IMG/VR virus record: IMGVR_UViG_3300042482_000702 | Coordinates: 62,001-126,000 of that record | Length of the DNA: 64,000 nucleotides | Direction: 5' to 3' (one strand) | Made by a program: the position numbers and the translations under genes | The notes under the pieces: model-generated | Seen by the model: the letters and a program-made list of their open reading frames with translations, nothing else | What the model was told of the DNA's origin: nothing | Database searches by the model: none | Part shown: positions 1 to 64,000 of the stretch, piece by piece | How positions within the stretch are numbered: the stretch's first letter is position 1 | Layout of the letters: every line of letters begins with the position of its first letter

Positions 1-176
1 AATTTTTCTTTAATTTTATCTTCTGTTAATCCTTTCATATACCATTTATAAACTTTAGATGATATTTTATCCGACAGAATTAACATATCCGATTTAAACA
101 ACAAAGTTAAACCTAAATTATTATTAAAACAATTTTTTACCGATTTTTTATCAATTATTTTTTTGTTAAATCCCAT
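1..176 (-). CDS. Hypothetical protein, runs off the window (MGFNKKIIDKKSVKNC...)
   Basis: ATG at 176-174 overlaps the upstream TAA (TAATG coupling); frame open to position 1; not in ORF track. Confidence 0.6.
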   Translation of the reverse strand, partial: MGFNKKIIDKKSVKNCFNNNLGLTLLFKSDMLILSDKISSKVYKWYMKGLTEDKIKEK

Positions 177-946
177 TAAGACAATAATCTTTTATTTTGT
201 TTTCCACTTTGATTTATATATGCTAATATTTTCCTTTTAAAGATTGGTATTAATGTTTCCTCTAATGGAAAAATATCACTACAAAAAACTTCAAATAATG
301 GATGTGATTCTTCATTATTCTTTTCATAAGTTTTAGAAAATTTAGATATAATTTGGGGAATTGTCAAATCGTCTTGGACTCCTTCATAAACTAATTTTAA
401 CGATGTTTTAGTTTGGTTTTTTGTTTTGTAAATTTTTCTTGTAGTATATTGCCAAATATATAATTTATCCGGTAATTTGTAGTAAAAAAACCCTGACTTG
501 TTTGATAAATTATTTTTGTTTTTTTTCACAACAACATCTATGGAATCATAAACAATACTCCAAATAGATTTTGCAAAATTAAAATAGTCGTATAATTGGG
601 GTTGGCTATTTTTTAAAATTTTTCGGTATTCAATTACCTCTTCATCCGCTAGCACGGGAATATCTTTAACTTTTAAATCTGAAAAAATTAATTCATCATC
701 TTTTGATGATAATTTTCTATCAATATAAAGTATTTTGTTTTGAGTTAATAAAGTTTGCATATTACCCAAATGTAATGAAAGCTCAATAAACATTGGGTAA
801 ACCTCCATTTTCTCTAGATGTTTATTCATCTTTTGAAAATAGTCTAATAAAACATATTGTTTCTGTTCCGCGTCAAGGACACCATCGAATAACCAATCGG
901 TATTCATTATAAATGATGTCTTTTTATTTTTTTGTTTCTTTTCCAT
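176..946 (-). CDS. Hypothetical phage protein (256 aa)
   Basis: Long ORF in the operon direction; no motif recognised. Confidence 0.75.
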   Translation of the reverse strand: MEKKQKNKKTSFIMNTDWLFDGVLDAEQKQYVLLDYFQKMNKHLEKMEVYPMFIELSLHLGNMQTLLTQNKILYIDRKLSSKDDELIFSDLKVKDIPVLADEEVIEYRKILKNSQPQLYDYFNFAKSIWSIVYDSIDVVVKKNKNNLSNKSGFFYYKLPDKLYIWQYTTRKIYKTKNQTKTSLKLVYEGVQDDLTIPQIISKFSKTYEKNNEESHPLFEVFCSDIFPLEETLIPIFKRKILAYINQSGKQNKRLLS

Positions 947-995
947 ATATTATTATATTAATTATATGAAAATATATTAAAGAAATGAATAGTTT

Positions 996-2354
996 TTAAT
1001 TAACTCTCATAACATAATATCTAGTATTGTTAACAACTACATCATCATATGTACCATCGTATCCATTCATCACACCCCAACCATCTTCATCAACTAATCC
1101 TTGAGCTAAAGCATCTTTATCAATATAATCCTCAATACTTAATCCAAAATCACTCATATAAGATGTAATATCATTCTCAACATCTTTTAACATTGAGTCT
1201 ACCTTATTATCAATCATATCTTGGGATGGTTCCATATCAACCTCAATATTATCTAATTCTTCTTGAAGATATTCTATGTGGTCTTGTGTTTGTTCATATT
1301 CTGTTGAATCCGAATCATCCATAATTATTAATCTTTCTTTATATTCTTCAATTTCAGATTCAAGTTGTTCTTTCCTTTCTTCTTGTTCTGAGGTTAACTC
1401 AAAATCATCATCACTAAAATAGACATCCGGTTCGTTAGCTATATCATTTTCATAAAAATCTCTAAAATAATCAAGAACCTCATCTTCATTAATATAACCA
1501 TCAATAAAACCACTTCTAAAACCCTCAACACCCATATCATCAACTAAATTTTTTGAGTATTCTAATGCCGAAGTTTCCATCTCATCTTCTGTACCAACAG
1601 AATATTCTCTACCTTTAAATCCTGGTAGTAAAACCTCAAATTGGGATAAACCATAATAACTGTAATTACCAGGGTACATATCATAAACATCCGCAACATC
1701 TTCTGTTAACCCATCAATTTCTTCTTGAATTTCCTCAATAGTATTTAATATTTCAACATTTTCATCGGGGTCACCTTCTCTATCTTTATCTTCATACTGA
1801 GCTTCAAGGTCTTCTTTCTTTTTTATTAATACCGATAATTTTTCTTTATCATCCTCATCTAAAACTTTTACATCACCCTCTTGGTCTAAATATTCTAATA
1901 ACGCTTGAGCCTTCATACCTAACTCGTCTTCTTTTTCAAGATTCCAATCATCACCATTTCTATATTCATTCATGGTTTCTTTCATCTTATTTAACTCCTC
2001 CAATTCTCGTCTTTTTTCTCGAGGTGAACCGTAATCACTAATATAACCTTTAACTTTCGTATTTGATACATCAGACACACTAGTACGACTAATATCTAAA
2101 TTTCCGTCAATATATCCAATATTACCCAATGAAGTTGTTGGTGTATTTGCAAGATTTAAATCACCGGTTATCCATATTGGTTTTCCACCAAATTTTTTAA
2201 GATTCGTGACAGAATTACCGTTGTAACTAGTTAAAACCATTAAGTCCGTATATTCTTTAGGCGTCATTTTATAATAATCATCCTCAACTTGTTCAACAAT
2301 TGTTTTAATAAAACGATATAACCCTTCTTCCGTAAGTCTAATTTTTCTACTCAT
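996..2354 (-). CDS. Acidic protein with head-targeting-like leader and short LRR-like repeats
   Basis: N-term RKIRLTEEGLYRFIKTIVEQ; GDLNLANTPTTSL / GNLDISRTSVSDV repeats; very D/E-rich. Confidence 0.65.
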   Translation of the reverse strand: MSRKIRLTEEGLYRFIKTIVEQVEDDYYKMTPKEYTDLMVLTSYNGNSVTNLKKFGGKPIWITGDLNLANTPTTSLGNIGYIDGNLDISRTSVSDVSNTKVKGYISDYGSPREKRRELEELNKMKETMNEYRNGDDWNLEKEDELGMKAQALLEYLDQEGDVKVLDEDDKEKLSVLIKKKEDLEAQYEDKDREGDPDENVEILNTIEEIQEEIDGLTEDVADVYDMYPGNYSYYGLSQFEVLLPGFKGREYSVGTEDEMETSALEYSKNLVDDMGVEGFRSGFIDGYINEDEVLDYFRDFYENDIANEPDVYFSDDDFELTSEQEERKEQLESEIEEYKERLIIMDDSDSTEYEQTQDHIEYLQEELDNIEVDMEPSQDMIDNKVDSMLKDVENDITSYMSDFGLSIEDYIDKDALAQGLVDEDGWGVMNGYDGTYDDVVVNNTRYYVMRVN

Positions 2355-2443
2355 AATAATAAATATGTAAAATTAAAAAAAAATCTTTACATATTACCAT
2401 TATAACAGATATTTATTGATATAAACATTTAAAAAAATATATC

Positions 2444-2590
2444 ATGGGATGCGGTTGCAAAGGAAATTCGAATCAAACACAAACAACACAACAAACGAGC
2501 CAGTCTCAACCTAAAGCTCCTGAGCCAAAAACTCAGCCTATACAAGAGTCAATTCGTAAAGTTGTTGAGAAATATTATAATAAAAAATAA
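2444..2590 (+). CDS. Small protein MGCGCKGNSNQ...KYYNKK (48 aa)
   Basis: Translated by hand; TATTTAT motif upstream (2410), terminator downstream; below ORF-track cutoff. Confidence 0.7.
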   Translation: MGCGCKGNSNQTQTTQQTSQSQPKAPEPKTQPIQESIRKVVEKYYNKK

Positions 2591-2612
2591 TATTTATTGT
2601 GTTAAAAATCTG

Positions 2613-2635
2613 AGGGACTTTATGTCCCTTTTTTT
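2613..2635 (+). terminator. Intrinsic terminator
   Basis: AGGGAC-tttat-GTCCCT followed by a T run. Confidence 0.7.
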
Positions 2636-2691
2636 ATTTTCTATTTAGAATTAATATAATTTTAATTATTAATTGGTATAAGTCTAAAATT

Positions 2692-3516
2692 ATGAAATAT
2701 ATTAACGAAAAATCAAACAGAGGTATTGTGAATTTATTCTCCGATTACCTATTAAAAGAATTAACTAAAGAAAATAATATTGATGCAGTTATAGAAGTAA
2801 CCGATTGTGGTAAATTTTTTATTGTTAATGGATTAACTAATTCAAATAAGATATTAGATATGACTAAATTAAAATCTTCTTTCTTGGAAGAATATAAAGA
2901 ACTATTATCTGAATTTGGTTATACACAAATAAATATTATTGATGTAATCACTTATGGTCAAGAATTAGTTAAAAAATCTGAATATACTTATAATTTTTAT
3001 GATTCAGTTAGACCAATATATTCACAATCAATCATTGATTATGTATCGAATGATACTCAAGGATTAAAATACCACTCTATTTCTGATACTAATGGTTTAA
3101 CCCTTGAATTAGATTATTCTGAAGAGAATACTAAAGATTTAACAACTTTTAATTATTCACCTTTAAACATCACATCCGAATTCCCACACGGATATAGTTT
3201 AGATATGGGTAGATTAGAATTTTATTATTCAGAATATATTGCCAATCACTTATTTTGTCATTCAATCACCGATAAAATACAATTCAAATATTCTAACATT
3301 AAAAATAATGATGACGATTACATGATTAACATTAATACAACATCTGTCCATAATAATGAATCTATCATTTCAATGGTATTAGATGTGTTTGATTTTGATA
3401 TGTTGAAATTTAAATCTACAATAAAATCATATGATATAATTGGGGACTTAACAAAACCTTTTGATAAAAAACCTTGGTTAATAAAAGACCGTATAAAAGA
3501 TTTGGTTATATTTTAA
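2692..3516 (+). CDS. Degenerate S-adenosylmethionine synthetase (MetK)-like protein
   Basis: By-eye match to MetK N- and C-terminal segments (IVNLFSDYLL, VIEV..IVNG..LDM, EFGY, GR..YY.EYIA..L, DVFDF, KPW); catalytic motifs absent. Confidence 0.65.
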   Translation: MKYINEKSNRGIVNLFSDYLLKELTKENNIDAVIEVTDCGKFFIVNGLTNSNKILDMTKLKSSFLEEYKELLSEFGYTQINIIDVITYGQELVKKSEYTYNFYDSVRPIYSQSIIDYVSNDTQGLKYHSISDTNGLTLELDYSEENTKDLTTFNYSPLNITSEFPHGYSLDMGRLEFYYSEYIANHLFCHSITDKIQFKYSNIKNNDDDYMININTTSVHNNESIISMVLDVFDFDMLKFKSTIKSYDIIGDLTKPFDKKPWLIKDRIKDLVIF

Positions 3517-3610
3517 CTAATTAGGAAAACAGGTATCTAATTTTACAAAGACACCTTTAAGACCAACATCAGTACTGTCAGTATACCCACCATAATTATC
3601 CAATATATAA
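3517..3610 (-). pseudogene. Out-of-frame coding-like tail behind the delta-60 gene
   Basis: +1 frame after the TAA reads YILDNYGGYTDSTDVGLKGVFVKLDTCFPN*; its TAG abuts the stop of the convergent gene at 3516. Confidence 0.4.
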
Positions 3611-5041
3611 TTATTGGATACAAACCACATCTCGATAAGTTGCGATGTCAGCAGCACCATTAAAAATACCAGCAGCGTTTGCACCAGTTGTTGGTGATAA
3701 TACAGTAATATTAGTTACAGTATTAACATTATTAACAGATATTATAGGACCCATAAATAAAATATTTCCATCAGATAACGCAGAAATTTTATTTGAGGGG
3801 AACCATTCATTTGTTGGTTCGTTTCTATATGATGCAAATGTAGTCCAAGTTCCGTCATTTAAACCAGTAGTTAATACTCTAGCAATACCAGTTTTTGTAC
3901 CCACCAGAGTTCCCACCTGTGTGAATTTACCCGCAAGAATAACTTTTCCTCCTTGACCAGGTTGGTCTAACATAGAAGTAATTGGCCCATTGCACTGTGG
4001 ATACCAACTAGTGTCTAAAACACCAGCAGCACTAAGTCTAACAGGATTTAATCCTGTAGAATTAAGACTACCTACCCCAGTAAATGAAGTAGTCCCTGTG
4101 TAACCAATCATAATTCTATTATTATTGTCTAACTGCATACAGGTTATACTACCTAAACCATCATTAGTTCTCGGGAAGACTGCGACATTAGAAGATGCAA
4201 AACTAGTATCGATTACACCATTTGCAGTAAGCTTTAGGATTCCACCATATGGGTTAAGAAAATTTCCAGCAACCAATATGCTCTGTTGGTCATTAGGTTG
4301 GACTAGAACAATCTTAACTGTCCCATTTACGGAATAAAATCCACTAGAGGCAAATGAAGTATCGGTACTTCCATTAACATTTAATCTAGCAACGTATCCA
4401 GCACCAGTAGTAGTAGTGGTTGTTACGGTATTGACATACCCACCTAAAATAAGTTTACCATCTGATTGAGTATCAACTGATAGAATTGTATAAGGGAATG
4501 AAGAGGCACCAGAAAAAGTATAATCTTTACTACCATCAGGATTTAACCGAATAATTCTCTGTATTGTTACCCCATCGTATGACGTTACAGTACCTACAAC
4601 AACTATTTTACCATTAGATTGTTTAACAATTGACATTGGACCCGGAACTCCTTCAGCAGTCGGAAAAACAGACCCAAAATTAAACCCACTCCCAACATTA
4701 AAAGTTCTATCAAGACTTAAATTATTCGTTAATTTTACTATACCTACTGAAGATGACCCAGAATAATTACTGAAAGTACCAATAATAATAGGACCTTGTG
4801 AAAACACTAAACTATAATCTTGGGATGGTGATGTGCTACAAGTACCTAAAGGCACCACATACCCTCTAACTATCGAAGATGTAGTAGTATATGTGTATCC
4901 TGTCAATAATTGACCTTTAGTTATATTTGATGCTAATAGGATTGGTGTGGTACTAGTACCAGTATATCCAAATAAGTTAAATGCTGATACGGCGTATGAA
5001 GACCCCGAATATTCCGCTTGTAATGTAAATCTAATATCCAT
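3611..5041 (-). CDS. Delta-60 repeat (DUF5122-type) beta-propeller virion/adhesin protein
   Basis: Repeated Q-S-(N/D)-G-K-I/L-(V/I)..G...RLN.DG..D..F blades. Confidence 0.8.
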   Translation of the reverse strand: MDIRFTLQAEYSGSSYAVSAFNLFGYTGTSTTPILLASNITKGQLLTGYTYTTTSSIVRGYVVPLGTCSTSPSQDYSLVFSQGPIIIGTFSNYSGSSSVGIVKLTNNLSLDRTFNVGSGFNFGSVFPTAEGVPGPMSIVKQSNGKIVVVGTVTSYDGVTIQRIIRLNPDGSKDYTFSGASSFPYTILSVDTQSDGKLILGGYVNTVTTTTTTGAGYVARLNVNGSTDTSFASSGFYSVNGTVKIVLVQPNDQQSILVAGNFLNPYGGILKLTANGVIDTSFASSNVAVFPRTNDGLGSITCMQLDNNNRIMIGYTGTTSFTGVGSLNSTGLNPVRLSAAGVLDTSWYPQCNGPITSMLDQPGQGGKVILAGKFTQVGTLVGTKTGIARVLTTGLNDGTWTTFASYRNEPTNEWFPSNKISALSDGNILFMGPIISVNNVNTVTNITVLSPTTGANAAGIFNGAADIATYRDVVCIQ

Positions 5042-5070
5042 AATTATAAATATTTGTTATTTGTATAAAA

Positions 5071-5112
5071 GTTTAAGTTTAGTTGTTAATTGTTTAAGTT
5101 TAGTTGTTAATT
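5071..5112. repeat. 21-bp tandem duplication
   Basis: gtttaagtttagttgttaatt x2 (5071-5091, 5092-5112). Confidence 0.9.
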
Positions 5113-5168
5113 TGAACATCGATTCTATATTCACATGACACCGAACTCATATCCTGAATATCATATTT
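5100..5168 (-). pseudogene. In-frame orphan C-terminus KYDIQDMSSVSCEYRIDVQINN*
   Basis: Directly follows TAA 5169-5171 in the same frame; it is a copy of the internal repeat at 5808-6005. Confidence 0.8.
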
Positions 5169-8066
5169 TTATCTATAATCTTTTATTAATCTTACCGAGT
5201 AACCCCATTTCTTATTCTGCCATGACCGATTCAAATCACCACCACCATTAGTACTAAGGTTTCGGTAATAGGCTCCATTAGCATCGAACTCGAACTGTGA
5301 CGAACTCCACCAGTTACCTACTTCTCCCATAGTAGTAAACACCCCAATGTCCATTCGCTCCCCTCCTGGAAGACCTGTCCACCCACTTTCGTTAGTAGCA
5401 TTAGAATTAGGGTATTGCCAAAGTCCAGTGCCGAGTTGTTGTACTGGGTTACCTGTCGGACCCAATGGGCCCGTTCCTGTTGATTTCATTTTCCCTTTTG
5501 GACCATTTAATATAGGTGGTCCACTTAAACAGACTCCAAATGTATCCCATTCGTCATTTGTAGGAACGTGATAACCTAATGGAGCTAATCCTCTTGAATC
5601 ATTTACCGCAAACCAGTTGTATAGTTTGCCATAGATAGGTCCGTTAGATGATAAGTTTAAATAATAAGACCAAGCACCTACCCCACTGTTACCATAATTT
5701 ATCCATTCTGTATTAGTAGTTGCTTGGAATATAGTATCTCCATTTCTATAAGTAGTTACTTCGAGGTTTTTGGCTTCCCATATTAAATTGAATGGGGCAC
5801 AATTGCAACTAACGTCAATTCTATATTCACATGAATAAATAGGTGATGTCTCCTGAACATCAATTCTATATTCACACGAATAAATAGGTAATATCTCCTG
5901 AACATCAATTCTATATTCACATGCCGCCGAACTCATATCCTGAACATCAATTCTGTATTCACATGCCGCCGAACTCATATCCTGAACATCAATTCTATAG
6001 TCACAATAAGAAAAGTTTAGAGAAGCATTTAAACAACTAGGTATTTGAGATGCTCCTAAAATATTAATATTATTAATATCTCGAACATAAACCACATCAT
6101 ATGGCGGATTTTGATTAATAATATATAATTTATTTGGAGATGTGCTAGATTCAGTTATGTAAATATTTCCATTGTCTTCAAAAAGACCATAAGTTGCACA
6201 ACCAATATTTACTAGTTGAACATCAACTTCCGGAATACCACCTGTTAAATAATCCCATTGAGTTATATAACAATACCTTATAACCTCAAACTCATCCTCC
6301 ACCTCTACATAATTAAGTGCTATGAATTTATTTGTTGTTGTTTTATAAAAATCTCCAGTTATTCCAGATTGGGAAATGTTTGATATTGGCCTATTAATGA
6401 CCATTGGAAATTTAGTTGTCATAACAGGACTTCCACCTGACACATCAATCTCAACAACTTCGTCAGGATTAGTAAAAGTATTTACAGCCAAAATCACAGT
6501 ATTTGAAATTGCCGCCAAACCTGCTGATGAAGTAAAACCAACTGGAAAATCTATGAATCTAAAAAATGTTGCCGTAAATGATGGTAAGGTTATATTATAC
6601 TCAACAAATGATGTTCCGGAAATACCCCAAAGTTTACCCGTTGTTCCATTAAATGAATGAGCAATATCAACACTATTATTTGGAAAATTTGGTACTGTTA
6701 ACAGTGTTAAGGTGTTTACAGAAGCATTATAAGCATAAACATTAGAACCAGCATTAAACAATACAGCGCAAGTTGATACAACAGAATTACTAGTTTGTGT
6801 TGGTGTTTGTGTTGGGGTTTGTGTTGGTGTTTGGGTTGGTGTTGGTGTTCGAGTTGGTGTTTTAGTTGGCGATGGTGATGGACAAATCACGTCCACACAG
6901 TTATCTTTTTTACTTGAGTCTAAAATCGAAAATGACGCAACATCGTAATATGCCCCATCAAATGAAGTTATTTGTATAATATAATTGATTCCATTTTGGT
7001 TGAAGATATACCATTTTCCAACCGTTAATTCTTCACTATTACTCATATTACCACCACCATATGGGAAAGTACAATCTGAACATTGACGTAATGATATACT
7101 ATATAACCAATATGTATAAGGTTTTGTAGATGTTGGTGTTTGTGTTGGTGTTTTAGTTGGTGTTTGTGTTGGTGTTTTAGTTGGTGTTTGTGTTTGAGTT
7201 TGTGTAGGTGTTGGTGTTTTAGTCGGTGTTTGAGTTGGAGTTTGTGTTGGTGTTGGAGTTTGTGTTGGTGTTGGAGTTTGTGTTTGTGCTGGTATTCCCG
7301 AATTTGAACATATTGACAATAAAGCCCCAGCTAGACCTCCATCCCCCGAAATTGTTAATGACGTAAAATTAACCGAATTATTAATTAAAAATTTACCCCC
7401 TCCACCGGTAGCACCAGCACCTTGTCCAGATAATATTTGGTTACCTATTATTGTACTGAAACAACTTTCCGAAGACGAAATTGATGGGATTCCACTTCCC
7501 GTATTAGTAGTAAATATAAAATTCTCATTACCCCCTCCTCCTGTTGCCGTTAAGAAAACTATAATACCGTTAACTGATGCACTAAAATTCATCGTATAAG
7601 TAAAAGCTCCACTTGCACCTAAATATATTGAGTTTATAGGTGTGGTTACAGTTCCACAACTTGTATAAGCAGGTCCGTAATTTGATACACTACCTGTTCG
7701 AATATCAGTAATAACAACACCATTTATTGTTGTTGGTGGAACAACGCTGCTCACACAATTTAATATCACACTTGTTGATGTTGGAGTTGGCGTATTTGTT
7801 GGTGTTGGTGTTTTAGTTGGAGTTTGTGTTGGGGTTTGGGTAGGTGTTTTAGTTGGTGTTTGTGTATTTGTTGGTGTTAGTGTTGGTGTTTTAGTTGGTG
7901 TTTGAGTTGGTGTTTTAGTCGGTGTTTGTGTTTGAGTTTGTGTAGGTGTTTGCGTAAATTGTAATAAAACACCATTAATTCTAATGGTGTTTGGTATAGG
8001 ATTATTGTTGGCTTTTTTCATAGAAGCCAACGATACATCATCAAATTTTTTAAGTAATTGTGTCAT
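5169..8066 (-). CDS. Modular fibre/adhesin with Thr-Pro linkers and C-terminal FISUMP (Fibrobacter major paralogous, CLec-like) domain
   Basis: WEAKNLEVTTYRNGD, YGKLYNWFAV, LAPLGYHVPT.DEW, GWTGLPGG.R, WWSSS, GYSVRLIKD; TPTQTPTK linkers. Confidence 0.85.
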   Translation of the reverse strand: MTQLLKKFDDVSLASMKKANNNPIPNTIRINGVLLQFTQTPTQTQTQTPTKTPTQTPTKTPTLTPTNTQTPTKTPTQTPTQTPTKTPTPTNTPTPTSTSVILNCVSSVVPPTTINGVVITDIRTGSVSNYGPAYTSCGTVTTPINSIYLGASGAFTYTMNFSASVNGIIVFLTATGGGGNENFIFTTNTGSGIPSISSSESCFSTIIGNQILSGQGAGATGGGGKFLINNSVNFTSLTISGDGGLAGALLSICSNSGIPAQTQTPTPTQTPTPTQTPTQTPTKTPTPTQTQTQTPTKTPTQTPTKTPTQTPTSTKPYTYWLYSISLRQCSDCTFPYGGGNMSNSEELTVGKWYIFNQNGINYIIQITSFDGAYYDVASFSILDSSKKDNCVDVICPSPSPTKTPTRTPTPTQTPTQTPTQTPTQTSNSVVSTCAVLFNAGSNVYAYNASVNTLTLLTVPNFPNNSVDIAHSFNGTTGKLWGISGTSFVEYNITLPSFTATFFRFIDFPVGFTSSAGLAAISNTVILAVNTFTNPDEVVEIDVSGGSPVMTTKFPMVINRPISNISQSGITGDFYKTTTNKFIALNYVEVEDEFEVIRYCYITQWDYLTGGIPEVDVQLVNIGCATYGLFEDNGNIYITESSTSPNKLYIINQNPPYDVVYVRDINNINILGASQIPSCLNASLNFSYCDYRIDVQDMSSAACEYRIDVQDMSSAACEYRIDVQEILPIYSCEYRIDVQETSPIYSCEYRIDVSCNCAPFNLIWEAKNLEVTTYRNGDTIFQATTNTEWINYGNSGVGAWSYYLNLSSNGPIYGKLYNWFAVNDSRGLAPLGYHVPTNDEWDTFGVCLSGPPILNGPKGKMKSTGTGPLGPTGNPVQQLGTGLWQYPNSNATNESGWTGLPGGERMDIGVFTTMGEVGNWWSSSQFEFDANGAYYRNLSTNGGGDLNRSWQNKKWGYSVRLIKDYR
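5808..6005 (-). repeat. Five coding repeats C(E/D)YRIDV(Q), 42-45 bp period
   Basis: Core gaacatcaattctatattcaca near 5855, 5900, 5942, 5984, plus a variant at 5811. Confidence 0.9.
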
Positions 8067-8076
8067 TTATTTAAAT

Positions 8077-11000
8077 TTACAGTACCTCGACCCAACTATT
8101 ATCCGGACAGAAATATATTATGTCGTTTGTTGCATCAGTACAATAACCAATGATTCGAACATTATTACCCGATACAGGTGGAGATATTGAACTGAACTCT
8201 CCAGCAGTTGTTGATACATATAGTATAGAACCTAAAGTCGCTGAGGTAAATGATGTTGTACTAAATTTAGCATAACCTCTTAATAACATTCCACCAGCAA
8301 TTGTTGTCCCTAACGCCATACCTAATAATCCTAATGATGTAACAACTGTTGTTGCATCTGCCAATGTCCAAGTCCCACCAGTACTATAATAATAAACTGA
8401 CCCGGCAGTTAATGATGTACCTACACCAAAATAAACAACTTCTCCCGCACCTCCGTTATTAACAGGTACTGTAAATATTTTATTTTTTTCAATGTTAAGA
8501 TTATTAACAAATGTTGTGTTACTTCTGTTTGCAGTAATATTACTACCTATAATGTTAGAATTATTAAAGGAAGATGGAATTCTATTATATGTACCACCAA
8601 GGATTGATGATAAAGACGCACAAGCCCAATTTCCATTACCAGCACCAACGAATGAACAATAACCAACAGCACAGTTTTGGTCACCACCACCAATAAATGA
8701 ACCTTTTTTACCACAGTTAATTGAACCACCCGCAATTGTTGTACAAGAATCACTTACACTATTACGAAATCCACCACCAATGAATGACCGTACCCCATAA
8801 GCACAATTTGACCAACCACCACCTATTGTTGAATTGACCCCTGACGCTATATTATTTATATTAGGATACGTACTAGAGTAATATTCATTATACCCACCTC
8901 CAATAAAACTTCCTGCTCCTCTGGCAATATTATGTTGGCCTCCTCCAATTGTTGAAGAGTATCCGAAAGATTTATTCAAACGTCCACCACTAACTGTTGA
9001 GGTAAATCCCGTCGCAATATTACCTACACTTCCCATCATAGGGAAATAACCTGGGGAACTTGTATTTCCAGTAACTTTAAATCCACCACCACCACCAATT
9101 GTAGAATAATTTCCAGAAGCAATATTCCCACTACCCCCACCTATTGTAGAATGACAACCACAAGTAACATTACAAATACCACCACCAATAACAGACCCAC
9201 AGGCGTTAGCTGTGTTCCCAATACCACCACCAATAAATGAAGAATTTCCACCACCTAAACTTTTTGTTAAATTCCTAACTAATGGTTCATTTCCAATTCC
9301 AAATACTTGAACCGAGCCTGTTGCTCCGGTAACGTTTATATCGGTATATCCAATGTAAGACCCAGAGGTATAAGTCGAAGCTGTTACAACAACATTTCTC
9401 GAACAAGCGTTATTATCAAAAGTTAATAATAAGTCATTAGTTGTAAAACAACTAGTTAAATTCCCAATAAACCTTAATGAACAATTTCCAATAACAATAG
9501 AAGATTGTATTTTTGGTGAATTACCCACCATATTTAAAACACCTCCAGCAATACCACCTTGGTATCCACAAACAACATTCACATGTCCACCACCTACAAA
9601 GGTCATATTAGTAGCCGATTTATTATTATTACCTGAAACTATCCCTGAACCATAACCACACGCATAATTACCACAACCACCTAAAATAGCCGCTCTAGTA
9701 CGAAAAGTTTTATTAGAAAGACCACCAGCAATAACCGCATCTTCACCACATTGACTAGTCGTTCCTGTTATAATATTACATCTACCACCACCAATAGTTG
9801 ACATAGTAGTTGAAATAAGATTAACTCTACCCCCAACAATTGATGAGAATGTCCCCCCACTAAGTACACGGTTATAAAATCCACCACCAATTGTTGAATC
9901 TCCTCCAAACGCTCTATTACAACTACCACCACCAATGAATGATAATGTTCCACAAGTACAATTTAACCAACCACCACCTATGGTTGAGCTATTACCGCAA
10001 GCTCTATTTAGACGACCTCCACCAATTGTTGAACAAGTACTAACAATACAGTTTGAACATCCCCCACCAATAGATGAATAACAGGAAGAAATTTTATTAT
10101 AACAACCACCACCAATAGATGAATACCTATTACCGACACAGTTAGATTTTCCACCACTAATAGTTGAACCAATAACATTCATCACTGTATTACAACAACC
10201 ACCACCAATAGTCGATGTATCACCAAACGCTTTGTTTAAAACACCACCACCAACTGTTGAATTGCTCTGGGTAGTACAATTTGAATTACCACCACCAATA
10301 AATGACCCTTCACCATTTGCTTTATTATTATTACCACCACCAATGAATGAACAATTTCCCTTTGCATAGTTTTTAAATCCACCCGCAATTGTTATATTCT
10401 TACCACCATCAGTAATTGTTGACCTATTTATAAAATATAATTCACCAAATGTTGTCCCAACATTATTTTGAAGGTTTACCAGAGTAACATCATAATAACT
10501 TGGATATCCAGTATTTGATAGAACAATAGAGTCAACATCGGATTGAATCGTTTTTCCGTAATTTGGGTTATACGATAAAATATTATTTCCAATGGTAAAA
10601 TATGGTGATACGTCACCATAAAAATATAAAGTAGCATAATTAGTTTTATAAGGATTACCTATAAAAATTGTTTGTTGACCCACAACATTTAATACACCAC
10701 CCCCTATAGTCGATGAACAACCTTGTATTGTATTTCCTTGACCACCTAATATTGTAGAATTTTTACATTTTATTTGATTAAGATATCCTCCCAAAATATT
10801 TGATGTTGTTCCTGAAGCAATATTACCTTGACCACCAACAACAACAGATGCATACCCAAATGCTATATTAGTCTTATATCCACTATAGGTACGTCCTCCA
10901 CCACCAACGAATGATAATGTTCCTGAAGCAATATTACAATTACCACCACCAACTGTTGATAGAGAACCTGATGCTTGGTTACGATAACCACCACCAATTG

Positions 11001-14000
11001 TTGACCGATAATTAGAAGCTGTATTACACTGACCACCACCGACTGTTGAATAACGTAGTGTCGCACAGTTTTTATCGCCTCCACCGATTGTTGTATAACT
11101 ATTAGATGCGATATTACCTCGACCACCACCGATTGTTGCAAAATCTCCAGAAGCAGTATTACCATAACCATACCACCCTCCATTATTAAAACACTTACCA
11201 CCACCACCAATTGTTGAACTAACACCGGAAGCTTTGTTATGACCACCACCACCAATTGTTGAGGTACTACCGGAAGCAATGTTATAACCACCTCCACCTA
11301 TTGTTGACCGATAAGTAGAAGCAGTATTATTTTCACCACCACCAATTGTTGTCCAATAGGCTGAAGCTTTATTACAAACACCCCCACCAACAGTAGAGTT
11401 TAAACCTCCGGATTTATTACAAGTTCCACCACCAATTGTTGAACCATAACCATAACTATTATTACACTTACCACCACCTATTGTTGCTCGAGGATTTGAA
11501 GCTGAATTATTTTCACCACCTCCAATTGTTGTATAGTAACCTGTTGCGCAGTTCCTAAAACCACCACCAATGGTTGACAATACACCAGAATTAAAACAAA
11601 TCGTAGTTCCAGTTAATAGACCTGTTGAATAAGTAAATGTTCCTCCGGAAGTATTATGCCCAATACCTCCACCAATTGTCACACCTAAAGATTTATTTTC
11701 ATTAGGTAATGATTGAATTACATTTCTATGTCCTCCACCAATAAATGACATTCTTGCGTTTGTTGTATTACGATAACCACCAACAACTGTTGAATAAGTC
11801 CCACTACTAATATTACATTTCCCTCCTAAAGACGCTGAATAATTCCCTATTGAAGTATTCAAAACACCACATCTAACAGACGAACAAGTACCACCACCTA
11901 ATACAATGACTGGAGGTTCAGGACTTGTTCCGCTAGTCCCCGCAGAACCAGTTGCTCCACTAGTCCCTGACGAACCATTTACTCCACTAGTTCCTGACGA
12001 ACCATTTACTCCACTAGTTCCTGATGTTCCTCTAGTTCCTGACGAACCTGACGAACCTGTCGCTCCACTAGTTCCTGACGAACCTGTCGCTCCACTAGTT
12101 CCTGACGAACCATTTACTCCACTAGTTCCTGACGAACCTGTTGCCCCACTAGTTCCTGACGAACCATTTACTCCACTAGTTCCTGACGAACCATTTACTC
12201 CACTAGTTCCTGACGAACCTGTCGCTCCACTAGTTCCTGATGTTCCTGTTGCCCCACTAGTTCCTGATGTTCCTCTAGTTCCTGACGAACCTGACGAACC
12301 ATTTGCTCCACTAGTCCCTGACGAACCATTTACTCCACTAGTTCCTGACGAACCTGTTGCTCCACTAGTTCCTGATGTTCCTCTAGTTCCTGACGAACCT
12401 GACGAACCTGTCGCTCCACTAGTTCCTGACGAACCTGTCGCTCCACTAGTTCCTGACGAACCATTTACTCCACTAGTTCCTGACGAACCTGTTGCCCCAC
12501 TAGTTCCTGACGAACCTGTTGCCCCACTAGTTCCTGACGAACCATTTACTCCACTAGTTCCTGACGAACCTGTCGCTCCACTAGTTCCTGACGAACCATT
12601 CGCTCCCGATGTTCCTGATGTTCCTCTATTTCCTGACGAACCTGACGAACCTGTTGCACCACTAGTTCCTGACGAACCTGTTGCACCACTAGTTCCTGAC
12701 GAACCATTTGCTCCCGATGTTCCTGACGAACCATTTGCTCCCGATGTTCCTGACGCTCCACTAGTTCCCGATGAACCTGTTGCTCCCGATGTTCCTGACG
12801 CTCCACTAGTTCCCGATGAACCTGTTGCTCCCGATGTTCCTGACGAACCATTTGCTCCCGATGTTCCTGACGCTCCACTAGTTCCCGATGAACCTGTTGC
12901 TCCCGATGTTCCTGATGAACCTGTTGCTCCCGATGTTCCTGACTCTCCACTAGTTCCCGATGTTCCTGACTCTCCACTAGTTCCCGATGAACCTGTTGCA
13001 CCACTAGTTCCTGATGAACCTGTTGTTCCACTAGTTCCTGACGCTCCACTAGTTCCTGACGAACCTGTTGTTCCACTAGTTCCTGACGCTCCACTAGTTC
13101 CTGACGAACCATTTGCTCCCGATGTTCCCGATGAACCTGTTGCTCCCGATGTTCCTGACGAACCATTTGCTCCCGATGTTCCTGACGCTCCACTAGTTCC
13201 CGATGAACCTGTTGCTCCACTAGTTCCTGACGAACCTGTTGCTCCCGATGTTCCTGACGCTCCACTAGTTCCTGATGAACCTGTTGCACCACTAGTTCCT
13301 GATGTTCCGGATGAACCACTAACACCTGAAGTTCCACTAGAACCATTTGCTCCTGATGTTCCTGATGTTCCACTAGTACCTGAAGTCCCTTTGGTTCCGG
13401 AAAAACCACTAGAACCACTAGAACCAGCAGCCCCCGACGCTCCATTAATATTTGTTACCCACGAGTTAAAAGTTCCCGTTCCTGTTACACTAGTCACCGT
13501 AACAGTTAAAGCACCTGTATTTATATTGTAAGATTGGACAGTACCAATTAATGATTCAGTCGCAGAATTAGCGATAATTAAACTTTGACCTACTGTATAA
13601 GATAACCCTGAATATGTTGTAATCGATAGAGTACTACCACTCGATAAAGTTGATAAGTTTATACTATCCGTCGATTGACCTATAATAGCTAAACTAGTTC
13701 CTGAAGAACCGTCTTTACCTGATGTTCCATTAGTGCTCACAGGAGCAATTACCAACAACCCATTTGAACCAACACAAACTGAACATCCTGATGAACTATT
13801 AAAACTACAAATAGATAAGTCATTAACAAAAGTAGTACAACTTCTATTTGCCGTTACGTTACTACCAATGATGTTAGAATTAGTAAAACCGGAAGATATT
13901 ATATTACATTGACCACCAAGTATTGCCGAGTAATCTGAACAAACAGTGTTTAATTTACCACCACCAATAAATGAACAACCACTAAATACCTGATTACCCA

Positions 14001-15468
14001 TTCCACCAACAACAACTGAAGCGTCCCCCAAGACCCTGTTATATACATTATTGCCATCGGCAGTAGTATAAGTACCTCCACCAATAAAAGAACTACAACC
14101 CGTAATACAGTTTTTATTTCCTCCACCAATAGTTGAAAAATTTCCACAAACCTTGTTACGCATACCACCACTAATAGTTGAACCACATTCACTCACCAAA
14201 TTATTATAACCACCAAGTATTGACGAGAAACGTTCACAAACAGTATTTAATTTACCACCACCGATAAAAGAACAACCACTAAATACCTGATTACCCATTC
14301 CACCAACAACAACTGAAACGTTCCCATAAACACCGTTACATACAAAAGTATAACTATCTCCAATATATGCTCCAGTACCTCCACCAATAAAAGAACAATT
14401 ACCCGTAATATAGTTTTTACTTCCCCCACCAATAATTGAACAACATCCACAAACCTTGTTACACCTACCACCAAGTATTGCCGAGTAATCTGAACAAACA
14501 GTATTTAATCTACCACCACCAATAAATGAACAACCACTAAATACCTGATTACCCATTCCACCAACAACAACTGAAGCGTCCCCATAAACACTGTTACATA
14601 CAAAAATACTACTAATGTTATTATATGTACAAGTACCTCCACCAACAAACGAGAAATCACTTGCAATACAGTTTCTATTTCCTCCACCAATAGTTGAACA
14701 TCTTCCATAAACCTTGTTACCTTTACCACCACTAATTGTAGAAGCAGAACAACAAGCAATATTACAACATCCACCACCAATTGTTGAATTATTCCCATAA
14801 GTTTTATTTCCTTGACCACAACTATCACCACCGCCACCACCAATGAATGAATATTCACCGTAAGTACAGTTGTGATATCCACCACCAACAAATGAATGGT
14901 TCCCACACGCGAGGTTTTCTTCTCCACCACCAACGAATGAACAACCACCGATAGCTCTATTACAATTACCACCACCAATAGTTGAATAATCTCCACCAGC
15001 GGTATTTAATCTTCCACCACCAATAAATGATGTTGTACCTGACGCTACATTATCTTGACCACCAACGACCACTGAAAAATTACATGACGCTGTATTTCCA
15101 CTACCACCTAAAGACGCTGAATAAGTTCCGGACGCATCATTTGAAACATCACGTCTAACCGATGAATTAACACCAGCACCCAAAACAATAACTGCCGATG
15201 AACCGGAATCACCACCTATTTTTAAAACCAAATCTGAATCAGTAATACCAGTATAATACCAATATTCCGAAACACCATCCAAAACTGTTACATATCTACC
15301 CCCTTCATATGTTGTTGCTCCGGTTAGAATACCAACCGTTAACCCAATATATCTGAATGAGGAAACAACATTAATATTAGCTTGAGTAGTGCTAGTCCAT
15401 GGACCATACCTTGAATCTAATGATTTAGGTGAAAGAGTTGTTAAATTATCGTTAATTATAATTGCCAT
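8077..15468 (-). CDS. Giant tail-fibre-like protein (2463 aa): two STIGGG-repeat beta-helix modules separated by a collagen-like stalk
   Basis: N-term DSRYGPW...GLTVGI...EYWY head; dozens of S(T/F)IGGG.xN repeats; (G-X-Y)n; C-term cement-like domain ending IYFCPDNSWVEVL. Confidence 0.85.
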   Translation of the reverse strand: MAIIINDNLTTLSPKSLDSRYGPWTSTTQANINVVSSFRYIGLTVGILTGATTYEGGRYVTVLDGVSEYWYYTGITDSDLVLKIGGDSGSSAVIVLGAGVNSSVRRDVSNDASGTYSASLGGSGNTASCNFSVVVGGQDNVASGTTSFIGGGRLNTAGGDYSTIGGGNCNRAIGGCSFVGGGEENLACGNHSFVGGGYHNCTYGEYSFIGGGGGDSCGQGNKTYGNNSTIGGGCCNIACCSASTISGGKGNKVYGRCSTIGGGNRNCIASDFSFVGGGTCTYNNISSIFVCNSVYGDASVVVGGMGNQVFSGCSFIGGGRLNTVCSDYSAILGGRCNKVCGCCSIIGGGSKNYITGNCSFIGGGTGAYIGDSYTFVCNGVYGNVSVVVGGMGNQVFSGCSFIGGGKLNTVCERFSSILGGYNNLVSECGSTISGGMRNKVCGNFSTIGGGNKNCITGCSSFIGGGTYTTADGNNVYNRVLGDASVVVGGMGNQVFSGCSFIGGGKLNTVCSDYSAILGGQCNIISSGFTNSNIIGSNVTANRSCTTFVNDLSICSFNSSSGCSVCVGSNGLLVIAPVSTNGTSGKDGSSGTSLAIIGQSTDSINLSTLSSGSTLSITTYSGLSYTVGQSLIIANSATESLIGTVQSYNINTGALTVTVTSVTGTGTFNSWVTNINGASGAAGSSGSSGFSGTKGTSGTSGTSGTSGANGSSGTSGVSGSSGTSGTSGATGSSGTSGASGTSGATGSSGTSGATGSSGTSGASGTSGANGSSGTSGATGSSGTSGANGSSGTSGASGTSGTTGSSGTSGASGTSGTTGSSGTSGATGSSGTSGESGTSGTSGESGTSGATGSSGTSGATGSSGTSGASGTSGANGSSGTSGATGSSGTSGASGTSGATGSSGTSGASGTSGANGSSGTSGANGSSGTSGATGSSGTSGATGSSGSSGNRGTSGTSGANGSSGTSGATGSSGTSGVNGSSGTSGATGSSGTSGATGSSGTSGVNGSSGTSGATGSSGTSGATGSSGSSGTRGTSGTSGATGSSGTSGVNGSSGTSGANGSSGSSGTRGTSGTSGATGTSGTSGATGSSGTSGVNGSSGTSGVNGSSGTSGATGSSGTSGVNGSSGTSGATGSSGTSGATGSSGSSGTRGTSGTSGVNGSSGTSGVNGSSGTSGATGSAGTSGTSPEPPVIVLGGGTCSSVRCGVLNTSIGNYSASLGGKCNISSGTYSTVVGGYRNTTNARMSFIGGGHRNVIQSLPNENKSLGVTIGGGIGHNTSGGTFTYSTGLLTGTTICFNSGVLSTIGGGFRNCATGYYTTIGGGENNSASNPRATIGGGKCNNSYGYGSTIGGGTCNKSGGLNSTVGGGVCNKASAYWTTIGGGENNTASTYRSTIGGGGYNIASGSTSTIGGGGHNKASGVSSTIGGGGKCFNNGGWYGYGNTASGDFATIGGGRGNIASNSYTTIGGGDKNCATLRYSTVGGGQCNTASNYRSTIGGGYRNQASGSLSTVGGGNCNIASGTLSFVGGGGRTYSGYKTNIAFGYASVVVGGQGNIASGTTSNILGGYLNQIKCKNSTILGGQGNTIQGCSSTIGGGVLNVVGQQTIFIGNPYKTNYATLYFYGDVSPYFTIGNNILSYNPNYGKTIQSDVDSIVLSNTGYPSYYDVTLVNLQNNVGTTFGELYFINRSTITDGGKNITIAGGFKNYAKGNCSFIGGGNNNKANGEGSFIGGGNSNCTTQSNSTVGGGVLNKAFGDTSTIGGGCCNTVMNVIGSTISGGKSNCVGNRYSSIGGGCYNKISSCYSSIGGGCSNCIVSTCSTIGGGRLNRACGNSSTIGGGWLNCTCGTLSFIGGGSCNRAFGGDSTIGGGFYNRVLSGGTFSSIVGGRVNLISTTMSTIGGGRCNIITGTTSQCGEDAVIAGGLSNKTFRTRAAILGGCGNYACGYGSGIVSGNNNKSATNMTFVGGGHVNVVCGYQGGIAGGVLNMVGNSPKIQSSIVIGNCSLRFIGNLTSCFTTNDLLLTFDNNACSRNVVVTASTYTSGSYIGYTDINVTGATGSVQVFGIGNEPLVRNLTKSLGGGNSSFIGGGIGNTANACGSVIGGGICNVTCGCHSTIGGGSGNIASGNYSTIGGGGGFKVTGNTSSPGYFPMMGSVGNIATGFTSTVSGGRLNKSFGYSSTIGGGQHNIARGAGSFIGGGYNEYYSSTYPNINNIASGVNSTIGGGWSNCAYGVRSFIGGGFRNSVSDSCTTIAGGSINCGKKGSFIGGGDQNCAVGYCSFVGAGNGNWACASLSSILGGTYNRIPSSFNNSNIIGSNITANRSNTTFVNNLNIEKNKIFTVPVNNGGAGEVVYFGVGTSLTAGSVYYYSTGGTWTLADATTVVTSLGLLGMALGTTIAGGMLLRGYAKFSTTSFTSATLGSILYVSTTAGEFSSISPPVSGNNVRIIGYCTDATNDIIYFCPDNSWVEVL
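11925..13445 (-). repeat. Collagen-like GSS/GTS/GAT/GAN/GVN coding repeat, 9- and 27-bp units
   Basis: About 1.5 kb of ccactagttcctgacgaacc / gctcccgatgttcc units. Confidence 0.95.
13915..14590 (-). repeat. Three near-identical blocks encoding VVVGGMGNQVFSGCSFIGGG(K/R)LNTVC
   Basis: aaatacctgattacccattccaccaacaacaactgaa near 13984, 14281 and 14539. Confidence 0.9.
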
Positions 15469-15472
15469 ATTA

Positions 15473-16579
15473 TTATGAGTTTCTTAATTGCATTGAGATA
15501 TTAGTGGTTTGATAATTACTGATGTATATACCAAAGTTTATTCCTGACCAATATCCAGCATCAGGGCTATTAATAGAAGTAGTCACCGGAGATTGAAATA
15601 AATTTGAAGTTCCGCCAATACTACCACTATTCAACGAATCTACAAACCATTTAGTTTTTGCCGGATAATTACTAAAAGTCGCAAACCATAGATACTTTGG
15701 AGAAGAAGAAACATTAAAATTAATGGTTATTGTTCCCGCAGCACTTGACAACTCTTTATTTGCCGCTCCACTTGAAATAAGAGCCGCAATTCCTGATGTT
15801 GTTGGCTGTGTTGATGACACACCCCAAAAATATGGGTATATATTTGTGTAAGTATATGTAGTACTGTTATAATTAGTTGACGACGCTTGTGGTGCATTAG
15901 AATTTCTAACTAACGGAGTTCTCACATCAAATGAACCTTTATTACCTTGTTTTGGTAATCCCGCGTTATAATTACCTCTAGAATTATAAGTAGTTGTTGT
16001 AAATGTGTTTGGATTTGAAGGTGCTGGTAAAGTAAAAACTTCAGAATAAGTCGTAGGGTTTATTGAATATGTTAGATTTGGATTATTAGGGTCCGCGTAA
16101 CCAAATTGGTCAGAAATATTAGTTGCTGAAGAAATAATTAAAAATGTATCAGTAAAAATTGGATTACCATTTCTTAATAATTGTAATTGAGTATATGCAC
16201 CCGCATCATTTTTAACCCCCGTTGCAGTTAATGATAGTGAAATTGTTGACCCAACCTCAGCAATGGTGTTTGAAACACCTCCAATAGAAATTGTTGGTAT
16301 TGTATATGCTGGTTGTACTGTTGGAAATAATAAATCGTTAAATAAATCAATAAAAGTATCACCATATAAATCATTGACTGTAGTTCCTGCAGGAATTCCT
16401 CCCACCGTGATTGGCATCGCTAATGTTGGGTCTAAAAAAGTATTATACGATAATACTTGAGCTATATTAGCCTTATAGGATGACCCTTCAGGACTATCTG
16501 TTACATCATAAGGTTTTACAATATGTACTAAATCGGCAAGGGTGACTCCGGTCGCTAAGATTCTATCGGTTAATCTCAT
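15473..16579 (-). CDS. Putative virion/tail-associated protein
   Basis: S/T/N-rich, beta-type composition; TVGGIPAGTTV motif; lies among fibre genes. Confidence 0.6.
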   Translation of the reverse strand: MRLTDRILATGVTLADLVHIVKPYDVTDSPEGSSYKANIAQVLSYNTFLDPTLAMPITVGGIPAGTTVNDLYGDTFIDLFNDLLFPTVQPAYTIPTISIGGVSNTIAEVGSTISLSLTATGVKNDAGAYTQLQLLRNGNPIFTDTFLIISSATNISDQFGYADPNNPNLTYSINPTTYSEVFTLPAPSNPNTFTTTTYNSRGNYNAGLPKQGNKGSFDVRTPLVRNSNAPQASSTNYNSTTYTYTNIYPYFWGVSSTQPTTSGIAALISSGAANKELSSAAGTITINFNVSSSPKYLWFATFSNYPAKTKWFVDSLNSGSIGGTSNLFQSPVTTSINSPDAGYWSGINFGIYISNYQTTNISMQLRNS

Positions 16580-16612
16580 TTTTTTAAATAATATTTATAT
16601 GTGATAAATAGT

Positions 16613-16918
16613 TTAATTTTCGAAATCGTACAAGATATTATCCATAAATTCAAAATTTTCAAAATCTTGAAATTGTTTATACCCCAATAAAACTATACAA
16701 GAATAGATTTTAAATACCTCACAACCATTTGGCCCAATTAATTTAATACCCAATGACGGAGCATTCTCAAATTGTGGTGGTAAATATATATTTACATAAG
16801 GTGATGGAGGTTGACTAATCGTTGCCATCAAAATACATTGATTCCCATAGATATCACAAGCATAAACTGTGTATGGAGGGTTTAACCCTGATATTGAATA
16901 TATTGCAATTACTCTCAT
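16613..16918 (-). CDS. Small Cys-containing structural adaptor-like protein, paralogue of 45940..46155
   Basis: Shared pattern G..P..(V/I)Y.CD.....C....TI...P ... LK(L/V)I..NGC. Confidence 0.65.
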   Translation of the reverse strand: MRVIAIYSISGLNPPYTVYACDIYGNQCILMATISQPPSPYVNIYLPPQFENAPSLGIKLIGPNGCEVFKIYSCIVLLGYKQFQDFENFEFMDNILYDFEN

Positions 16919-16920
16919 AA

Positions 16921-16987
16921 TTAATCTTTTATTAAACGAACTGAGAAACCATTATCCTTCCTATTATATTCTAATTCGAACAAGACG
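16921..16987 (-). pseudogene. Relic FISUMP C-terminus VLFELEYNRKDNGFSVRLIKD*
   Basis: +1 frame after the stop of 16988..17563; ends GFSVRLIKD-TAA two bases before the next ATG (16918). Confidence 0.75.
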
Positions 16988-17563
16988 TTAAACAGGGTTA
17001 GTTAAAGTACATATCGTTATTGCCGTATAATCAGACCAAAAATCCGTTGTTGTTGCTGTGTATGACCCGGCAGGTAATCCTTGAATTGATGTAGAAACAC
17101 TACCACGTTTATTATCAATTCCACCCCACCATGTAGTTGTGTATGGTGGTGTACCACCACTTATTTTGACCGATACTTTACCATCAATTGCACCATAATA
17201 TGATGGGTCTCTCGTATTATTTACATCACAAACAACACCCATTGGGAAAATAGTAATTGTATTATCCTCATTTGATAGGGTGTAAGAGTTTACTGTTGGT
17301 AATGGAGAACAACTAAAGGAATTATCACTACCAATACAAGTAGTACAATTATTATAGTTTGTTAATACAGCATTACTCCCGTCATATATATTTGAATTAC
17401 TTGGAATAGTCCCTGAAATCATTGTAACACAAACACTTAATTCAGGTGTTATTATAGAATAAACCTCATTAAGATTAGGTGTATCACCCGCATAATTACT
17501 TAAACCAAAATAATTATCTGAATTATTAGATTTATCACAACAAGTTTGAAAATAATAAGTCAT
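16988..17563 (-). CDS. Cys-rich protein with one SprB-type repeat, probably truncated
   Basis: DGKVSVKISGGTPPYTTTWWGG...GLPAGSYTAT..D; followed by the FISUMP relic. Confidence 0.7.
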   Translation of the reverse strand: MTYYFQTCCDKSNNSDNYFGLSNYAGDTPNLNEVYSIITPELSVCVTMISGTIPSNSNIYDGSNAVLTNYNNCTTCIGSDNSFSCSPLPTVNSYTLSNEDNTITIFPMGVVCDVNNTRDPSYYGAIDGKVSVKISGGTPPYTTTWWGGIDNKRGSVSTSIQGLPAGSYTATTTDFWSDYTAITICTLTNPV

Positions 17564-17640
17564 TGTCTCTTTATATATAAATAATCGTTTATTTGATTTT
17601 TAAATAAAAAATACAAACAATTTTATTTTTATAAATGGGA

Positions 17641-17668
17641 CAATAAAAAATCCCCAATCAAGGGGATT
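17641..17668 (-). terminator. Intrinsic terminator AATCCCC-loop-GGGGATT
   Basis: Hairpin 17649-17668, T run on the minus strand; same 20-mer at 18615-18634. Confidence 0.75.
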
Positions 17669-17694
17669 ATATTTTAAAATTAAATCGTTAGTGG

Positions 17695-18129
17695 TTATCT
17701 ATTTCGTTCTCTTTTAAGTCTTCTCTCATTAGCCCTTTCTGAACCTGAACACCCTGGTTTATCATTTCCAAACCCACATAATTGACCATTGTAAATATCC
17801 ACTTCAGGACCTGATTGTCGTTTTTCTTGCCATTTCCAATAATCCTCTTTGGTTTTACCTGGATTAGCCGCTATCCAATTATCTATTCTCGCTTTCTGAG
17901 CCGCCTCAATTGGAGCTAATCTAGCCGCGTTTCTCGCTTTAACTTGTTTTTCTAATTCAGCCCTTTTTTGTTGAGGGGTTAGAACTGTAGTGGTTGTTGG
18001 TGTAGCCGCACTTGTTACGGGTGTAGTACCACTCGTCACAGGTGGTGTGGATTGTTCCGACAATATTCTTTTTTCCAATCTTAAATTAGATTCCTGTATA
18101 TGTCTAATTTTACTATAACTTGTGTTCAT
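17695..18129 (-). CDS. Hypothetical protein, paralogue A (leader ends ILSEQ)
   Basis: Shares PPVTSGTTPVTSAA...NWIAANPGKT.EDYWKWQEKRQSGP with the next ORF. Confidence 0.8.
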   Translation of the reverse strand: MNTSYSKIRHIQESNLRLEKRILSEQSTPPVTSGTTPVTSAATPTTTTVLTPQQKRAELEKQVKARNAARLAPIEAAQKARIDNWIAANPGKTKEDYWKWQEKRQSGPEVDIYNGQLCGFGNDKPGCSGSERANERRLKRERNR

Positions 18130-18162
18130 ACTTTTTGTTTTTTAATATAAAATAATTAGATA

Positions 18163-18588
18163 CTATCTATTAGCTTCTCTCTTAACTCTTCTTTCACTAG
18201 CTCGTTGCGAACCAGAACAACCTGTAGTTTCTCTTCCAAAACCACACGATTTACCATCGTAAATATCCGCATCAGGGCCTGATTGTCGTTTTTCTTGCCA
18301 TTTCCAATAATCCTTTTCAGTTTTACCTGGATTAGCGGCTATCCAATTATCTATCCTTACTTTTCGTTTTGCATTAATTAGAGCCAAATTAGCATCAACC
18401 ACTTGTTTTTGTTTTTCTCGAGCCTCTAAATATTTTTTAACACGTTCCGCATTTTTTTGTTGAGGGGTTAGAACTGTTGTGGTTGTAGTCGTAGCAGCAC
18501 TTGTTACGGGTGTAGTACCACTAGTCACAGGTGGTATGGTTTGTTCAACCAAAAAATTATACTGGGATTCATTAATTATTATTTTCAT
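18163..18588 (-). CDS. Hypothetical protein, paralogue B (leader MKIIINESQYNFLVEQ)
   Basis: Start moved from 18627 to ATG 18588 because the upstream part is the terminator hairpin. Confidence 0.8.
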   Translation of the reverse strand: MKIIINESQYNFLVEQTIPPVTSGTTPVTSAATTTTTTVLTPQQKNAERVKKYLEAREKQKQVVDANLALINAKRKVRIDNWIAANPGKTEKDYWKWQEKRQSGPDADIYDGKSCGFGRETTGCSGSQRASERRVKREANR

Positions 18589-18605
18589 ATTAATAAATAT
18601 CACAT

Positions 18606-18643
18606 AAATAAATAAATCCCCAATCAAGGGGATTTATTTATTT
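18606..18643 (-). terminator. Perfect 16-bp inverted repeat / terminator
   Basis: aaataaataaatcccc-aatcaa-ggggatttatttattt. Confidence 0.75.
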
Positions 18644-18922
18644 TTTAAAATGTTCTTTGATTATTGCAATTCCTTCATCAATTTCATTGTAATCTCTTTC
18701 AGGCGCGAACAATAAAGTATTTGGTTCCACATCCGGAGATTCAACAATCATAAATGCCGGAACAAAATCGTTTTCTGTTATCTCCACAAACATATCATAT
18801 TCGTCTTTGTGCTCATCAATATCTCTCTCAACAAAGAATATGTCGGACTCCACTAGTTTGTCCTTCATTTGGACGCAATAAGGGCATCCGTTCATTGTGA
18901 AAAGAATTAATAACTTATCCAT
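18638..18922 (-). CDS. Glutaredoxin-like protein
   Basis: CPYC active site, VPAF cis-Pro motif. Confidence 0.85.
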   Translation of the reverse strand: MDKLLILFTMNGCPYCVQMKDKLVESDIFFVERDIDEHKDEYDMFVEITENDFVPAFMIVESPDVEPNTLLFAPERDYNEIDEGIAIIKEHFKK

Positions 18923-19238
18923 TTAGTAAATTATCTACTAACTCTTTTATTTGGTGCTCCATTTGCATTCCCGGCTGAGAATAAACTTCTTTACCTTCAG
19001 AAAATGATTTTACAGTGGGGACAGCTCTAACACCTAAAGAAGACGCGAATTCTTGATTAATTTCCACATCCATAGTGTATAATTGAACCTCGGAATTTTC
19101 TTTTCTATATTCTTCCGATAATTTTTCAAAAGCAGGTTTCATTACTTTGCATGGCGAACACCATTTTGCGTGGAAGTCCACGATTAGTTTTTCCCCATTT
19201 TTAATCTTTTGTTTTAATTCTTCTGTTGTAATTTCCAT
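18915..19238 (-). CDS. trxA: Thioredoxin
   Basis: VDFHAKWCSPCK, GVRAVPT. Confidence 0.9.
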   Translation of the reverse strand: MEITTEELKQKIKNGEKLIVDFHAKWCSPCKVMKPAFEKLSEEYRKENSEVQLYTMDVEINQEFASSLGVRAVPTVKSFSEGKEVYSQPGMQMEHQIKELVDNLLNG

Positions 19239-19257
19239 AATTTTAATTTAATTTAAT

Positions 19258-19923
19258 TTATATATTAACCCATCTTCGTCCATTTTTTATATCATAAAAA
19301 AAATGGTCTTTTACGTCAGGATAAAGTTCTTTTAATTGTTTAATTTTATACCCTTCTTTTAATTTATTCTTAACATCAATCACTAAATCAACACTATATT
19401 TAGATGTTTTTTGTAAAGTTTCTGTGGTTTTAATAATCCGGTTTTGTTTATCTTCATCTGACATTAACCCCCAACCTTTTTTAACGGACAATCTTCGTTT
19501 TTCTTTTTGTTCAGCCGCTTTATCACCATACAACTCCTCATATGTTTTACCTTTATGAGAATTACCGTTTTTAAGTGATTCAGATATTCTAACCCTCATT
19601 TCAGGTGAATGGGTATATCCTAAACAACCTTCACCACCTATGGTAGAATTTAATCCATTATCGTAGGAATCATAACTTTCAATATATTTTTTTTCCGTTT
19701 CATAAATAACATTCAAATCACATTCTTCTATTAACTCTATGGTAAAATTTTCTTGACCATATTTTTTCATTGAGTTATATAATTTTGATTTATGTTCCGA
19801 AGTAAAACATCTTGATAAATGTTCCCCAAACCTTTTTTCTAAAGAATTAACCGTACAACCTATATAGATTAAACCATTTTCTTTATTTGTTATTTTATAT
19901 ATTCTCCCTTTTTCTGAGCTCAT
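19258..19923 (-). mobile_element. Free-standing GIY-YIG homing endonuclease with NUMOD3-like motif
   Basis: GRIYKITNKENGLIYIG, R..EH, E...I...DS...GLN; GYTHSPEMRVRISESLK. Confidence 0.9.
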
Positions 19924-19963
19924 AAATACTCTTTATTATAAATATCACCAACCCGCCCAAAAG

Positions 19964-20287
19964 TTATTCTTTCTTTGTTAATCTTTTTAATTGTGATATC
20001 ATATAATCCACCACATTTTTTTTATCCACCGTTGTTAAAATAAATATATCAGTTTCTAATCTTCTATAAATTAAAACGCCGGTTGAGTCATATTCATATA
20101 ATCTACCCTGATGCAATGTCACATATTCATCATTCATCCAATCTTCATACCATAATAGATGAGATTTACTTAAAAATGTATCCATATCTTTTGGAGATAT
20201 TGATGTTGTCGGTAAGTCAATAATGCTCGGGTATGAACCAAACCTTTCTTTGAAGGTGTCTATACAATTTTGAGGCATTTCTTTCAT
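19964..20287 (-). CDS. Hypothetical protein
   Basis: 107-aa ORF coupled to the upstream gene. Confidence 0.7.
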   Translation of the reverse strand: MKEMPQNCIDTFKERFGSYPSIIDLPTTSISPKDMDTFLSKSHLLWYEDWMNDEYVTLHQGRLYEYDSTGVLIYRRLETDIFILTTVDKKNVVDYMISQLKRLTKKE

Positions 20288-20288
20288 A

Positions 20289-22001
20289 TTAAAAATCTAA
20301 TTCTACATCCATATTTATGACTTGATTATAATTATAAGAATTCATTTTATAAATTAAATCGTTCTCCCATCCTAAATTATAAACTATTGGTGGTGTAGTA
20401 CCCGAAATATGTAATCCTGTTCCCTCCGTTCTTTTATAATCTGAATGTATTTCTTTCCCTTTAACTTTAGCAATAATACTTAAAGTATCAAATAATTTAT
20501 CATTCACCAAATTTGAAATTCTATCATCCAACACATTCAAAACTTTATCCCAACTATCGTCTAACAGTTTATTATACTTACCTAAAGTTTGAACTCTATC
20601 TAAATTAAATTTTTTACCATTATGAGATATACGATATTCGATTGACGCTCTGTCGCTAGAATCAATATCACCTCTTCTTAATGATATTAATAAAGATTGT
20701 GGTGTTTTTATATATGTTTTAACACAATTAGATTGAGATATTGATTCCATATTATAATCTTTGGTGGTTTGTAATAAAAGAGGTATATAACAATCATCTG
20801 ATTGAAGAATAACATTATTAACTTCTTCTACAAATTTTTCATTATATATTCTTTTAAAATCCCCCGAATGATAGTGAGAATGTTTTTCTGACCAGTCAAA
20901 ATGTTCCTCAATAAATTCAGTATGTGTATTTGATTTCCATTTAACCGGTTCTTCAAATCTTTTTAATGAATCGTAAAATCTAAAATGGTCTCTATAAGTC
21001 GAACTACTAATTTCCCCATCAATAACTAACTTAAAAATTTCAAAAGCATTACTTTTCTCTTTATTATTTAAAAACTCACTACCAATACCAATATAAAACC
21101 CCATTATGGGATTTTCCAACATTTTTTTAATTATGTCGTCATTTTGAGAGGTTATATAATTTTTCCCAAATAATTTACAAGCAAAATCATAAGTCTCAAA
21201 ATTACAAGATTTAACGGTATGTAAAATTCGTTTTAATTTATCACCACTAACATTATGGACATCCATAAAGGCATCAATATATTTAAAATCTCTTTTCACC
21301 AAATCTTTTTTCTTTGGTTGAGGAAATACCCTCATCAACTCATACCAATTATTTGGGAATTTAATACCCGAATTATCCAAATATCTTTTATATATTCTCA
21401 TATCGGGAGACATATCTAAATATTTTTCAGTACCAGGAATGGCATTTACAAATGAGTTAATGATTTCATTTATTTTTTCCGGAACATCCTCAATAATACC
21501 TTTAGCCAAAAAACCATTTAGAATTTCTCTTAAATAAACTCTTATTTTATTTATTGGGTCAACATTAAACATACACCTTCTAACATTTTTTCTACATTTT
21601 GTTTTAAGATGATAATTAGTTAAGGAACCTGTGTATAATGAATTACTTTTAGAATTAAATGTTACGAATTGACATTTAGTAGCCACCTTGAACCACTTAC
21701 CAGCAAGTCGTCGTCTTTTAGCGTATTGGAAAATTTTAAAAGATATTTTATCCTCATCGGTGGTAACACAGATTATTACTCTCTCAAATGATAAGGAACA
21801 CAATGGGTTTGAGTAATTGTTTTTAAACTCATCTTCGGTGTTATGGGTGTCTTTATATACAAAACTACCCCAAGGAGTCATATTAGCATCATAATCATCG
21901 GAAAAAGGACACTCTGTTAACACCTGTTTTATAGGGTTAGAACTATGATATTCAATTGTCTGATGTTGTCTGATTGTGTAATTATATATCTCTTGACGCA
22001 T
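20289..22001 (-). CDS. PcfJ-like domain protein
   Basis: C-term ES..QSNCVKTY...LLISLR...ASIEY...VQ.LGKYN, typical of PcfJ. Confidence 0.7.
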   Translation of the reverse strand: MRQEIYNYTIRQHQTIEYHSSNPIKQVLTECPFSDDYDANMTPWGSFVYKDTHNTEDEFKNNYSNPLCSLSFERVIICVTTDEDKISFKIFQYAKRRRLAGKWFKVATKCQFVTFNSKSNSLYTGSLTNYHLKTKCRKNVRRCMFNVDPINKIRVYLREILNGFLAKGIIEDVPEKINEIINSFVNAIPGTEKYLDMSPDMRIYKRYLDNSGIKFPNNWYELMRVFPQPKKKDLVKRDFKYIDAFMDVHNVSGDKLKRILHTVKSCNFETYDFACKLFGKNYITSQNDDIIKKMLENPIMGFYIGIGSEFLNNKEKSNAFEIFKLVIDGEISSSTYRDHFRFYDSLKRFEEPVKWKSNTHTEFIEEHFDWSEKHSHYHSGDFKRIYNEKFVEEVNNVILQSDDCYIPLLLQTTKDYNMESISQSNCVKTYIKTPQSLLISLRRGDIDSSDRASIEYRISHNGKKFNLDRVQTLGKYNKLLDDSWDKVLNVLDDRISNLVNDKLFDTLSIIAKVKGKEIHSDYKRTEGTGLHISGTTPPIVYNLGWENDLIYKMNSYNYNQVINMDVELDF

Positions 22002-22017
22002 AGGTGTCTATTTTTGT

Positions 22018-22025
22018 CAAAGATA
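22018..22025 (-). promoter_or_regulatory. Bacteroidota sigmaA -7 box TATCTTTG
   Basis: Matches TAnnTTTG, 17 bp upstream of ATG 22001. Confidence 0.65.
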
Positions 22026-22049
22026 CAATAAATTTTGGGATAAAACAAA

Positions 22050-22340
22050 TTAATTTAAAGAAAAAGATGCGAATTGAGTATGGTAAATTAATGATTTAAT
22101 TTTATCCATATCAACTTCCTCATTTTTAGATTCTTTAAGTTTAACAACAATAGAGATGAGTTGTTTTTGTGTTAAGGAAACATCTTCACCATTTTCAACA
22201 TTATCCAATGATTGTTGTTTCACTCTATCATAGAAGTCATCTTTCAATAAGTCCCCAATTAACTCTATTAAGTCATTGGGGTTCTTATCGAAGAAAGTTA
22301 TAAATTGATTAATGTAGATTTCAACATCAACATTTTTCAT
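22050..22340 (-). CDS. Hypothetical protein
   Basis: 96-aa ORF. Confidence 0.7.
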   Translation of the reverse strand: MKNVDVEIYINQFITFFDKNPNDLIELIGDLLKDDFYDRVKQQSLDNVENGEDVSLTQKQLISIVVKLKESKNEEVDMDKIKSLIYHTQFASFSLN

Positions 22341-22362
22341 ATCATTATTTTTTAAAATGGGG

Positions 22363-23742
22363 TTAGGAAACAGTATAAAATCCTGGTTCTTGTTCGCTAA
22401 GGTTCTCTAAAACTTTTTCAGGTATTTTAACATTTGGGTTACTACCTCTTAAGTTAATGAACGCCAAGTCAGGAAGTTCAGAAACACTCTCTGGAATATT
22501 CTCTATTTGAGAATTACTTGGTAATGATAAAAATTGTAAATTCTTTAAATTTCCAATTGATTCCGGTAAACTTTTACAAATGTTTTGTAATAATAACGCT
22601 TCAAGATTTACAAATCTACCAATAGAATCCGGAACATCTAAAGCAATATCCTCACTGGACTTATTGTTAATTAACAAACGTAATATAGTATCTGGTAAAC
22701 TTTCAAATAATTCGTCAAACCCATAAAGAGCCACAAACTTACCTGATGAACTATCCGGATAATTTACCTCAACAACATCACCACCAGTTTTAACTAAACC
22801 TTCAGCAAATTCTTTTTTGAAGTATTCTTTAAGTTCTTTTCCTTCACCATTTAAGAATTCAACAAGATTTATTTGTCTATCTCTTCTATTCATAAATTGA
22901 CTAGATGGGAAATGGAATTGGTATCTGTTTTTTGGTAATCCGGTTTTATCACTAAATTCTGTATCGTTATTTGGTAATACAACATAATATTGTCCACCTT
23001 GTTTTAAGTAGTAATCAAAATAAGTTCCATCAAGTTTTGACGTACACCAACTTGTTTCACCAAACTGGTCCGTAGTATCATAATACCCTCCAAAAAAAGC
23101 ACCCGCCTCTTTAGCCGGTTGACTCATATCACTAATTGTCACAACAGTCCAACTTGGACTAACAAAATCAATTTTTGAACCAGGATAAGCAAAAGGATTT
23201 TCTTTAGTCAATCTTTCAGCCTTATTTGATTTAGAATCTTTTGTTAATTTAAAATCTTCTACAGCAGTATATAATTGCTCAGGAGTTATTTTATTAATAT
23301 CTCTTAAATCCTCCGGAATTCTTCCTTTAAAACGCTCATGTTTTAATAAATCAACACCAAGTTTATCAATGTCTTCTAAAAACATTCTTCTATATTCTTG
23401 AGCCACTCTCTTATACTCCGGAGTACCAACTTCAATGTCAGCTCTCTCATCAGTAAAAGTTGGTCTTATAAAATGTTTTAACATCCATTGAGTATACTTA
23501 CCAACCTTAACATTATCCATATCTTCTAAAGTAGCACCTTCTTTATCGAAACCTTGAGGAACTCTAGTTGTTGGGTCAGCGAATATTATTGTTTTTAATG
23601 TTTCCAAATCCATAGCACCTTTAGATTGTTTACCTGGTGCCGTTGGTTTTGCCGTTGCAGATGGTTTAACTAATTTATCGTATAGTATCTGGAAACGAGA
23701 TTGTTCTGTAATCAAATTTGATAATACTGAGGTTATTTTCAT
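22363..23742 (-). CDS. Protein with LITEQ leader, central T.WCT domain and C-terminal leucine-rich repeats
   Basis: VPDSIGRFVNLEALLL / LPESIGNLKNLQFLSL / IPESVSELPDLAFINLRG. Confidence 0.8.
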   Translation of the reverse strand: MKITSVLSNLITEQSRFQILYDKLVKPSATAKPTAPGKQSKGAMDLETLKTIIFADPTTRVPQGFDKEGATLEDMDNVKVGKYTQWMLKHFIRPTFTDERADIEVGTPEYKRVAQEYRRMFLEDIDKLGVDLLKHERFKGRIPEDLRDINKITPEQLYTAVEDFKLTKDSKSNKAERLTKENPFAYPGSKIDFVSPSWTVVTISDMSQPAKEAGAFFGGYYDTTDQFGETSWCTSKLDGTYFDYYLKQGGQYYVVLPNNDTEFSDKTGLPKNRYQFHFPSSQFMNRRDRQINLVEFLNGEGKELKEYFKKEFAEGLVKTGGDVVEVNYPDSSSGKFVALYGFDELFESLPDTILRLLINNKSSEDIALDVPDSIGRFVNLEALLLQNICKSLPESIGNLKNLQFLSLPSNSQIENIPESVSELPDLAFINLRGSNPNVKIPEKVLENLSEQEPGFYTVS

Positions 23743-23817
23743 TTTAATAGTTTTTTATTATAAATATTCGTTTTTTACAAATAATTCATCAAACACCATT
23801 ACTTTTGTTTGACGGGA

Positions 23818-23825
23818 CAAAGATA
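23818..23825 (-). promoter_or_regulatory. Bacteroidota -7 box TATCTTTG
   Basis: Intergenic, upstream of 23742. Confidence 0.55.
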
Positions 23826-23848
23826 ATGATAAATTTTAATTATCCAAA

Positions 23849-24703
23849 TTAAATTTTATAATTCATAATTAAAAGTTCTTCTCCCATTGTTTGTGCCTTA
23901 CCCTTCTTAGCCGCAGCCGCTTTTGCAAATAATTTTCTCTCCCACTGATATTGATTCTCCGGAAACCACACTTGTAATTGGGGAAAATCATAGTAAGATA
24001 ATGAGAACTTCCCTTGAATACCTTTTAAAGTGTCTGCCAATCTTTCGTGGTCTTCTCTTCCAAAATCATGATTAGAATAATAACTTCCCTCACCCACAAT
24101 GTAATATGGGGGGTCAACATAAAAATAACTTGTAGGGCCATCATACTTCTCTATAACCGTTTGGAAATCCATATTTTCAATATGTGTTATACTTTCAAAT
24201 AATTTTTGCCATTCAGGTTTTTTTAATTTATTTTTGAATGATGTGAATTTTGAATGGTAATTACCTTTTAAATCTATAAATTTTGATTTAGATGGATTCG
24301 CACCTGAAAAAACTTGAGTTAACACATAGACATACTTCGCAGCAATCTCATAATTTGGGTCTTCACCAATAATTAAATCGTCTGAATAAATTTCTTTTTG
24401 AAACTTATCAAAATTTTCTCCACAAATAGGATTAGTTGGGACGACATTTTTCTCCTGAACCACCAATTTCTCACATTCTTCTAACAATCGTCTATGATTA
24501 ACCACACAACGATACAGATTGTGATTGAGGGAATTAAAGTCGTTATAAACCACTTTTTTTAGATTGGGGTATTCCTCTAACTTCATTCCAAAGAATATCC
24601 AAAATTGACCTGAAAATGGTTCACAATATGTCTCAATGTCTTTTGGGATGAATGGAACTATGAATGTTTGCATCTTACTCTTACCGCCTATATAACTTAT
24701 CAT
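23849..24703 (-). CDS. D12-class (Dam-like) N6-adenine DNA methyltransferase, specificity unknown
   Basis: SYIGGK, EPFSG, YNDFN, FYVDPPY, LSYY. Confidence 0.9.
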   Translation of the reverse strand: MISYIGGKSKMQTFIVPFIPKDIETYCEPFSGQFWIFFGMKLEEYPNLKKVVYNDFNSLNHNLYRCVVNHRRLLEECEKLVVQEKNVVPTNPICGENFDKFQKEIYSDDLIIGEDPNYEIAAKYVYVLTQVFSGANPSKSKFIDLKGNYHSKFTSFKNKLKKPEWQKLFESITHIENMDFQTVIEKYDGPTSYFYVDPPYYIVGEGSYYSNHDFGREDHERLADTLKGIQGKFSLSYYDFPQLQVWFPENQYQWERKLFAKAAAAKKGKAQTMGEELLIMNYKI

Positions 24704-24773
24704 AATTTTTGTTTTTTATAAATATAAGAAATAAAAAGTGTAAAAGCAAGTTTTTCTTTTAAAATTTTTCCAC

Positions 24774-24781
24774 TATATTTG
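24774..24781 (+). promoter_or_regulatory. Bacteroidota -7 box TATATTTG
   Basis: TAnnTTTG 21 bp upstream of ATG 24803. Confidence 0.55.
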
Positions 24782-24802
24782 ATATAAATTAATATTATTT
24801 AT

Positions 24803-25021
24803 ATGGAAGCAATAGAAGCACAAATTATCGAAGAAAAAGACATTAAAACAACAGAAAAAATTAATCAAAATACAAAGGGTGAAAAAGCAGGTTGTAAATC
24901 TTGCAAAAAGAAAGGAATATCAAACACCGATTGGCTTATGATATTCCTTTCATCTTATATTTTATTCTCATCAGTTTATGGTACAATAAAATTGATTAAA
25001 GAACTTATGTTGTTATTCTAA
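24803..25021 (+). CDS. Small membrane protein with CKSC motif
   Basis: GCKSCKKK followed by one hydrophobic helix. Confidence 0.7.
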   Translation: MEAIEAQIIEEKDIKTTEKINQNTKGEKAGCKSCKKKGISNTDWLMIFLSSYILFSSVYGTIKLIKELMLLF

Positions 25022-25023
25022 AA

Positions 25024-25950
25024 TTACCTACGAGAGAACTTAACATTTAATTTTATAAACAAATCCCCAACATTATTAAACCCTTTGGATTTAACTCTAA
25101 GGGGTTTTGTTGTGTCAAAGTCAATCGGTAATTTAACCGATATATTTCCTTTTGGATGGTTAACATCTAACGTGTCTTTCTTTAACGATTCTAAATCAAA
25201 GAAAGCGTTATATATTAAATCATTTCCAAGTTTTTCAAAGTTATTTTCAGGCGAAACTTTAATTCTTAAAACTAAATTCCCATAAATACCATTATGGAAA
25301 TCACCTTTACCTTGTAATCTTAAAAATTGACCATCATCAACACCGTGAGGTAATTTAATAGATAAGTTCTCAGTTGAACTTTTAGTGGTCTCCCCATTAC
25401 AAGACCCACAAACTCTTGAATATGAGAACCCTTTTCCATTACAAGAATAACAAACTTGTCTCACCATCTGAATAAACATTCCAGTCCCAATTCTTTGGAT
25501 TGTGAACCCTTCTCCTCTACAAACATTACAAGTTACTCTGTCACCCCCATTACCATTACAATCACCACATTTATGTTTTCTTTGATAAGTTATTGTTTTA
25601 TCAGAACCATTATAACTTTCTAAAGCCCCCACCACAACTTCAATTACTTTATCCGGAACTGATGGTTGTCTTTGAGAGTGCATATTATTAAACATATCTT
25701 CAAATGGGTTTCCACCACCACCAAAAGGATTAAAACCACCACCACCAAAAGGATTTGACCTTTGATTATCGTATTGTTGACGTTTATCGTTATCACCAAT
25801 CGTATCAAACGCTTCAGAAATTTCTTTAAACTTATTCTCATCCCCACCTTTATCCGGATGATGTTCTACCGCCAATTTTCTATAGGATTTTTTAATCTCT
25901 TCTTGGGTAGCTGTTTCATTAACCCCTAATGTCTCATAAAAATTTTTCAT
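25024..25950 (-). CDS. dnaJ: DnaJ chaperone
   Basis: J domain with HPD, G/F region, four CxxCxGx(G) motifs, C-terminal domain. Confidence 0.95.
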   Translation of the reverse strand: MKNFYETLGVNETATQEEIKKSYRKLAVEHHPDKGGDENKFKEISEAFDTIGDNDKRQQYDNQRSNPFGGGGFNPFGGGGNPFEDMFNNMHSQRQPSVPDKVIEVVVGALESYNGSDKTITYQRKHKCGDCNGNGGDRVTCNVCRGEGFTIQRIGTGMFIQMVRQVCYSCNGKGFSYSRVCGSCNGETTKSSTENLSIKLPHGVDDGQFLRLQGKGDFHNGIYGNLVLRIKVSPENNFEKLGNDLIYNAFFDLESLKKDTLDVNHPKGNISVKLPIDFDTTKPLRVKSKGFNNVGDLFIKLNVKFSRR

Positions 25951-26004
25951 ACTTATTTACTTATATTTAATTTAAAACTAATCTATTTAATAACAACTAT
26001 CAAC

Positions 26005-26646
26005 ATGAATTACTTAATTGTTCTATTCAAAAATAAAATAAAAAAGAAAATAATCAATAAATTTAAGACACATAAAAAGTCAGATGATTTATTTATTATC
26101 TTATCTAATCAAAGTAATGATGTTATTTTTGAAAAAAAGTATATAAATGGGGATGAATGTAGTTATGAATTAGCAATATTGGAAAAGTCCCCCGATACAT
26201 TTCTTCCTGTATATTTAAAAGATGAGTTAGGTCGACAAATTAAAGTTAATTTAGACGATGGTGATTATACAATAACAAAAATAATAACCTATAAAATTGA
26301 GGAGACTTTATTAGACGTTATTTTAAATAAAAAAATAAACTCTCATGAGTTTATTAAATTGTATTTAGACCCAGTGGGGTTTAAATTAATGTCAAAACTA
26401 AATAATAAAATTATTGTCCAGAATGACGATAAAGTTAATTTATTCATTTTAAAAAATGAGTATGATTCTTCTCGTTTTATAGAATCCATTTCAAATAAAT
26501 TTATGTCAGAAAAAAGAATGGATTGCATGTTCATTAAAGATTGTTCTACACCCCAAAAAAAATCCCTGTATAATTTATTAATTAATCAGGGGTTTTCAAA
26601 AGACTACCTTCTTCGGTATTCAACAACTCATCCAGTAAAAAGATGA
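26005..26646 (+). CDS. Hypothetical protein
   Basis: 213-aa ORF divergent from dnaJ; overlaps the next gene tail-to-tail by 65 bp. Confidence 0.7.
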   Translation: MNYLIVLFKNKIKKKIINKFKTHKKSDDLFIILSNQSNDVIFEKKYINGDECSYELAILEKSPDTFLPVYLKDELGRQIKVNLDDGDYTITKIITYKIEETLLDVILNKKINSHEFIKLYLDPVGFKLMSKLNNKIIVQNDDKVNLFILKNEYDSSRFIESISNKFMSEKRMDCMFIKDCSTPQKKSLYNLLINQGFSKDYLLRYSTTHPVKR

Positions 26647-26848
26647 ATTCAGTATTTGAGATATCAATTTTAAATTGTTTATAATTTCTATCTACATCTC
26701 TGAAGTTTTTTTGAACTGTTTTATAATCCTTTTCTTTAAGTTCAAAAGCTATCATACATTTCCCGTCAGGGAATAAACTTTCAATAGCATCCGAAATTAT
26801 TGCTAACTTTTGAATTATTCCATCAACACTTTTTTTATTCTCATCCAT
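26582..26848 (-). CDS. Hypothetical protein
   Basis: 88-aa ORF in a coupled series. Confidence 0.65.
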   Translation of the reverse strand: MDENKKSVDGIIQKLAIISDAIESLFPDGKCMIAFELKEKDYKTVQKNFRDVDRNYKQFKIDISNTEFIFLLDELLNTEEGSLLKTPD

Positions 26849-27006
26849 AAGGTTAGTTTTTCCGGTATTATTTGTTTTGGAAGAATATCCTCCTTTTTAA
26901 TTTTAACAATGTCATTGATTAATCTTGATTTTTCATTATCTAAATTAATTTCATCTTTTTTAAGTTCATTCTGATACCACTCTAGGTGTTTCAAGCTCTT
27001 CTTCAT
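26815..27006 (-). CDS. Hypothetical protein
   Basis: 63-aa coiled-coil-like ORF. Confidence 0.6.
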   Translation of the reverse strand: MKKSLKHLEWYQNELKKDEINLDNEKSRLINDIVKIKKEDILPKQIIPEKLTLWMRIKKVLME

Positions 27007-27394
27007 TGTCTTCTAATTCAATTTTATCAGTTTTTATATTAAATTTTAATTTTTTTAAATTATTCAAATTTTGTTTTTCAAAAATAGTTTTTAACTCATC
27101 AACTTTATATTGGAAGAGCTTATCTTTTTCTTCTCTGTCCAAATTATACTTAATAATGTTTCGTAAATTCTCTGAAGTCTTTTCAATATTATCTTCATTT
27201 ATTTCACTAACAAACGAAAAAAATCTATGGTCCGGTACTTTACTCTCTTGTTCCATTAATTTGTCTTCCTCAACATATTTTTTAGGTAATTTCCAATCCA
27301 TAGGAAACGCAACATCAAAACTTAAATATTTTTCAATTTTTCTAACTGATTGTAGATAAGGAAATAATGTTGAAAATTCTTTATATAAACTCAT
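26966..27394 (-). CDS. Hypothetical protein (start MSLYKEF)
   Basis: Start moved to 27394 to avoid overlap with the upstream gene. Confidence 0.7.
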   Translation of the reverse strand: MSLYKEFSTLFPYLQSVRKIEKYLSFDVAFPMDWKLPKKYVEEDKLMEQESKVPDHRFFSFVSEINEDNIEKTSENLRNIIKYNLDREEKDKLFQYKVDELKTIFEKQNLNNLKKLKFNIKTDKIELEDNEEELETPRVVSE

Positions 27395-27396
27395 AA

Positions 27397-27582
27397 TTAA
27401 TATTTTATAATATAGGTTAAACAATAGGATATTGCTAATCCCAAATAGATAAGTTCCCCATTATACAATAAAAACCTTTTTGGTGGATTTGATATTAGGG
27501 AACCTATTAATCTAGTCACCGTCCTTAGAACGGTTAAGACTGAAAAGATAAATATAAACAATAAAATTGTTTTAATATCCAT
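27397..27582 (-). CDS. Small two-helix membrane protein
   Basis: Two hydrophobic segments. Confidence 0.65.
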   Translation of the reverse strand: MDIKTILLFIFIFSVLTVLRTVTRLIGSLISNPPKRFLLYNGELIYLGLAISYCLTYIIKY

Positions 27583-27584
27583 AA

Positions 27585-27761
27585 CTATTCGTCTTTTTTT
27601 CTTTCAGATAAAATTTCTTTTCGTAAAGTGTCTAAAGATTTTTTTAAATCTTGAGATAATTTTCTAGCTCTAGTGCCAGCACTTTTATTACCTGCGAAGA
27701 ATTTTGTAGCATCCACTGATAATTCTTCAGTTAAAGCCTTAATTTGTTCTAATGTTTCCAT
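27585..27761 (-). CDS. Histone H1-like Hc1-family nucleoid protein (58 aa)
   Basis: Hand translation METLEQIKALTEELSVDATKFFAGNKSAGTRARKLSQDLKKSLDTLRKEILSERKKDE; GNKSAGTRARK signature; missing from ORF track. Confidence 0.85.
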   Translation of the reverse strand: METLEQIKALTEELSVDATKFFAGNKSAGTRARKLSQDLKKSLDTLRKEILSERKKDE

Positions 27762-27842
27762 GTCAAAGTTTGTTAATAATTTATTTTTATTTCTTTAAAA
27801 GTAAATTTATTTATACCATTGTAAACACTATATAGACTTTTT

Positions 27843-28310
27843 TTATGTTTTGAGACTATTATTCAATACTTTGTATATCATTAAAATCATCTCTAAATCA
27901 GATTTTGTAAATGTCTTATCTAAATTAAATAAATCAGTAAAAAATTCACCCACTGAAAGTCTAACTTTTTCCTCCTTTTGATGATAAAAAACGTCATCAA
28001 AAAAGGATTCAAAATAATCGTAATGACTTCCTTTAAGATGGAAATTAATATTTTCTTTTTTAAAATTTTCAATTGTTTTTTTCCAACACCAATCAAAATG
28101 ATTTAAATTATCTTTATCAGACAAAATTATTTTTGTTTCGTTGGAAATGGTATTTTGACCTAAATAGGTTTGTAGAATTAAAGAGTTAAGTGAGTGAGAA
28201 AAGTCCGAATATAGTTCTAATTTTTCGGGAATAACATTGTTAACCCTAAACCAGACTTCTACATCTTCGGGGGACATTGGCTTTGTTATATAGTTAAAAA
28301 AATTCTCCAT
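27843..28310 (-). CDS. Hypothetical protein
   Basis: 155-aa ORF; ATG lies inside a hairpin. Confidence 0.75.
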   Translation of the reverse strand: MENFFNYITKPMSPEDVEVWFRVNNVIPEKLELYSDFSHSLNSLILQTYLGQNTISNETKIILSDKDNLNHFDWCWKKTIENFKKENINFHLKGSHYDYFESFFDDVFYHQKEEKVRLSVGEFFTDLFNLDKTFTKSDLEMILMIYKVLNNSLKT

Positions 28311-28329
28311 AGAGTTAGTCTATGGAGAA
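28296..28329 (-). terminator. Hairpin/terminator overlapping a start codon
   Basis: TTCTCCATAGA-5 nt-TCTATGGAGAA, then a T run on the minus strand. Confidence 0.6.
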
Positions 28330-28357
28330 ATTATAATTCATTTTATTTTTTTGTAAA

Positions 28358-29674
28358 TTATTGAGTCTTACCTTTGTAAGTAATCAGTGATTTCATTCTA
28401 TCAAACTCTTCTGATATTTGTTTTGATTGTTTAGGTTCTAACGACTCTAATTTAGCCATCAATTTAGACCCTTCATCTTCACCAGCATTGTCATTAACAG
28501 TTGGTTGTGGAGCCTTATTGTAAGCTTTCTTTTTAATTTGCCCTAATATATTCTTCTTTCTGATGGTATTACGTTTTTTATTAACATCAGATTCTCCAGT
28601 GTTAGCCCATTCCGGATTATTACCTGTTCTTGAAGAACCCTCGATATTGTCTGTAATCCATTCTTCATTTGGATTTATTTCATCATACACTAAATTTTCT
28701 TGACCCGCAGCTGTTAAATTATCTGTGTATTCTTCAACAGCTCCTGATGGGATATAAGCCTTTTTACTCATTTTAGATAACTCACCATTTCCTTTTGGGA
28801 ATATTTTAGGTTCTGTCGAGTACTCACCTTTAGAACCATCCTTTAAATATTCTGTCATTTTTTTAGTAACAGATTTAAGATAATCATCATTTTCTTTACC
28901 TGATTTTTTATGAACTTGAATTTGTTTATCCAAACCTTTAGGTGTTCCCATTGATTTAATATTTTTTTCTTTACTTTGTTCCATAATAACTTTTTCAATT
29001 AACTCAATCATTTGATTTTCTGTTAATTTAACAGACTCTTTCTGTTCACCACTTTTTTTCTTAAATTCTTTAGTTTCTTTTGGAATTGATTTTTCGTCAG
29101 ATTCTCCCATCTCTAATTTTTTGTTTCTTCTTAACATTTTAAAATCTTCAGTATCTAATCTATTGTTTTTATTTTTATCTAAAACTCTTTGATTCCCTTT
29201 TAAAGATTCTCCCATTTCCGATTTTTTACTTTTTCTCAACATTTTAAAATCTTCAGTATCTAACCTATTGTTTTTATTTTTATCTAAAACTTTTTGATTT
29301 CCTTTTAAAGATTCGTTAACCTCTGTTCCACAAAATTTCTCAATTCTATCTTTAGGGGCGTTGTTTTCTTTATGCCATTTACAAGCTTCTTCATCATAAT
29401 CATAATTACCGTCAGATTCACCATCACCTTCTTCTTCTTCAATATAGTCAAAAGATTGGCTTTTTGGAAATTTCTTTGAGACATCGGAAATTCCTTCACC
29501 GCACTCTGAACATTCTCCTTCATACATCATTCCACCACACTCACAAATATTAGATTCTTTCTCATCCATACTAGTTTTTATTTTAGAGACTAAATTATCA
29601 GCTCTTTCTTCTAAAGTTTCATTTAAAATTTTAGACACTAAATTTTCTAAATAAGTCGTATTTAATTTTTTCAT
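28358..29674 (-). CDS. Putative prohead core/internal head protein
   Basis: ILNE, IMEQ motifs; CECGG...CSECG; duplicated LKGNQ.VLDKNKNNRLDTEDFKMLR; highly charged. Confidence 0.6.
   Translation of the reverse strand: MKKLNTTYLENLVSKILNETLEERADNLVSKIKTSMDEKESNICECGGMMYEGECSECGEGISDVSKKFPKSQSFDYIEEEEGDGESDGNYDYDEEACKWHKENNAPKDRIEKFCGTEVNESLKGNQKVLDKNKNNRLDTEDFKMLRKSKKSEMGESLKGNQRVLDKNKNNRLDTEDFKMLRRNKKLEMGESDEKSIPKETKEFKKKSGEQKESVKLTENQMIELIEKVIMEQSKEKNIKSMGTPKGLDKQIQVHKKSGKENDDYLKSVTKKMTEYLKDGSKGEYSTEPKIFPKGNGELSKMSKKAYIPSGAVEEYTDNLTAAGQENLVYDEINPNEEWITDNIEGSSRTGNNPEWANTGESDVNKKRNTIRKKNILGQIKKKAYNKAPQPTVNDNAGEDEGSKLMAKLESLEPKQSKQISEEFDRMKSLITYKGKTQ
29133..29314 (-). repeat. 77-bp direct repeat x2 (105-bp period) encoding a DxNxN EF-hand-like motif
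   Basis: 29133-29209 and 29238-29314 nearly identical. Confidence 0.85.
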
Positions 29675-29697
29675 TTTTTGTTTTTATTATAAATATA

Positions 29698-30477
29698 TTA
29701 TTTTTTATTTAAAAGCATTTTTTCGTACTCATAAGAGATAATTGTTTTAATAACATTTTCACTTATATTATGTTTTTCACTAATATTTTGAATCGCTTTC
29801 TTAACCATATCATTCTCATACAGTTTTAAAGCTTTAATATCGCCTTGATTACAATATGGGAATTTTTTACATTTTTTCTTAACTTGGACAAATTTTCCAC
29901 CAGGAATTTGAGTTTTAGAAGCACCTCTCCAATCTTTTTTACTTGGCGATTTAGCCCAAGCCGCGGGAGTTTCATATGAACCAGATGAACCTGTAGATTC
30001 AGTTGCCTCAACTTTTTTAATCTCACCATCTTCATCTTCTTTTATACAATTAGGAACCATTCTATCACCTTTCTTTTTTACACCTTTTTGTTGATATCCC
30101 GCCCAACATTTTTCTTGCATTTCTTGTTTGGTTGTTGAAAATAATTGTCCTTCAAATCCACCAGCTAAAGATGCTCCCATAGATTCAGTTGCCTCTTCTT
30201 TCTCACCCATAATAGGTAAGGATGACGATAATTTACCAACAGGTTTTTTTAATTTAGTATCTCCAACTAATTTAGTTGCAATTCCTTTATTAATCGGTCT
30301 CTTAATCATGTCTAATTTTTTATTTTTTTTATTTGACTCACCTAAATCTTTTGTAATATCTTGAGCGGCAATTATTGTATCAACAGCATAACCATCTCTA
30401 TAAGGAGCTGTTTGTGTTATCTCCCCGTTAATTTTACTTTTCAAATCATCCGACATTTCATCTTCTTCTATTTTCAT
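29698..30477 (-). CDS. Putative internal head protein
   Basis: EKCWAGYQQKGVKKKGDRMVPNCIKE, EATES repeats, KKKCKKFPYCNQG. Confidence 0.6.
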   Translation of the reverse strand: MKIEEDEMSDDLKSKINGEITQTAPYRDGYAVDTIIAAQDITKDLGESNKKNKKLDMIKRPINKGIATKLVGDTKLKKPVGKLSSSLPIMGEKEEATESMGASLAGGFEGQLFSTTKQEMQEKCWAGYQQKGVKKKGDRMVPNCIKEDEDGEIKKVEATESTGSSGSYETPAAWAKSPSKKDWRGASKTQIPGGKFVQVKKKCKKFPYCNQGDIKALKLYENDMVKKAIQNISEKHNISENVIKTIISYEYEKMLLNKK

Positions 30478-30480
30478 TTC

Positions 30481-30726
30481 CTAAGCATTTTTAAGTCTTG
30501 ACTCCCAAAAACTTCGTTGATTCCACATAACACTATATAATTCTCTAAATGACCTAATTACTATATCTTTAACCTCACCCTCAAGTTTACCTCGTTTTAT
30601 TTCACGACCGAGTATTTCAATAAGTTTTTGTTCATATTGTTTAATTGTCGTAGTACCAAAGAAATCTTTAATTTCTTTTCGCATCATAACTTCAATTTCT
30701 TTTTTTTCCGCTGCTGTAAATGCCAT
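30481..30726 (-). CDS. Hypothetical protein
   Basis: 81-aa ORF. Confidence 0.7.
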   Translation of the reverse strand: MAFTAAEKKEIEVMMRKEIKDFFGTTTIKQYEQKLIEILGREIKRGKLEGEVKDIVIRSFRELYSVMWNQRSFWESRLKNA

Positions 30727-30727
30727 T

Positions 30728-31132
30728 TTATTTAAGTATTAATAAGTATGTTGAGGTTATTATTCCAGCAAATGTTCCCACCTTCCATAAAAAAGATTTA
30801 AATTTTTGACCGGTAAGTTCTTTATGTAATTTATTAGATAATTCTTCAGATATTTTTAGTTGTTCGTCTTTTTTACCCAACATAAAATTATTATTATTAT
30901 CTTTTTCCTCTAATAATGAAATTTGAACGTTTTTTTGTTTTTCTCTTTCTTCGGTTTTAATTAATTTGTCCTGAGTTAATTTTAATTCACTCTCACACCC
31001 ATCACCTTTAATAATATCTTTAATAACTAATTTAGCTATCGGTGTTTTAATTTTTACCGTTGTCGTATCTATTTGTGAAAAACTGCTCAAGCTCGTTAGC
31101 AGTAAGAGTGTCAACACTATTAACTTTTTCAT
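30728..31132 (-). CDS. Secreted coiled-coil protein with C-terminal hydrophobic anchor (spanin-partner-like)
   Basis: Signal peptide MKKLIVLTLLLLTSLSSFS/Q; coiled coil; C-term WKVGTFAGIITSTYLLILK. Confidence 0.65.
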   Translation of the reverse strand: MKKLIVLTLLLLTSLSSFSQIDTTTVKIKTPIAKLVIKDIIKGDGCESELKLTQDKLIKTEEREKQKNVQISLLEEKDNNNNFMLGKKDEQLKISEELSNKLHKELTGQKFKSFLWKVGTFAGIITSTYLLILK

Positions 31133-31406
31133 TGGTTTGTTTTTTAATTATTGTTATATTATTATCTATGTGATTAATATCTTTTGTTAAATTAATAACA
31201 TTACCTTTCACAGAATCAATCTTAATATCAATTCCTTCGTTAACCAATTTAGTTGAATCAATTTTAGTTTGAAGGGATTCTATTTTATTTTTATACGATT
31301 TAACATCAGTTTTAATCCCATTTGTTGTGAAAATATTATACCCACATAAAACAATAAGAATCACTAATAAAATATTCTGCTTATTATCACCGACAATATC
31401 TTTCAT
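31047..31406 (-). CDS. N-anchored coiled-coil protein (i-spanin-like)
   Basis: TM ILLVILIVLCGYNIF followed by heptads; overlaps the next gene by 86 bp in another frame. Confidence 0.6.
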   Translation of the reverse strand: MKDIVGDNKQNILLVILIVLCGYNIFTTNGIKTDVKSYKNKIESLQTKIDSTKLVNEGIDIKIDSVKGNVINLTKDINHIDNNITIIKKQTNEKVNSVDTLTANELEQFFTNRYDNGKN

Positions 31407-31411
31407 GATTA

Positions 31412-32011
31412 CTATGTTTTAATTGTTTTTTTTCTTGATGCTAAAATTTTAGCCCATTTTGATTTAAATTTTTCATAAAAAGTTTTTAACTTATTAATCA
31501 TTTCTAAAAATTCGTCATCAGCCTTTATCATTTCACCATTAATATAAATACCGCTTTCTTCACCAATTGATAAGAAAAAATCAACATCATAATCAATTAA
31601 TTTACCCGACCATTCAACATTATTTGGATAAATATTTAATTTATTAAAATCCACTAAATCTGATACTTCAGCAATAAACTCATCCATTGTTTCTTGGAAA
31701 GCAACTTTTTCATCTGTTGTTAATTCTAAATCTGTTTGTTCTTTACCGTGTAAAACCAAAATTCCACCAGAAATTCTATATCCTTGTGTTTTATCGTCTT
31801 TACTTTCATTATCATCTTCAATCGTATCTTCAACAGATTTAGTCACGTCGAATTTTTTAGTGATGTCACCTGAAGAAACATCAGACTCTTGTTCTGTGAT
31901 AATATTATATTGTTGTCTAATACTATCAATGTCTTCATTAACTAAACTATTTGATAACATTTTTCTAGACGCGTTAAGTAAATTTCTTATTTCATCATGC
32001 GAGTTGTTCAT
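31412..32011 (-). CDS. Hypothetical acidic protein with LVNE/ITEQ leader
   Basis: 199-aa ORF ending TAG TAA. Confidence 0.7.
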   Translation of the reverse strand: MNNSHDEIRNLLNASRKMLSNSLVNEDIDSIRQQYNIITEQESDVSSGDITKKFDVTKSVEDTIEDDNESKDDKTQGYRISGGILVLHGKEQTDLELTTDEKVAFQETMDEFIAEVSDLVDFNKLNIYPNNVEWSGKLIDYDVDFFLSIGEESGIYINGEMIKADDEFLEMINKLKTFYEKFKSKWAKILASRKKTIKT

Positions 32012-32600
32012 ATTCTATTTTTTTTAAAAATTCTTCGAAATTAAATGCGGGACTAACATCGGTAAAATTAGTGTTAAAATTACTTTTAGTTACTACCCCA
32101 CAATATTTTTCAATACCGGTTATTTTTGTATTATGTTCGACTATTTGACGTTTAATTGACATATCTTTAAATAATTCATTACATAGTTTTGATGTACTAT
32201 CAATCTGTACTGAAGTATAAGGTTGCCAAAAATAATAGTCCCTCCATTTTTTTTCAAACACATTACCCTTATAAATATCACCAATCCAGTTAACGTAATG
32301 ATTAGTTAAAGGTTCTTTGTGTAACCACCCTAAATTTTCTAAAGAAATGATTATAGAATTTCTATTTATATTGGGATTTGAAAAATAGTCGGTATGTCCT
32401 TCATTACCTAATAACTGAAGTATTCTACCTTCTCTAGTTATAATATAATTAGGGATTCTGTTATATTTACCGTTATTTCTATATTTTAATAATTGTAAAT
32501 AATCATTAATGTTTCTAGATGTATGTGTTAGAATTATTTGATATTTCTTTTTTTGTTTTCCTTTTGGTTTAAAATCACCATAATTAATAATGTCCACCAT
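31995..32600 (-). CDS. Amidase_2-fold protein (N-acetylmuramoyl-L-alanine amidase-like), active site degenerate
   Basis: IILTHT, PNYIITREGRILQL, NRNSIIISLEN, TDVSPAF. Confidence 0.7.
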   Translation of the reverse strand: MVDIINYGDFKPKGKQKKKYQIILTHTSRNINDYLQLLKYRNNGKYNRIPNYIITREGRILQLLGNEGHTDYFSNPNINRNSIIISLENLGWLHKEPLTNHYVNWIGDIYKGNVFEKKWRDYYFWQPYTSVQIDSTSKLCNELFKDMSIKRQIVEHNTKITGIEKYCGVVTKSNFNTNFTDVSPAFNFEEFLKKIEYEQLA

Positions 32601-32627
32601 ATAATATAATGTAAAAAATTTATTTGG

Positions 32628-33689
32628 TTACGATGTTTTTACATAACTTAATCTAACAATATTGTCAACAACTTCTTCCATTGGTTCATCTATTGGTTCT
32701 TCAACGACTTCTTCTATTGGTTCATCTATTAGTTCCTCCAATGGTTCTTCAACGACTTCTTCTATTGGCTCCTCGATTGGTTCTTCAACGACTTCTTCTA
32801 TTGGTTCATCTATTAGTTCCTCCAATGGTTCTTCAACGACTTCTTCTATTGGCTCCTCGATTGGTTCTTCAACGACTTCATCTATTGGTTCATCTATTGG
32901 TTCTTCAACGACTTCTTCTATTGGTTCATCTATTAGTTCCTCCAATGGTTCTTCAACGACTTCTTCTATTGGCTCCTCGATTGGTTCTTCAACGACTTCT
33001 TCTATTGGTTCATCTATTAGTTCCTCCAATGGTTCTTCAACGACTTCTTCTATTGGCTCCTCTATTAGTTCCTCCAATGGTTCTTCGATTGGCTCCTCAA
33101 ACACATCTGATTGTACAATATTTTCCGTATAACCCAATTCAGTTACAGTAAATTCATCGATTATAATATCTGAAGATTTTTCAATAACAGTAACAGGTAT
33201 CACAACTTGATTATTTTCATCAATTAATTCATCATATTTTACAAAAAAATGTAAAGATGTTAATGATATAATTGGTAATAAACCACCACTTAAAAATGCT
33301 AACCACCTTTTCAACGATACTACATCAGTAAGGTCTGAACCAAACATTTCCCATATTGGACCTGTCAATTCAACCCACGACTTAAATAAGACACTATTAG
33401 CATCAATCTCTTTATAGGAAAAGAATATATTACCAATCATCTGTATGAAAGTTACCATTCCAAACATAAACCAGACACCTCCTTTAATTTTATTTGTTGC
33501 CGCCAATAAAGCTGTCATAGCACCTATTTCAATCGCAATTGATAAATATATTGCCCAACTAATTGGATTTGTTAAATTATACCACGAAACAACGTGTGAT
33601 ATTGATATTCCAGCAACCAAAAAAATTGGTACTAAAAACATAGCCCTGATTGGATGAGTCTTAACCCATTCTAAAATTATTTTATTCAT
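32628..33689 (-). CDS. Four-helix membrane protein with long acidic EEPIEEVV repeat tail
   Basis: Four hydrophobic segments, then about 140 aa of E/P/I/V repeats. Confidence 0.75.
   Translation of the reverse strand: MNKIILEWVKTHPIRAMFLVPIFLVAGISISHVVSWYNLTNPISWAIYLSIAIEIGAMTALLAATNKIKGGVWFMFGMVTFIQMIGNIFFSYKEIDANSVLFKSWVELTGPIWEMFGSDLTDVVSLKRWLAFLSGGLLPIISLTSLHFFVKYDELIDENNQVVIPVTVIEKSSDIIIDEFTVTELGYTENIVQSDVFEEPIEEPLEELIEEPIEEVVEEPLEELIDEPIEEVVEEPIEEPIEEVVEEPLEELIDEPIEEVVEEPIDEPIDEVVEEPIEEPIEEVVEEPLEELIDEPIEEVVEEPIEEPIEEVVEEPLEELIDEPIEEVVEEPIDEPMEEVVDNIVRLSYVKTS
32670..33100 (-). repeat. 12-bp-based coding tandem repeat (EEPI/EEVV/EEPL/EELI/DEPI)
   Basis: Recurring ttggttcttcaacgacttcttcta / ttagttcctccaatgg units. 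Confidence 0.9.
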
Positions 33690-33955
33690 TTCTCTATTTT
33701 AGAAATTTCTTTATCAATTTCCGATTGTCTATTAACATCCATAATTTTTCTATCCGTAGATTGAATCATTCTTTTTTCAGTTTTTAAACCTTCAACTTTA
33801 ATTTCTTTTTTTAAGTTAACCTCTAATGATTCAACATTTTTAGTTAATTTTTCAATTTTAGTGTTAGTACCACAAGTTTTAAAAAACACAATTACAACCA
33901 GTAATGTCATTATTCTAATACCCCAAGCGTCGATAAAATTTAATATTGTTTTCAT
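33686..33955 (-). CDS. Small membrane-anchored coiled-coil protein
   Basis: TM WGIRIMTLLVVIVFF..C, then heptads. Confidence 0.7.
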   Translation of the reverse strand: MKTILNFIDAWGIRIMTLLVVIVFFKTCGTNTKIEKLTKNVESLEVNLKKEIKVEGLKTEKRMIQSTDRKIMDVNRQSEIDKEISKIEK

Positions 33956-33984
33956 AATTTTTAAATTAGTTTTACTATAAAAGT

Positions 33985-34017
33985 AAAAAACCTTCTATCA
34001 TAATAAATAGAAGGTTT
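33985..34017 (-). terminator. Intrinsic terminator after the sigma gene
   Basis: AAACCTTCTAT-8 nt-ATAGAAGGTTT, 11-bp stem. Confidence 0.75.
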
Positions 34018-34025
34018 CACATTTT

Positions 34026-34826
34026 TTACATATAATCGAAAAGTATCGAACTTTCATTCCTTAATTTTCTTAAGGCTTTTTCCTTAATCTGCCTCACTCT
34101 TTCTTTAGTGAGATTAAAATCACCACCAATGTCTTCTAAAGTTCTTGGAGTGCCCGTTAACCCAAAATAATCTCCAACAATGGTTTTCTCTCGATTATCC
34201 AAAACATCCAATAAAGAAATTAATTGTTGTTTTAATTCATCTTTGGTATTAAAGATTGCGTCCGGCATATCAGCCTGTTCATTCTTTATAATATCAACTA
34301 AAGTATCTCCGTCCTCGTTAATATTCATATCTAAATCAACGATTGATGGTAAATTTTGGAACTTATCCGAGAGTTTACCTCCCGTCGATTCAATTTCTTT
34401 TTTAGCTCTTTGTAAATCCTGAACCACATTAACCGGAAGTCTAATAGTCCTAGCATTATCGTTTAATGATTGGAGAATGGATTGTTTAACCCACCACACA
34501 GCATAGGATATAAATCTTAAATCTCTAGACCAATCAAAATGACTAATCGCCTTCATAAGTCCTAAATTACCTTCAGCAATTAAATCGGGAAAATCTAACC
34601 CTTGATTTTGATATTGTTTAGCCACAGTAATCACAAAACGTAAATTCCCCTCAAGTAATTCTTTATTAATTGACTCTAATTCTTTTTCCGTTAGATTTCC
34701 CGAACTAATCAATTTTGATAACTCTCTTTCCCTGTCCGGAGTCATCACTTTAATTTTACGAATGTCCTTTAAATACAATTGTATTTCTTCTTGATTAATA
34801 GGAATCCCCGAATTTTTCTCTTTCAT
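34026..34826 (-). CDS. rpoD: RNA polymerase sigma-70 factor, RpoD/SigA type without region 1.1
   Basis: NLRFVITVAKQY, DLIAEGNLGLMKA, RFISYAVWWVKQSI, RTIRLP, TLEDIG..FNLTKERVRQIKEKALRKLR; start moved to MKEKNSG. Confidence 0.95.
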   Translation of the reverse strand: MKEKNSGIPINQEEIQLYLKDIRKIKVMTPDRERELSKLISSGNLTEKELESINKELLEGNLRFVITVAKQYQNQGLDFPDLIAEGNLGLMKAISHFDWSRDLRFISYAVWWVKQSILQSLNDNARTIRLPVNVVQDLQRAKKEIESTGGKLSDKFQNLPSIVDLDMNINEDGDTLVDIIKNEQADMPDAIFNTKDELKQQLISLLDVLDNREKTIVGDYFGLTGTPRTLEDIGGDFNLTKERVRQIKEKALRKLRNESSILFDYM

Positions 34827-34827
34827 A

Positions 34828-35394
34828 TTATTTTGAATATTGGTTAAGTAATTGTAATTCTTCTTTTGATAATGACTCGATTCCACCATCCGCTAATTTA
34901 TCAAATAATTCGTCAAATGTTGGTGTTCTTTTTTTATTTTTAAGTTGACTAATATCGTCATCATCATCTTCATCAACAAATTCAGATAAATCTAAAAAGA
35001 ATTCATTTCGAATATTATTCATTAACATAGTTCGTACCTCATAGTCATTTTCATCACAAATTTTGTTTTTACCTGACATATAGTCATTAATACCATCGTT
35101 AAATAGATGTTTAGCAACTTCATCCGGTAATCCGTATGACAAATTGTCATTTGTATATGGTACTAAAAAATAACTTATTGTGTCATAGTCTAATATCATA
35201 TCCACATAGTCTTTAACATCCTGATAGGAATCTAAAGTTGAGATTGTGTACACGGTTGATTCAGGACCAAAGTAAAAATTGACCTTGGGGATGTCCGAAA
35301 TAACACTTAATTCTTCCGCAATTTGTTCTGCGAATTCTTGGGGGTTGTCATTTTTTGTAAGTACAAATAAAATGTATTTGGTTAAGTTCTCCAT
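34828..35394 (-). CDS. Protein with DUF6576-like C-terminal helix bundle
   Basis: FDELFDKLADGGIESLSKEELQLL resembles the IDxILDKISxxGxxSLTxEE tail of Bacteroidota proteins. Confidence 0.6.
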   Translation of the reverse strand: MENLTKYILFVLTKNDNPQEFAEQIAEELSVISDIPKVNFYFGPESTVYTISTLDSYQDVKDYVDMILDYDTISYFLVPYTNDNLSYGLPDEVAKHLFNDGINDYMSGKNKICDENDYEVRTMLMNNIRNEFFLDLSEFVDEDDDDDISQLKNKKRTPTFDELFDKLADGGIESLSKEELQLLNQYSK

Positions 35395-35425
35395 ATGTTA
35401 TACGTTTAAATTATAAATTATGTTA

Positions 35426-35433
35426 CAAAGATA
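35426..35433 (-). promoter_or_regulatory. Bacteroidota -7 box TATCTTTG
   Basis: Intergenic, upstream of the DUF6576-sigma pair. Confidence 0.65.
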
Positions 35434-35487
35434 GTAAAATTATTTTAATATCCGCCAAATTTGTAACTATCTTTATTTATTAACAAA

Positions 35488-36072
35488 TTATCCTACACTA
35501 TTTTTGAAAAGTTTTGGGTCATACCAATAACACCCTATACAACTACCATTATAATCACTCGCCCCATCAATATACGATGTATTATATCCTAAAGTTTTTG
35601 CGTCAAATCTCTCCCCAGTTAACTTACAAGATTTACAATCACTTCTTTTTAATAAATTAGCTTGTCGACAAAGTGGTTGGAAATCCTCCATTTTTTGTGA
35701 TTTTAAAACTAAAACATTTAAATCATCATATCTTCCATTTTTATGGTCACACTCAATACTATTTTGAGCTGTTCCTGAAAAACCTGTGTGTACACATTTT
35801 TTCATAACAATACTTTTTACAATATCGGTTCTAATACTTCTATTATGATATCCGTTATCAACACCATTTAATTTAATTGTCCAAGAATCACCTCTTCCTA
35901 AAGTACTATATAAAAATTTACCCTTAAGACTTCTCATCCAATTACAACCATTGGTGAAAAATAAATCACTAAACTCACCGATAAATTCTGTTTTACTAAC
36001 AATTCTACTCTCACCATTTTCATTTGGTTTTGCAAGTTCAATAAATAAATCTGATAAACATTTTTTTTTCAT
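35488..36072 (-). CDS. NlaIII/IceA1-like HNH restriction endonuclease
   Basis: IECDHKNGRYDD...FQPLC..AN..KR..CKSCK.TG.RFDA...Y.GSCIGCYWYDP tracks H. pylori IceA1 as I recall it. Confidence 0.8.
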   Translation of the reverse strand: MKKKCLSDLFIELAKPNENGESRIVSKTEFIGEFSDLFFTNGCNWMRSLKGKFLYSTLGRGDSWTIKLNGVDNGYHNRSIRTDIVKSIVMKKCVHTGFSGTAQNSIECDHKNGRYDDLNVLVLKSQKMEDFQPLCRQANLLKRSDCKSCKLTGERFDAKTLGYNTSYIDGASDYNGSCIGCYWYDPKLFKNSVG

Positions 36073-36076
36073 TAAA

Positions 36077-36832
36077 TTAAATATTTTGTATTCTATTATT
36101 ACTATATTCTACTTGTGATTTACTAATCTCACTACCTATAAAATTTCTATTAATTATCTTACAAGCAATTCCGGTTGTCCCTGTACCCATAAATGGGTCA
36201 TATACAATATCTAATTCTTTTGTATAAATGTTTAATAATTTTGTACAAAATTCTGTAGAATAAGTCGCTTTATTAACATTAGTACTTTCATCATTATTTT
36301 TTGCTGTAATAAAATTATCAATAATTTCATAATAATTTTGACCTTTTGGTGAAGTTTTTACAACTTTTTTATTACAGTTAAATGTTTTTATTTCTTTTTT
36401 TCTAACAATCACAAATACAAATTCCACAATTCTATTTAACCTATTATAAGAAGCCGGATGAGGAATACTATTACTTTTTTTCCAAATTATAGTATCAGCA
36501 ATTGTAAACTCTGTTTTAGATATAATACCAGATACCATTGTATAGGGTAATCCAGGATTTTCAATAGAGTAAGAAAAATTGTAAAGTATCACCCCATCTT
36601 TAATTAAAACTTTATCAAATTCGTTAAATATATTAATTGTCCATTGATTATACTCTTCTTCTGATTTCCAATCTTGATATTCATCATACCTTGGTTGTTT
36701 ATCCGCATACCCCCCCTTACGTTTAGTCATATTATATGGTGGGGATGTTAGAACACAATGTATTGATTTTGGTTCCATTTTTTTGATTGTCTTAAGACAA
36801 TCTTCATTATAAAAAGTGTTAAGTTGTATCAT
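36077..36832 (-). CDS. Beta-class N4-cytosine/N6-adenine DNA methyltransferase
   Basis: LTSPPYN before VYDPFMGTGTT; start moved to MIQLNTFYNEDC. Confidence 0.92.
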   Translation of the reverse strand: MIQLNTFYNEDCLKTIKKMEPKSIHCVLTSPPYNMTKRKGGYADKQPRYDEYQDWKSEEEYNQWTINIFNEFDKVLIKDGVILYNFSYSIENPGLPYTMVSGIISKTEFTIADTIIWKKSNSIPHPASYNRLNRIVEFVFVIVRKKEIKTFNCNKKVVKTSPKGQNYYEIIDNFITAKNNDESTNVNKATYSTEFCTKLLNIYTKELDIVYDPFMGTGTTGIACKIINRNFIGSEISKSQVEYSNNRIQNI

Positions 36833-36882
36833 ATTATTAAATATAATCATTAACATCCTTTAAGTCAAAAAAAAATTCCTCA

Positions 36883-39252
36883 TTATTGAGAAACATAACT
36901 AATATTTTCCTCCTTTTTAATCCTGACCACATTGTCTGCCCAATTAGTGACTAATGGGTTATGTGTGATGACAAATATCTTATCAAAATACTCTTTAATC
37001 TTGGTAAAGAACTCTGATATCATATCCAAATTATCGTTGGATACCTTCCCGAATACCTCATCAAACACCACAACGTTCGCTCTTGGTAATGAACATATCT
37101 TACTCAACACCGCTCTCAACGCTAATGACGCAATTGACCTTTCATATCCGGACCCGGATGCCATTGGTTTTTCAATTTGAGTGTTATTATCAATCATAAG
37201 GAAATCTACCTCATTCTTGTCGTTAATCTTAACCTCTAACCTAAAGTGGCAACTATCCTCCAATAACCTCTGAAGTTCACTATTAATAAGTGGCATCATT
37301 GTTTTCATTATGAGTTTGGTTACACCATTTTTACCAAAGATTTCCAAATAGATTTTGTATATTTTTTCTTTCTCCGCTTCTTCCCCAATTTTTCTAATTG
37401 TCTCCAAGTTAGATGTTATCTTGGTTGTAAGATTGGTTATTGTAAATTTATTGTTAGAGATACTGGTTTCAATAGTTTTTTTCTCACCTTCAAGTTCGTC
37501 TATTCTAATACCCGCTTTGATTAACAATCCATCGGTTTTGTTATTTTCAATAACCTTATCCTGAACTTCGGTGTATCTATCCAACTTGGTTTTCAACGCG
37601 TCAATCATTAGTTGGAATCTCTCAACACTTAATTCATATTTTTCTTTAATAAGTTTGTTTTTCTCATACTCATCAAATTCTTTTTTAAGATTAACAAAAC
37701 CTTCCTCTTTGCTGGTTAACTCACGCATTAACCCCTCTAATTCCCCTTTGTGCGTGATAAACCCCGCAAGCCCCCCAATTTTTGCATTGGTAATTGCGGC
37801 GTTCATAAGTTCAATACCACAGTGTTCACATTTGATTCCACCATCGACAGAACTTTTAAGTTCCTCAATGTTTTTAATCTTTGCGTTGTTGTCAGCTTGT
37901 TTTACAACTAAATCCTTAATCTCTTGTTTTACCTCATCGTGTTTATCCTCGTGGTAAAATTCGGATGGTTCAACAACCTTAACCCCGTCTCTATCTGAAA
38001 TGGATTTGGTTTTTTGTATCTCCAACCCGTTAATCTCTTCTTGAACCTTATCCGGAGAAACCATTGTTAATTCCTTATCAATGTTATGTTTGGATTTTAA
38101 TAACCCATCTCTATATTCTTGACCTTTAAGGATTCTCTCTTTAGTATCACCCAATTGACCATCCAATGTAAGATTAGTTTCCGTTAGATTATCAATCGTA
38201 TCTTGACTGGTTTGGTTATCCGTTTTAAGTTGTTCCGAGTTATAGATGTTAGACAACATTCCTTTTGAAAATTCACTATAAATTTCTTTTGCTGTTTCTT
38301 CCTTACGCTTAAGAAAATCTAACCCCATAAACCTTGAGAGAACCTGACCCCTCGCCGTGGGTTTGGCATCAATTAGTTCTTCCAAGTTGGTGGCAGTGGT
38401 TAGGATGGTCATTAAGAAGTCCTCTTTAGTCCCGATAGATGTTTTAATAAACGCCTCGGTCTCTCTTCGTTGTTCTCCGGTGAAGTTCTGCAAACTACCA
38501 TCAGACAATCTTTTATAAAAGTCCAACTCGGTCTTAACCGTCCATTCATTCTTCTTGGATAACTTTCTCTCAATATTTCTCAATATGATATACTCATCAC
38601 CGTCAATTGTAATTTCACCCTTTACAGCAACTTTATTTCTTTCAGTGAATCTATTAAATATCTCCTCAGCCTTTGATGTCTTGGTGGTCTCATTAAAGAA
38701 TAAGAACATAAGTAAATCCACTGTAAGAACCGTCTTACCTCCAAAATTTGGTGGGTTTGATTCCACAACCGTAATCCCATCACATTTCTCAAAATCTATC
38801 TTCTGATTCTCACCATAGGATAGGAAGTTTGAAAACTCAATGTTTTTAATATACCATCGTTTAAATGGTGCCGCATCGGTTTGGGTCATTGATAATCTAT
38901 TATCCACAACTCCATTAAGTTGGTAGATATCATCATAATGTCCAATGTTCCCTTTTGACTCCAAGAATGAACGAACTAACTCTAATTGATAGTTCTCATC
39001 CAAAATGTTAAAGGAGATGTCTACGGTATGTGTGGTGTCGTCAGCAACCTTTGTTTTTGTAATAACATTAACATTGTTGGTTTCATACTTCTTTTGGAAA
39101 TAATGACGAACACTCTTTATCTTTTCTTGCGTAAAATTCTCGGCATAATCCTCCCACACAATCTGTAGGTAAGGATTATCCAAGTTTGTGATATCTAAAT
39201 CTTTTATCATTATTGTATAATTAAATTCTATTGCGGGATTAAATAAATCCAT
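36883..39252 (-). CDS. sbcC: SbcC/Rad50 (gp46-like) ATPase with about 120-aa N-terminal extension
   Basis: IEFSNFLSYG, Walker A variant NPPNFGGKT, CEHC hook, signature variant ASGSGYE, VFDEVFG, VITHN. Confidence 0.9.
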   Translation of the reverse strand: MDLFNPAIEFNYTIMIKDLDITNLDNPYLQIVWEDYAENFTQEKIKSVRHYFQKKYETNNVNVITKTKVADDTTHTVDISFNILDENYQLELVRSFLESKGNIGHYDDIYQLNGVVDNRLSMTQTDAAPFKRWYIKNIEFSNFLSYGENQKIDFEKCDGITVVESNPPNFGGKTVLTVDLLMFLFFNETTKTSKAEEIFNRFTERNKVAVKGEITIDGDEYIILRNIERKLSKKNEWTVKTELDFYKRLSDGSLQNFTGEQRRETEAFIKTSIGTKEDFLMTILTTATNLEELIDAKPTARGQVLSRFMGLDFLKRKEETAKEIYSEFSKGMLSNIYNSEQLKTDNQTSQDTIDNLTETNLTLDGQLGDTKERILKGQEYRDGLLKSKHNIDKELTMVSPDKVQEEINGLEIQKTKSISDRDGVKVVEPSEFYHEDKHDEVKQEIKDLVVKQADNNAKIKNIEELKSSVDGGIKCEHCGIELMNAAITNAKIGGLAGFITHKGELEGLMRELTSKEEGFVNLKKEFDEYEKNKLIKEKYELSVERFQLMIDALKTKLDRYTEVQDKVIENNKTDGLLIKAGIRIDELEGEKKTIETSISNNKFTITNLTTKITSNLETIRKIGEEAEKEKIYKIYLEIFGKNGVTKLIMKTMMPLINSELQRLLEDSCHFRLEVKINDKNEVDFLMIDNNTQIEKPMASGSGYERSIASLALRAVLSKICSLPRANVVVFDEVFGKVSNDNLDMISEFFTKIKEYFDKIFVITHNPLVTNWADNVVRIKKEENISYVSQ

Positions 39253-39257
39253 TTCTT

Positions 39258-39773
39258 TTAATTCACTTCTTCAACCTCTTCTTGAATGGCATCTCCTCCG
39301 TCTCTTCTATCTTGAGCTTCCAACACATTGTCTAAATTCCAACCTTCATAAGCCGTTAATTTTACACAACCACCTTCCATCCAATAGTATTCCGACATCC
39401 ATTCATCCCATTTGGAATCAACCAACTTAATGAAGTTTTCGTCATTACCTCTATCTCGGTATCGTTTGATGAATTCCTCTTTTCTATCACTATCCGGATA
39501 AACCAAATAGAAGAAAATACAATTATCCAATAAAGCATCTCTAACTTCTTTATGTGAAGACACAAAGATGTATTTGTATTTACCAACATTCTCTTTGATA
39601 TGGGTAATGTAGTTCTGCGGAAACTCTGGATTTCTAACCTTTTCACCACCCTCATTAACAATCCAGCTAAAACCACTTGAATCGGAATCCAAAGTGGTGT
39701 TAGGGTTGTTTATATGATAAGTTGTTTTTCCCACTCCGGGAAATGCGGACACTATTTTAGTTCTCAACTTCAA
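39258..39773 (-). CDS. P-loop NTPase / kinase-like protein
   Basis: SAFPGVGKT, LDSDSS.F. Confidence 0.75.
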   Translation of the reverse strand: MKLRTKIVSAFPGVGKTTYHINNPNTTLDSDSSGFSWIVNEGGEKVRNPEFPQNYITHIKENVGKYKYIFVSSHKEVRDALLDNCIFFYLVYPDSDRKEEFIKRYRDRGNDENFIKLVDSKWDEWMSEYYWMEGGCVKLTAYEGWNLDNVLEAQDRRDGGDAIQEEVEEVN

Positions 39774-40020
39774 CTTCAGGTGTTAGAACCTCAGCTTCAA
39801 CGATGTTAATATCATTCACATCACCTAAAACTTCAGCATTTATATCCATTGTTTCACCATTCTCGTTTTGGTATTGAGCTTTCATTGTTTCCATTTGTTT
39901 CTCAAACATTTCGGTATACTCCGCTTGAGCTTTCTTTCTTAATCCTCTAAGAGAGTTATTTCTCGTTGTAACTCTTGTTTTGTGAGCCTTTGCTCCACCT
40001 CGTAATTTTGACTTTGGCAT
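39757..40020 (-). CDS. Hypothetical protein, basic N-term and acidic C-term
   Basis: 87-aa ORF. Confidence 0.7.
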   Translation of the reverse strand: MPKSKLRGGAKAHKTRVTTRNNSLRGLRKKAQAEYTEMFEKQMETMKAQYQNENGETMDINAEVLGDVNDINIVEAEVLTPEVEVEN

Positions 40021-40032
40021 GATTGTTTTTAT

Positions 40033-40542
40033 TTAATTGTTATTTATTTCTTTTTCTATTTCTTCTAAAGTTATTTCCGGTTCATTTTCAACCCGTCTAC
40101 TCAGTTCTTGTGTTAACATATCAGTAATTCGTTGATATGGGTTTTCATTTGACACCTCCATTTTAGACCGTTCTATTTTTTCTTCTGTTGAATCATCCCT
40201 ATACATTTCTAACCATTCAGGTCTTTCTTGGACTTGAATACTGTCCACCTTTTCAATCATTTTTTGAACCTCGGTTTTACTACCTTGTAACATTTTAGAT
40301 AGTTTAACTTTTCTCTCAATTGATTTGAATCGTGAGTAATAATCCCCACCAGTTAATTCATCAAAATTTATATCTATCTCATTTTGGTCCAAATATTCAA
40401 CAATATTCATAACCTCATTACTTTCATCACTGAGACCCATATCCGTTATCAATATAAAAAAATCAACACATTTGATTACTTTTCTAGTATAAGTTTTTTC
40501 TTTCAAAAATTTAATTACAAAATCACCTAATTTACTTTCCAT
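40033..40542 (-). CDS. Hypothetical protein
   Basis: 169-aa ORF. Confidence 0.7.
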   Translation of the reverse strand: MESKLGDFVIKFLKEKTYTRKVIKCVDFFILITDMGLSDESNEVMNIVEYLDQNEIDINFDELTGGDYYSRFKSIERKVKLSKMLQGSKTEVQKMIEKVDSIQVQERPEWLEMYRDDSTEEKIERSKMEVSNENPYQRITDMLTQELSRRVENEPEITLEEIEKEINNN

Positions 40543-40545
40543 ATT

Positions 40546-40893
40546 TTAATTTTTCACCGGTCTGTTCTCCTCAAACCATTCAACAATAGAATTTATTATC
40601 CACACAGCTCCTGATGATAATATCCCATCAAAGAACCAAGACACATTTTCGGAAATACCGAATAACTGGTGTATTGGAGAGTATAATAAAAAACTCAATA
40701 GGAATCCACCCCAAGTACTAAAACACATTGGGCAGGTTAATATACCCGATATAAAGTGTCCTAATCCGTTAAGTGGTGTGTATTCATTATTCCCCCATTT
40801 TTGGAAGAAATTTCTGAATCCCTGAAAGATTGACCCGTATACCATAATGTTCATAAGCCCGTAGCTTAAAATGAACCAAACTAATATTTCCAT
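40546..40893 (-). CDS. DUF1360-like membrane protein
   Basis: Hydrophobic helices around LTCPMCFSTW. Confidence 0.6.
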   Translation of the reverse strand: MEILVWFILSYGLMNIMVYGSIFQGFRNFFQKWGNNEYTPLNGLGHFISGILTCPMCFSTWGGFLLSFLLYSPIHQLFGISENVSWFFDGILSSGAVWIINSIVEWFEENRPVKN

Positions 40894-40894
40894 A

Positions 40895-41701
40895 TTATAA
40901 ATTTTCTGTTAAGTTAGAACCTTTCATATAAACCGCTCCACGCTCCATATTACTCGATTCCAATTGTTTATTTATTTTTTCAAGCTCTTCTATTCTTGTG
41001 TTCTTTAAAGATAGTTCTTTTCTTAATTTCTGTAAAGTTTCTTGGATAAGTTTTAATTTATCATTTCCGGAATCAACCTCAACAATAACTTCTTTAATTA
41101 CCTCCACTATCTTCTCTACCTCAACTACTCTATCCACCGGAACTTCCTTAATAACCTCCACTATCTTCTCCACCTCAACAACTCTATCCACCGGAACTTC
41201 CTTAGTAACCTCCACTATCTTCTCAATAATAATTGGTTCAGATTCGTCCCTTTTTTCCTCTATAATTGGGACGGGAACTTCTACTTTTACCTCCCTAATG
41301 ACTTCCCTATCAACATATTTGATGACTTCTATTTCCGTGGGGGGACTCGGAACTTCTTTAATGATTTCTACTTCCTTAATAACCTCAACCGGAACCTCAC
41401 GAATTACTTCTTTGATAACCTCAACCTCTTTGATAACCTCAACCTCTTTGATAACCTCAACCTCTTTGATAACTTCAACAGGAACTTCTACCCGTATTTC
41501 ACGGATTACCTCAATTTCTACCTGTTTTTCCTCAACAATACTCGTTTTTCCCGAATCATCACCAAGTAACCCATATTTAGTTGTGTTAAATCCACCAGTA
41601 AAACATTTTACGATGAATTTATCAATGTCCTCAATATTGTTTAATTTACAATACTCATTAACACTAGTTAATTGACTATTCGTTAACTCTATTCGATTCA
41701 C
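40895..41701 (-). CDS. Protein with (E/K)V(I/V)KEVPV low-complexity repeats and C-terminal coiled coil
   Basis: 18-bp unit x4 at 41408-41479 and 60-bp-period duplication at about 41110-41225; GTG start. Confidence 0.75.
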   Translation of the reverse strand: MNRIELTNSQLTSVNEYCKLNNIEDIDKFIVKCFTGGFNTTKYGLLGDDSGKTSIVEEKQVEIEVIREIRVEVPVEVIKEVEVIKEVEVIKEVEVIKEVIREVPVEVIKEVEIIKEVPSPPTEIEVIKYVDREVIREVKVEVPVPIIEEKRDESEPIIIEKIVEVTKEVPVDRVVEVEKIVEVIKEVPVDRVVEVEKIVEVIKEVIVEVDSGNDKLKLIQETLQKLRKELSLKNTRIEELEKINKQLESSNMERGAVYMKGSNLTENL

Positions 41702-41780
41702 GCTCTTTGTCTTCTTGTTCTATTTTTTTAAGTAATTCTTCCCACTCCTCATCGGAGTATTTATGTCTAAGATTTCCCAT
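41676..41780 (-). CDS. Small protein MGNLRHKYSDEEWEELLKKIEQEDKERESNRVNE
   Basis: Hand translation; fills the gap between coupled genes. Confidence 0.5.
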   Translation of the reverse strand: MGNLRHKYSDEEWEELLKKIEQEDKERESNRVNE

Positions 41781-41782
41781 AT

Positions 41783-41989
41783 TTATTTTTTCACACCAAA
41801 TTTAACACATTTATACCAAAATCTCTCATGTAAATAATACAATACCATTTTAGTTATAACCTCAATACCACCTATTGATAACCCCAATTTTAAACTACCC
41901 GTTATCAACCAACTTAAAATCACGGTATCTATTGTACCAATAATTCTCCATGTGATTGTTTTAATTAGATGTCGTTTATAACTTACCAT
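41783..41989 (-). CDS. DUF2061 membrane protein
   Basis: KTITWRIIGTIDT...E...K..LYYLHERFW. Confidence 0.9.
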   Translation of the reverse strand: MVSYKRHLIKTITWRIIGTIDTVILSWLITGSLKLGLSIGGIEVITKMVLYYLHERFWYKCVKFGVKK

Positions 41990-41990
41990 C

Positions 41991-42770
41991 TTAATTCACT
42001 AATCTTTCTGTTCCATTTATTATATCGTCAAATGATTTCATCTTAAATGACAAAAAAGGTTTTGGATTATCCAAATCAACAAAACTATACTCATCACTAT
42101 CTAAATCATAAACTCCGAATCCGTGTTTGTTTATACTTTCCCCAAAATTTTGCTGAATAGTAGAACCAATCATCACACCTCTTTTACCATTTGGTATGTT
42201 AAATGTTGCTCGTTTATGAACATCCCCACATAACACAAGGTCAAGACCGTTAAATTTTTCTGTGTCATATGCGTGAGAACCAAAATCAAAACCCAAATCA
42301 GTTGTTAATCCCGCAACCGGGTCGTGAAACAACCCAATCTTAAATCCAACCGCTGTATCAATCTCTGGTGGAATATTTCCTTGAAATTGTGAATATACAC
42401 ACCAAGACACATTTTCATCCTCGTAGATACCTCTATTCTTGTAATAAACAATATTGGGGTTATTTAAGTTATCCACAATTGGTGTGATACTATCCAACCT
42501 ATCATTATTGTTTATTAACGCATCGTGATTTCCCGGTATAAGTATTGTTTTAGCAATTGATGAACATTCTGTTAACACCCAAGACGCTATTTCTATAACT
42601 TCGGGTGTTAGTTGATTTTTAGAATGTAAGAGGTCACCGGTGAAGACAATTCTATCGGGACTAATCTCTCTAAATTTTTCTAACATATTATTTAAAACAC
42701 TACGATATAAATCGTGGTCTTTAAATAATTTTAGATGTAAATCACTAAAGTGAACTAATTTCTTTATCAT
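41991..42770 (-). CDS. sbcD: SbcD/Mre11 (gp47-like) metallophosphoesterase nuclease
   Basis: FSDLH, TGDLLH, GNHD, GLFHD, GDVH motifs. Confidence 0.9.
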   Translation of the reverse strand: MIKKLVHFSDLHLKLFKDHDLYRSVLNNMLEKFREISPDRIVFTGDLLHSKNQLTPEVIEIASWVLTECSSIAKTILIPGNHDALINNNDRLDSITPIVDNLNNPNIVYYKNRGIYEDENVSWCVYSQFQGNIPPEIDTAVGFKIGLFHDPVAGLTTDLGFDFGSHAYDTEKFNGLDLVLCGDVHKRATFNIPNGKRGVMIGSTIQQNFGESINKHGFGVYDLDSDEYSFVDLDNPKPFLSFKMKSFDDIINGTERLVN

Positions 42771-42776
42771 TTTTAA

Positions 42777-43424
42777 TTATTTTTTAATTAATAAATAATC
42801 GCTAGTTTCTTCAATTGATTCAACTATTTCATATCCAATATTTATTAAGAATTTTATAGCAAGACCAGAAAAGTCTTCAATCCAAATAATTGGATTATGA
42901 GTTAGAATTAAATTCACCATTCCTTCTAATGCGGAAATTTCATGACATTCAATATCCATCTTAACAAATGTTAATTTTTTACCCAATAAATTCATAGAAT
43001 CTAAAGCCATTACTAAATTTTGATTATTACCATCATTAGTAATTCCTATACCACCAGCATTTGATAATAAAAAATCTGTAAAACTTACTAATGATGTATT
43101 ACTTCCAACACCAATATTAAAACAAAACATATTCGGAAAAGTTTTAAAATTTTGTCTCAACAAACTAAAATTATTAAAATCAATTTCAAAAGCCCATATT
43201 TCAATATTTGGTAAATTTTTCTTAAATTGAAGTGAATTACTACCTATGTTAGCACCAATATCAAAATATAATCCGTCTTTTGGGAAATATTTAAACCACT
43301 TTTGAAATACCTCAAATTCCCAAAAATTACCATACTTTACAATATCATCTGACACACATTCAGGAGAATCATATATCACCATAGGAACTCCTTGTATACT
43401 TATCAATCTTGTTTCTCTTTTCAT
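42777..43424 (-). CDS. FkbM-family methyltransferase
   Basis: FDIGANIG, WAFE, LDS, FVKMDIECHE. Confidence 0.9.
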   Translation of the reverse strand: MKRETRLISIQGVPMVIYDSPECVSDDIVKYGNFWEFEVFQKWFKYFPKDGLYFDIGANIGSNSLQFKKNLPNIEIWAFEIDFNNFSLLRQNFKTFPNMFCFNIGVGSNTSLVSFTDFLLSNAGGIGITNDGNNQNLVMALDSMNLLGKKLTFVKMDIECHEISALEGMVNLILTHNPIIWIEDFSGLAIKFLINIGYEIVESIEETSDYLLIKK

Positions 43425-43606
43425 TTTTCAATTTTCCAATTTAATAATCCCCATACTAAAATTAAAGTAGATATTCCTACCCACCATATCCACTCATTAT
43501 GAAATTTAACCCCATTAATTAACATAATAGCGTACGATATTGTTGGTATCCACCACAATGATGCTGTACAAGGAGCACACATATGTTCTTTTTTAATTAT
43601 TTTCAT
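43421..43606 (-). CDS. Small membrane protein (CAPC motif)
   Basis: Two hydrophobic helices. Confidence 0.6.
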   Translation of the reverse strand: MKIIKKEHMCAPCTASLWWIPTISYAIMLINGVKFHNEWIWWVGISTLILVWGLLNWKIEK

Positions 43607-43821
43607 TATTTATCAAATAATTTAAAATCTTCATTAACATGCCCACAATCATCACATCGGTAAGTAGGAAATGGGACAATTGTATCTTCCTGACTTCCTG
43701 TTAATAATTTGTTTACTTTTTTTATCATAACCACTTCCTTGAAGTAGATGCTTCCGCATTCCTCACACTCAAGGGTAGGTTGTTTTTTTAAATCTATTTT
43801 TGGTTGCAATAAATCGTCCAT
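43606..43821 (-). CDS. Zinc-ribbon protein
   Basis: CEECG...YRCDDCGH. Confidence 0.8.
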   Translation of the reverse strand: MDDLLQPKIDLKKQPTLECEECGSIYFKEVVMIKKVNKLLTGSQEDTIVPFPTYRCDDCGHVNEDFKLFDK

Positions 43822-43850
43822 ATATTTTTTTCTCTAAATTTAGTTGTTAA

Positions 43851-44717
43851 TTACTTACTAGTCAAATATTTTTTCATATCCATATCCAAGATAGTTTCCT
43901 GAACTCCTTTTGGGACACGGAATTCTTCATATCCGCCATTTTCTTTAACAAGAACAATAACACACCCGTATAGTTTAATATTTTCGTATTTGGTACCCTC
44001 TAACATTTTGATAAGGAGTTTCCCGTAAAAAGGTAATTGTGTAAAGTAATGTCCCAATGCGTTGTTTGGTAATTTATCAAATGGTTCATACATTCTTTTA
44101 GTAAAAAATGATTCCTCAAAGTTTTTTGGCTTATTTGATTTCCAATCTGTTATCACCAAACCAAACTCGGTTTGTTCTTTATTCATAATCAACCATACTT
44201 TATCCGGTTGACCAGTATATTTTAATTCAGGGTCTCCCAAGACAATCTCCGTATCCAATAACACAGCACCCCTCTCAACCATAAGGTTTAAATAAGTTGT
44301 TCCTGCAGATATCATACTATCACCCTTTAATATTTGGGTAAAATCACATTCAAAGATTGGTTGTCTCACTTCCTTGTAATCCCCAAACATCTCTATGGTT
44401 TTCTTCTCCAACATATAATGGACTCTACTACCCATATTGGTTGAATAGTCACCAGCCGCCTTCCATTCATCTAATAGTTGTTGCTGAACTTCAGGGTCTC
44501 CCTTGGCTTTCTTTAATGAGATACCTTCGGTGTCAAATTCTTCATAGAAGTATTTCATTACCTTACTAACGGAGGGATAATCATTTCTAACAACCCCTGT
44601 CTCATCTTTCATATAATAAGTGTGGGTGTCCTCAACGAAGGTTAAATCAAGTTCCTCTCTTCGTTTATCCAATAACCCTCTAATCTCTTTCGCAACCTCG
44701 TTTAAATCTATTTTCAT
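43851..44717 (-). CDS. PD-(D/E)XK exonuclease (Cas4/YqaJ-like)
   Basis: YPSVSK, GSRVH, GQPDK, ITDWKS, QLPFY. Confidence 0.8.
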   Translation of the reverse strand: MKIDLNEVAKEIRGLLDKRREELDLTFVEDTHTYYMKDETGVVRNDYPSVSKVMKYFYEEFDTEGISLKKAKGDPEVQQQLLDEWKAAGDYSTNMGSRVHYMLEKKTIEMFGDYKEVRQPIFECDFTQILKGDSMISAGTTYLNLMVERGAVLLDTEIVLGDPELKYTGQPDKVWLIMNKEQTEFGLVITDWKSNKPKNFEESFFTKRMYEPFDKLPNNALGHYFTQLPFYGKLLIKMLEGTKYENIKLYGCVIVLVKENGGYEEFRVPKGVQETILDMDMKKYLTSK

Positions 44718-44723
44718 ATTATT

Positions 44724-44891
44724 TTATTTTTCAAAATTTGTTTTAAGATATTCAATTAGATATTTTGCATAACTAGTTAAATATTCATTACCCTCAAAGG
44801 TGAATACTGTAATGTTGTTTTGAATGGCGTTTTGGTACTCGTTTTTTAAATTTTTGAAGGTCGTCAAATCAAATGAAACTGTGTTGGACAT
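44724..44891 (-). CDS. Small protein MSNTVSFDLTTFKNLK...YAKYLIEYLKTNFEK (55 aa)
   Basis: Hand translation; fills an apparent intergenic gap. Confidence 0.65.
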   Translation of the reverse strand: MSNTVSFDLTTFKNLKNEYQNAIQNNITVFTFEGNEYLTSYAKYLIEYLKTNFEK

Positions 44892-44952
44892 AACTTATTG
44901 TTTTAATGTTGGGACAAAGTAATAACATTTATCTCATATAACCAAATAAAAT

Positions 44953-45852
44953 CTACTTTATTTCGTAATAATATTCATCAATATCACCTCTTAAATCCGC
45001 AACATCCTTATCCTCAGTTAGTTTAATGATTTTTATTTTACCATATAGTCTACCCCCATTTAACTGGTGATATAATTTAACCGAATCTTTCCAAGCATCA
45101 GAATCAAGACAAATGGTAATATCATTAATTGCTTTCTCATATAATGTTTCAAATAATAATTCTGACATATGTTTCCCTAACATAGGAATACTATTGGGTA
45201 AGAATAACCCATCAAACACACCCTCAACAATAAAAATCGGTTTAAACCAATCAATTAAGTTTTCATTAAATATAATTTCATCCTTTGGTGTTTCAGGGTT
45301 TTTATATTTGGCACGACTATTTGGGTCCCAACTTCTGGCAATAAAATAATTTAAATACCCCTTTTCATTATATGAAGGTATAATTACTCTACCACCGAAA
45401 CTACCCTTATCACAAAAACCAATACCGTACTTTTCAATAATATCATCTCCAATACCACGAATTTTAAGATAATTGTACGCCTGATTCCTAATTGGATATC
45501 TTGGACTACTATCTTTGAATAAAGTAAATCCTTCTGGGAGTACTAACCTTTTCTTTTTTTCTTCTCTTGGTTTATATTCTTCCGGTTGGAGAACATTATA
45601 AATTTTCTTTTGTTTTTTATTACCATATAAGTCAAATAATTTACCTAAAGGACCTTTGGTATTGTCCACATCCCCGCAAGACCAGCACTTATAAACATGT
45701 TGAAAATAATTTACCTCCAAATTACCTTTGTGTTGCCCTTCATCACAATTAACACAATCAAACGATATTTGACCCTTATGTCCATAGTGTTGTTTCTCGT
45801 CTCCAAGTATTTCTCGTAATAATTCTATTAAAATTTCCGCATCGTCTGACAT
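44953..45852 (-). CDS. DNA primase (Zn-binding + TOPRIM)
   Basis: CVNC...YKCWSC, YLKIRGI, RVIIP, ARS, KYKNP, VEGVFD, LDSD; start moved to MSDDAE. Confidence 0.9.
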   Translation of the reverse strand: MSDDAEILIELLREILGDEKQHYGHKGQISFDCVNCDEGQHKGNLEVNYFQHVYKCWSCGDVDNTKGPLGKLFDLYGNKKQKKIYNVLQPEEYKPREEKKKRLVLPEGFTLFKDSSPRYPIRNQAYNYLKIRGIGDDIIEKYGIGFCDKGSFGGRVIIPSYNEKGYLNYFIARSWDPNSRAKYKNPETPKDEIIFNENLIDWFKPIFIVEGVFDGLFLPNSIPMLGKHMSELLFETLYEKAINDITICLDSDAWKDSVKLYHQLNGGRLYGKIKIIKLTEDKDVADLRGDIDEYYYEIK

Positions 45853-45857
45853 AAAGA

Positions 45858-45865
45858 CAAAGATA
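45858..45865 (-). promoter_or_regulatory. Bacteroidota -7 box TATCTTTG
   Basis: Just upstream of the primase start. Confidence 0.55.
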
Positions 45866-45914
45866 ATAATAAATTTTATAATATCCAAACTACAAAAGTT
45901 TTATAAACCCTTTA

Positions 45915-45922
45915 TATTTATA
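45915..45922 (+). promoter_or_regulatory. Candidate late-gene motif TATTTATA
   Basis: Same motif 3-25 bp upstream of many structural/head genes (5045, 17576, 23759, 24717, 29688, 47074). Confidence 0.45.
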
Positions 45923-45939
45923 AAATATATTATAAAAAG

Positions 45940-46155
45940 ATGCCAATACAAATAACGATTAACGATATCACCGGTGCTTCACCATTTAATATCTATATAT
46001 GTGATGAACCTATCACAATATGTGTGTATGAAGAAACGATAACAACATTCCCATATTTGTTTAATGTCCCATCTATAATATCAGAACAATCATCTGTCAA
46101 TTTAAAAGTTATTGATAATAATGGTTGTGAATCAATTTTAAATTTAAATCTATAA
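45940..46155 (+). CDS. Small structural adaptor-like protein, paralogue of 16613..16918
   Basis: GASPFNIYICD...CVYEETI...LKVIDNNGC. Confidence 0.7.
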   Translation: MPIQITINDITGASPFNIYICDEPITICVYEETITTFPYLFNVPSIISEQSSVNLKVIDNNGCESILNLNL

Positions 46156-46974
46156 ATGGCGTGTTTAGAATCATATTGTATAAGTAACACCGGTAATATC
46201 ACGTATGACGATAACTATATCAGTGGTGGGACACATAACTCAAATCTTTATTGGGTAGGTCAATCAAATGGGTTATTTATTTATTACTCAACAGAAAATG
46301 TTCAATGGTGTTTATCATCAGCATTAGATGGGACTTGTTTATTATCCGGAAAATCCTCTTGTTTTAGCGAATGTCCCGACTTATGTGAGAGATATTACTC
46401 ATCAGGAATTTGTTTAACACCAACTCCATCACCAACAAATAATAATTGTAGTTCGTTGGATTTTGTTGCCTTATTAGAATGTGAACCCCTGTCACCTCCA
46501 AGTTCATCTCCTACACCAACTAAAACACCTACGCCAACCGTTACACCACCTTCAAATTCGTGTTTAACAAACAATATTGACGCAACAATTGAGGGTGTTT
46601 CACCAACTCCAACCCCAACACAAACCCCAACCCCAACATCCTCATCTATAATAGGAAGGGATTGTAGTTTTGCATCACCAATAACTTATAATATCATCGA
46701 TGATAATATAACATGCCCTCAAAGTTATTTATTTAAAAGTTGCGATAATGGTGATATATATTCAACAACAAATCTTACTAGTTCAATAGGAGATATATCA
46801 TTAATAAAAAATCAAGTTTATTTAGCCATGATAGATGGATTTAGAATGTGTATATCATATTATGAAAAGAGCGACACTATTTTAGGTGGTTATGATATTG
46901 AATTAATTAGTGAACCTTTTGGATTTAATCAAGATGGTTGTTATTATTGTAGTCAAGAGTTAACAATAACATAA
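46156..46974 (+). CDS. Cys-rich virion-like protein with Thr-Pro linkers
   Basis: Many Cys residues, PTPSPT/TPTPT linkers. Confidence 0.7.
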   Translation: MACLESYCISNTGNITYDDNYISGGTHNSNLYWVGQSNGLFIYYSTENVQWCLSSALDGTCLLSGKSSCFSECPDLCERYYSSGICLTPTPSPTNNNCSSLDFVALLECEPLSPPSSSPTPTKTPTPTVTPPSNSCLTNNIDATIEGVSPTPTPTQTPTPTSSSIIGRDCSFASPITYNIIDDNITCPQSYLFKSCDNGDIYSTTNLTSSIGDISLIKNQVYLAMIDGFRMCISYYEKSDTILGGYDIELISEPFGFNQDGCYYCSQELTIT

Positions 46975-47085
46975 ATAAAAGTGTAATAAAAAAAAATAAT
47001 ATTACTTACATCCAACCTTTCTATATAACACTTGAGTTTTCAGGAAGATTAACAAATAAATTAATAATCACAATATTTATAATAC

Positions 47086-49482
47086 ATGGGATTCATATTA
47101 AAAAACACATCAGGGTTAATTAACACTAGATTAACAGACGCCGCAAGACAAAAACTATCACAAGGTAGTTTTAACATCTCTTATTTTCAAATAGGTGATA
47201 GTGAAGTAACCTATAACGCTTTTGGTGAGTTAAATTTATCAAGCCTTAATATATTAGAACCAAATTTTAATTCTCAAAATAAAACCGGTTCTCCTCAAAA
47301 AAATAAACAAAATATTAAATATCCTTACTATGTAGATGGAACCGAAGGTAATACATATGGAATACCTTATATGGCTTCTGATGTTAGTCCTATATATAAC
47401 AGCGCAACAATGAGAGGTTTTTTCACAGGTAACACCACAAATGGAACTATAAGTAGTTGGAGTGCGTTAACAGATAACCAACACGTAGTTAATTCGAATT
47501 ATGTTATCGATATGTTTTCATTAATAGGTAATAACACAGTATCCATTAAATATTCCGGTTGTAACACCAATATAGTTAGACAACCCTCTATTGGAGATTT
47601 TATAACAATTTATTACGATGGAAATGGATACAATAATTGTTCTTGTGATTTAGGCACCCCAATTACACCAACACCAACACCAACACCTACTGTAACACCA
47701 TCTTATGATGAGTGTGCTATATATCCAACACCAACACCATCATCCACTTGTTGTTTAACACCAACACCAAGTTGTGGTCCTGAACCAATAACGGAATGTG
47801 TTATGTCAGTTTCATGTGGTTATACAATATTAACATATAAAATTGTAGATATTTGTAATTTTGTATTAACAGTAGACAGACCTTTACCTAATTTTACTAA
47901 TTTAAATGAAGATTGTTATTACGCCAGAACATTAATCTACCCACCAAACATGACATCATTATATGATAGTATCACACCTTCTCAACATTGGCGTAATGAT
48001 GTCATTAATTTTGAATCCATTTGTAATACAGATGAATTTGATGTTAAAATTTGGAACATGAACATCCCTTGGTCTGAAAGTCCTGCCGGATTAAATGATG
48101 GTATATATAAAGGTTACACTAAATTTCGTTCAACATCTTATTTAGGCACAAAAGAATATTTAGGTTATATGTCAAATAGTGGACAAACCATTAACAACAC
48201 GGTTAATTATGTCAACTCACTTGGAGATGTTATTATTGTACCACCTAAAGACCAAAAGGCAATTTCAATAATTCATTATACTAATCAAAGTATAGATTTG
48301 TTTTATGGTGAAAAATTTGCGTTAGAACCATACGACAATGCAACCCCTGAAGATACAACAGGTGAGGCTAGAAACTTTAAATTACACATACCAACATTAA
48401 TGTGGCATAAATCACAACCCTTTTGTATTGGACAAACTTTTTGGGTTGACCCACCTGGGTTTGATAATAAAGGATTATTTGAAGTTCATTATATTCAATC
48501 AACTAAAAATCCTGAAATGAATCAACCTGGTATTAGATATTATAATTTATGGGACACAAACGCTAATGAAAACGAATACCCTAATAGGGTTGGTAAAGTG
48601 TTTCCTGACCAAAAAATTATTGTTATCGATGATGAGGAAATTATCGCTGCTTTATCTTATAAGTCAAATAGAAACTGGACATTACCATCACCAAGAATAT
48701 CTTTAATCGCACCTAATAGTTGTGAAATAAATAATGGGTCAATATCTGTAGATGGTGTTTTATCTGGTTCATCAGAATATATGTATGTCACGTATAGATT
48801 AGGTAATAGTGAATTATCCACAAATTCATTACATTGTAATTACTATTCAAAAATACAAGGAACAGCAATTACACCAACTAATCTTATAACTAATAATGTT
48901 GGTATTAGATTTGGTAATGAATTTCCATATTTAAATCAAATACCTGAATCACCAATCCTTAATACAGGATTTGTTGCCGACACATTTGAAATAATATGTC
49001 AGAAAGTAATAGGGGATGTTAGACCAGACCCTTCAGAGTGGAGAGTTATTGATTTTACATCGATGGTTAGTGCAACAACAATTAATGGATACATTACCGT
49101 AGAAGGTTTAACAGGAACAACATTTGTTATTACATCCGACGATTATGATAACGCCGAAAACAACAATTATACTTTAGATTATCTTTCAATACCGAGTAAA
49201 AATTCTACCGGTACTTCGTTAAATTTTGGTGATGAATATTATTTTTATGGTGCGTTAGAAACTGATATTCAAGCAACAATTTATGAAATGAAATATAAAG
49301 TAAATCTAAGTGCAACTGAATTTCAAGCAAGTTCTAACCCTACATGGTCAAGCACCGCAAAACCATATATTTCAGAAATAGGTCTTTACGATACTGAAGA
49401 TAATCTTATGATTATATCAAAGCTACAATCACCCGTTTTAAGACAAGGATTGCAACAGTTTTTAATTAAATTTGATTTTTAA
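47086..49482 (+). CDS. Putative baseplate/tail structural protein
   Basis: N-term INTRLTDAARQKLSQGSFNISYFQIGDSE and C-term YISEIGLYD.EDNLMIISKL..P, typical of phage tail-collar/baseplate proteins. Confidence 0.7.
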   Translation: MGFILKNTSGLINTRLTDAARQKLSQGSFNISYFQIGDSEVTYNAFGELNLSSLNILEPNFNSQNKTGSPQKNKQNIKYPYYVDGTEGNTYGIPYMASDVSPIYNSATMRGFFTGNTTNGTISSWSALTDNQHVVNSNYVIDMFSLIGNNTVSIKYSGCNTNIVRQPSIGDFITIYYDGNGYNNCSCDLGTPITPTPTPTPTVTPSYDECAIYPTPTPSSTCCLTPTPSCGPEPITECVMSVSCGYTILTYKIVDICNFVLTVDRPLPNFTNLNEDCYYARTLIYPPNMTSLYDSITPSQHWRNDVINFESICNTDEFDVKIWNMNIPWSESPAGLNDGIYKGYTKFRSTSYLGTKEYLGYMSNSGQTINNTVNYVNSLGDVIIVPPKDQKAISIIHYTNQSIDLFYGEKFALEPYDNATPEDTTGEARNFKLHIPTLMWHKSQPFCIGQTFWVDPPGFDNKGLFEVHYIQSTKNPEMNQPGIRYYNLWDTNANENEYPNRVGKVFPDQKIIVIDDEEIIAALSYKSNRNWTLPSPRISLIAPNSCEINNGSISVDGVLSGSSEYMYVTYRLGNSELSTNSLHCNYYSKIQGTAITPTNLITNNVGIRFGNEFPYLNQIPESPILNTGFVADTFEIICQKVIGDVRPDPSEWRVIDFTSMVSATTINGYITVEGLTGTTFVITSDDYDNAENNNYTLDYLSIPSKNSTGTSLNFGDEYYFYGALETDIQATIYEMKYKVNLSATEFQASSNPTWSSTAKPYISEIGLYDTEDNLMIISKLQSPVLRQGLQQFLIKFDF

Positions 49483-49488
49483 TTAAAT

Positions 49489-50088
49489 ATGAAAAAAACA
49501 CTTAAAGAAAGTCCTAAAGTTTTAGGTCTTGATGTATCTACCCGAACAATTGGGTGGGCATTATTTGATATACAAAGTAGAGAACTATTGGAATTAACCC
49601 ATATCTCTCCAGTACCTAAACCAAAAGAAGAAAATAAAATTAAAGAGTTATTACTTAAAAGTGAAATCTTTAAATCAAAACTTATTCAATATAAAGATTT
49701 AGGTATAACTAAAGTTATTATTGAGGAACCACTATTAAATTCTAATAATGTATACACAATTCAAACTCTATTAAGATTTAATACTTTAATTACTAAAGAA
49801 ATTTATGATGTATTAGGTATTGTTCCTGAATATATTTCAACTTACAACTCTCGTAAATTTGCCTTTCCTGAACTTGTTAAACAAAACGATAAAAATAAAT
49901 TTGTATTGTTTGGTGGTCTCCCTAAAGATTGCGATAAAAAACAAATTATTTGGGATTTGGTTGCAAAAAGAGAACCTCAAATACAATGGTTATACACCAA
50001 AAACAACACACTTAAAAAAGAGAATTTTGACCAAACCGACGCTTACGCTTGTGTTTTAGGTCATATGAATCAAGAAAATATTTGGTAA
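49489..50088 (+). CDS. RuvC-like Holliday junction resolvase
   Basis: VLGLDVS, VIIEEP, DQTDAYA acidic triad. Confidence 0.8.
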   Translation: MKKTLKESPKVLGLDVSTRTIGWALFDIQSRELLELTHISPVPKPKEENKIKELLLKSEIFKSKLIQYKDLGITKVIIEEPLLNSNNVYTIQTLLRFNTLITKEIYDVLGIVPEYISTYNSRKFAFPELVKQNDKNKFVLFGGLPKDCDKKQIIWDLVAKREPQIQWLYTKNNTLKKENFDQTDAYACVLGHMNQENIW

Positions 50089-50093
50089 AAATT

Positions 50094-50122
50094 AACCCAC
50101 CTTTATGGTGGGTTTTTTTTTT
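50094..50122 (+). terminator. Intrinsic terminator between convergent genes
   Basis: AACCCACC-tttat-GGTGGGTT followed by a T run. Confidence 0.8.
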
Positions 50123-50128
50123 ATTTTA

Positions 50129-50197
50129 TTATCTTATATATGTAGTGTCTTCCACTTGGTTAGTTATCGTTCCATCAAGATAACAAACACCACAACA
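50129..50197 (-). other. In-frame extension after TAG (CCGVCYLDGTITNQVEDTTYIR*) or 3'-UTR stem-loop
   Basis: Open for 22 codons after TAG 50198-50200; also GTTATC/GATAAC and TAGTGT/ACACTA pairings. Confidence 0.35.
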
Positions 50198-52858
50198 CTA
50201 TGGTCTATAGTTTATACAATCAATACAAACCACGAATATCTGATTTAAAACTGGTGTGAAATAATTTCCAGAATTTGTTATTACACTAAATAATGGGTTT
50301 AATAATGGATAACCATTTGATATATACATAAATTCCCAACAAGTATTATTATCAGTTTTTCTTAAAATTTGACCAGGGACAATTGTAAATCCCGGTAATT
50401 CTTGAACAACGTATTGATTAGTGTTAGAACAATTTCTATATACATAGTATTTTTTTGGTGATGATGGAGTAACAGTTGGTGTTGGTGTTTTAGTTGGTGT
50501 TTGTGTTTTAGTTGGCGTGTTAGTTGGTGTTTTAGTTGGTGTTTTAGTTGGTGTTTTAGTTGGTGTTGGTGTTTTAGTTGGTGTTAAGCTTGGTGATAAT
50601 CCAGGTGTTAGTGTGTTAGTTGGTGTTGGTGTGTTAGTTGGTGTTTTTGTTGGTGTTCTAGTTGGACTAGATGTTTTAGTTAGTGTAGGTGTTGGTGTAG
50701 GTGTTTGTGTTGCCAACAAACCACAATATTGACACGAAATAGTATAACTAATACGTAGCTCAATAACAACATGATTTGGAACTAAAGATTCCTCATCACA
50801 TTTAGTTATAATTTTAATTTGATTATCAATAGGGTCGATTATTGTTTGCCCAATTTGGTCAAAACTATCCACCATCCCCTTTAATTCGCTATAAAAATAA
50901 TCATCATATGGATAATCATTTAATAAATAACTAGTATAAAAATCGTTAAATTTTTCCTCATCACCAATTGTAACAATTAAGCTAAAAATAGCCATATCTA
51001 AAACACAATTAGTAAACCCCGACACTAAAGTATAATACCCATCAGAATACATTTGATATATCCCATATTCACCTACCCCAATATTCTCAAAATCACTATC
51101 ACAAATAGTATAAGATTCATAAGACGATAATTTATCATACCCATAAATTGTTATTGAACTTTCTTTAACACAATTATTTGAATCAGTCACAGTTAATGTA
51201 TATGTCCCAGCATCTAAATTAGTTATACTATAACCGGTTTGTCCATTCACATTAGGGCTCCATTGTAAATCAAATGTTGGTGTACCTCCCGTTATTAATA
51301 CATTAATTGTTCCATCAGAACCATCTGTTGAATCAGTTTTAACTAATATAAACCCAACACCCTCGGATGAGTCTATCTCAAAATCTTTAGTTTGTTGACA
51401 CGGAGTTAGGCTAGAATCTTTTACCGAAACAGTATATGAATCGGAAACTAAATTAGTAAAAGTTACGGAACTTAATGGTGTATTTATTATTGATTGAGAC
51501 CCTATATCAATTGTGTATGGAGGTTGACCCCCCACTACCTCAATATTAACAGAACCATTAAGACCATTACAAGTAGTTCCTGTAGTTAAAACATTAATTG
51601 TATATAAAGACTCATTTATTACTGTGATTGTTCTATTATAAACACACGTACGATTTGTAATGGTTAAAAGATATGTACCAGATTTTAAACCAGCAAATTG
51701 GTGATTTAAACTAGGAGTAGTATTTTCATCAAAATTAAATGTGTCCAAATTTGTCAATTTATAAATAATGTTACCATTAGTACCAAGTAACTCTATGGAT
51801 ATATTTCCATCATCATTCGAACATTTTGAATTAGTTAGAGTAATCCTTGTCACATTAAACCCTGAAGGTGTTTGTATTGTTGTTGACGCAACAAAACTAC
51901 ATAAACCAGTATCTTGGACATATACTGAAAAAGTTCCACCAGGGATATTAGTGAATTTGTATTCAGAATCAAACGAAATATTTGATTCTCCAGTCGAACC
52001 TGAATAATAATACGGTGCTGTACCTCCTGTTACAAAAACCGTTAACTCACCATTGTTTTCCGCACAACTTGGACTAATCGATTGGAACCCCCCTAACCCT
52101 ATTTGAGGTACTTTAACAACACTAGCACTTTTAGGTATTACACACCCTGTACTATCTGTTACGGCAACACTGTAAGACCCATTTGTTAATCCTGTAATAG
52201 ATGATAATGTACCACCATTAGACCATAGATAAGTATATGGGGGGGTTCCTGTTAATCCTGTTATAAATATCTTACCTGAACTAACATTACAACCAGCATC
52301 ATTAACAACATAAAAATCATAATCTAAATTGGTTGACGATTTAATTATACAAGTTTCTGATTTACCTGAACATCCACCACCATCGTCGGCAATAACATAA
52401 TAAGTTCCGGCCGATAAAGAATAAAAAGAAAAGTCGAGATTTTCTGTTGACCCTGAAGATAAATATCCACTATTACTTTCATATAAATAGTAACTCGCAT
52501 TACCATAGTTATATGAGGTTGCTGCTGTTATTGCTCCATTATTAAAATTACAAGTAGTGTTTTGTTGGTTTATTATACTAACACAAGTACCGTTCGATAT
52601 ATTAATATTTACCGGAAGTACTGTCACACCTGGGTCATTACATGAATCAAGAATATTAAACGTGTATGTTCCCTCCAATAAACCATTAATGGTATACTCC
52701 GTCACTCCTTCACCTAACGCTATTGTCCCATAATCAGGTGATATCCATTCTATTGCATAATCAGGAGCATACCCCCGAATTTCTATTGAAAAACCTCCTA
52801 ATGAGAGATTAGAACAATCTCCAGTTATACTAGATATATAATATAAATCACAAGCCAT
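50198..52858 (-). CDS. SprB-repeat virion/adhesin protein with Thr-Pro linker
   Basis: Multiple G.I.(V/I)..TGG(T/Q)(P/A)PY.Y.WSNG / GL.[14 protein letters not shown] repeats. Confidence 0.8.
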
Positions 52859-55800
52859 TAATTACATAAAATTTCAAAATTTATTCCGACATTTAATTCA
52901 AAATTAGTGCCAGTCGAGTTTACAGAACATATCGTATTATAAACCACTATTTGGTTAAATGGGTCACCCTCTTCTACGATAATATTATTTCTACTAAAAT
53001 AATAAGCATAACCATAATTTAGTAAACTTTTTAAACTATTTACTAAAGCCACCGTCCATTCATTATCAGTAGGTACACTTATATTTGTGGTAAGGCCTGA
53101 CCCTACAAAAAATGGGTCTTTTACAATATCATTACCATTAAGATTCATTTCAACATACCAAACACTTTTTAAATTTTCATACAAACAGTCATTTAAAACA
53201 TAAGTTGTACCAGCTAAATAAGTATTTAATGCATTACTTAAAACTCCACCAAAAGTTTCATCCGGATACGCATCACAAGACACCGATTGAATCGGACAAT
53301 CATATGTAAAAATATTTGACGTTAGAGAACAAGGTCTACAAAGAACAGGAATGAAACTACTACCTCCTTGTCTTCTCCATACAAACTTTTGTCTATGAAA
53401 AATAGAATTTTCATATTTAACACCCGTATTCCATATGGTTGTTGCCGGTATCATTTGTTCAACTAATCTAACCCAATAATCACCAAGACCATTAACATAC
53501 TGAATCATCGTTTGATAATTAAAATTATCGTTCTCCAATCCAACAAGTTTTTCAGATTCCAAATATTTCCAATAAATAGACTCTAATGTTGGATATCCCA
53601 TTGTTTTACCGTCACTAATATATTGTCTATTTCTAACATTAATTGTATTTAACCAAAAAGTTTGAGCAAACTCAAAAAATGTTTTATTCTTTGGTTGTGG
53701 ATTAATAACTGTATTATCAATACCACCCCTATCCGGATAATTTGACACAGGAGTTGGATTACAATAAGTCGGAGCAACATAATTTAACCCCTCATTTGGT
53801 ATCGGGAAATTATATTTTCTTGACATAGCCCAAACATCGTATGATAATCCTTGACCAGGATTTAAGAATAAATCAGTGTTTTTAGCATTTAAAACTAATT
53901 TGTCGCTTTCTGTATAATATCTCGCATTATAATTACCGTCCAAATTTTGTCGTAAACCAATTTCATTATCAACCCAACTTTTATTATTATCAATTGTTTG
54001 GGTAATGTTATACCCTAATGACATAAACGGAAATTTAACATATCTATCCAAATATTCCGCACCATAAGTATATGGACTTAATGTTGTTTGATAATCAGGA
54101 TTTGACCCTGTAAAAACACTATTGGTAAGATTAACTTCTTCCGGAGCTCTATGTTGAGGTGTCGATTCAAACCAACCACTACCTTTTTCATAATAATACT
54201 CTTCCGTATTTGGTGGTGCTGATGGGTACCCTTCACTATCAATAGGATATTCACTTAATGAAACATTAACATCTTTAATTATTGTTGTTGAGGTAAATCC
54301 TGTAAATACTTCACCCTGAAAACTATATGTGTTACCAGCCTCGATTGTTGGGACATTTTTAACATATGTCCCCCCAGATATTGCAGCATAACTAGAATTA
54401 AAATCACTTACACTAATTCTTTGGTCTGCCAAGTATATGTATTCGTTAAAATCAACCAAAGCATCCGGAGCACCAATCAATCTTAATAATATCTCAACAG
54501 ATTTTCTTGTTCCTTTAGATTTAAACAAATAAGCTGAATTAAGAATTAAATTCCTATAATATTGATAATTTAATTCATCTGGTGTTTGTTGGTCGCTAGT
54601 CCCCTCAAATTCCGGCACATTTTTGTTTTTTTCACCAAAAACTGATGTTAAAAATTCATCATTTGTTATTGGTGATATATTAGTGTTCCACCCTAAAGTT
54701 TGTGCTAAATTTTTTAATAATTGAGATGGGATATCATTACCCACATTATAATTAACCGAATTCATATAAGCCAAAGCGTCTATGAATTTTTTTGTTTCAT
54801 CAAAACTTCTACCATATATTTGTAGAACGGATTCCATCTTTTGACCCACGGTATCAAAGTCTTTAAACGCACCTGTCGTTAAAAATCTTGATATTAAATT
54901 TGTTTTATACAAATCAAATGATTCACTCAAACCATTTAATGTTGTTAAATAGTTGGTGAAGGCTGGCGTTATAATATCAAGATTCCAACTACCATATAAA
55001 GGCCAAGTAACATTTTGATTTAAAACATAATACGTGCCATCATCAGCATCTGCCGGTACTTGAAATGTTGCTGTGTACTTTGGTACAACATTTCTATTTA
55101 ATAAAAATCTTTGAACCTCATCTAAACTTTCATTAAACACTTGATTAACTTCAGAATCATTAGGTCTAATAACTAAATCATCATAAGTAATAGATTGCCC
55201 CGAAAATGGATTACCTTTAACATATATTTTTAATGTCCCCGAAGATAATGATGTTGTTGGAATTATTGCCGTCACATCAAACCCATTATTCTTATAATAT
55301 AACGAATACTTCGCATACTGTATTGTCATATCTCTCAACACAGACACTTGTACTTCCCTTAATTGTAAATTTCTTGTGGAATTAACCGTAAAATCAACAT
55401 CAAAAGGATTTCTAATTCTAGAAACATTTAGTTCAAAACTAGTTTCATCATCAGAACCAAGATAAACAATATTTGATGCCGTCTCACCAGTTACATAATT
55501 TTCATCCATTAAAGTCACCTCTAACGCCGCAGGGAATTTACCAATAATAGTCTCAACAGAAGTAGAAATTCTCTTAACCATTGACCCATATTGAGTAAAA
55601 TTAGTTACTTGGGTTAGGTCAAAATTTGGATATACCTTAAAATTATTTTCAAATATGATTTTAGATTGAGCAACACTACTAACCCCTAAACCATCCAAAT
55701 TAATTGGTTCTGAAAAATTACCAGTGTTAAAAGTCCTATTACTCTTTTCAGTAATTGATGTTGTAAATTCAAAATTCCCTTGCGTTAAACCTCCTCCTTG

Positions 55801-55887
55801 GACTAATTGGAAACCAACTAAATCATCGGAAAATGTACCAGCTCCTGTTGCCGATTGCGGGGGACAAGTATATTTTATTAACGCCAT
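52858..55887 (-). CDS. Putative baseplate protein
   Basis: [20 protein letters not shown] resembles the P2 gpI-type baseplate motif. Confidence 0.7.
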
Positions 55888-56795
55888 TATTCTGTTATAT
55901 TTGTAAAGTTTTTACTATAATCAATATTACTACCTCTATCTTGTCTAACTTCATATAACAAGTTATTAAATTGGTCTCTAATTTCGTATAAGTTATATTG
56001 TTTGTATATGTTATTAGCTGTGTCATATAGAGTGTAAATTCCATCATCCATTGATTTAGTTTGATTACCAAACAACGCAATTGCAAGAGTTGAGAAATCA
56101 TGTTCAGCTATTTCAACATCTAATGTTATTGGATTAAAGAAAGTATTACTAATAATAATATTTTGATTTGGCTGACCAATATATGGTGTCGCATTTGGTT
56201 TATTAGTTGGTGCCGATGATGGGGACATAGTACAAAATATCAAATTAGTACTATTATCCGTATATCTATATCTTATAGCCTTTTGAGATGTATTAACCAA
56301 GTTTTGAACAACCGGTTCACAAAAGAAAGAAGATGTAATTAATCTAAAAAAATTAGGTATTTTAGTGTTATCAGAATTTAAATACTCGACCCTAAAACCT
56401 ACCAATCCTTGATTAACAAATTTGTTTTTAAATTCGGGAGGAACACTATTCAAATCAATTATAATACCTTTAACATTAGGTAATGCCGACAACACCCCAC
56501 AATCCAATATAGTGGTTCTTATTTGAGCTGGTCTAATAAATAAGGTATAGATACCTATTTTGTTAAATTGGTCAGCAGGGAGTCTTAAATTGTATAATCC
56601 ACCCAATATTTCAACATCCGCAACACCACCAGTGGTTTGACTGTTAAAATAAGGTCTTAATATGTCCGCCGAGTTTAATTTTGTTAAAACAAAATTATCT
56701 GTTTCATCTCTTGATGGTGTGTAATTTAAAATTATCTCCACATCCGCTGGAGATACATCTGCTGGTCTTATCGTTCCGTATGTTCCTGTTGCCAT
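55887..56795 (-). CDS. Putative structural protein
   Basis: Coupled within the structural operon. Confidence 0.65.
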   Translation of the reverse strand: MATGTYGTIRPADVSPADVEIILNYTPSRDETDNFVLTKLNSADILRPYFNSQTTGGVADVEILGGLYNLRLPADQFNKIGIYTLFIRPAQIRTTILDCGVLSALPNVKGIIIDLNSVPPEFKNKFVNQGLVGFRVEYLNSDNTKIPNFFRLITSSFFCEPVVQNLVNTSQKAIRYRYTDNSTNLIFCTMSPSSAPTNKPNATPYIGQPNQNIIISNTFFNPITLDVEIAEHDFSTLAIALFGNQTKSMDDGIYTLYDTANNIYKQYNLYEIRDQFNNLLYEVRQDRGSNIDYSKNFTNITE

Positions 56796-56796
56796 A

Positions 56797-57924
56797 TTAT
56801 ATTGTTATTATATTAAAAAATCCGTAACCATATTTTTCAAGGTCACCTATATTATCAATTTCACCCATTCTTTCAAGTCTTTCCAAACCTGACTGTTTTC
56901 CTCTATCAATAAATACATTAGATTGCACTTCTGCTTCATCAATTACATTTAATAATACCTCATTTTTTGTAATTATCGAGCAATCCGTCTCAATTGGCGC
57001 GACGTTACTAACCACAAATATAGTTGTACCATCTTCATAGTCGTAATAATCAATATTATTAATACTATAACCAATATTTAAACCATCTCTTGATATTCCT
57101 GAATATATTCCAACAACTCCCGATGTTCCAGTAACTTGGATACCTAATTTATAACCCCCATCAACTAAATCAGATTTTTTACCATAAACTTGTAAATCTT
57201 TAACAGATGATTTTGTATATCCACTAATAATTAATGGAGATGATGAAAACGGGTCTGTTTCACCTGGATAAACATCACAAGTCTCATCACCATTAAAAAT
57301 ATAATCATACATTAAAGGTGTTCCCGACCAATTACCACCAGCAGGAATAAAATATGCCGTTCCTTTTGGGTTTGTAATTACATTATTAGTAAAAGGTACC
57401 GTCACGGTTTTAACTACCACATTAGAACCCCAAGGACTCATCCCTGACATAGTTATTGTATAATCTTTTGGCGTAGTTGTAAACGGATATGGGTGGGAAT
57501 AAAAATTGGGGGAATTTTGTGTTATGATTTGTTGAGAAGTATTATCCCCCCAATCTATCTTATAACTAGAAAACTCCAAATATTTTTTAAATTCAGTATC
57601 TGAAGTATTATAAAAATTATATTTATAAGGTTCTGATGTATTTGCCGAAAATAAAAAATTGGTCATAGTTTCTTTTTGTAAAACCATACCATCAAACACT
57701 GAATAATACCCAATATCCACAGTATTTTCAGTAAATAAAATAGGGATTGTTAATCCGGTTAATAAGGAATCATATTGAGTTGTCTCCGAATTATATGTAC
57801 CACCAGATAAAATCTGTGTCATAGATGAATACACATAAACATCGGTGTTTTGATACATAACTTTAAAAATATCACCCTTAATAACTTCCGGAGAAATTTT
57901 AATATAACGATTTCTTTCTTCCAT
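56797..57924 (-). CDS. Putative structural protein (PKD-like IDWGD motif)
   Basis: YKIDWGD...YSHPY; C-term SNVFIDRGKQSGLE. Confidence 0.65.
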   Translation of the reverse strand: MEERNRYIKISPEVIKGDIFKVMYQNTDVYVYSSMTQILSGGTYNSETTQYDSLLTGLTIPILFTENTVDIGYYSVFDGMVLQKETMTNFLFSANTSEPYKYNFYNTSDTEFKKYLEFSSYKIDWGDNTSQQIITQNSPNFYSHPYPFTTTPKDYTITMSGMSPWGSNVVVKTVTVPFTNNVITNPKGTAYFIPAGGNWSGTPLMYDYIFNGDETCDVYPGETDPFSSSPLIISGYTKSSVKDLQVYGKKSDLVDGGYKLGIQVTGTSGVVGIYSGISRDGLNIGYSINNIDYYDYEDGTTIFVVSNVAPIETDCSIITKNEVLLNVIDEAEVQSNVFIDRGKQSGLERLERMGEIDNIGDLEKYGYGFFNIITI

Positions 57925-57926
57925 AA

Positions 57927-58757
57927 TTAAGGATTAACATATTCATACCATTTTATGGAACTAGTTGTTCCCACTCTAACATCATTATTGTTAATATCTT
58001 TATCAAAAACTTGATATGTTTTTTTATTGTAATCTAATTTTACTTTGTAATAAAAATTTAAATCGTTAAATTGGAACAATGTAGGTTTTAACAATATTTG
58101 AGGAGTTTTACTCATTTTAACATACACTCCCAGTCTAGCATCAAAGAATTTTGCACTCATATAAAAAGTGTCTATATCTATAAAATCCTTTTTTCTTAAC
58201 CAATATATAAAAAACCCTTCTTTATCACCAACAAAATCTAATGTATATGATGGTATTTTTATATTAACATTTGGAATATATTCTGAAATACTAACTGATT
58301 CAGTCGCTCCCTGCTGAACAGGAATAATTATTGTAAAATAATTTGTTTGAGATTTTCCTTCGGTTGTATCGTAAAAATCCAATTTAAAAAATGATTTGGT
58401 AAATGGTTTTTCATAATAATACACTTCCGATTTTGTAAATCCTTCGGGTATATAACTAGTAATCCAATCATTAGTTGTTGAAGATATTACTTGTGTTGAA
58501 GGGTTATCCGGAACACCTCCATCAACACTAAAAAAATGAAAATCATATTTAATATCCGTTTTTGTATTGTCATTATATGGTTCGTGACTAAACCTAAACA
58601 CCTCAAAATCATAAGCGGTTCCAATAATTTCCTCAATAACCTCATGCTCATATATCTCAATACTATCGTCTCTACCATAAAAGTCCCATTTTAACTCTAT
58701 TGGTAAATCAATATACTTGTCGGTTGCCGGTAAAACAAATTTAAATTTATTACTCAC
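57927..58757 (-). CDS. Putative structural protein
   Basis: Coupled within the structural operon. Confidence 0.65.
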   Translation of the reverse strand: MSNKFKFVLPATDKYIDLPIELKWDFYGRDDSIEIYEHEVIEEIIGTAYDFEVFRFSHEPYNDNTKTDIKYDFHFFSVDGGVPDNPSTQVISSTTNDWITSYIPEGFTKSEVYYYEKPFTKSFFKLDFYDTTEGKSQTNYFTIIIPVQQGATESVSISEYIPNVNIKIPSYTLDFVGDKEGFFIYWLRKKDFIDIDTFYMSAKFFDARLGVYVKMSKTPQILLKPTLFQFNDLNFYYKVKLDYNKKTYQVFDKDINNNDVRVGTTSSIKWYEYVNP

Positions 58758-60576
58758 AATTATCTATTATTGGTTCAGCTATTATGGTCTGTTCATTATA
58801 ATTAGTCCCCTCTGGTATTATTCTAAAAATTATATTCTTATATGGGTAATGAACACCATTTAAGAAAGGATAATCAACCCCATTTCCTTTAGGGTCAATA
58901 TAACCATAAGTATATTTGTCTCTCCATATAAATTTACCCTTACTTTCCGAGTAATAAGAGTAGTACGGAACATCCGCAACATTTATTTTATCACCTTCCT
59001 CAACGTAATCAGAATATTCACTTATCGTAATACTATTGTGGGGTTGATAATAATAACCATAAGGGTTTGAGGTTACCATTACAGCTGGAGGAGTTGTTGA
59101 ACTCTTAGGTCTCCCAACATTAAACACCGGTGGATTATAAGTTAATTTGTGGTATAAATTTGATATAACTCGTTCTTTCTGTTCATAATCATTCCACTCA
59201 CAAAAATCACCATCTAACACATCACCCTTCTTTAAGGAATTTACATATGAAAAAATTATTTTACTTCCATTTAATTGAACCCCCAAAGGTGTTGTATATG
59301 TACTCATTGGGAAATTCGTGTCAGATAATCCATTACTATCTTTCCACCAATCAGTAGGTAATTTAGTTGTGGGGTTTAACGGTAAGTTAAAACCATAACC
59401 TTGTTTCATACCATAAACACCTAACCCAGGACCTTTTGTCCTACCAAACATTAAACCGAAATACCCCTTCCAAATTGTTGTAAAAAATAATTCAGTTATT
59501 GGTCGTTTTTGATTGTCTCTAATTGGATTAATATCAATATCGGAATTAAATGATAAAGTATATGACTGCGAACCTTCTTTAATTGAGACTCTAGACAATC
59601 TATTTGGTGTAGACCCACTACTTTCAAATTTTTTATTAATACCAAAAATATTTTGGTCAAAACCCGAATTTACCAATACAGCATCATCAGGACTTGTCAA
59701 TAATTTATGTCTTCTCACATAATATTTTGAAATGGTTTCGTTGGGTATCAAACTATTTATTACTCTTCTAAATGTTCCTTCTTTATCATTATTAAAAGTG
59801 GTACCGGTAAACCCTACATTAAATAAATTAAAAATATATTCACCACTACCATACGCCCCATCACCTAAAGAATAAACCTCAAATGTGTCCACACCATTAT
59901 AGATAAATCCTGATGATAACTTAACCGATTCACCAACAGATAACCCATGTTTAATAGGACACCTAAAAGAAATGATGTCTAAACCATTATATGTTGTATT
60001 TTCAATTATAAAGGGAATACCGGTTGATGCCGACCAACTTAAAGTTTGGTTTGATTTACTCTCAATAGCCTGAAGTTGTTTATTATAATCATTCTCAAAT
60101 GGATAACTAACAAAAAAATTCCAATTATAAGTTGACGCACTTTTATTAATAAAAGTTAAATGATTGTTAGGTGGTTGAGTATACCCACTAACATTATAAT
60201 CACTACGAATAAAATCAAATTCGTGATATTGGGGAAATCCCTCCCAAGAAACCGCATCAGGGCTAAGATTACATTGTTTTATAGCTGAATTATTTTCATT
60301 AATATAATATAGATTATTTTCTAATGGCACATAATTTGTTGACCCTGTGTAAGAATTTTTAAATAAAATAGAGAATTTACAAGAAGGTCTGAATATACTA
60401 GATTTTTGCCTCTCATCGTCAAACACTTGGGATAAAGAAATATCAATATTCCTATCAAATTCAACATTTTCTTTACTCGTTTGAACTAAAGGAACGTTAA
60501 ACATCAAATTAGTATTTGACGCTGTTTTATATCTTAACGACCCTAAAACAACCCTAGTATCCGTTCTATTACCCAT
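58750..60576 (-). CDS. Putative structural protein (start MGNRTDT)
   Basis: Start moved to 60576 to follow the upstream stop. Confidence 0.65.
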   Translation of the reverse strand: MGNRTDTRVVLGSLRYKTASNTNLMFNVPLVQTSKENVEFDRNIDISLSQVFDDERQKSSIFRPSCKFSILFKNSYTGSTNYVPLENNLYYINENNSAIKQCNLSPDAVSWEGFPQYHEFDFIRSDYNVSGYTQPPNNHLTFINKSASTYNWNFFVSYPFENDYNKQLQAIESKSNQTLSWSASTGIPFIIENTTYNGLDIISFRCPIKHGLSVGESVKLSSGFIYNGVDTFEVYSLGDGAYGSGEYIFNLFNVGFTGTTFNNDKEGTFRRVINSLIPNETISKYYVRRHKLLTSPDDAVLVNSGFDQNIFGINKKFESSGSTPNRLSRVSIKEGSQSYTLSFNSDIDINPIRDNQKRPITELFFTTIWKGYFGLMFGRTKGPGLGVYGMKQGYGFNLPLNPTTKLPTDWWKDSNGLSDTNFPMSTYTTPLGVQLNGSKIIFSYVNSLKKGDVLDGDFCEWNDYEQKERVISNLYHKLTYNPPVFNVGRPKSSTTPPAVMVTSNPYGYYYQPHNSITISEYSDYVEEGDKINVADVPYYSYYSESKGKFIWRDKYTYGYIDPKGNGVDYPFLNGVHYPYKNIIFRIIPEGTNYNEQTIIAEPIIDNCE

Positions 60577-60577
60577 A

Positions 60578-63500
60578 TTATATTGTTGTATTAGTATTAA
60601 TCCATTTTTTAGTAAATCTGTCAAAAGACGATTTACCCGTTTTTAACCCAAAATAAAAATAAAAAGGTGCACCAACAGTAATACAATTAGATTCTAAATC
60701 GTTTTTCTCCCACGAATTTACTGAAGCGTTCAAAACATAATCATAATTACCCGTACTACTTACTGAATAAATATGTGATTTAAAAAATTGTGTTTGATTT
60801 CCATCATAAGTCCTAAAATATCTTGACGCTTTATTTAATCTATCCAAATCTTGGTACTTAGAACTAAAAAAATCATAATTACTACCAAAAGGCACAGTTT
60901 CCCATTCATTTTTTTGTGTTCCAAAAATATTTGAGCTCTCATCAATCCTCCATTGGTAAAATGGTACTAATTGACTAAAAACATTAAAATTACTAAACCC
61001 ACATTTGGACCCAATAGGAATCCGATTATTAATTATTGTTCTTTTTGGTGAAATAAAATCTCTAACTATAGTGTCTGAAGAAAAGAAAACACCAAAAATA
61101 ACATTCCCTTGATTATTACCATCATAATAAATTGGGTCTTGACTATTGGGGTTATCCGGATAATTTATCCCCTCAAAAGGTGACACACCTAATTCAGAAT
61201 TAATTGATATCATTTGCGAATAATCTCCATCAATCATTTTTTTATCTCTACTAAAAAAAGAAAGAATGCCAAGTCCAGTTATATTTTGTAGAAAAGAAGT
61301 GTTCGCCAGCCTAGTAACAATTAACATATTTAATAATTCTGATACATCCCCAAATGTTGTTGAATTTAAATCTTTTACAACATACCCATCAAAGTCATCA
61401 GACATTATGATTTCTTGTAAATAATTACTTCTAGGACCTAAATCTAACATAGTCGTTGGTGTCTTTAAATTATACGAATTGCCTCCGTTTTTATTTTCAT
61501 GACCAATAAAACCATAATCTAAACTATATGGACTACTTCTATAGAAAAAATTATTATTATTTGGATTAAACACAATTACATCTCTACAATACCTATTTAT
61601 TGGTGAATTTGGTGGTGTTGAGGTAGGACCGGTATATATAACATCATTCTTAAAAGTAAATGCATATAGAGTACCATTAATCCAATTATTGGTAAATAAA
61701 TGTGAAAACACGTTTCTACAAGCCGCAAAAATTGTTTGGATTCTACCCGTCCATTCAACAATACGCTCAATGTCACTAATTAAACTTAGAATTGGTTTTG
61801 TCATTAAAATATAACACCCGTTTCTAAAATCTTGTTTACCTCCACCACCTTTCCAACATGTATCTGAGGTTTGTTGAATCTTAATTTCGTTATTACTATT
61901 ATAATAACAATTTAATGGAGCCATATTATTACAACTAAATGAATCAATTACAGAGCTAAAAACAGCCGGTTCATTTGCTGTATCAAACGAACCATCCGTA
62001 AGATTTCCTGACCCTGTTGACGCAAGCGATTGACTTGTAGACGTACCATCGTCCGATATGAGAAAAATACTAAAATTAGTATTTGCATGTAATGCGAAAC
62101 TATTATCAATATTATCTTGGAGAGTAGTTGATGTCGGTAATCTATCCGACCTCATAACTATTTGAGTTCCAGATGTACCTAATCCAATATTCATTGTTAA
62201 ACTACTTAAGTATTTTGGAGCGTAATAAAGATTCCTAGTTTCCACAGGTGATTGGACACCAGCTTGTTTAGCAATATCAACAACTTGATAAAATAAACTA
62301 CCTCCATCCACGTTTTCACCAGGAAAATACCCTCTATTATTTGACCCCGAATTATAAACACCATATCGTCTATTTAGAGTATAACTAACATTATAAGTAA
62401 TTGGATTAAAACTGAATACACTGTATACGTAAACTGTATACCCATCCACCCACTCAACTATGAATCCATTCTGCCCTTGGGTACCAATTCCACCACCTGA
62501 ACCTTTCGTTCTGGAAACTTTATTACCACCTAAATTATTTAATAATAAATAATTATTGTTTAAAGATGACTGTGAATAAGTATTGGTGTTATAATTATTA
62601 ACATTAAAGTAATAGGTTAATGATGATGTATATGGTATTGTTATATATCCAGCATACGCATTTTGAAAAAACACTGTAACAGTACTATTGTATTCAACAT
62701 CTGCAAATATTTTTACAACAATTCTATCTAAACTATTATATGTTGTACCCATTATTGGAGCTATAAATGTATAGTCGTCAGGAATAGGGGTTGTTCCTAC
62801 GGATGTATAAGGAATTCGTTTTCTTGAACTACGCCCCAAAAAAACTTCCTCACGAGTAACTGGATTAAATTTATATATACTAACATATAGGTATGTCTGA
62901 GAGAATCTTCCCGTTTTTTTACTATTTGCATAAATCTTAATTGTTGCCACTGTACCCAATTGTGTTGAAGTTAAATTTGGAACTAAAGATGGCGTACTAA
63001 ATCCCGCAACAAAAATACCGAATTGTGGTGGTAAGTCGTTACTACTATTGTTTGACCAAGTATTACTAATTCTAAAATAATCACCAGATAACAGAGGGCT
63101 AGTTGTACTAGCAAGGTTTTGGGATGAACTACTAGGGGTAAACGATAAATTTTGTTTATCCAATCGAGAATAATGAGTATGTAAATTTGTTGAGAATCCA
63201 CTAAAACTAAACACACCACTCGTTGCAGGTTTAAAATGAAATGAATCGTAATATAAGTTCTGATTGGTTAAACCATCTACTAATGTGTTATTACTCAAAT
63301 TATGTGTGGTACATTTTAACCCCCCCTTTATAGGATGATTTAATTTAAATCCACCTATCTTATTACTCGTTACAATTGTTTGGTTATTACCAAAATCATA
63401 ACCAAATAAACGACTTAAATCATAAGACACATTAACTCTAGATGAATTGGGGTCAACCCCCCTAACCAAGAAAATAACCCTTTGTTTCTCTTGTTTTTTA

Positions 63501-64000
63501 TACTTAACTATTGGTGAAAAAAGTCTATTGGTACCGTTAAATTCAATACTTGAATTAGGCACTGGGTCTATACGATAAAACAACATTGAGTTACTTAAAA
63601 ATCTATTATTAAACGAATTAATATTACTCCAATCATTAGGTACTGATACTGTTGTTGTATTACACATACCCGTATATTCAGTATAAGTCATTCCTGTTAT
63701 AACTTGGAAATATTCAACATCCATTGGAAATTTAGCGTAAGTAGCATCTCCGGAGAATTGAATTATATCATACACCGTCGTAATTCCAGAAGGAATAATA
63801 AGAGACGGGTCAGCATATACAACATTTATTTTACTTCTATTATTAATTGTCTCTCCTGTTATTGAATATGTTCCATATTCATTTAATGATGTACCATCTC
63901 CGGCAATATTTATATCCTTTGATAATTCAAAATCTTGAAAACTAATTATACCCCCCGGGACCATACTTTTTGATGTTGCATCAGCAACAATTGCTATAAC
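60578..64000 (-). CDS. Large putative structural protein, 5'-truncated by the window
   Basis: Frame stays open from 63964 to 64000. Confidence 0.7.
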   Translation of the reverse strand, partial: VIAIVADATSKSMVPGGIISFQDFELSKDINIAGDGTSLNEYGTYSITGETINNRSKINVVYADPSLIIPSGITTVYDIIQFSGDATYAKFPMDVEYFQVITGMTYTEYTGMCNTTTVSVPNDWSNINSFNNRFLSNSMLFYRIDPVPNSSIEFNGTNRLFSPIVKYKKQEKQRVIFLVRGVDPNSSRVNVSYDLSRLFGYDFGNNQTIVTSNKIGGFKLNHPIKGGLKCTTHNLSNNTLVDGLTNQNLYYDSFHFKPATSGVFSFSGFSTNLHTHYSRLDKQNLSFTPSSSSQNLASTTSPLLSGDYFRISNTWSNNSSNDLPPQFGIFVAGFSTPSLVPNLTSTQLGTVATIKIYANSKKTGRFSQTYLYVSIYKFNPVTREEVFLGRSSRKRIPYTSVGTTPIPDDYTFIAPIMGTTYNSLDRIVVKIFADVEYNSTVTVFFQNAYAGYITIPYTSSLTYYFNVNNYNTNTYSQSSLNNNYLLLNNLGGNKVSRTKGSGGGIGTQGQNGFIVEWVDGYTVYVYSVFSFNPITYNVSYTLNRRYGVYNSGSNNRGYFPGENVDGGSLFYQVVDIAKQAGVQSPVETRNLYYAPKYLSSLTMNIGLGTSGTQIVMRSDRLPTSTTLQDNIDNSFALHANTNFSIFLISDDGTSTSQSLASTGSGNLTDGSFDTANEPAVFSSVIDSFSCNNMAPLNCYYNSNNEIKIQQTSDTCWKGGGGKQDFRNGCYILMTKPILSLISDIERIVEWTGRIQTIFAACRNVFSHLFTNNWINGTLYAFTFKNDVIYTGPTSTPPNSPINRYCRDVIVFNPNNNNFFYRSSPYSLDYGFIGHENKNGGNSYNLKTPTTMLDLGPRSNYLQEIIMSDDFDGYVVKDLNSTTFGDVSELLNMLIVTRLANTSFLQNITGLGILSFFSRDKKMIDGDYSQMISINSELGVSPFEGINYPDNPNSQDPIYYDGNNQGNVIFGVFFSSDTIVRDFISPKRTIINNRIPIGSKCGFSNFNVFSQLVPFYQWRIDESSNIFGTQKNEWETVPFGSNYDFFSSKYQDLDRLNKASRYFRTYDGNQTQFFKSHIYSVSSTGNYDYVLNASVNSWEKNDLESNCITVGAPFYFYFGLKTGKSSFDRFTKKWINTNTTI

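What the first reader, a model, noticed from the sequence alone, without database searches (positions are those of the whole stretch)
5100..6005. FISUMP tip domain flanked by in-frame direct repeats, with an orphan C-terminus after the stop
Seen: five C(E/D)YRIDV repeats (5808-6005) precede the FISUMP domain. Immediately after the TAA the same frame reads KYDIQDMSSVSCEYRIDVQINN*, a near-identical DNA copy (5114-5158). Offsets to the internal copies (786 and 828 bp) are multiples of 3. Inference: recombination between the repeats would delete the tip in frame and give a clean short fibre; alternatively the FISUMP cassette was inserted into the repeat array. Either way this is a candidate plug-in receptor-binding cassette. 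FISUMP/CLec ends are established DGR targets, so a DGR elsewhere in the genome could also act on it.
Basis: partly seen in the sequence, partly recalled or inferred. Interest (0 to 1): 0.65.

Follow-up and report, generated by a model that had tools for sequence, protein, structure and literature searches.

The report
Lectin tip nested in repeat tail
In a 322-kb jumbo phage, a lectin-like (FISUMP) end domain with its own stop codon sits inside a cysteine-repeat tail of a modular surface-protein gene, stranding the tail's old end as an untranslated fossil; this is a clear scar of domain shuffling, not an active switch or a DGR target.

Summary
The minus-strand gene 5169-8066 (965 aa) carries five C(E/D)YRIDV units, then a FISUMP domain (Pfam E 6.5e-26), then TAA. 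The same frame then reads 22 more codons, a 51-nt copy that is 90-92% identical to the internal units.

Comparison with relatives explains it.
- An unrelated protein of a related jumbo phage (P0022) ends in an uninterrupted array of the same repeat, "...CEYKIDTQIN stop".
- That protein is followed by a DUF5122 gene. The window's orphan, its intergenic spacer and its DUF5122 gene are collinear with that gene end.
- So the orphan is the array's original C-terminus, and the FISUMP module lies nested in the array as a 654-nt in-frame segment.
- Twenty relatives share the core domain and the junction motif GASQxPxCL. After it they carry at least seven different continuations, so tip swapping is the rule at this locus.

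There is no sign of activity.
- The genome has no reverse transcriptase and no template repeat.
- The block is nearly invariant against a sister phage that is 96% identical.
- No deletion allele was found in the protein or contig searches.

Verdict: a fossil of module shuffling, a new variant of a known kind, of moderate interest.

The parts
5169..8066 (-). Modular 965-aa protein gene. Order: conserved N-terminal 37 aa, PT-linkers with two small domains, core domain, Cys-repeat array, FISUMP domain, then TAA at 5169-5171.
   Evidence: ORF list and translation. Pfam FISUMP match. Domain map against 21 relatives.
6012..6794 (-). Core domain (aa ~425-685) shared by 20 relatives. It ends in the junction motif GASQIPSCL (nt 6030-6056), after which the relatives diverge.
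   Evidence: Word search, E 1e-203 to 2e-36. Junction table. DNA homology to L008 and L009 stops at window 6028/6029.
5811..6005 (-). Array of five 14-15-aa units, C(D/E)YRIDV(Q) plus a spacer of type DMSSAA (6 aa) or E(I/T)(L/S)PIYS (7 aa). This is the translated part of the array.
   Evidence: P0022 carries the same unit and both spacer lengths.
5157..5810 (-). Nested segment of 654 nt (218 codons): FISUMP domain (Pfam aa 761-962 = nt 5181-5786), codons Y-R, TAA stop, and 4 codons of uncertain origin. Removing it restores a seamless six-unit array. The 3' edge is only resolved to about 5160-5180.
   Evidence: Pfam. Ungapped comparison of the gene end with array units. In-silico excision gives a 770-aa frame ending ...CEYRIDVQDMSSVSCEYRIDVQINN. 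FISUMP 3' ends of paralog B and of L012 match up to GATTA, and their stop sits where this gene has TAT.
5100..5168 (-). Orphan: 22 in-frame codons, KYDIQDMSSVSCEYRIDVQINN, plus TAA. It is the untranslated relic of the last 1.5 array units and the array's natural stop.
   Evidence: Conserved in L007 with one substitution. Collinear with the real 3' end of P0022 in L018 and L019.
5071..5112 (-). Tandem duplication of 21 nt, two copies, overlapping the orphan's last codons and stop, in the spacer before the next gene.
   Evidence: TRF, 100% match. The word is found nowhere else in the genome.
3611..5041 (-). DUF5122 beta-propeller gene (476 aa), the only one in the genome. It travels with the array end as one block.
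   Evidence: Pfam E 1.5e-32. Single copy. 55% aa identity to the gene that follows P0022 in L018. Collinear DNA 5135->3608 against L018 2738->4247.
3524..6027 (-). Variable block of this locus (array, FISUMP, orphan, DUF5122 gene). In the close relatives L008 and L009 a DUF285 tip of about 1.46 kb takes its place.
   Evidence: blastn: L008 matches window 6784-6028 (91%) and 3523-563 (98%), with nothing in between. L009 has the same break points. Gene maps.

Best explanation
The gene encodes a modular, probably virion-exposed adhesin of a jumbo phage whose parts resemble Bacteroidota surface proteins.

Its original C-terminal module was a short array of Cys-containing 14-15-aa units ending in '...CEY(R/K)ID(V/T)QIN(N) stop', followed by a separate DUF5122 propeller gene. 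That [array + DUF5122 gene] block is itself mobile. In a related phage it hangs on a different gene at a different locus.

In the lineage of this window and its sister L007, a FISUMP (C-type-lectin-like) module of about 650 nt came to lie inside the fifth or sixth array unit, in frame. It terminates translation two codons after the domain's usual end. The protein therefore now ends in a FISUMP tip on a five-unit array. The last 1.5 units with the old stop are left behind as non-coding DNA in front of the DUF5122 gene.

Shown here: the nesting, the homology of the orphan to a real gene end, the block mobility, and tip swapping at a fixed junction.

Inferred: that the segment arrived by illegitimate or short-homology recombination during co-infection, that the orphan has no present function, and that the FISUMP tip binds a host surface glycan.
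For: 1. Anatomy and significance of the repeat copy.
2. P0022 ends in an uninterrupted four-unit array with the same two spacer lengths and the end 'CEYKIDTQIN stop'.
3. In L018 and L019 that end is followed, after about 100 nt, by a DUF5122 gene that starts MDIRFTLQAEY, as here. Window 5135->3608 is collinear with L018 2738->4247 over 1580 nt at 67% identity.
4. Removing 5157-5810 restores a seamless array in frame.
5. The FISUMP 3' end matches those of paralog B and of L012 up to GATTA. The paralogous FISUMP domains end at LIKD followed by a stop.
6. The L018 flanks map to another locus of this genome (window 45226-46974). The homologous 272-aa gene there stops exactly where P0022 continues with PT-linker and array.
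7. Twenty relatives diverge after GASQxPxCL into FISUMP, DUF285, DUF5122, PT-linker and other tails. L008 and L009 show sharp DNA break points at 6028 and 3523.
8. A parallel scar: paralog A's FISUMP stop is followed in frame by STPTPTPTPTST and a stop, an orphan PT-linker.
9. The layout is identical in an independent assembly.
Against: - No relative with the same core domain and an uninterrupted array was found, so the ancestral state at this locus is inferred from a different gene (P0022).
- The 3' junction is ambiguous in AT-rich sequence, and three alignments are about equally good: (a) ungapped, with TAA opposite the unit's Tyr codon; (b) a 6-nt insertion after DYR; (c) a 1-nt deletion in a TAATAGAT double stop like that of L012.
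- Under (c) the in-frame relation would be a one-in-three coincidence.
- With only one substitution between the two known copies, neutrality of the orphan cannot be measured.
- Low divergence of the whole block could also mean a recent exchange between the two lineages.
Confidence: 0.75

Rival explanations
1. FISUMP first entered as an internal, read-through domain (array - FISUMP - 1.5 units - QINN stop). The stop was created later, either by a TAY-to-TAA nonsense change or by a 6-nt insertion after '...LIK-DYR'. This differs from the best explanation only in the order of events.
For: - Ungapped, Y-R-stop-K-Y-D-I-Q lines up with C-E-Y-R-I-D-V-Q, with TAA opposite TAC.
- Gapped, GATTATAGA equals the D-Y-R codons of the penultimate unit of L018.
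- FISUMP is an internal domain, followed by a linker, in P0008, P0009, P0011 and P0015.
Against: - The paralog B and L012 FISUMP genes place their own stop exactly where this gene has TAT. L012's 'GATTAATAGATGAAA' matches this gene's 'GATTATAGATAAAAA' after one deletion.
- The similarity upstream of 5162 is weak and AT-rich, 16 of 24 ungapped positions by my own count from the alignment.
Confidence: 0.25
2. The flanking direct repeats are a working device. Homologous recombination between the orphan and the internal units removes the FISUMP tip in a fraction of genomes, giving a mixed population with two tips.
For: - There are 51 nt at 90-92% identity in direct orientation and in frame, and the recombinants are open and end like P0022.
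- The PT-linker repeats of the same gene do show length changes between the window and L007, 84 indel columns, so repeat-mediated change happens in this gene.
Against: - No short allele in the word searches (length range 530-1690 aa), IMG/VR, JGI contigs or the sister contig.
- Array copy number is identical in the window and L007.
- The longest perfect match is only 18 nt.
- The orphan is more diverged from the internal units (8-10%) than the array as a whole is from its own consensus (5% mismatched), so it is not being homogenised with them.
Confidence: 0.08
3. The FISUMP end is diversified by a diversity-generating retroelement elsewhere in the genome.
For: Fib_succ_major, DUF1566 and DUF823 ends form one class of DGR variable regions in the literature (PMC5758913).
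Against: - No RVT_1 match at E <= 1 in the record, which CheckV rates 100% complete.
- No template-like repeat of the region; the best intragenomic matches are 66-69% identical paralogs.
- Only 2 substitutions in 636 nt of FISUMP against the sister phage.
Confidence: 0.02
4. Programmed read-through of the TAA yields a minor product extended by the 22 orphan residues.
For: The orphan is in frame and open in both known copies.
Against: - None of the 22 phage tRNAs is a suppressor.
- TAA is unlikely to be recoded in a genome of about 30% GC (my own inference; composition).
- No Rfam element lies in 3000-9000.
- An open 66-nt stretch is expected for a young relic.
Confidence: 0.03

Closest known systems
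Mosaic phage tail-fibre and receptor-binding genes with exchangeable C-terminal domains (P2/Mu/P1/lambda-type fibre mosaics; T-even gp37/gp38 swapping by recombination between short conserved motifs).
   Same: A conserved N-terminal part and a fixed junction, with different distal modules in close relatives. Break points fall at short conserved or repetitive stretches. The exchange can include a downstream gene.
   Different: - Here the new tip is nested inside the old tail and ends translation early, so the old end survives as an in-frame fossil.
- The modules are Bacteroidota-type surface domains (FISUMP, DUF285, DUF5122, PA14) joined by PT-linkers.
- The host phage is a 322-kb jumbo phage.
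- A role as a fibre is not shown.
FISUMP / TIGR02145 / PF09603 domain proteins of Fibrobacter and Bacteroidota
   Same: A clear HMM match and the typical end ...SVRLIKD. More than 500 multi-domain proteins match at E <= 1e-20, and those with a source name are mostly from Bacteroidota.
   Different: The gene is phage-encoded. The nearest match outside the sister phage (within the searched length range of 530-1690 aa) is at most 48-50% identical, so no donor is identified. The domain carries an insertion of about 20 aa rich in G and P.
DGR variable proteins with C-type-lectin-fold ends
   Same: The same domain class is used as a DGR target elsewhere.
   Different: No RT, no template repeat and no hypervariation here.
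Invertible or shufflon-type alternative C-termini (Mu Gin, P1 Cin, R64 shufflon). Recalled from my own knowledge.
   Same: An unused alternative C-terminal coding segment lies just downstream of the expressed gene.
   Different: The repeats are direct, not inverted. The orphan is only 22 codons. No Pfam or PHROG match of any kind was found for the neighbouring ORFs that were scanned. The mechanism would be deletion, which is irreversible.

Membership tests
FISUMP (Pfam PF09603 Fib_succ_major / TIGR02145) | Match to the family HMM above the curated cut-off | tested here: met
   92.2 bits against a cut-off of 33.9, E 6.5e-26, profile positions 6-187 of 187. Confirmed on the genome at 96.4 bits.
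FISUMP (Pfam PF09603 Fib_succ_major / TIGR02145) | Conserved core residues and C-terminal strand (...G-x-S-V-R-L-I-x-D) | tested here: met
   The alignment with 12 other FISUMP domains has 39 invariant columns, including YGxLYNW, LAPxGYHxPT and SVR.
DGR target gene | A DGR-type reverse transcriptase in the same genome | tested here: not met
   No RVT_1 match at E <= 1 in the 322-kb record, while the control genomes do match.
DGR target gene | A template repeat nearly identical to the variable region, with adenine-specific differences | tested here: not met
   blastn of 5100-6030 against the genome finds only paralogs at 66-69% identity and one 40-nt stretch at 90% at the conserved end.
DGR target gene | Hypervariation of the C-terminal region among close relatives | tested here: not met
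   2 substitutions in 636 nt against L007, while the flanks differ by 3.8-4.4%.
Modular phage receptor-binding or fibre protein | Conserved N-terminal part with exchangeable distal modules among syntenic relatives | tested here: met
   - The N-terminal 37 aa are identical in P0002. By inspection the same N-terminal sequence type heads P0003-P0005, P0007, P0009, P0012, P0013 and P0015.
- The flanking genes are the same in L007, L008, L013 and L015-L017.
- There are at least seven different continuations after the junction motif.
Modular phage receptor-binding or fibre protein | Presence in the virion and a role in adsorption | not testable with these tools
   Only context is available: the gene lies directly downstream of a 2463-aa collagen-repeat protein. 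No PHROG structural annotation was found.
Invertible / shufflon alternative C-terminus systems | Inverted repeats flanking the alternative segment, plus a site-specific recombinase | tested here: not met
   The copies are direct repeats. The neighbouring ORFs that were scanned have no Pfam or PHROG match of any kind.
CxYxIDVQ Cys-repeat C-terminal array (not in Pfam; no Pfam match over the array in this protein) | Tandem 14-15-aa units C-x-Y-x-I-D-V/T-Q with alternating 6- and 7-aa spacers, ending in QIN(N) and a stop | tested here: met
   Present in the window (translated units plus orphan), in P0002 and in P0022. The exhaustive HMMER search of 1.84 billion representatives gave only unrelated-looking repeat proteins besides these.

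The most novel reading that the evidence does not exclude
The Cys-repeat array is a dedicated landing pad. It would be a linker whose repeated coding units let this group of jumbo phages insert and later pop out stop-carrying tip domains by short-homology recombination, so that a phage population holds both lectin-tipped and array-tipped adhesins. The array's free end might in addition dock the co-travelling DUF5122 propeller protein. If so, nesting FISUMP would switch the particle between two receptor-binding modes.
Probability: 0.07. Interest if true: 0.7.

Novelty: new variant of a known kind. Interest (0 to 1): 0.42.

Why it matters
Phage host range is set largely by distal adhesin modules, and for jumbo phages from uncultured samples almost nothing is known about how those modules are exchanged. 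This locus preserves an unusually legible record:

- a fixed swap junction after a conserved core domain;
- a mobile [tail module + downstream gene] block found at two different loci in related phages;
- a lectin-type domain caught nested inside the previous tail, with the old stop codon still in place.

It gives exact break points for studying module exchange. It defines an undescribed Cys-repeat C-terminal module that always travels with a DUF5122 propeller gene. It also shows that a FISUMP end on a phage protein does not imply a DGR.

Tried and rejected
- IMG/VR protein-pattern scan and exact DNA scan for the repeat: nothing.
- JGI metagenome scan with a 23-nt repeat pattern: two hits (L010, L011). 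Both are chance 24-nt matches in an unrelated gene.
- megablast against GenBank phages: no match.
I did not try another route to reads.
- Exhaustive HMMER search with the array: 13 hits, all tandem-repeat or low-complexity proteins of unrelated appearance. The best is P0023, with 'CEYRNDVQIIKVRN' repeated many times, and its E-value is inflated by repetition. I do not count these as relatives.
- Search for a donor of the FISUMP module: more than 500 hits, none above about 48% identity apart from the sister phage. No donor is identified.
- AlphaFold2 of aa 684-965 with a 13-row alignment: mean pLDDT 53.6. The array is drawn as short strands at pLDDT about 50. This is too weak to use, and no fold search was run.
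- Promoter and terminator scan of 4900-5300: no more than shuffles give. The 21-nt tandem word is local, not a genome-wide motif.
- ARAGORN's tRNA-Leu at 3998-4086 lies inside the DUF5122 ORF and has no Rfam support, so it was rejected.
- A suppressor tRNA or recoding as an explanation for the in-frame tail was rejected.
- Assembly artefact was rejected, because the same layout occurs in an independent ENA assembly.
- Complex prediction (array against the DUF5122 protein) was not run, because the report does not claim that they bind.
Full report
**Where this is.** The window is bases 62001-126000 of a 322,477-bp IMG/VR virus record that CheckV rates complete. GC content is about 30%. The genome has 21 credible tRNA genes and no suppressor, plus SbcC-like and primase genes of phage type. 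It is a jumbo phage.

- The gene is on the minus strand, 5169-8066, and encodes 965 aa.
- After the core domain come five units C(D/E)YRIDV (nt 5811-6005). Their spacers are of two kinds, DMSSAA (6 aa) and E(I/T)(L/S)PIYS (7 aa).
- Pfam then finds Fib_succ_major (FISUMP) at aa 761-962, E 6.5e-26.
- TAA lies at 5169-5171. The same frame goes on with KYDIQDMSSVSCEYRIDVQINN and a second TAA (5100-5168).
- The DNA copy is 51 nt at 92% and 90% identity to two internal units, E about 1e-14 against the whole genome.
- The offsets are 786 and 828 nt. Crossovers there give open frames of 726 and 712 aa.
- The motif occurs nowhere else in the genome.
- An independent ENA contig (L007) is 96.3% identical over 9.5 kb and fully syntenic. 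It has the same five units, the same stop and the same orphan, with one substitution (GTG/GCG). The layout is therefore real and at least as old as the split between the two phages.

**What the gene is.** A word search with aa 425-760 found 20 relatives of the core domain. All share a junction motif, (G/D)(A/T)SQ(I/V)(P/F)xCL, and diverge right after it:

| Continuation after the junction | Proteins |
|---|---|
| array + FISUMP | window protein, P0002 |
| DUF285 | P0003-5, P0014 |
| FISUMP directly | P0008, 9, 11, 12, 13 |
| DUF5122 propeller | P0010 |
| PT-linkers with other domains | P0016-21 |
| three further unnamed tails | P0006, P0007, P0015 |

Three more points show how freely modules move in this family.
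- FISUMP modules also occur N-terminally and internally (P0008, P0014, P0015).
- The domain at aa 102-259 of this protein sits at the C-terminus of P0007, at 88% identity.
- The contigs L007, L008, L013 and L015-17 are the same locus: giant protein, this gene, then a convergent 272- to 274-aa gene, then 48-, 452- and 256-aa genes.

Against L008 and L009, DNA homology runs to window 6028/6029 and resumes at 3523. The block 3524-6027 (array, FISUMP, orphan and a 476-aa DUF5122 gene) therefore replaces a 1.46-kb DUF285 tip. The upstream neighbour is a 2463-aa collagen-repeat protein. A virion-exposed adhesin is a reasonable inference, but it is not shown.

**The key result.** A word search with the array alone (aa 684-760) found, besides P0002, one protein: P0022, 609 aa.
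- Its body is unrelated to this gene.
- It ends, after a long PT-linker, in four uninterrupted units with both spacer lengths and the end 'CEYKIDTQIN stop'.
- In both contigs that carry it (L018, L019), the next gene, about 100 nt on, is a DUF5122 gene. Its coding sequence opens MDIRFTLQAEY as here, and the product is 55% identical to the window's.
- At the DNA level, window 5135->3608 is collinear with L018 2738->4247 (1580 nt, 67% identity). That stretch covers the orphan's last unit, its stop, the spacer and the whole DUF5122 gene.

The orphan is therefore the homologue of a genuine gene end. Removing 5157-5810 (654 nt, 218 codons) restores a seamless six-unit array ending in QINN. So FISUMP lies nested in the array.

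**The block itself moves.** The L018 flanks match another locus of this genome (window 45226-46146, at 75% and 51% aa identity). P0022's body matches the 272-aa gene at 46156-46974, which stops exactly where P0022 continues with linker and array. Related phages thus carry [array + DUF5122 gene] on different genes.

**A second scar.** Paralog A (1649 aa, outside the window) ends ...SVRLIKD TAA. The frame then reads STPTPTPTPTST and a stop, an orphan PT-linker. Stop-carrying FISUMP modules sitting inside linker-type repeats seem to be a recurrent outcome in this genome.

**The junctions.**
- The 5' junction is sharp. Unit 5 reads CEYRIDV, and then S replaces the expected Q at 5810.
- The 3' junction is only resolved to about 5160-5180.
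- FISUMP homology to paralog B (24 identical nt) and to L012 runs to GATTA, and in both their stop sits where this gene has TAT.
- Solid array homology starts at GAT ATT CAG (5162).
- In between, three alignments are about equally good: TAA opposite the unit's Tyr codon; a 6-nt insertion after DYR; or a 1-nt deletion in a TAATAGAT double stop as in L012.
- It therefore stays open whether the module came with its stop or acquired it later, and whether the in-frame relation is meaningful or a one-in-three accident.

**Is it active? No sign of it.**
- DGR: no RVT_1 match at E <= 1, and no template-like copy. The literature does list Fib_succ_major-type ends among DGR targets (PMC5758913), so the idea was fair, but this genome lacks the machinery.
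- Variation: against L007 the stretch 5066-6024 has 4 differences in 959 nt, against 118 in 2195 nt of the flanking core domain and DUF5122 gene (Fisher p 1.6e-14). The tip is conserved or recently shared, not diversified.
- Deletion alleles: none in two word searches of 5.8 billion proteins, two IMG/VR scans, one JGI contig scan, or the sister contig.
- Array copy number is the same in both phages, while the PT-linkers differ by 84 indel columns.
- The longest exact word shared by the orphan and the array is 18 nt.
Rare events remain untested.
- Read-through: no suppressor tRNA and no Rfam element.

**Origin of the module.** The FISUMP domain is 99.5% identical to that of P0002, 50% to paralog A's, and at most 48% to any other in the databases. 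No donor is identified. Most named relatives are Bacteroidota surface proteins, which fits the PT-linkers, DUF5122, DUF285 and SprB-like neighbours and hints at a Bacteroidota host. That host assignment is an inference.

**Structure.** An AlphaFold2 model of aa 684-965 was of low confidence (mean pLDDT 53.6) and was not used.

**Verdict.** The anatomy is real. The best reading is a fossil: a lectin-type tip nested in a Cys-repeat tail, with the old C-terminus stranded behind the new stop, at a locus where tips are swapped freely among related jumbo phages. This is a new variant of the well-known mosaicism of phage adhesin genes. It is of moderate interest, and would be more interesting only if reads showed the repeats to mediate ongoing loss of the tip.

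Noticed in passing
L001:2071-2112 (genome 276424-276465, outside the window): Paralog A (1649 aa, two to three FISUMP domains) ends ...SVRLIKD TAA. The frame then reads STPTPTPTPTST and a stop, an orphan PT-linker behind the stop that parallels the orphan studied here.
   Followed up: partly
window 45226-46974 against L018:3-2770: In the related phage of L018 and L019, the [PT-linker + array + DUF5122 gene] block hangs on the homologue of the 272-aa gene at window 46156-46974. In this genome that gene stops just where the linker would begin. The block therefore sits at different loci in related phages.
   Followed up: yes
window 7290-7763 (aa 102-259 of the gene): This internal domain is 88% identical to the C-terminal domain of P0007 (aa 652-809). 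Domain order is permuted between relatives, not only the tips.
   Followed up: partly
window 6231-6252, 6426-6446 and 3600-4400: Differences from the sister contig L007 cluster tightly in two short patches of the core domain and across the middle of the DUF5122 gene (up to 26 per 200 nt). Other stretches have none at all: 2400-3000, 5400-5800 and 6600-6800. These patches may be specificity loops or small recombination tracts.
   Followed up: no
window 8077-15468 (-): A 2463-aa protein with a long collagen triple-helix repeat region (Pfam E 5e-68) and many GGG-x-N-type repeats lies directly upstream of the studied gene, separated by 10 nt.
   Followed up: no
window 5071-5112: A perfect 21-nt tandem duplication overlaps the orphan's last codons and stop, so that 'INN stop T stop T' is written twice. 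The word is unique in the genome.
   Followed up: partly
window 3998-4086 (-): ARAGORN calls a tRNA-Leu(taa) inside the DUF5122 ORF. Rfam gives no tRNA match there at E <= 0.1, so it is probably a false positive.
   Followed up: yes
genome 282830-293929 (outside the window): A cluster of 20 tRNA genes on the minus strand, with none a suppressor.
   Followed up: no
P0023 (database protein, 392 aa): A protein made of many 14-aa units 'CEYRNDVQIIKVRN' shares 7 of the first 8 unit residues with the phage array. Its other parts look like translated repeat DNA. I took the resemblance as chance, but its origin is unexplained.
   Followed up: no
L014:8431-14301: The contig of P0010 (core domain fused to DUF5122) carries two further large FISUMP proteins downstream and glycosyltransferase genes upstream. 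This is a different context for the core-domain family.
   Followed up: no

Follow-up and report, generated by a model that had tools for sequence, protein, structure and literature searches.

Two adjacent paralogous genes of an uncultivated jumbo phage, here called ParA and ParB, encode proteins that share a body and carry N-terminal leaders of different classes, and the change from one leader to the other falls exactly at a (L/I/V/F)xE(Q) junction. These leaders behave as interchangeable modules, both in the Par family and on unrelated proteins of the same genome. With a probability of roughly 0.55, they would represent T4-type capsid-targeting propeptides, which are cut off once the head has been loaded.

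The window analysed here is a stretch of 64,000 nucleotides corresponding to bases 62001–126000 of a 322,477-bp IMG/VR virus record, which is rated complete. The whole record holds approximately 385 ORFs, mostly on the minus strand, with a G+C content of ~30%. The head module lies outside the window and comprises genes for the major capsid protein, the portal, the large terminase, an acidic scaffold-like protein (genome positions 240171–241625), and a prohead protease of the Peptidase_S77 family (242014–242739). The sheath, tube, and baseplate genes of the tail, together with those for collagen-like fibres, are of myovirus type. The host probably belongs to the Bacteroidota, because promoters of the type found in this phylum (TTG...TAnnTTTG) stand 5' of about 18 small genes, and because several large proteins carry SprB, Fib_succ_major, and DUF5122 domains. 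No cultured close relative was found in the phage collection, where neither megablast with 10 kb nor tblastn with ParA gave a match, and where a distant blastn search with the protease region returned just two short Staphylococcus phage matches. The best matches of the capsid protein, which cover part of it with 42–47% identity, come from Microcystis phage Mel-JY01, Flavobacterium phage immuto, and two huge uncultured phages. In IMG/VR, at least 598 contigs encode a capsid protein 74–93% identical to that of the record.

The two Par genes were confirmed as ORFs of the minus strand with different N-termini, both ending in EQ (Table 1). Their reading frames are separated by 33 nt, and ParB starts at the ATG at position 18588; a longer ORF beginning with TTG was rejected because its reading would cross the terminator-like hairpin upstream. 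This 20-nt hairpin is an exact copy of the one that follows ParA, and these are the two copies in the window, against none expected. In the AF2 model of ParA (mean pLDDT of 65), the leader forms a free helix from residue 3 to residue 25, stopping at E25, and is followed by disorder up to residue 51 and then by a confident helical hairpin. The conserved core of the body, as derived from the alignment of homologues, reads ARLAPIEAAQK..NWIAANPGK..YWKWQEKR. Candidate cleavage sites are found after E25 of ParA (L23-S24-E25), possibly also after E13 (I-Q-E), and after both E15 (L-V-E) and E7 (I-N-E) of ParB. Removal of the leaders would leave mature proteins of 119 and 126 residues, respectively, with a pI of 9.9 in both cases. 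Neither protein belongs to a family in Pfam or PHROGs, and the ESM Atlas gave nothing usable for ParA, while another leader-bearing protein matched unnamed viral clusters alone.

Table 1. Features of the ParB–ParA locus and further proteins of the window with leader-like N-termini (positions are those of the window).
Feature	Position	Strand	Remarks
Terminator-like hairpin 3' of ParA	17649..17668	-	With T-run; closes the two-gene ParB–ParA unit
ParA	17695..18129	-	144 aa; leader, S/T/P linker, small basic helical body
ParA body	17698..17976	-	Helical hairpin of residues 52–106 (pLDDT 80–92) and basic C-terminal tail
ParA residues 26–51	17977..18054	-	Gln26, then Pro/Thr/Ser-rich disordered linker; pLDDT <50, without secondary structure
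ParA leader, residues 1–25	18055..18129	-	Class R (MNxSYSKIRHIQES...LSE)
ParB	18163..18588	-	141 aa; paralogue of ParA with class-A leader
ParB residues 16–42	18463..18543	-	Gln16, then Pro/Thr/Ser-rich linker; aligns with ParA linker
ParB leader, residues 1–15	18544..18588	-	Class A (MKIIINESQY..LVE); class-A profile E 9e-9, six-frame scan 7.7e-8
TATTTAT element	18593..18599	-	4 nt before the ParB ATG; more copies 22 and 26 nt upstream
Terminator-like hairpin 5' of ParB	18615..18634	-	Ends the glutaredoxin transcript
452-aa acidic protein	996..2354	-	Class-B leader (M..KIRLTEE...IVEQ); TATTTAT 11 nt upstream
459-aa LRR protein	22363..23742	-	LITEQ in N-terminus; Pfam LRR match; weak leader case
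438-aa EF-hand-like protein	28358..29674	-	N-terminal ILNE; N-terminus outside all leader clusters
199-aa acidic protein	31412..32011	-	Long N-terminal helix region with LVNE and IITEQ

The BLASTP alignment of both proteins begins at ILSEQ in ParA and FLVEQ in ParB, and comprises 89 identities in 130 positions (68%, E 2e-48). The description of the bodies as near-identical holds for the first ~30 residues past the boundary and for the tryptophan-rich core, but not for the body as a whole. At the nucleotide level, identity over the 72 nt located 5' of the Glu-Gln codons is 36–44%, which is the background for a genome of 30% G+C, whereas past these codons it reaches 93% in the first 45 nt and 91% in the first 90 nt. 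The break is sharp to within approximately 9 nt.

Comparison with other phages extends this picture in both directions. A search with ParA retrieved 55 homologous proteins, and in other metagenomes the Par body is found behind at least four types of leader; among 14 body homologues, only M1, L23, E25, and Q26 are constant within the N-terminus. Conversely, the class-R leader of ParA is near-invariant on 48 proteins, whose bodies form 13 unrelated clusters, with a column information that stays near its maximum through ...LSEQ and drops immediately after EQ. Both observations bear out the interchangeable modules proposed in the preliminary description, as well as its junction motif, now written as (L/I/V/F)xE(Q). 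Its wording of unrelated leaders needs more care. The class-A profile gives no match to ParA, which agrees with it; nevertheless, the leaders are better called different classes, since all of them follow a design of a helix plus (L/I)xE, and the classes might even have a remote common ancestry. The possibility that the two Par leaders are diverged copies of a single one was considered and rejected: a MAFFT alignment between them can be forced, but the profiles leave them unconnected.

The direction of the exchange can also be read from the relatives. In a syntenic relative (L087/L088), a single Par copy with a ParB-type leader is located between the glutaredoxin gene and the next gene, and the body of ParA is 74–77% identical to homologues with class-A leaders from other samples, compared to 66% to ParB. 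ParA is best read from these comparisons as a duplicate with a replaced leader, since the relative holds just a ParB-type copy and the ParA body lies nearer to proteins with class-A leaders.

Leader-like N-termini are not restricted to the Par pair. About 50 of the ~385 ORFs of the genome (~54 when counted by eye and clustering) start with one, and they fall into a few recurring classes. Class A has the consensus MK(I/L)IITE(S/N)(Q/K)..., with 22–24 ORFs beginning with MK(I/L)IITE; class B reads M.K..RL.E.DL.....I.EQ and class C reads MNLQENI.RI..MMG..(I/L).E., and they are joined by class R and several smaller classes. According to phmmer, the bodies behind these leaders are mutually unrelated, except for seven small paralogues and the Par pair. 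All 24 significant matches of the class-A profile are located at ORF starts. A six-frame scan with this class gave 22 matches in the genome and from 2 to 16 per genome in four complete or near-complete relatives; T4, phage immuto, Mel-JY01, and LR756508 gave none. The heptad M[KR][ILVF][ILVR][ILV][TNK]E was observed at 20 N-termini, compared to 0.008 expected, and [ILVMF]xEQ, for which 10.3 occurrences were expected, was counted 32 times within the initial 40 residues of the ORFs (p 4e-8). [AGS]xE is not enriched at N-termini. Seven paralogues with the sequence ITENK hold the early I-T-E site only, and no consistent second (L/I)xE. The head-module proteins encoded between the portal and the protease genes lack these leader classes.

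As for the cargo, a Pfam search with 20 leader-bearing bodies gave a match to an Acb1-like family and a sub-threshold match to a rotamase, and nothing else; in related contigs, class-A leaders are also found on proteins with YkuD and DUF5872 domains. A full-text literature search for three leader strings returned no paper. Read as sequences, the leaders are charged amphipathic helices and lack the hydrophobic core of ~10 or more residues and the subsequent signal-peptidase site or lipobox that characterize Sec, Tat, and lipoprotein signals, and the true lipoprotein-like N-termini of the genome (pair 41641/92728) differ from them. Likewise, the bodies of 90–500 residues, some with enzyme folds, do not correspond to RiPP precursors, and no genes for RiPP-type modifying enzymes were found among the scanned neighbours.

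Four further N-termini of the window had been quoted as similar leaders. All of them, including the internal IMEQ of one, read as described, and their assignment to leader classes varies. The N-terminus at 2354 is a solid class-B leader, which clusters with three others (E ~1e-13) whose bodies are unrelated. In the LRR protein at 23742, the boundary is not located at ITEQ, because the similarity to its paralogue (genome positions 39984–41579) runs past this motif. The remaining two stand outside all classes: the EF-hand-like protein at 29674 holds a class-B-like segment in its interior (residues 215–234, ending in IMEQ, with an E-value of 0.024 against the class-B profile), and the N-terminus at 32011 resembles the ...YITEQ start of the ORF at genome positions 139134–139793, in a clustering that is not significant.

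The Acb1-like family represents an independent second case of a conserved body with exchanged leaders. Acb1 is an anti-CBASS 2H phosphodiesterase. One leader-bearing protein of the genome (29610–30173), with a class-C leader, passes the Pfam threshold for Acb1, and its second H-x-T motif aligns with those of T4 Acb1 and PDB 7T26. For the comparison of its homologues, the YxYGC motif with which the conserved fold begins was taken as an anchor, and 118 of the best 120 contain it. All 118 hold an N-terminal extension of 8–30 residues, of clearly different classes, and every one of these extensions contains [ILVMF]xE, with Leu or Ile nearly always at P3; in 108 of them, the Glu is located 3–5 residues before the anchor. 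Six homologues carry the extension MKTIKDFITE, which coincides with the T4 tag MKTYQEFIAE at 6 of 10 positions, although ten residues are too short for a meaningful E-value. T4's own Acb1 has no leader, and starts directly with the fold.

The preliminary description had named the presence of a gp21-like protease as a check on its head-targeting proposal, and such an enzyme is encoded in the genome. The Peptidase_S77 protein (84.9 bits) matches the T4 gp21 structure 5JBL at 3.5e-14, and a protease of this family is present in the four related complete genomes as well (4/4). In T4, the protease of the gp21 family cuts after Glu in (L/I)xE. The major capsid protein matches T4 gp23 (E 1e-25) and holds a T4-like delta domain, an N-terminal domain of 60 residues that is almost invariant in 77 relatives. 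This domain ends in FLINE/A, which is fully invariant in the 77 relatives (the slash marks the position of the bond), and past it the sequence becomes variable. In HMMER, the match to mature T4 gp23 starts a few residues beyond this point, and T4 gp23 itself has FLTE/AEIGG at its known site; from these sequences we infer that the capsid protein is matured at LINE/A. The leader ends LINEQ, IINEA, VINED, ILSEQ, and FLVEQ resemble this putative capsid site. The N-termini of T4 head proteins (NC_000866) share the length and the ending of the leaders, as in MKTYQEFIAE/A of IPII and IPIII, ...STITE/A of IPI, MELITELFDE/D of Alt, and MAKINELLRE/S of gp24. The targeting sequences of T4 are propeptides of 10–20 residues, cut after Glu, by which the internal proteins and Alt reach the core, and they are sufficient for the packaging of foreign proteins (PMC5694885, PMC9958956).

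Leader genes also share an upstream element with virion genes. Upstream of ORFs, the motif aTATTTATaAnAAA is enriched 15-fold. Genes preceded by it include those for the portal, the protease, the scaffold, the tail sheath and tube, a gp25-like baseplate protein, and the tail fibre. It also stands 5' of 26 of 54 leader genes, in many of them just 4 nt before the ATG, while among the 330 other genes this holds for 61 (odds ratio 4.1, p 7e-6). This element is a putative late-gene promoter or initiation motif, which would imply late expression; a few leader genes have host-type early promoters.

These data partly support the head-targeting reading, and a mechanism can be proposed from them. A short N-terminal helix of 7–30 residues, belonging to one of several classes, would dock the newly made protein onto the scaffolding core during prohead assembly. 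The prohead protease of the gp21 family would then cut past the Glu of (L/I/V/F)-x-E at the end of the helix, and the mature protein would be kept inside the head and enter the host with the DNA; for ParA and ParB, this would be a basic protein of ~120 residues with an N-terminal Gln. Docking, cleavage, packaging, and injection are thus all predicted steps. If the tag is autonomous, recombination could place any class of it on any cargo, and ParA would have arisen from a tandem copy of a ParB-type gene in which the class-A tag was swapped for a class-R tag. Several features argue against targeting propeptides. First, some 50 cargo species, or 12–14% of the ORFs, are far above the handful of T4. 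Second, the near-invariant Gln after the Glu lies outside the T4 rule, and the capsid site has Ala at this position; one guess is that this Gln gives a stable or pyro-Glu N-terminus. The early promoters of a few leader genes, the ITENK paralogues with their single early site, and the lack of these leader classes on the head-module proteins between portal and protease count on the same side.

The conserved Gln also fits a leader that is never cut, and that acts as a permanent docking or oligomerisation helix, with LxEQ as part of a binding face or helix cap and the S/T/P linker tethering the cargo to one shared hub, which would belong to the virion or be a phage or host structure inside the cell. 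This reading, the main rival, to which we give about one chance in five in plain terms of likelihood, also accounts for the layout of a helix followed by a disordered linker of 25 residues and a domain, and for a conservation of the leaders that exceeds that of the cargo. In addition, a profile search detected class-C-like segments at the C-termini of two adjacent proteins, which, together with the class-B-like segment in the interior of the EF-hand-like protein, points to a docking helix and not necessarily to a removable N-terminal propeptide. The long S/T/P linker past the junction fits a permanent tether and an exposed cleavage site equally. However, the Acb1-like leaders, despite their varied class and length, have in common only an (L/I)xE whose spacing to the fold is constant, which is more in line with a processing site than with a binding face, and both the putative capsid maturation site and the real targeting sequences of T4 end alike.

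Cleavage without head targeting appears improbable. Leaders would in this case be propeptides removed by the prohead protease or by another one, for purposes of inactivity, timing, or destabilisation as in a pro-enzyme or degron, and the proteins would be neither addressed to the head nor packaged. In favour of this reading, the leaders end in (L/I)xE and the genome encodes the protease, there are enzymes among the cargo (the Acb1-like protein here and YkuD in a relative), and the start with Met-Lys and three hydrophobic residues loosely recalls N-terminal protease-recognition tags. Nevertheless, most bodies are small non-enzymatic proteins, the upstream motif is common to leader and virion genes, and, since gp21-type proteases are active inside assembled proheads only (PMC9958956), a substrate of such an enzyme must already be inside the prohead.

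Conservation at the level of the nucleic acid, where a translation-initiation or 5' mRNA element or a recombination cassette would be maintained and the peptide would be functionless, was rejected on codon evidence and is very improbable. The start of class A is A/T-rich and the upstream motif stands immediately before many ATGs, as this reading would expect, but codons vary freely while residues are constant: the conserved Ser of class A uses TCN as well as AGY codons, and between ParA and its copy on a 464-kb contig (96% amino acid identity) 10 of 24 identical residues have different codons. Besides, the conserved stretch spans 16–26 codons and stops at a defined residue. These synonymous differences show strong purifying selection on the peptide, and it is the peptide that is conserved, not the DNA. 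Finally, it is barely credible that the pattern arose by chance from the composition of an AT-rich genome, or that all leader proteins descend from one old family with bodies too diverged to be recognized. The genome is indeed rich in Lys, Ile, Glu, and Asn at ~30% G+C, but the excess of the heptad is too large, the reverse case of a conserved body with different leaders exists in the Par and Acb1-like families, and the step in DNA identity is sharp.

Among the known systems, the capsid-targeting sequences of T4 (those of IPI, IPII, IPIII, and Alt, cut by gp21) come closest to targeting propeptides as proposed here. They are N-terminal tags that start with Met-Lys or Met-Glu and end in (L/I)-x-Glu, and the Par leaders are located at the extreme N-terminus, measure 15 (ParB) and 25 (ParA) residues, and end in the same way. 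Both phages hold a protease of the gp21 family and a T4-like delta domain of the capsid protein, both have small basic cargo, such as ParA and ParB, and in both a tag is common to unrelated proteins and is kept more than their bodies. Unlike T4, the phage described here has several classes of tags instead of essentially one, ~50 tagged genes per genome instead of ~4–5, tags of up to 26–30 residues, and a near-invariant Gln after the Glu, often followed by a long S/T/P linker. Comparison of the ParA and ParB tags with the T4 tag MKTYQEFIAE gave no significant sequence match.

The jumbo phages phiKZ, 201phi2-1, and SPN3US, on the other hand, use (S/A/G)-x-E sites and mostly long propeptides of more than 100 residues (PMC5694885, PMC10052503). 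They resemble the present phage in their size, in their many head-internal proteins, in a T4-related protease cutting after Glu, and in paralogues with conserved N-termini and diverged bodies. They differ in that P3 is here Leu or Ile, and also Val or Phe at the junction, rather than Ser, Ala, or Gly, in that the tags are short, and in that the head module is nearer to that of T4.

A precedent for the exchange itself may be found in the T-even phages, for which Repoila et al. are said to have described in 1994 variable internal-protein loci where different genes keep a conserved 5' end coding for the tag. In both cases a conserved leader stays in place while the cargo gene behind it changes, and the ParA/ParB locus is single-copy in a relative; however, leaders are here exchanged as well, with at least four classes on one body, and the sets of leader genes are far larger and spread over several regions of the genome. 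Polymorphic toxins, in which a VENN motif precedes the C-terminal domains of CdiA, offer an analogy only: a short conserved peptide motif marks the point of module swapping, but the exchanged modules are C-terminal toxin domains of secreted bacterial proteins, with no relation in sequence, location, or machinery.

Head-targeting propeptides would thus be of a kind known from T4, while the several classes of tags, the exchange of both tag and cargo, the large scale, and the counter-defence enzyme that seems to have been recruited would be new. The Par pair is a clear case, found in nature, of modules exchanged at a putative protease site, and the natural diversity of tags would widen the toolbox for loading foreign proteins into heads, which now rests on the single tag of T4. 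If the leaders are capsid tags, they would also constitute a marker, readable from sequence alone, of injected proteins in a large and widespread group of uncultivated jumbo phages. Injected proteins act ahead of phage gene expression, and are therefore prime candidates for counter-defence and host takeover; judging from the Acb1-like case, anti-CBASS activity may be among the functions that reach the host in finished form. It can be proposed, although only tentatively, that a whole clade of uncultivated jumbo phages (230–460 kb, with Bacteroidota-type promoters) addresses its proteins by a combinatorial code, in which leader classes may set docking partners, copy numbers, or sub-compartments of the head, and where the head would be pre-loaded with 40–50 proteins, encoded by about one gene in eight, including the Acb1-like anti-CBASS phosphodiesterase. 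If so, such a phage would arrive in its host with a ready-made arsenal of proteins, and leader swapping would be an evolutionary route by which genes are recruited into this arsenal or dropped from it.

Leaders of the type found on the Par pair, that is, short N-terminal segments ending in (L/I/V/F)xE(Q) that would act as T4-type capsid-targeting propeptides, are also carried by an Acb1-like (anti-CBASS) 2H phosphoesterase encoded outside the window. Its leader belongs to class C (MNLQENI.RI type), and all 118 of its anchored homologues, which hold a YxYGC motif at the start of the fold, bear leaders ending in (L/I)xE, some of them closely resembling the T4 targeting sequence. T4 Acb1 itself, unlike the leader-bearing protein of this phage, holds no leader. 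A further gene, whose body (..PGKYV.H.S...R..I...G......GECY..) is homologous to that of a gene in a 464-kb relative, starts with a class-A leader (MK(I/L)IITE type), whereas its counterpart starts with a different leader, MKLINTIIRLVNEE; this is another leader swap.

Features of the window and of the whole phage genome (L005, L006, and L098 are stretches of this genome; L092 is a stretch of the 464-kb relative)
Feature	Position	Strand	Remarks
Acb1-like 2H phosphoesterase	genome 29610-30173 (L005:15610-16173), outside window	-	class-C leader
Gene with a swapped leader	genome 37716-38330 (L006:3716-4330)	-	body homologous to L092:368-781
Two adjacent proteins	genome 265996-266565, 266565-267191 (L098)		C-termini resembling class-C leader
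EF-hand-like protein	window 28358-29674	-	internal repeat and internal class-B-like helix
Glutaredoxin, thioredoxin, GIY-YIG homing-endonuclease-like gene	window 18638-19923	-	directly upstream of Par pair
2463-residue protein	window 8077-15468	-	long collagen triple-helix repeats
965-residue protein	window 5169-8066	-	Fibrobacter-type major domain; comes after the 2463-residue protein
J-domain protein	window 25024-25950	-
Hsp70 (DnaK-like) protein	genome 311009-312883
Bacteroidota-type promoter examples	upstream of window ORFs 20289-22001, 44953-45852 (genome 82289-84001, 106953-107852)

Leader-like segments also occur away from N-termini. The two adjacent proteins hold theirs (..NENIIRIKQLL) at the C-terminus instead, while the EF-hand-like protein contains two copies of an exact-type repeat, ESLKGNQ.VLDKNKNNRLDTEDFKMLR, and, at residues 215-234, a helix like the class-B leaders (M.K..RL.E.DL.....I.EQ type) with IMEQ at its end, which could stem from a gene fusion or mark a site of internal processing. 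P0011 and P0013, two remote homologues of ParA, have a hydrophobic stretch resembling a membrane helix between their leader (M.NFDLR.FLIENK...) and the conserved body, a layout that recalls ejection proteins which insert into membranes in other phages. A relative has no GIY-YIG endonuclease gene and retains the thioredoxin-glutaredoxin-Par order.

Elsewhere, the collagen-repeat protein and the protein with the Fibrobacter-type domain are likely fibre or adhesin proteins. The phage also encodes a chaperone pair, composed of the J-domain protein and the Hsp70. A tRNA-Leu(taa) called by ARAGORN at window 3998-4086 (-), within a DUF5122 beta-propeller ORF (3611-5041), is probably false, as Rfam detects no tRNA at gathering score in the whole window.

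Regarding expression, aTATTTATaAnAAA is 15-fold enriched 5' of ORFs across the genome (e.g., window 18593-18599, -), often just 4 nt ahead of the start codon ATG. Virion genes have this motif in front of them, as does half of the leader-gene set, and it may serve either as a promoter of late genes or as a signal for initiation. Genome-wide, approximately 18 small genes, presumably early, lie behind promoters that read TTG...TA(T/A)CTTTG and belong to the Bacteroidota -33/-7 type, and this promoter type points to a Bacteroidota host for the phage.

What the first reader, a model, noticed from the sequence alone, without database searches (positions are those of the whole stretch)
35488..36832. 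Phage-borne R-M-like pair: NlaIII/IceA1-type endonuclease with a beta-class SPPY methyltransferase
Seen: adjacent, co-oriented MTase then HNH nuclease, inserted between sbcC and the sigma operon. Established: NlaIII/IceA1 cut CATG and normally pair with an N6-adenine CATG MTase; SPPY beta-class enzymes are often N4-cytosine. Seen: the first Zn site is degenerate (CVHT, CRQA instead of CxxC) while the HNH core DH...N and the second Zn site (CKSC, CIGC) remain; CATG is present in this window. Inference: a non-canonical pairing, possibly used for host DNA degradation or exclusion of competing phages.
Basis: partly seen in the sequence, partly recalled or inferred. Interest (0 to 1): 0.65.

Follow-up and report, generated by a model that had tools for sequence, protein, structure and literature searches.

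The report
Mobile restriction-modification cassette in a lake jumbo phage
A 322-kb freshwater phage carries, as an optional 1.4-kb insert, a DNA methylase and an NlaIII/IceA-type cutting enzyme that together look like a working restriction-modification pair, a known kind of system with an unusual methylase partner.

Summary
Two co-oriented minus-strand genes 4 bp apart encode a beta-class amino-methyltransferase (PF01555, motif IV SPPY) and a 194-aa ICEA/NlaIII-family HNH nuclease (PF05315, E 4e-39). They lie between an SbcC-like gene and a DUF6576/sigma-70 pair in a 322-kb lake-water jumbo phage.

Contigs from related lake phages join sbcC directly to the DUF6576 gene and skip the 1445 bp that hold both genes, so the pair is an accessory indel. 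The same cassette sits in three different neighbourhoods in 264-308-kb contigs.

The "degenerate first Zn site" is not a degeneration. Canonical Campylobacterales IceA-like enzymes have the same single-Cys pattern, and every family-invariant residue is kept.

The pairing differs from the type systems, which use a D12/alpha methylase. However, ICEA nucleases in public data sit beside at least five kinds of methylase. Beta-class partners are common in viral contigs, and the SPPY partner marks one viral clade.

CATG is the second most avoided tetramer in the phage (O/E 0.26), and GATC is absent.

Most likely this is a mobile Type II R-M module that cuts unmodified CATG, with the methylase probably making m4C. 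Specificity, methylated base and biological role are all inferred, not shown. Moderate interest.

The parts
36077..36856 (-). Beta-class DNA amino-methyltransferase gene (longest ORF 259 aa; likely start at M9 = 36832, giving 251 aa)
   Evidence: PF01555 E 1.4e-37, phrog_67 E 2e-43. Homologues of 251-253 aa start at the position of M9. Best solved relative by sequence is the rotifer N4-cytosine MTase 8s9m, E 1e-19.
36734..36745 (-). Motif IV, SPPY (residues 38-41)
   Evidence: Read directly from the sequence. SPPY is conserved in all orthologues checked.
36176..36199 (-). Motif I, DPFMGTGT (residues 220-227), C-terminal to motif IV, which is the beta order
35488..36072 (-). ICEA/NlaIII-family HNH endonuclease gene (194 aa): N-terminal winged-helix-like domain (residues 1-73) plus HNH domain (74-194)
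   Evidence: PF05315 E 3.9e-39. AF2 model has pLDDT 92. The HNH half aligns to EcoKMcrA (Z 5.5), GVE2 HNH (4.9) and Cap5 (4.9); the N-terminal half aligns to RepE/BirA winged helices.
35530..35796 (-). Catalytic and zinc core: C93, D109-H110, N139, C146/C149, C178/C181
   Evidence: D109, H110, N139, C146, C149, C178 and C181 are invariant in an 89-sequence family alignment, where C93 is in at least 90% of rows. C93 is invariant in the alignment with canonical Campylobacterales members.
35438..36882 (.). The cassette as an indel: the segment absent from related lake-phage contigs
   Evidence: Joints 35437->36883 (X7, X10) and 35412/35433->36883 (X16), with sides of 75-92 nt and about 22 nt of filler. 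Depth is 23-45 for the joined form against 1-14 over the cassette.
36883..39252 (-). Flank: SbcC-like ATPase gene
   Evidence: phrog_77 E 1.4e-39, SbcC Walker B
34026..35394 (-). Flank: 188-aa gene with a DUF6576 C-terminus, and a sigma-70 family gene
   Evidence: The same order is seen in L155 and L190.

Best explanation
This is a two-gene Type II restriction-modification module carried as an optional insert by a freshwater jumbo phage. The upstream gene makes a beta-class amino-methyltransferase that marks the phage's own DNA. The downstream, probably co-translated, gene makes an NlaIII/IceA-family HNH nuclease that cuts the same short site when it is unmarked. The site is most likely CATG. 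The mark is most likely N4-methylcytosine (m4CATG), because motif IV is SPPY; N6-adenine is the alternative. The nuclease would then hit any unmarked DNA in the infected cell, whether host chromosome or a co-infecting phage that lacks the cassette. The phage is protected by methylation and by having shed three quarters of its CATG sites. Shown: gene identities, intact catalytic residues, co-inheritance as a unit, indel status, CATG depletion. Inferred: recognition site, methylated base, nuclease activity, and which DNA is the real target.
For: Family assignments are. All residues that are invariant across the ICEA family are kept, including in comparison with canonical D12-partnered enzymes. 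The model is confident and has the HNH fold. The MTase-nuclease pair recurs in 264-, 283- and 308-kb contigs in three different neighbourhoods, and in viral contigs with either gene order. Nucleases that sit next to the SPPY methylase form one clade (14 rows, SH-aLRT 98). The whole pair is present or absent as one 1445-bp block among related lake phages. CATG is the second most avoided of all tetramers (228 observed against 873 expected, z -26), evenly across all 16 flanking contexts. The window nuclease is 40-47% identical to canonical IceA-like enzymes. SPPY is the motif of most N4C methylases and DPPY that of N6A ones (PMC8885841). No M.NlaIII-type D12 methylase lies elsewhere in the phage; its one D12 gene is only 23% identical to ICEA-linked ones.
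Against: No enzyme activity, methylome or cleavage data exist. Specificity is carried over from relatives at 40-47% identity. The methylase is far better conserved (72-84%) than the nuclease (39-64%). Seven of about twelve distinct viral orthologues of the methylase at 62% identity or more have no ICEA gene within about 1.7-4 kb, so the methylase may be the selected part. CATG is also depleted in relatives that have the methylase alone, so the depletion could come from host enzymes rather than from this nuclease. The PDB scores of the methylase for an m4C enzyme (74 bits) and an m6A enzyme (66 bits) are close.
Confidence: 0.6

Rival explanations
1. The methylase is the working part. It is an anti-restriction methylase that shields packaged phage DNA from host CATG (or other) restriction. 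The nuclease is a dispensable passenger that adds little or is decaying.
For: The methylase has thousands of relatives, with over 120 clusters at 66-90% identity, against 135 relatives for the nuclease. Half of the close viral orthologues lack the nuclease. In L190 the slot holds an unrelated 185-aa ORF and a D12 methylase instead. CATG is depleted with or without the nuclease.
Against: The nuclease keeps every family-invariant residue and an open frame in all cassettes examined. It forms its own clade that co-occurs with this methylase. In the window's lineage the two genes are gained or lost together.
Confidence: 0.15
2. The pair works as a selfish, homing-like element. In mixed infections the nuclease cuts cassette-free relatives, and repair or exclusion spreads the cassette. 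Any benefit to the phage is incidental.
For: Cassette-plus and cassette-minus forms coexist in the same lake samples, and the minus form is the more abundant. The cassette sits in different neighbourhoods in different phages.
Against: No intron, intein or target-site duplication is seen at the borders. A 4-bp cutter would hit a rival genome at many sites rather than at the empty locus. This explanation overlaps with the best one and is not exclusive of it.
Confidence: 0.15
3. It is a true R-M pair, but the site is not CATG. This viral clade has drifted to another short sequence.
For: The nuclease clade is long-branched and only 40-47% identical to canonical enzymes. The methylase belongs to a different class from known CATG methylases, so nothing ties it to CATG directly.
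Against: Polar residues that are invariant family-wide outside the catalytic core are kept (N41, R47, Q126, Q132, K142, R143, R155, Y174). Apart from GATC, which has no sites left to protect, CATG is the tetramer under the strongest avoidance.
Confidence: 0.2

Closest known systems
NlaIII (Neisseria lactamica) and IceA1/HpyI (Helicobacter pylori) CATG restriction-modification systems
   Same: The nuclease belongs to the same Pfam family (PF05315) and has the same length class. It has the same D-H...N core, the same two C-terminal CxxC pairs and the same single Cys at the two upstream positions. It sits tightly next to a methylase gene.
   Different: The partner there is a D12 (alpha-class, DPPY) N6-adenine methylase of about 335 aa. 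Here it is a 251-aa beta-class SPPY enzyme. The host is a phage, not a bacterium. The nuclease lacks the roughly 30-residue C-terminal tail of the Campylobacterales enzymes.
Chlorovirus PBCV-1 CviAII (CATG) and CviAI (GATC) virus-encoded R-M systems
   Same: A large dsDNA virus carries its own Type II R-M pair. CATG and GATC are the two sites in play there, and the same two tetramers are the most avoided in this phage (PMC7248222).
   Different: R.CviAII is not classed in the NlaIII/HNH group (PMC2441816). M.CviAII makes m6A. PBCV-1 keeps and methylates its sites rather than shedding them.
Beta-class N4-cytosine methyltransferases (e.g. rotifer N4CMT, PDB 8s9m; M.PvuII)
   Same: Motif order IV then I, motif IV SPPY, similar size, and the best solved-structure match by sequence.
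   Different: Identity is low, the target site of the phage enzyme is unknown, and m4C output is inferred from the motif only.
ICEA nuclease plus beta-class DPPY methylase pairs in uncultured viral contigs
   Same: Same two-gene architecture, viral setting and size (for example L094, L102, L116).
   Different: Those methylases are only 21-27% identical to this one and carry DPPY (expected m6A). Their nucleases fall in other clades.

Membership tests
ICEA/NlaIII nuclease family (PF05315) | Full-length match to the family profile above the curated cut-off | tested here: met
   134.9 bits against a cut-off of 24, profile positions 4-199 of 218
ICEA/NlaIII nuclease family (PF05315) | His-Me finger core (D-H ... 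N) and two C-terminal CxxC pairs | tested here: met
   D109, H110, N139, C146/C149 and C178/C181 are invariant in 89 sequences. The fold matches HNH nucleases at Z 4.9-5.5.
ICEA/NlaIII nuclease family (PF05315) | Same cysteine pattern as canonical members at the 'first site' | tested here: met
   CVHTG and PLCRQAN here against CVMLG and PLCKAAN in enzymes scoring 370-460 bits
ICEA/NlaIII nuclease family (PF05315) | Cleavage at CATG | not testable with these tools
   Only indirect: 40-47% identity to canonical members, and genome-wide CATG avoidance
NlaIII/HpyI-type R-M system | Partner is a D12 (alpha) CATG N6-adenine methylase | tested here: not met
   The partner is PF01555 beta-class with SPPY. 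The phage's only D12 gene lies 11 kb away and is 23% identical to ICEA-linked D12 enzymes.
Beta-class DNA amino-methyltransferase (PF01555) | Motif IV N-terminal to motif I, plus a profile match | tested here: met
   SPPY at residue 38, DPFMGTGT at 220, PF01555 E 1.4e-37
N4-cytosine methyltransferase | Produces N4-methylcytosine | not testable with these tools
   The SPPY motif and the best PDB hit (N4CMT) favour it, but an m6A enzyme (DpnA-like 5hfj) scores nearly as well.
Type II restriction-modification system | Adjacent methylase and nuclease genes inherited as a unit | tested here: met
   4-bp gap. The cassette is conserved in L148, L152 and L155. The whole pair is one indel. Nuclease clade and methylase type coincide.
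Type II restriction-modification system | Methylase protects the site that the nuclease cuts | not testable with these tools
   Needs enzymology or a methylome
Free-standing homing endonuclease | Cuts the empty allele and spreads by repair; long or degenerate target | tested here: inconclusive
   Plus and minus alleles coexist. But the nuclease family is a 4-bp cutter family, and no border repeats are seen.

The most novel reading that the evidence does not exclude
The switch from an adenine-type (DPPY/D12) to a cytosine-type (SPPY) methylase could be functional. Many bacteria protect CATG by m6A from their own NlaIII-like systems. A phage nuclease that ignores m6A but is blocked by m4C, paired with an m4C methylase, could cut even a CATG-methylated host, or rival phages that borrowed host methylation, while sparing its own DNA. 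That would be a restriction system re-keyed to a different mark on the same site and spread as a mobile cassette among lake jumbo phages.
Probability: 0.1. Interest if true: 0.75.

Novelty: new variant of a known kind. Interest (0 to 1): 0.45.

Why it matters
Complete restriction-modification pairs are rare in sequenced phage isolates. No record among 50,697 GenBank phages encodes an ICEA homologue. Here the pair is shown to be a mobile, optional block in an abundant and recurrent lake jumbo-phage lineage. This offers a natural plus/minus system for asking what a virus gains from carrying its own restriction enzyme. It also shows that the NlaIII/IceA nuclease family is partnered with at least five kinds of methylase. 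That makes it a useful case for studying how nucleases and methylases are re-matched, and a possible source of CATG enzymes with new methylation sensitivity.

Tried and rejected
Sequence search of the nuclease against PDB found nothing.

Foldseek against PDB gave no match at E <= 0.001. Only the slower all-against-all aligner brought out HNH and winged-helix matches, at modest Z.

I first read the data as repeated independent capture of ICEA nucleases next to a resident methylase. The reasons were incongruent identities and the nuclease lying on either side. The tree does not support capture from different ICEA clades: all SPPY-linked nucleases form one clade.

I tested whether the phage's D12 methylase (window 23849-24703) is the real CATG partner. 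It is Dam-like, below the family cut-off, and only 23% identical to ICEA-linked D12 enzymes.

I looked for a GATC nuclease that might explain the total lack of GATC. Neither a DpnII-family nor a MutH/Sau3AI-family gene was found.

The 185-aa ORF that fills the nuclease slot in L190 is unrelated to ICEA by profile comparison.

The promoter scan found no more sites than chance.

A literature mention of 'm4CATG' in Haloarchaea (PMC4752239) may be a misprint for CTAG, going by my own knowledge of Haloferax methylomes. I did not use it.

Two nucleases of the SPPY clade (L084, L086) have no methylase in their fragments, which are 23% and 7% complete, so nothing can be concluded from them.

Full report
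**What is there**

The window is bases 62001-126000 of a 322,477-bp IMG/VR virus record that CheckV rates as complete. The record recurs in lake-water metagenomes from many studies between 2019 and 2024.

At the reported place there are two minus-strand ORFs. The first is 36077..36856 (259 aa). The second is 35488..36072 (194 aa). It starts 4 bp after the stop of the first and has no Shine-Dalgarno sequence of its own.

The first ORF is a PF01555 N6_N4 methylase (E 1.4e-37; phrog_67). It has SPPY at residues 38-41 and DPFMGTGT at 220-227, which is the beta motif order.

The second ORF matches PF05315 (ICEA) at 134.9 bits, E 3.9e-39, over profile positions 4-199 of 218.

Upstream lies an SbcC-like gene. 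Downstream lie a 188-aa gene with a DUF6576 tail and a sigma-70 gene.

**The nuclease**

An AlphaFold model built on 89 homologues is confident (pLDDT 92). It has two parts:
- Residues 1-73 align to winged-helix DNA-binding domains (RepE Z 5.4, BirA 5.1).
- Residues 74-194 align to HNH nucleases (EcoKMcrA Z 5.5, phage GVE2 HNH 4.9, Cap5 4.9, ZRANB3 4.2).

These are modest scores, but they agree with each other.

Across 89 family members D109, H110, N139, C146, C149, C178 and C181 are invariant, and C93 is nearly so.

I pulled canonical family members out of Campylobacterales genomes (Pfam 370-461 bits, about 228 aa, each followed by a D12 methylase). Aligned with the phage protein, they read CVMLG and PLCKAAN where the phage protein reads CVHTG and PLCRQAN. 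Only a few distant members (P0095, P0109) carry CxxC at both places.

Nothing in the sequence suggests an inactive enzyme.

**The methylase**

Its best match among solved structures is the rotifer N4-cytosine methylase N4CMT (8s9m, E 1e-19, SPPY). Next come an H. pylori DpnA-like adenine methylase (E 4e-17), CcrM and M.MboIIA.

SPPY is the motif of most bacterial N4C enzymes and DPPY that of N6A enzymes (PMC8885841; PMC2890505). I therefore lean to m4C, but this rests on the motif and on close scores, not on a measurement.

**Is the pair a unit?**

Yes, on four counts.
1. The same MTase-then-ICEA cassette occurs in contigs of 264, 283 and 308 kb, in three different neighbourhoods. One of them (L155) has the window's own order: SbcD ... 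SbcC - MTase - ICEA - (two extra genes) - DUF6576 - sigma.
2. Other viral contigs carry the pair with the nuclease on the other side.
3. In a tree of 146 ICEA nucleases, those that sit next to an SPPY methylase form one clade (12 of 14 rows, SH-aLRT 98). This was the quick tree, because the careful search did not finish.
4. Contigs of related phages in three lake metagenomes join position 35437 (or 35412/35433) directly to 36883, with about 22 nt between. They skip 1445-1470 bp, which is both genes and nothing else. That form has depth 23-45, against 1-14 over the cassette. These contigs were laid at 85% likeness, so they are relatives rather than the same strain.

No border repeats are evident.

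The methylase is much better conserved than the nuclease (72-84% against 39-64% between cassettes). Among about twelve distinct viral orthologues of the methylase at 62% identity or more, seven have no ICEA gene within about 1.7 to 4 kb. In L190 the slot after the methylase holds an unrelated 185-aa ORF and a D12 methylase. The SbcC-to-DUF6576 gap is therefore a variable spot in which the SPPY methylase is the steadier tenant.

**How unusual is the pairing?**

I classified methylase genes within 1.4 kb of 169 ICEA nuclease genes. These came from 80 bacterial loci, 65 viral loci, Campylobacterales genomes and the cassettes. The partners were:

| Partner methylase(s) | Loci |
|---|---|
| Permuted 262-aa PF01555-like enzyme alone | 32 |
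| Permuted 262-aa enzyme plus a D12 enzyme | 30 |
| D12 alone | 23 |
| Beta-class DPPY | 21 |
| Beta-class SPPY | 16 |
| C5 plus permuted enzyme | 13 |
| Beta-class, motif IV not read | 5 |
| C5 alone | 1 |
| None | 28 |

Beta-class partners are nearly all viral. The pairing therefore departs from the two type systems, but not from the family at large. What is particular here is the SPPY form, which is confined to one viral clade.

No GenBank phage record encodes an ICEA homologue at E <= 1e-5. A 2017 survey counted two viral members of the family (PMC5714182).

**Which site?**

There is no direct evidence. The indirect evidence is as follows:
- The nuclease is 40-47% identical to canonical IceA-like enzymes. 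It keeps the polar residues that are invariant across the family outside the catalytic core.
- In the whole phage genome CATG occurs 228 times against 873 expected (O/E 0.26, z -26). That makes it the second most avoided of all 136 strand-symmetric tetramers. The avoidance is even across all sixteen flanking contexts, which argues for the bare 4-bp site.
- The 7 kb around the cassette has no CATG at all.

Against reading too much into this, relatives that have the methylase without the nuclease are also CATG-poor. The pressure may therefore come from host enzymes.

The phage has two more methylases. One is a Dam-like D12 enzyme at 23849-24703, which is not of the ICEA-linked kind. The other is a second PF01555 gene just outside the window.

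**Most likely mechanism**

This is a mobile Type II R-M module. The methylase marks CATG on phage DNA, probably as m4C. The nuclease cuts unmarked CATG in whatever other DNA shares the cell.

Whether the useful target is the host chromosome or a cassette-free rival phage cannot be told from sequence. Whether the module mainly serves itself cannot be told either. The coexistence of plus and minus forms in the same lakes makes inter-phage conflict a fair guess.

PBCV-1, a chlorovirus, is the nearest functional precedent. It carries R-M pairs for CATG and for GATC (PMC7248222), though R.CviAII is not an ICEA enzyme.

**Verdict**

The 'degenerate zinc site' claim is a misreading. 'Non-canonical' overstates the case. 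This is a new variant of a known kind of system, of moderate interest.

Noticed in passing
whole genome G000 (window 1-64000 included): GATC does not occur once in 322,477 bp (about 900 expected, z -36). Two relatives' loci (L148, L155) also have none in 12.7 kb, while a third (L152) has 37. No DpnII-family or MutH/Sau3AI-family nuclease gene was found in the phage.
   Followed up: partly
window 23849-24703 (-): A Dam-like D12 methylase gene (TIGR00571 at 58.8 bits, below the cut-off) in a genome that has no GATC to methylate. Its target is unknown.
   Followed up: partly
G000:C1:59572-60297 (-), just outside the window: A third methylase gene, a second PF01555 member (E 4e-35).
   Followed up: no
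L005-L083 (for example L016:4593-5729): In 29 loci, mostly Clostridia, a conserved gene of about 378 aa and unknown function (a weak EVE-domain hint) sits between the ICEA nuclease and the permuted 262-aa methylase.
   Followed up: no
L160, L162, L165, L166 and 26 other loci: Many bacterial ICEA nucleases are flanked by two methylases at once: a permuted 262-aa PF01555-like enzyme upstream and a D12 enzyme downstream.
   Followed up: partly
L230, L232-L237, L242-L245, L247, L249-L252, L255-L259: Viral contigs with distant (about 30% identical) SPPY methylases have no CATG at all in 4-9 kb, and some have no GATC either. CATG avoidance appears widespread in these uncultured phages.
   Followed up: no
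L112, L115, L119, L128, L131, L132, L141, L146: ICEA nuclease homologues occur in giant-virus metagenome bins (GVMAG contigs), mostly next to D12 methylases, and form their own clade.
   Followed up: no
L190:4789-6239: In a 138-kb relative the slot after the SPPY methylase holds a 185-aa ORF with no family match and a D12 methylase. This could be a different nuclease-methylase pair.
   Followed up: partly
window 32628-33689 (-): A 353-aa protein with a membrane-like N-terminus and a long, highly acidic tandem repeat (EEPIEE/EEVVEE units).
   Followed up: no
window 8077-15468 (-): A 2463-aa protein with Gly/Cys-rich repeats and a long collagen-like GSSGTSG tract. It explains the local G+C peak (0.51 at 12-13 kb). 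Probably a fibre protein.
   Followed up: no
window 3998-4086 (-): The single tRNA gene in the window, tRNA-Leu(UAA).
   Followed up: no
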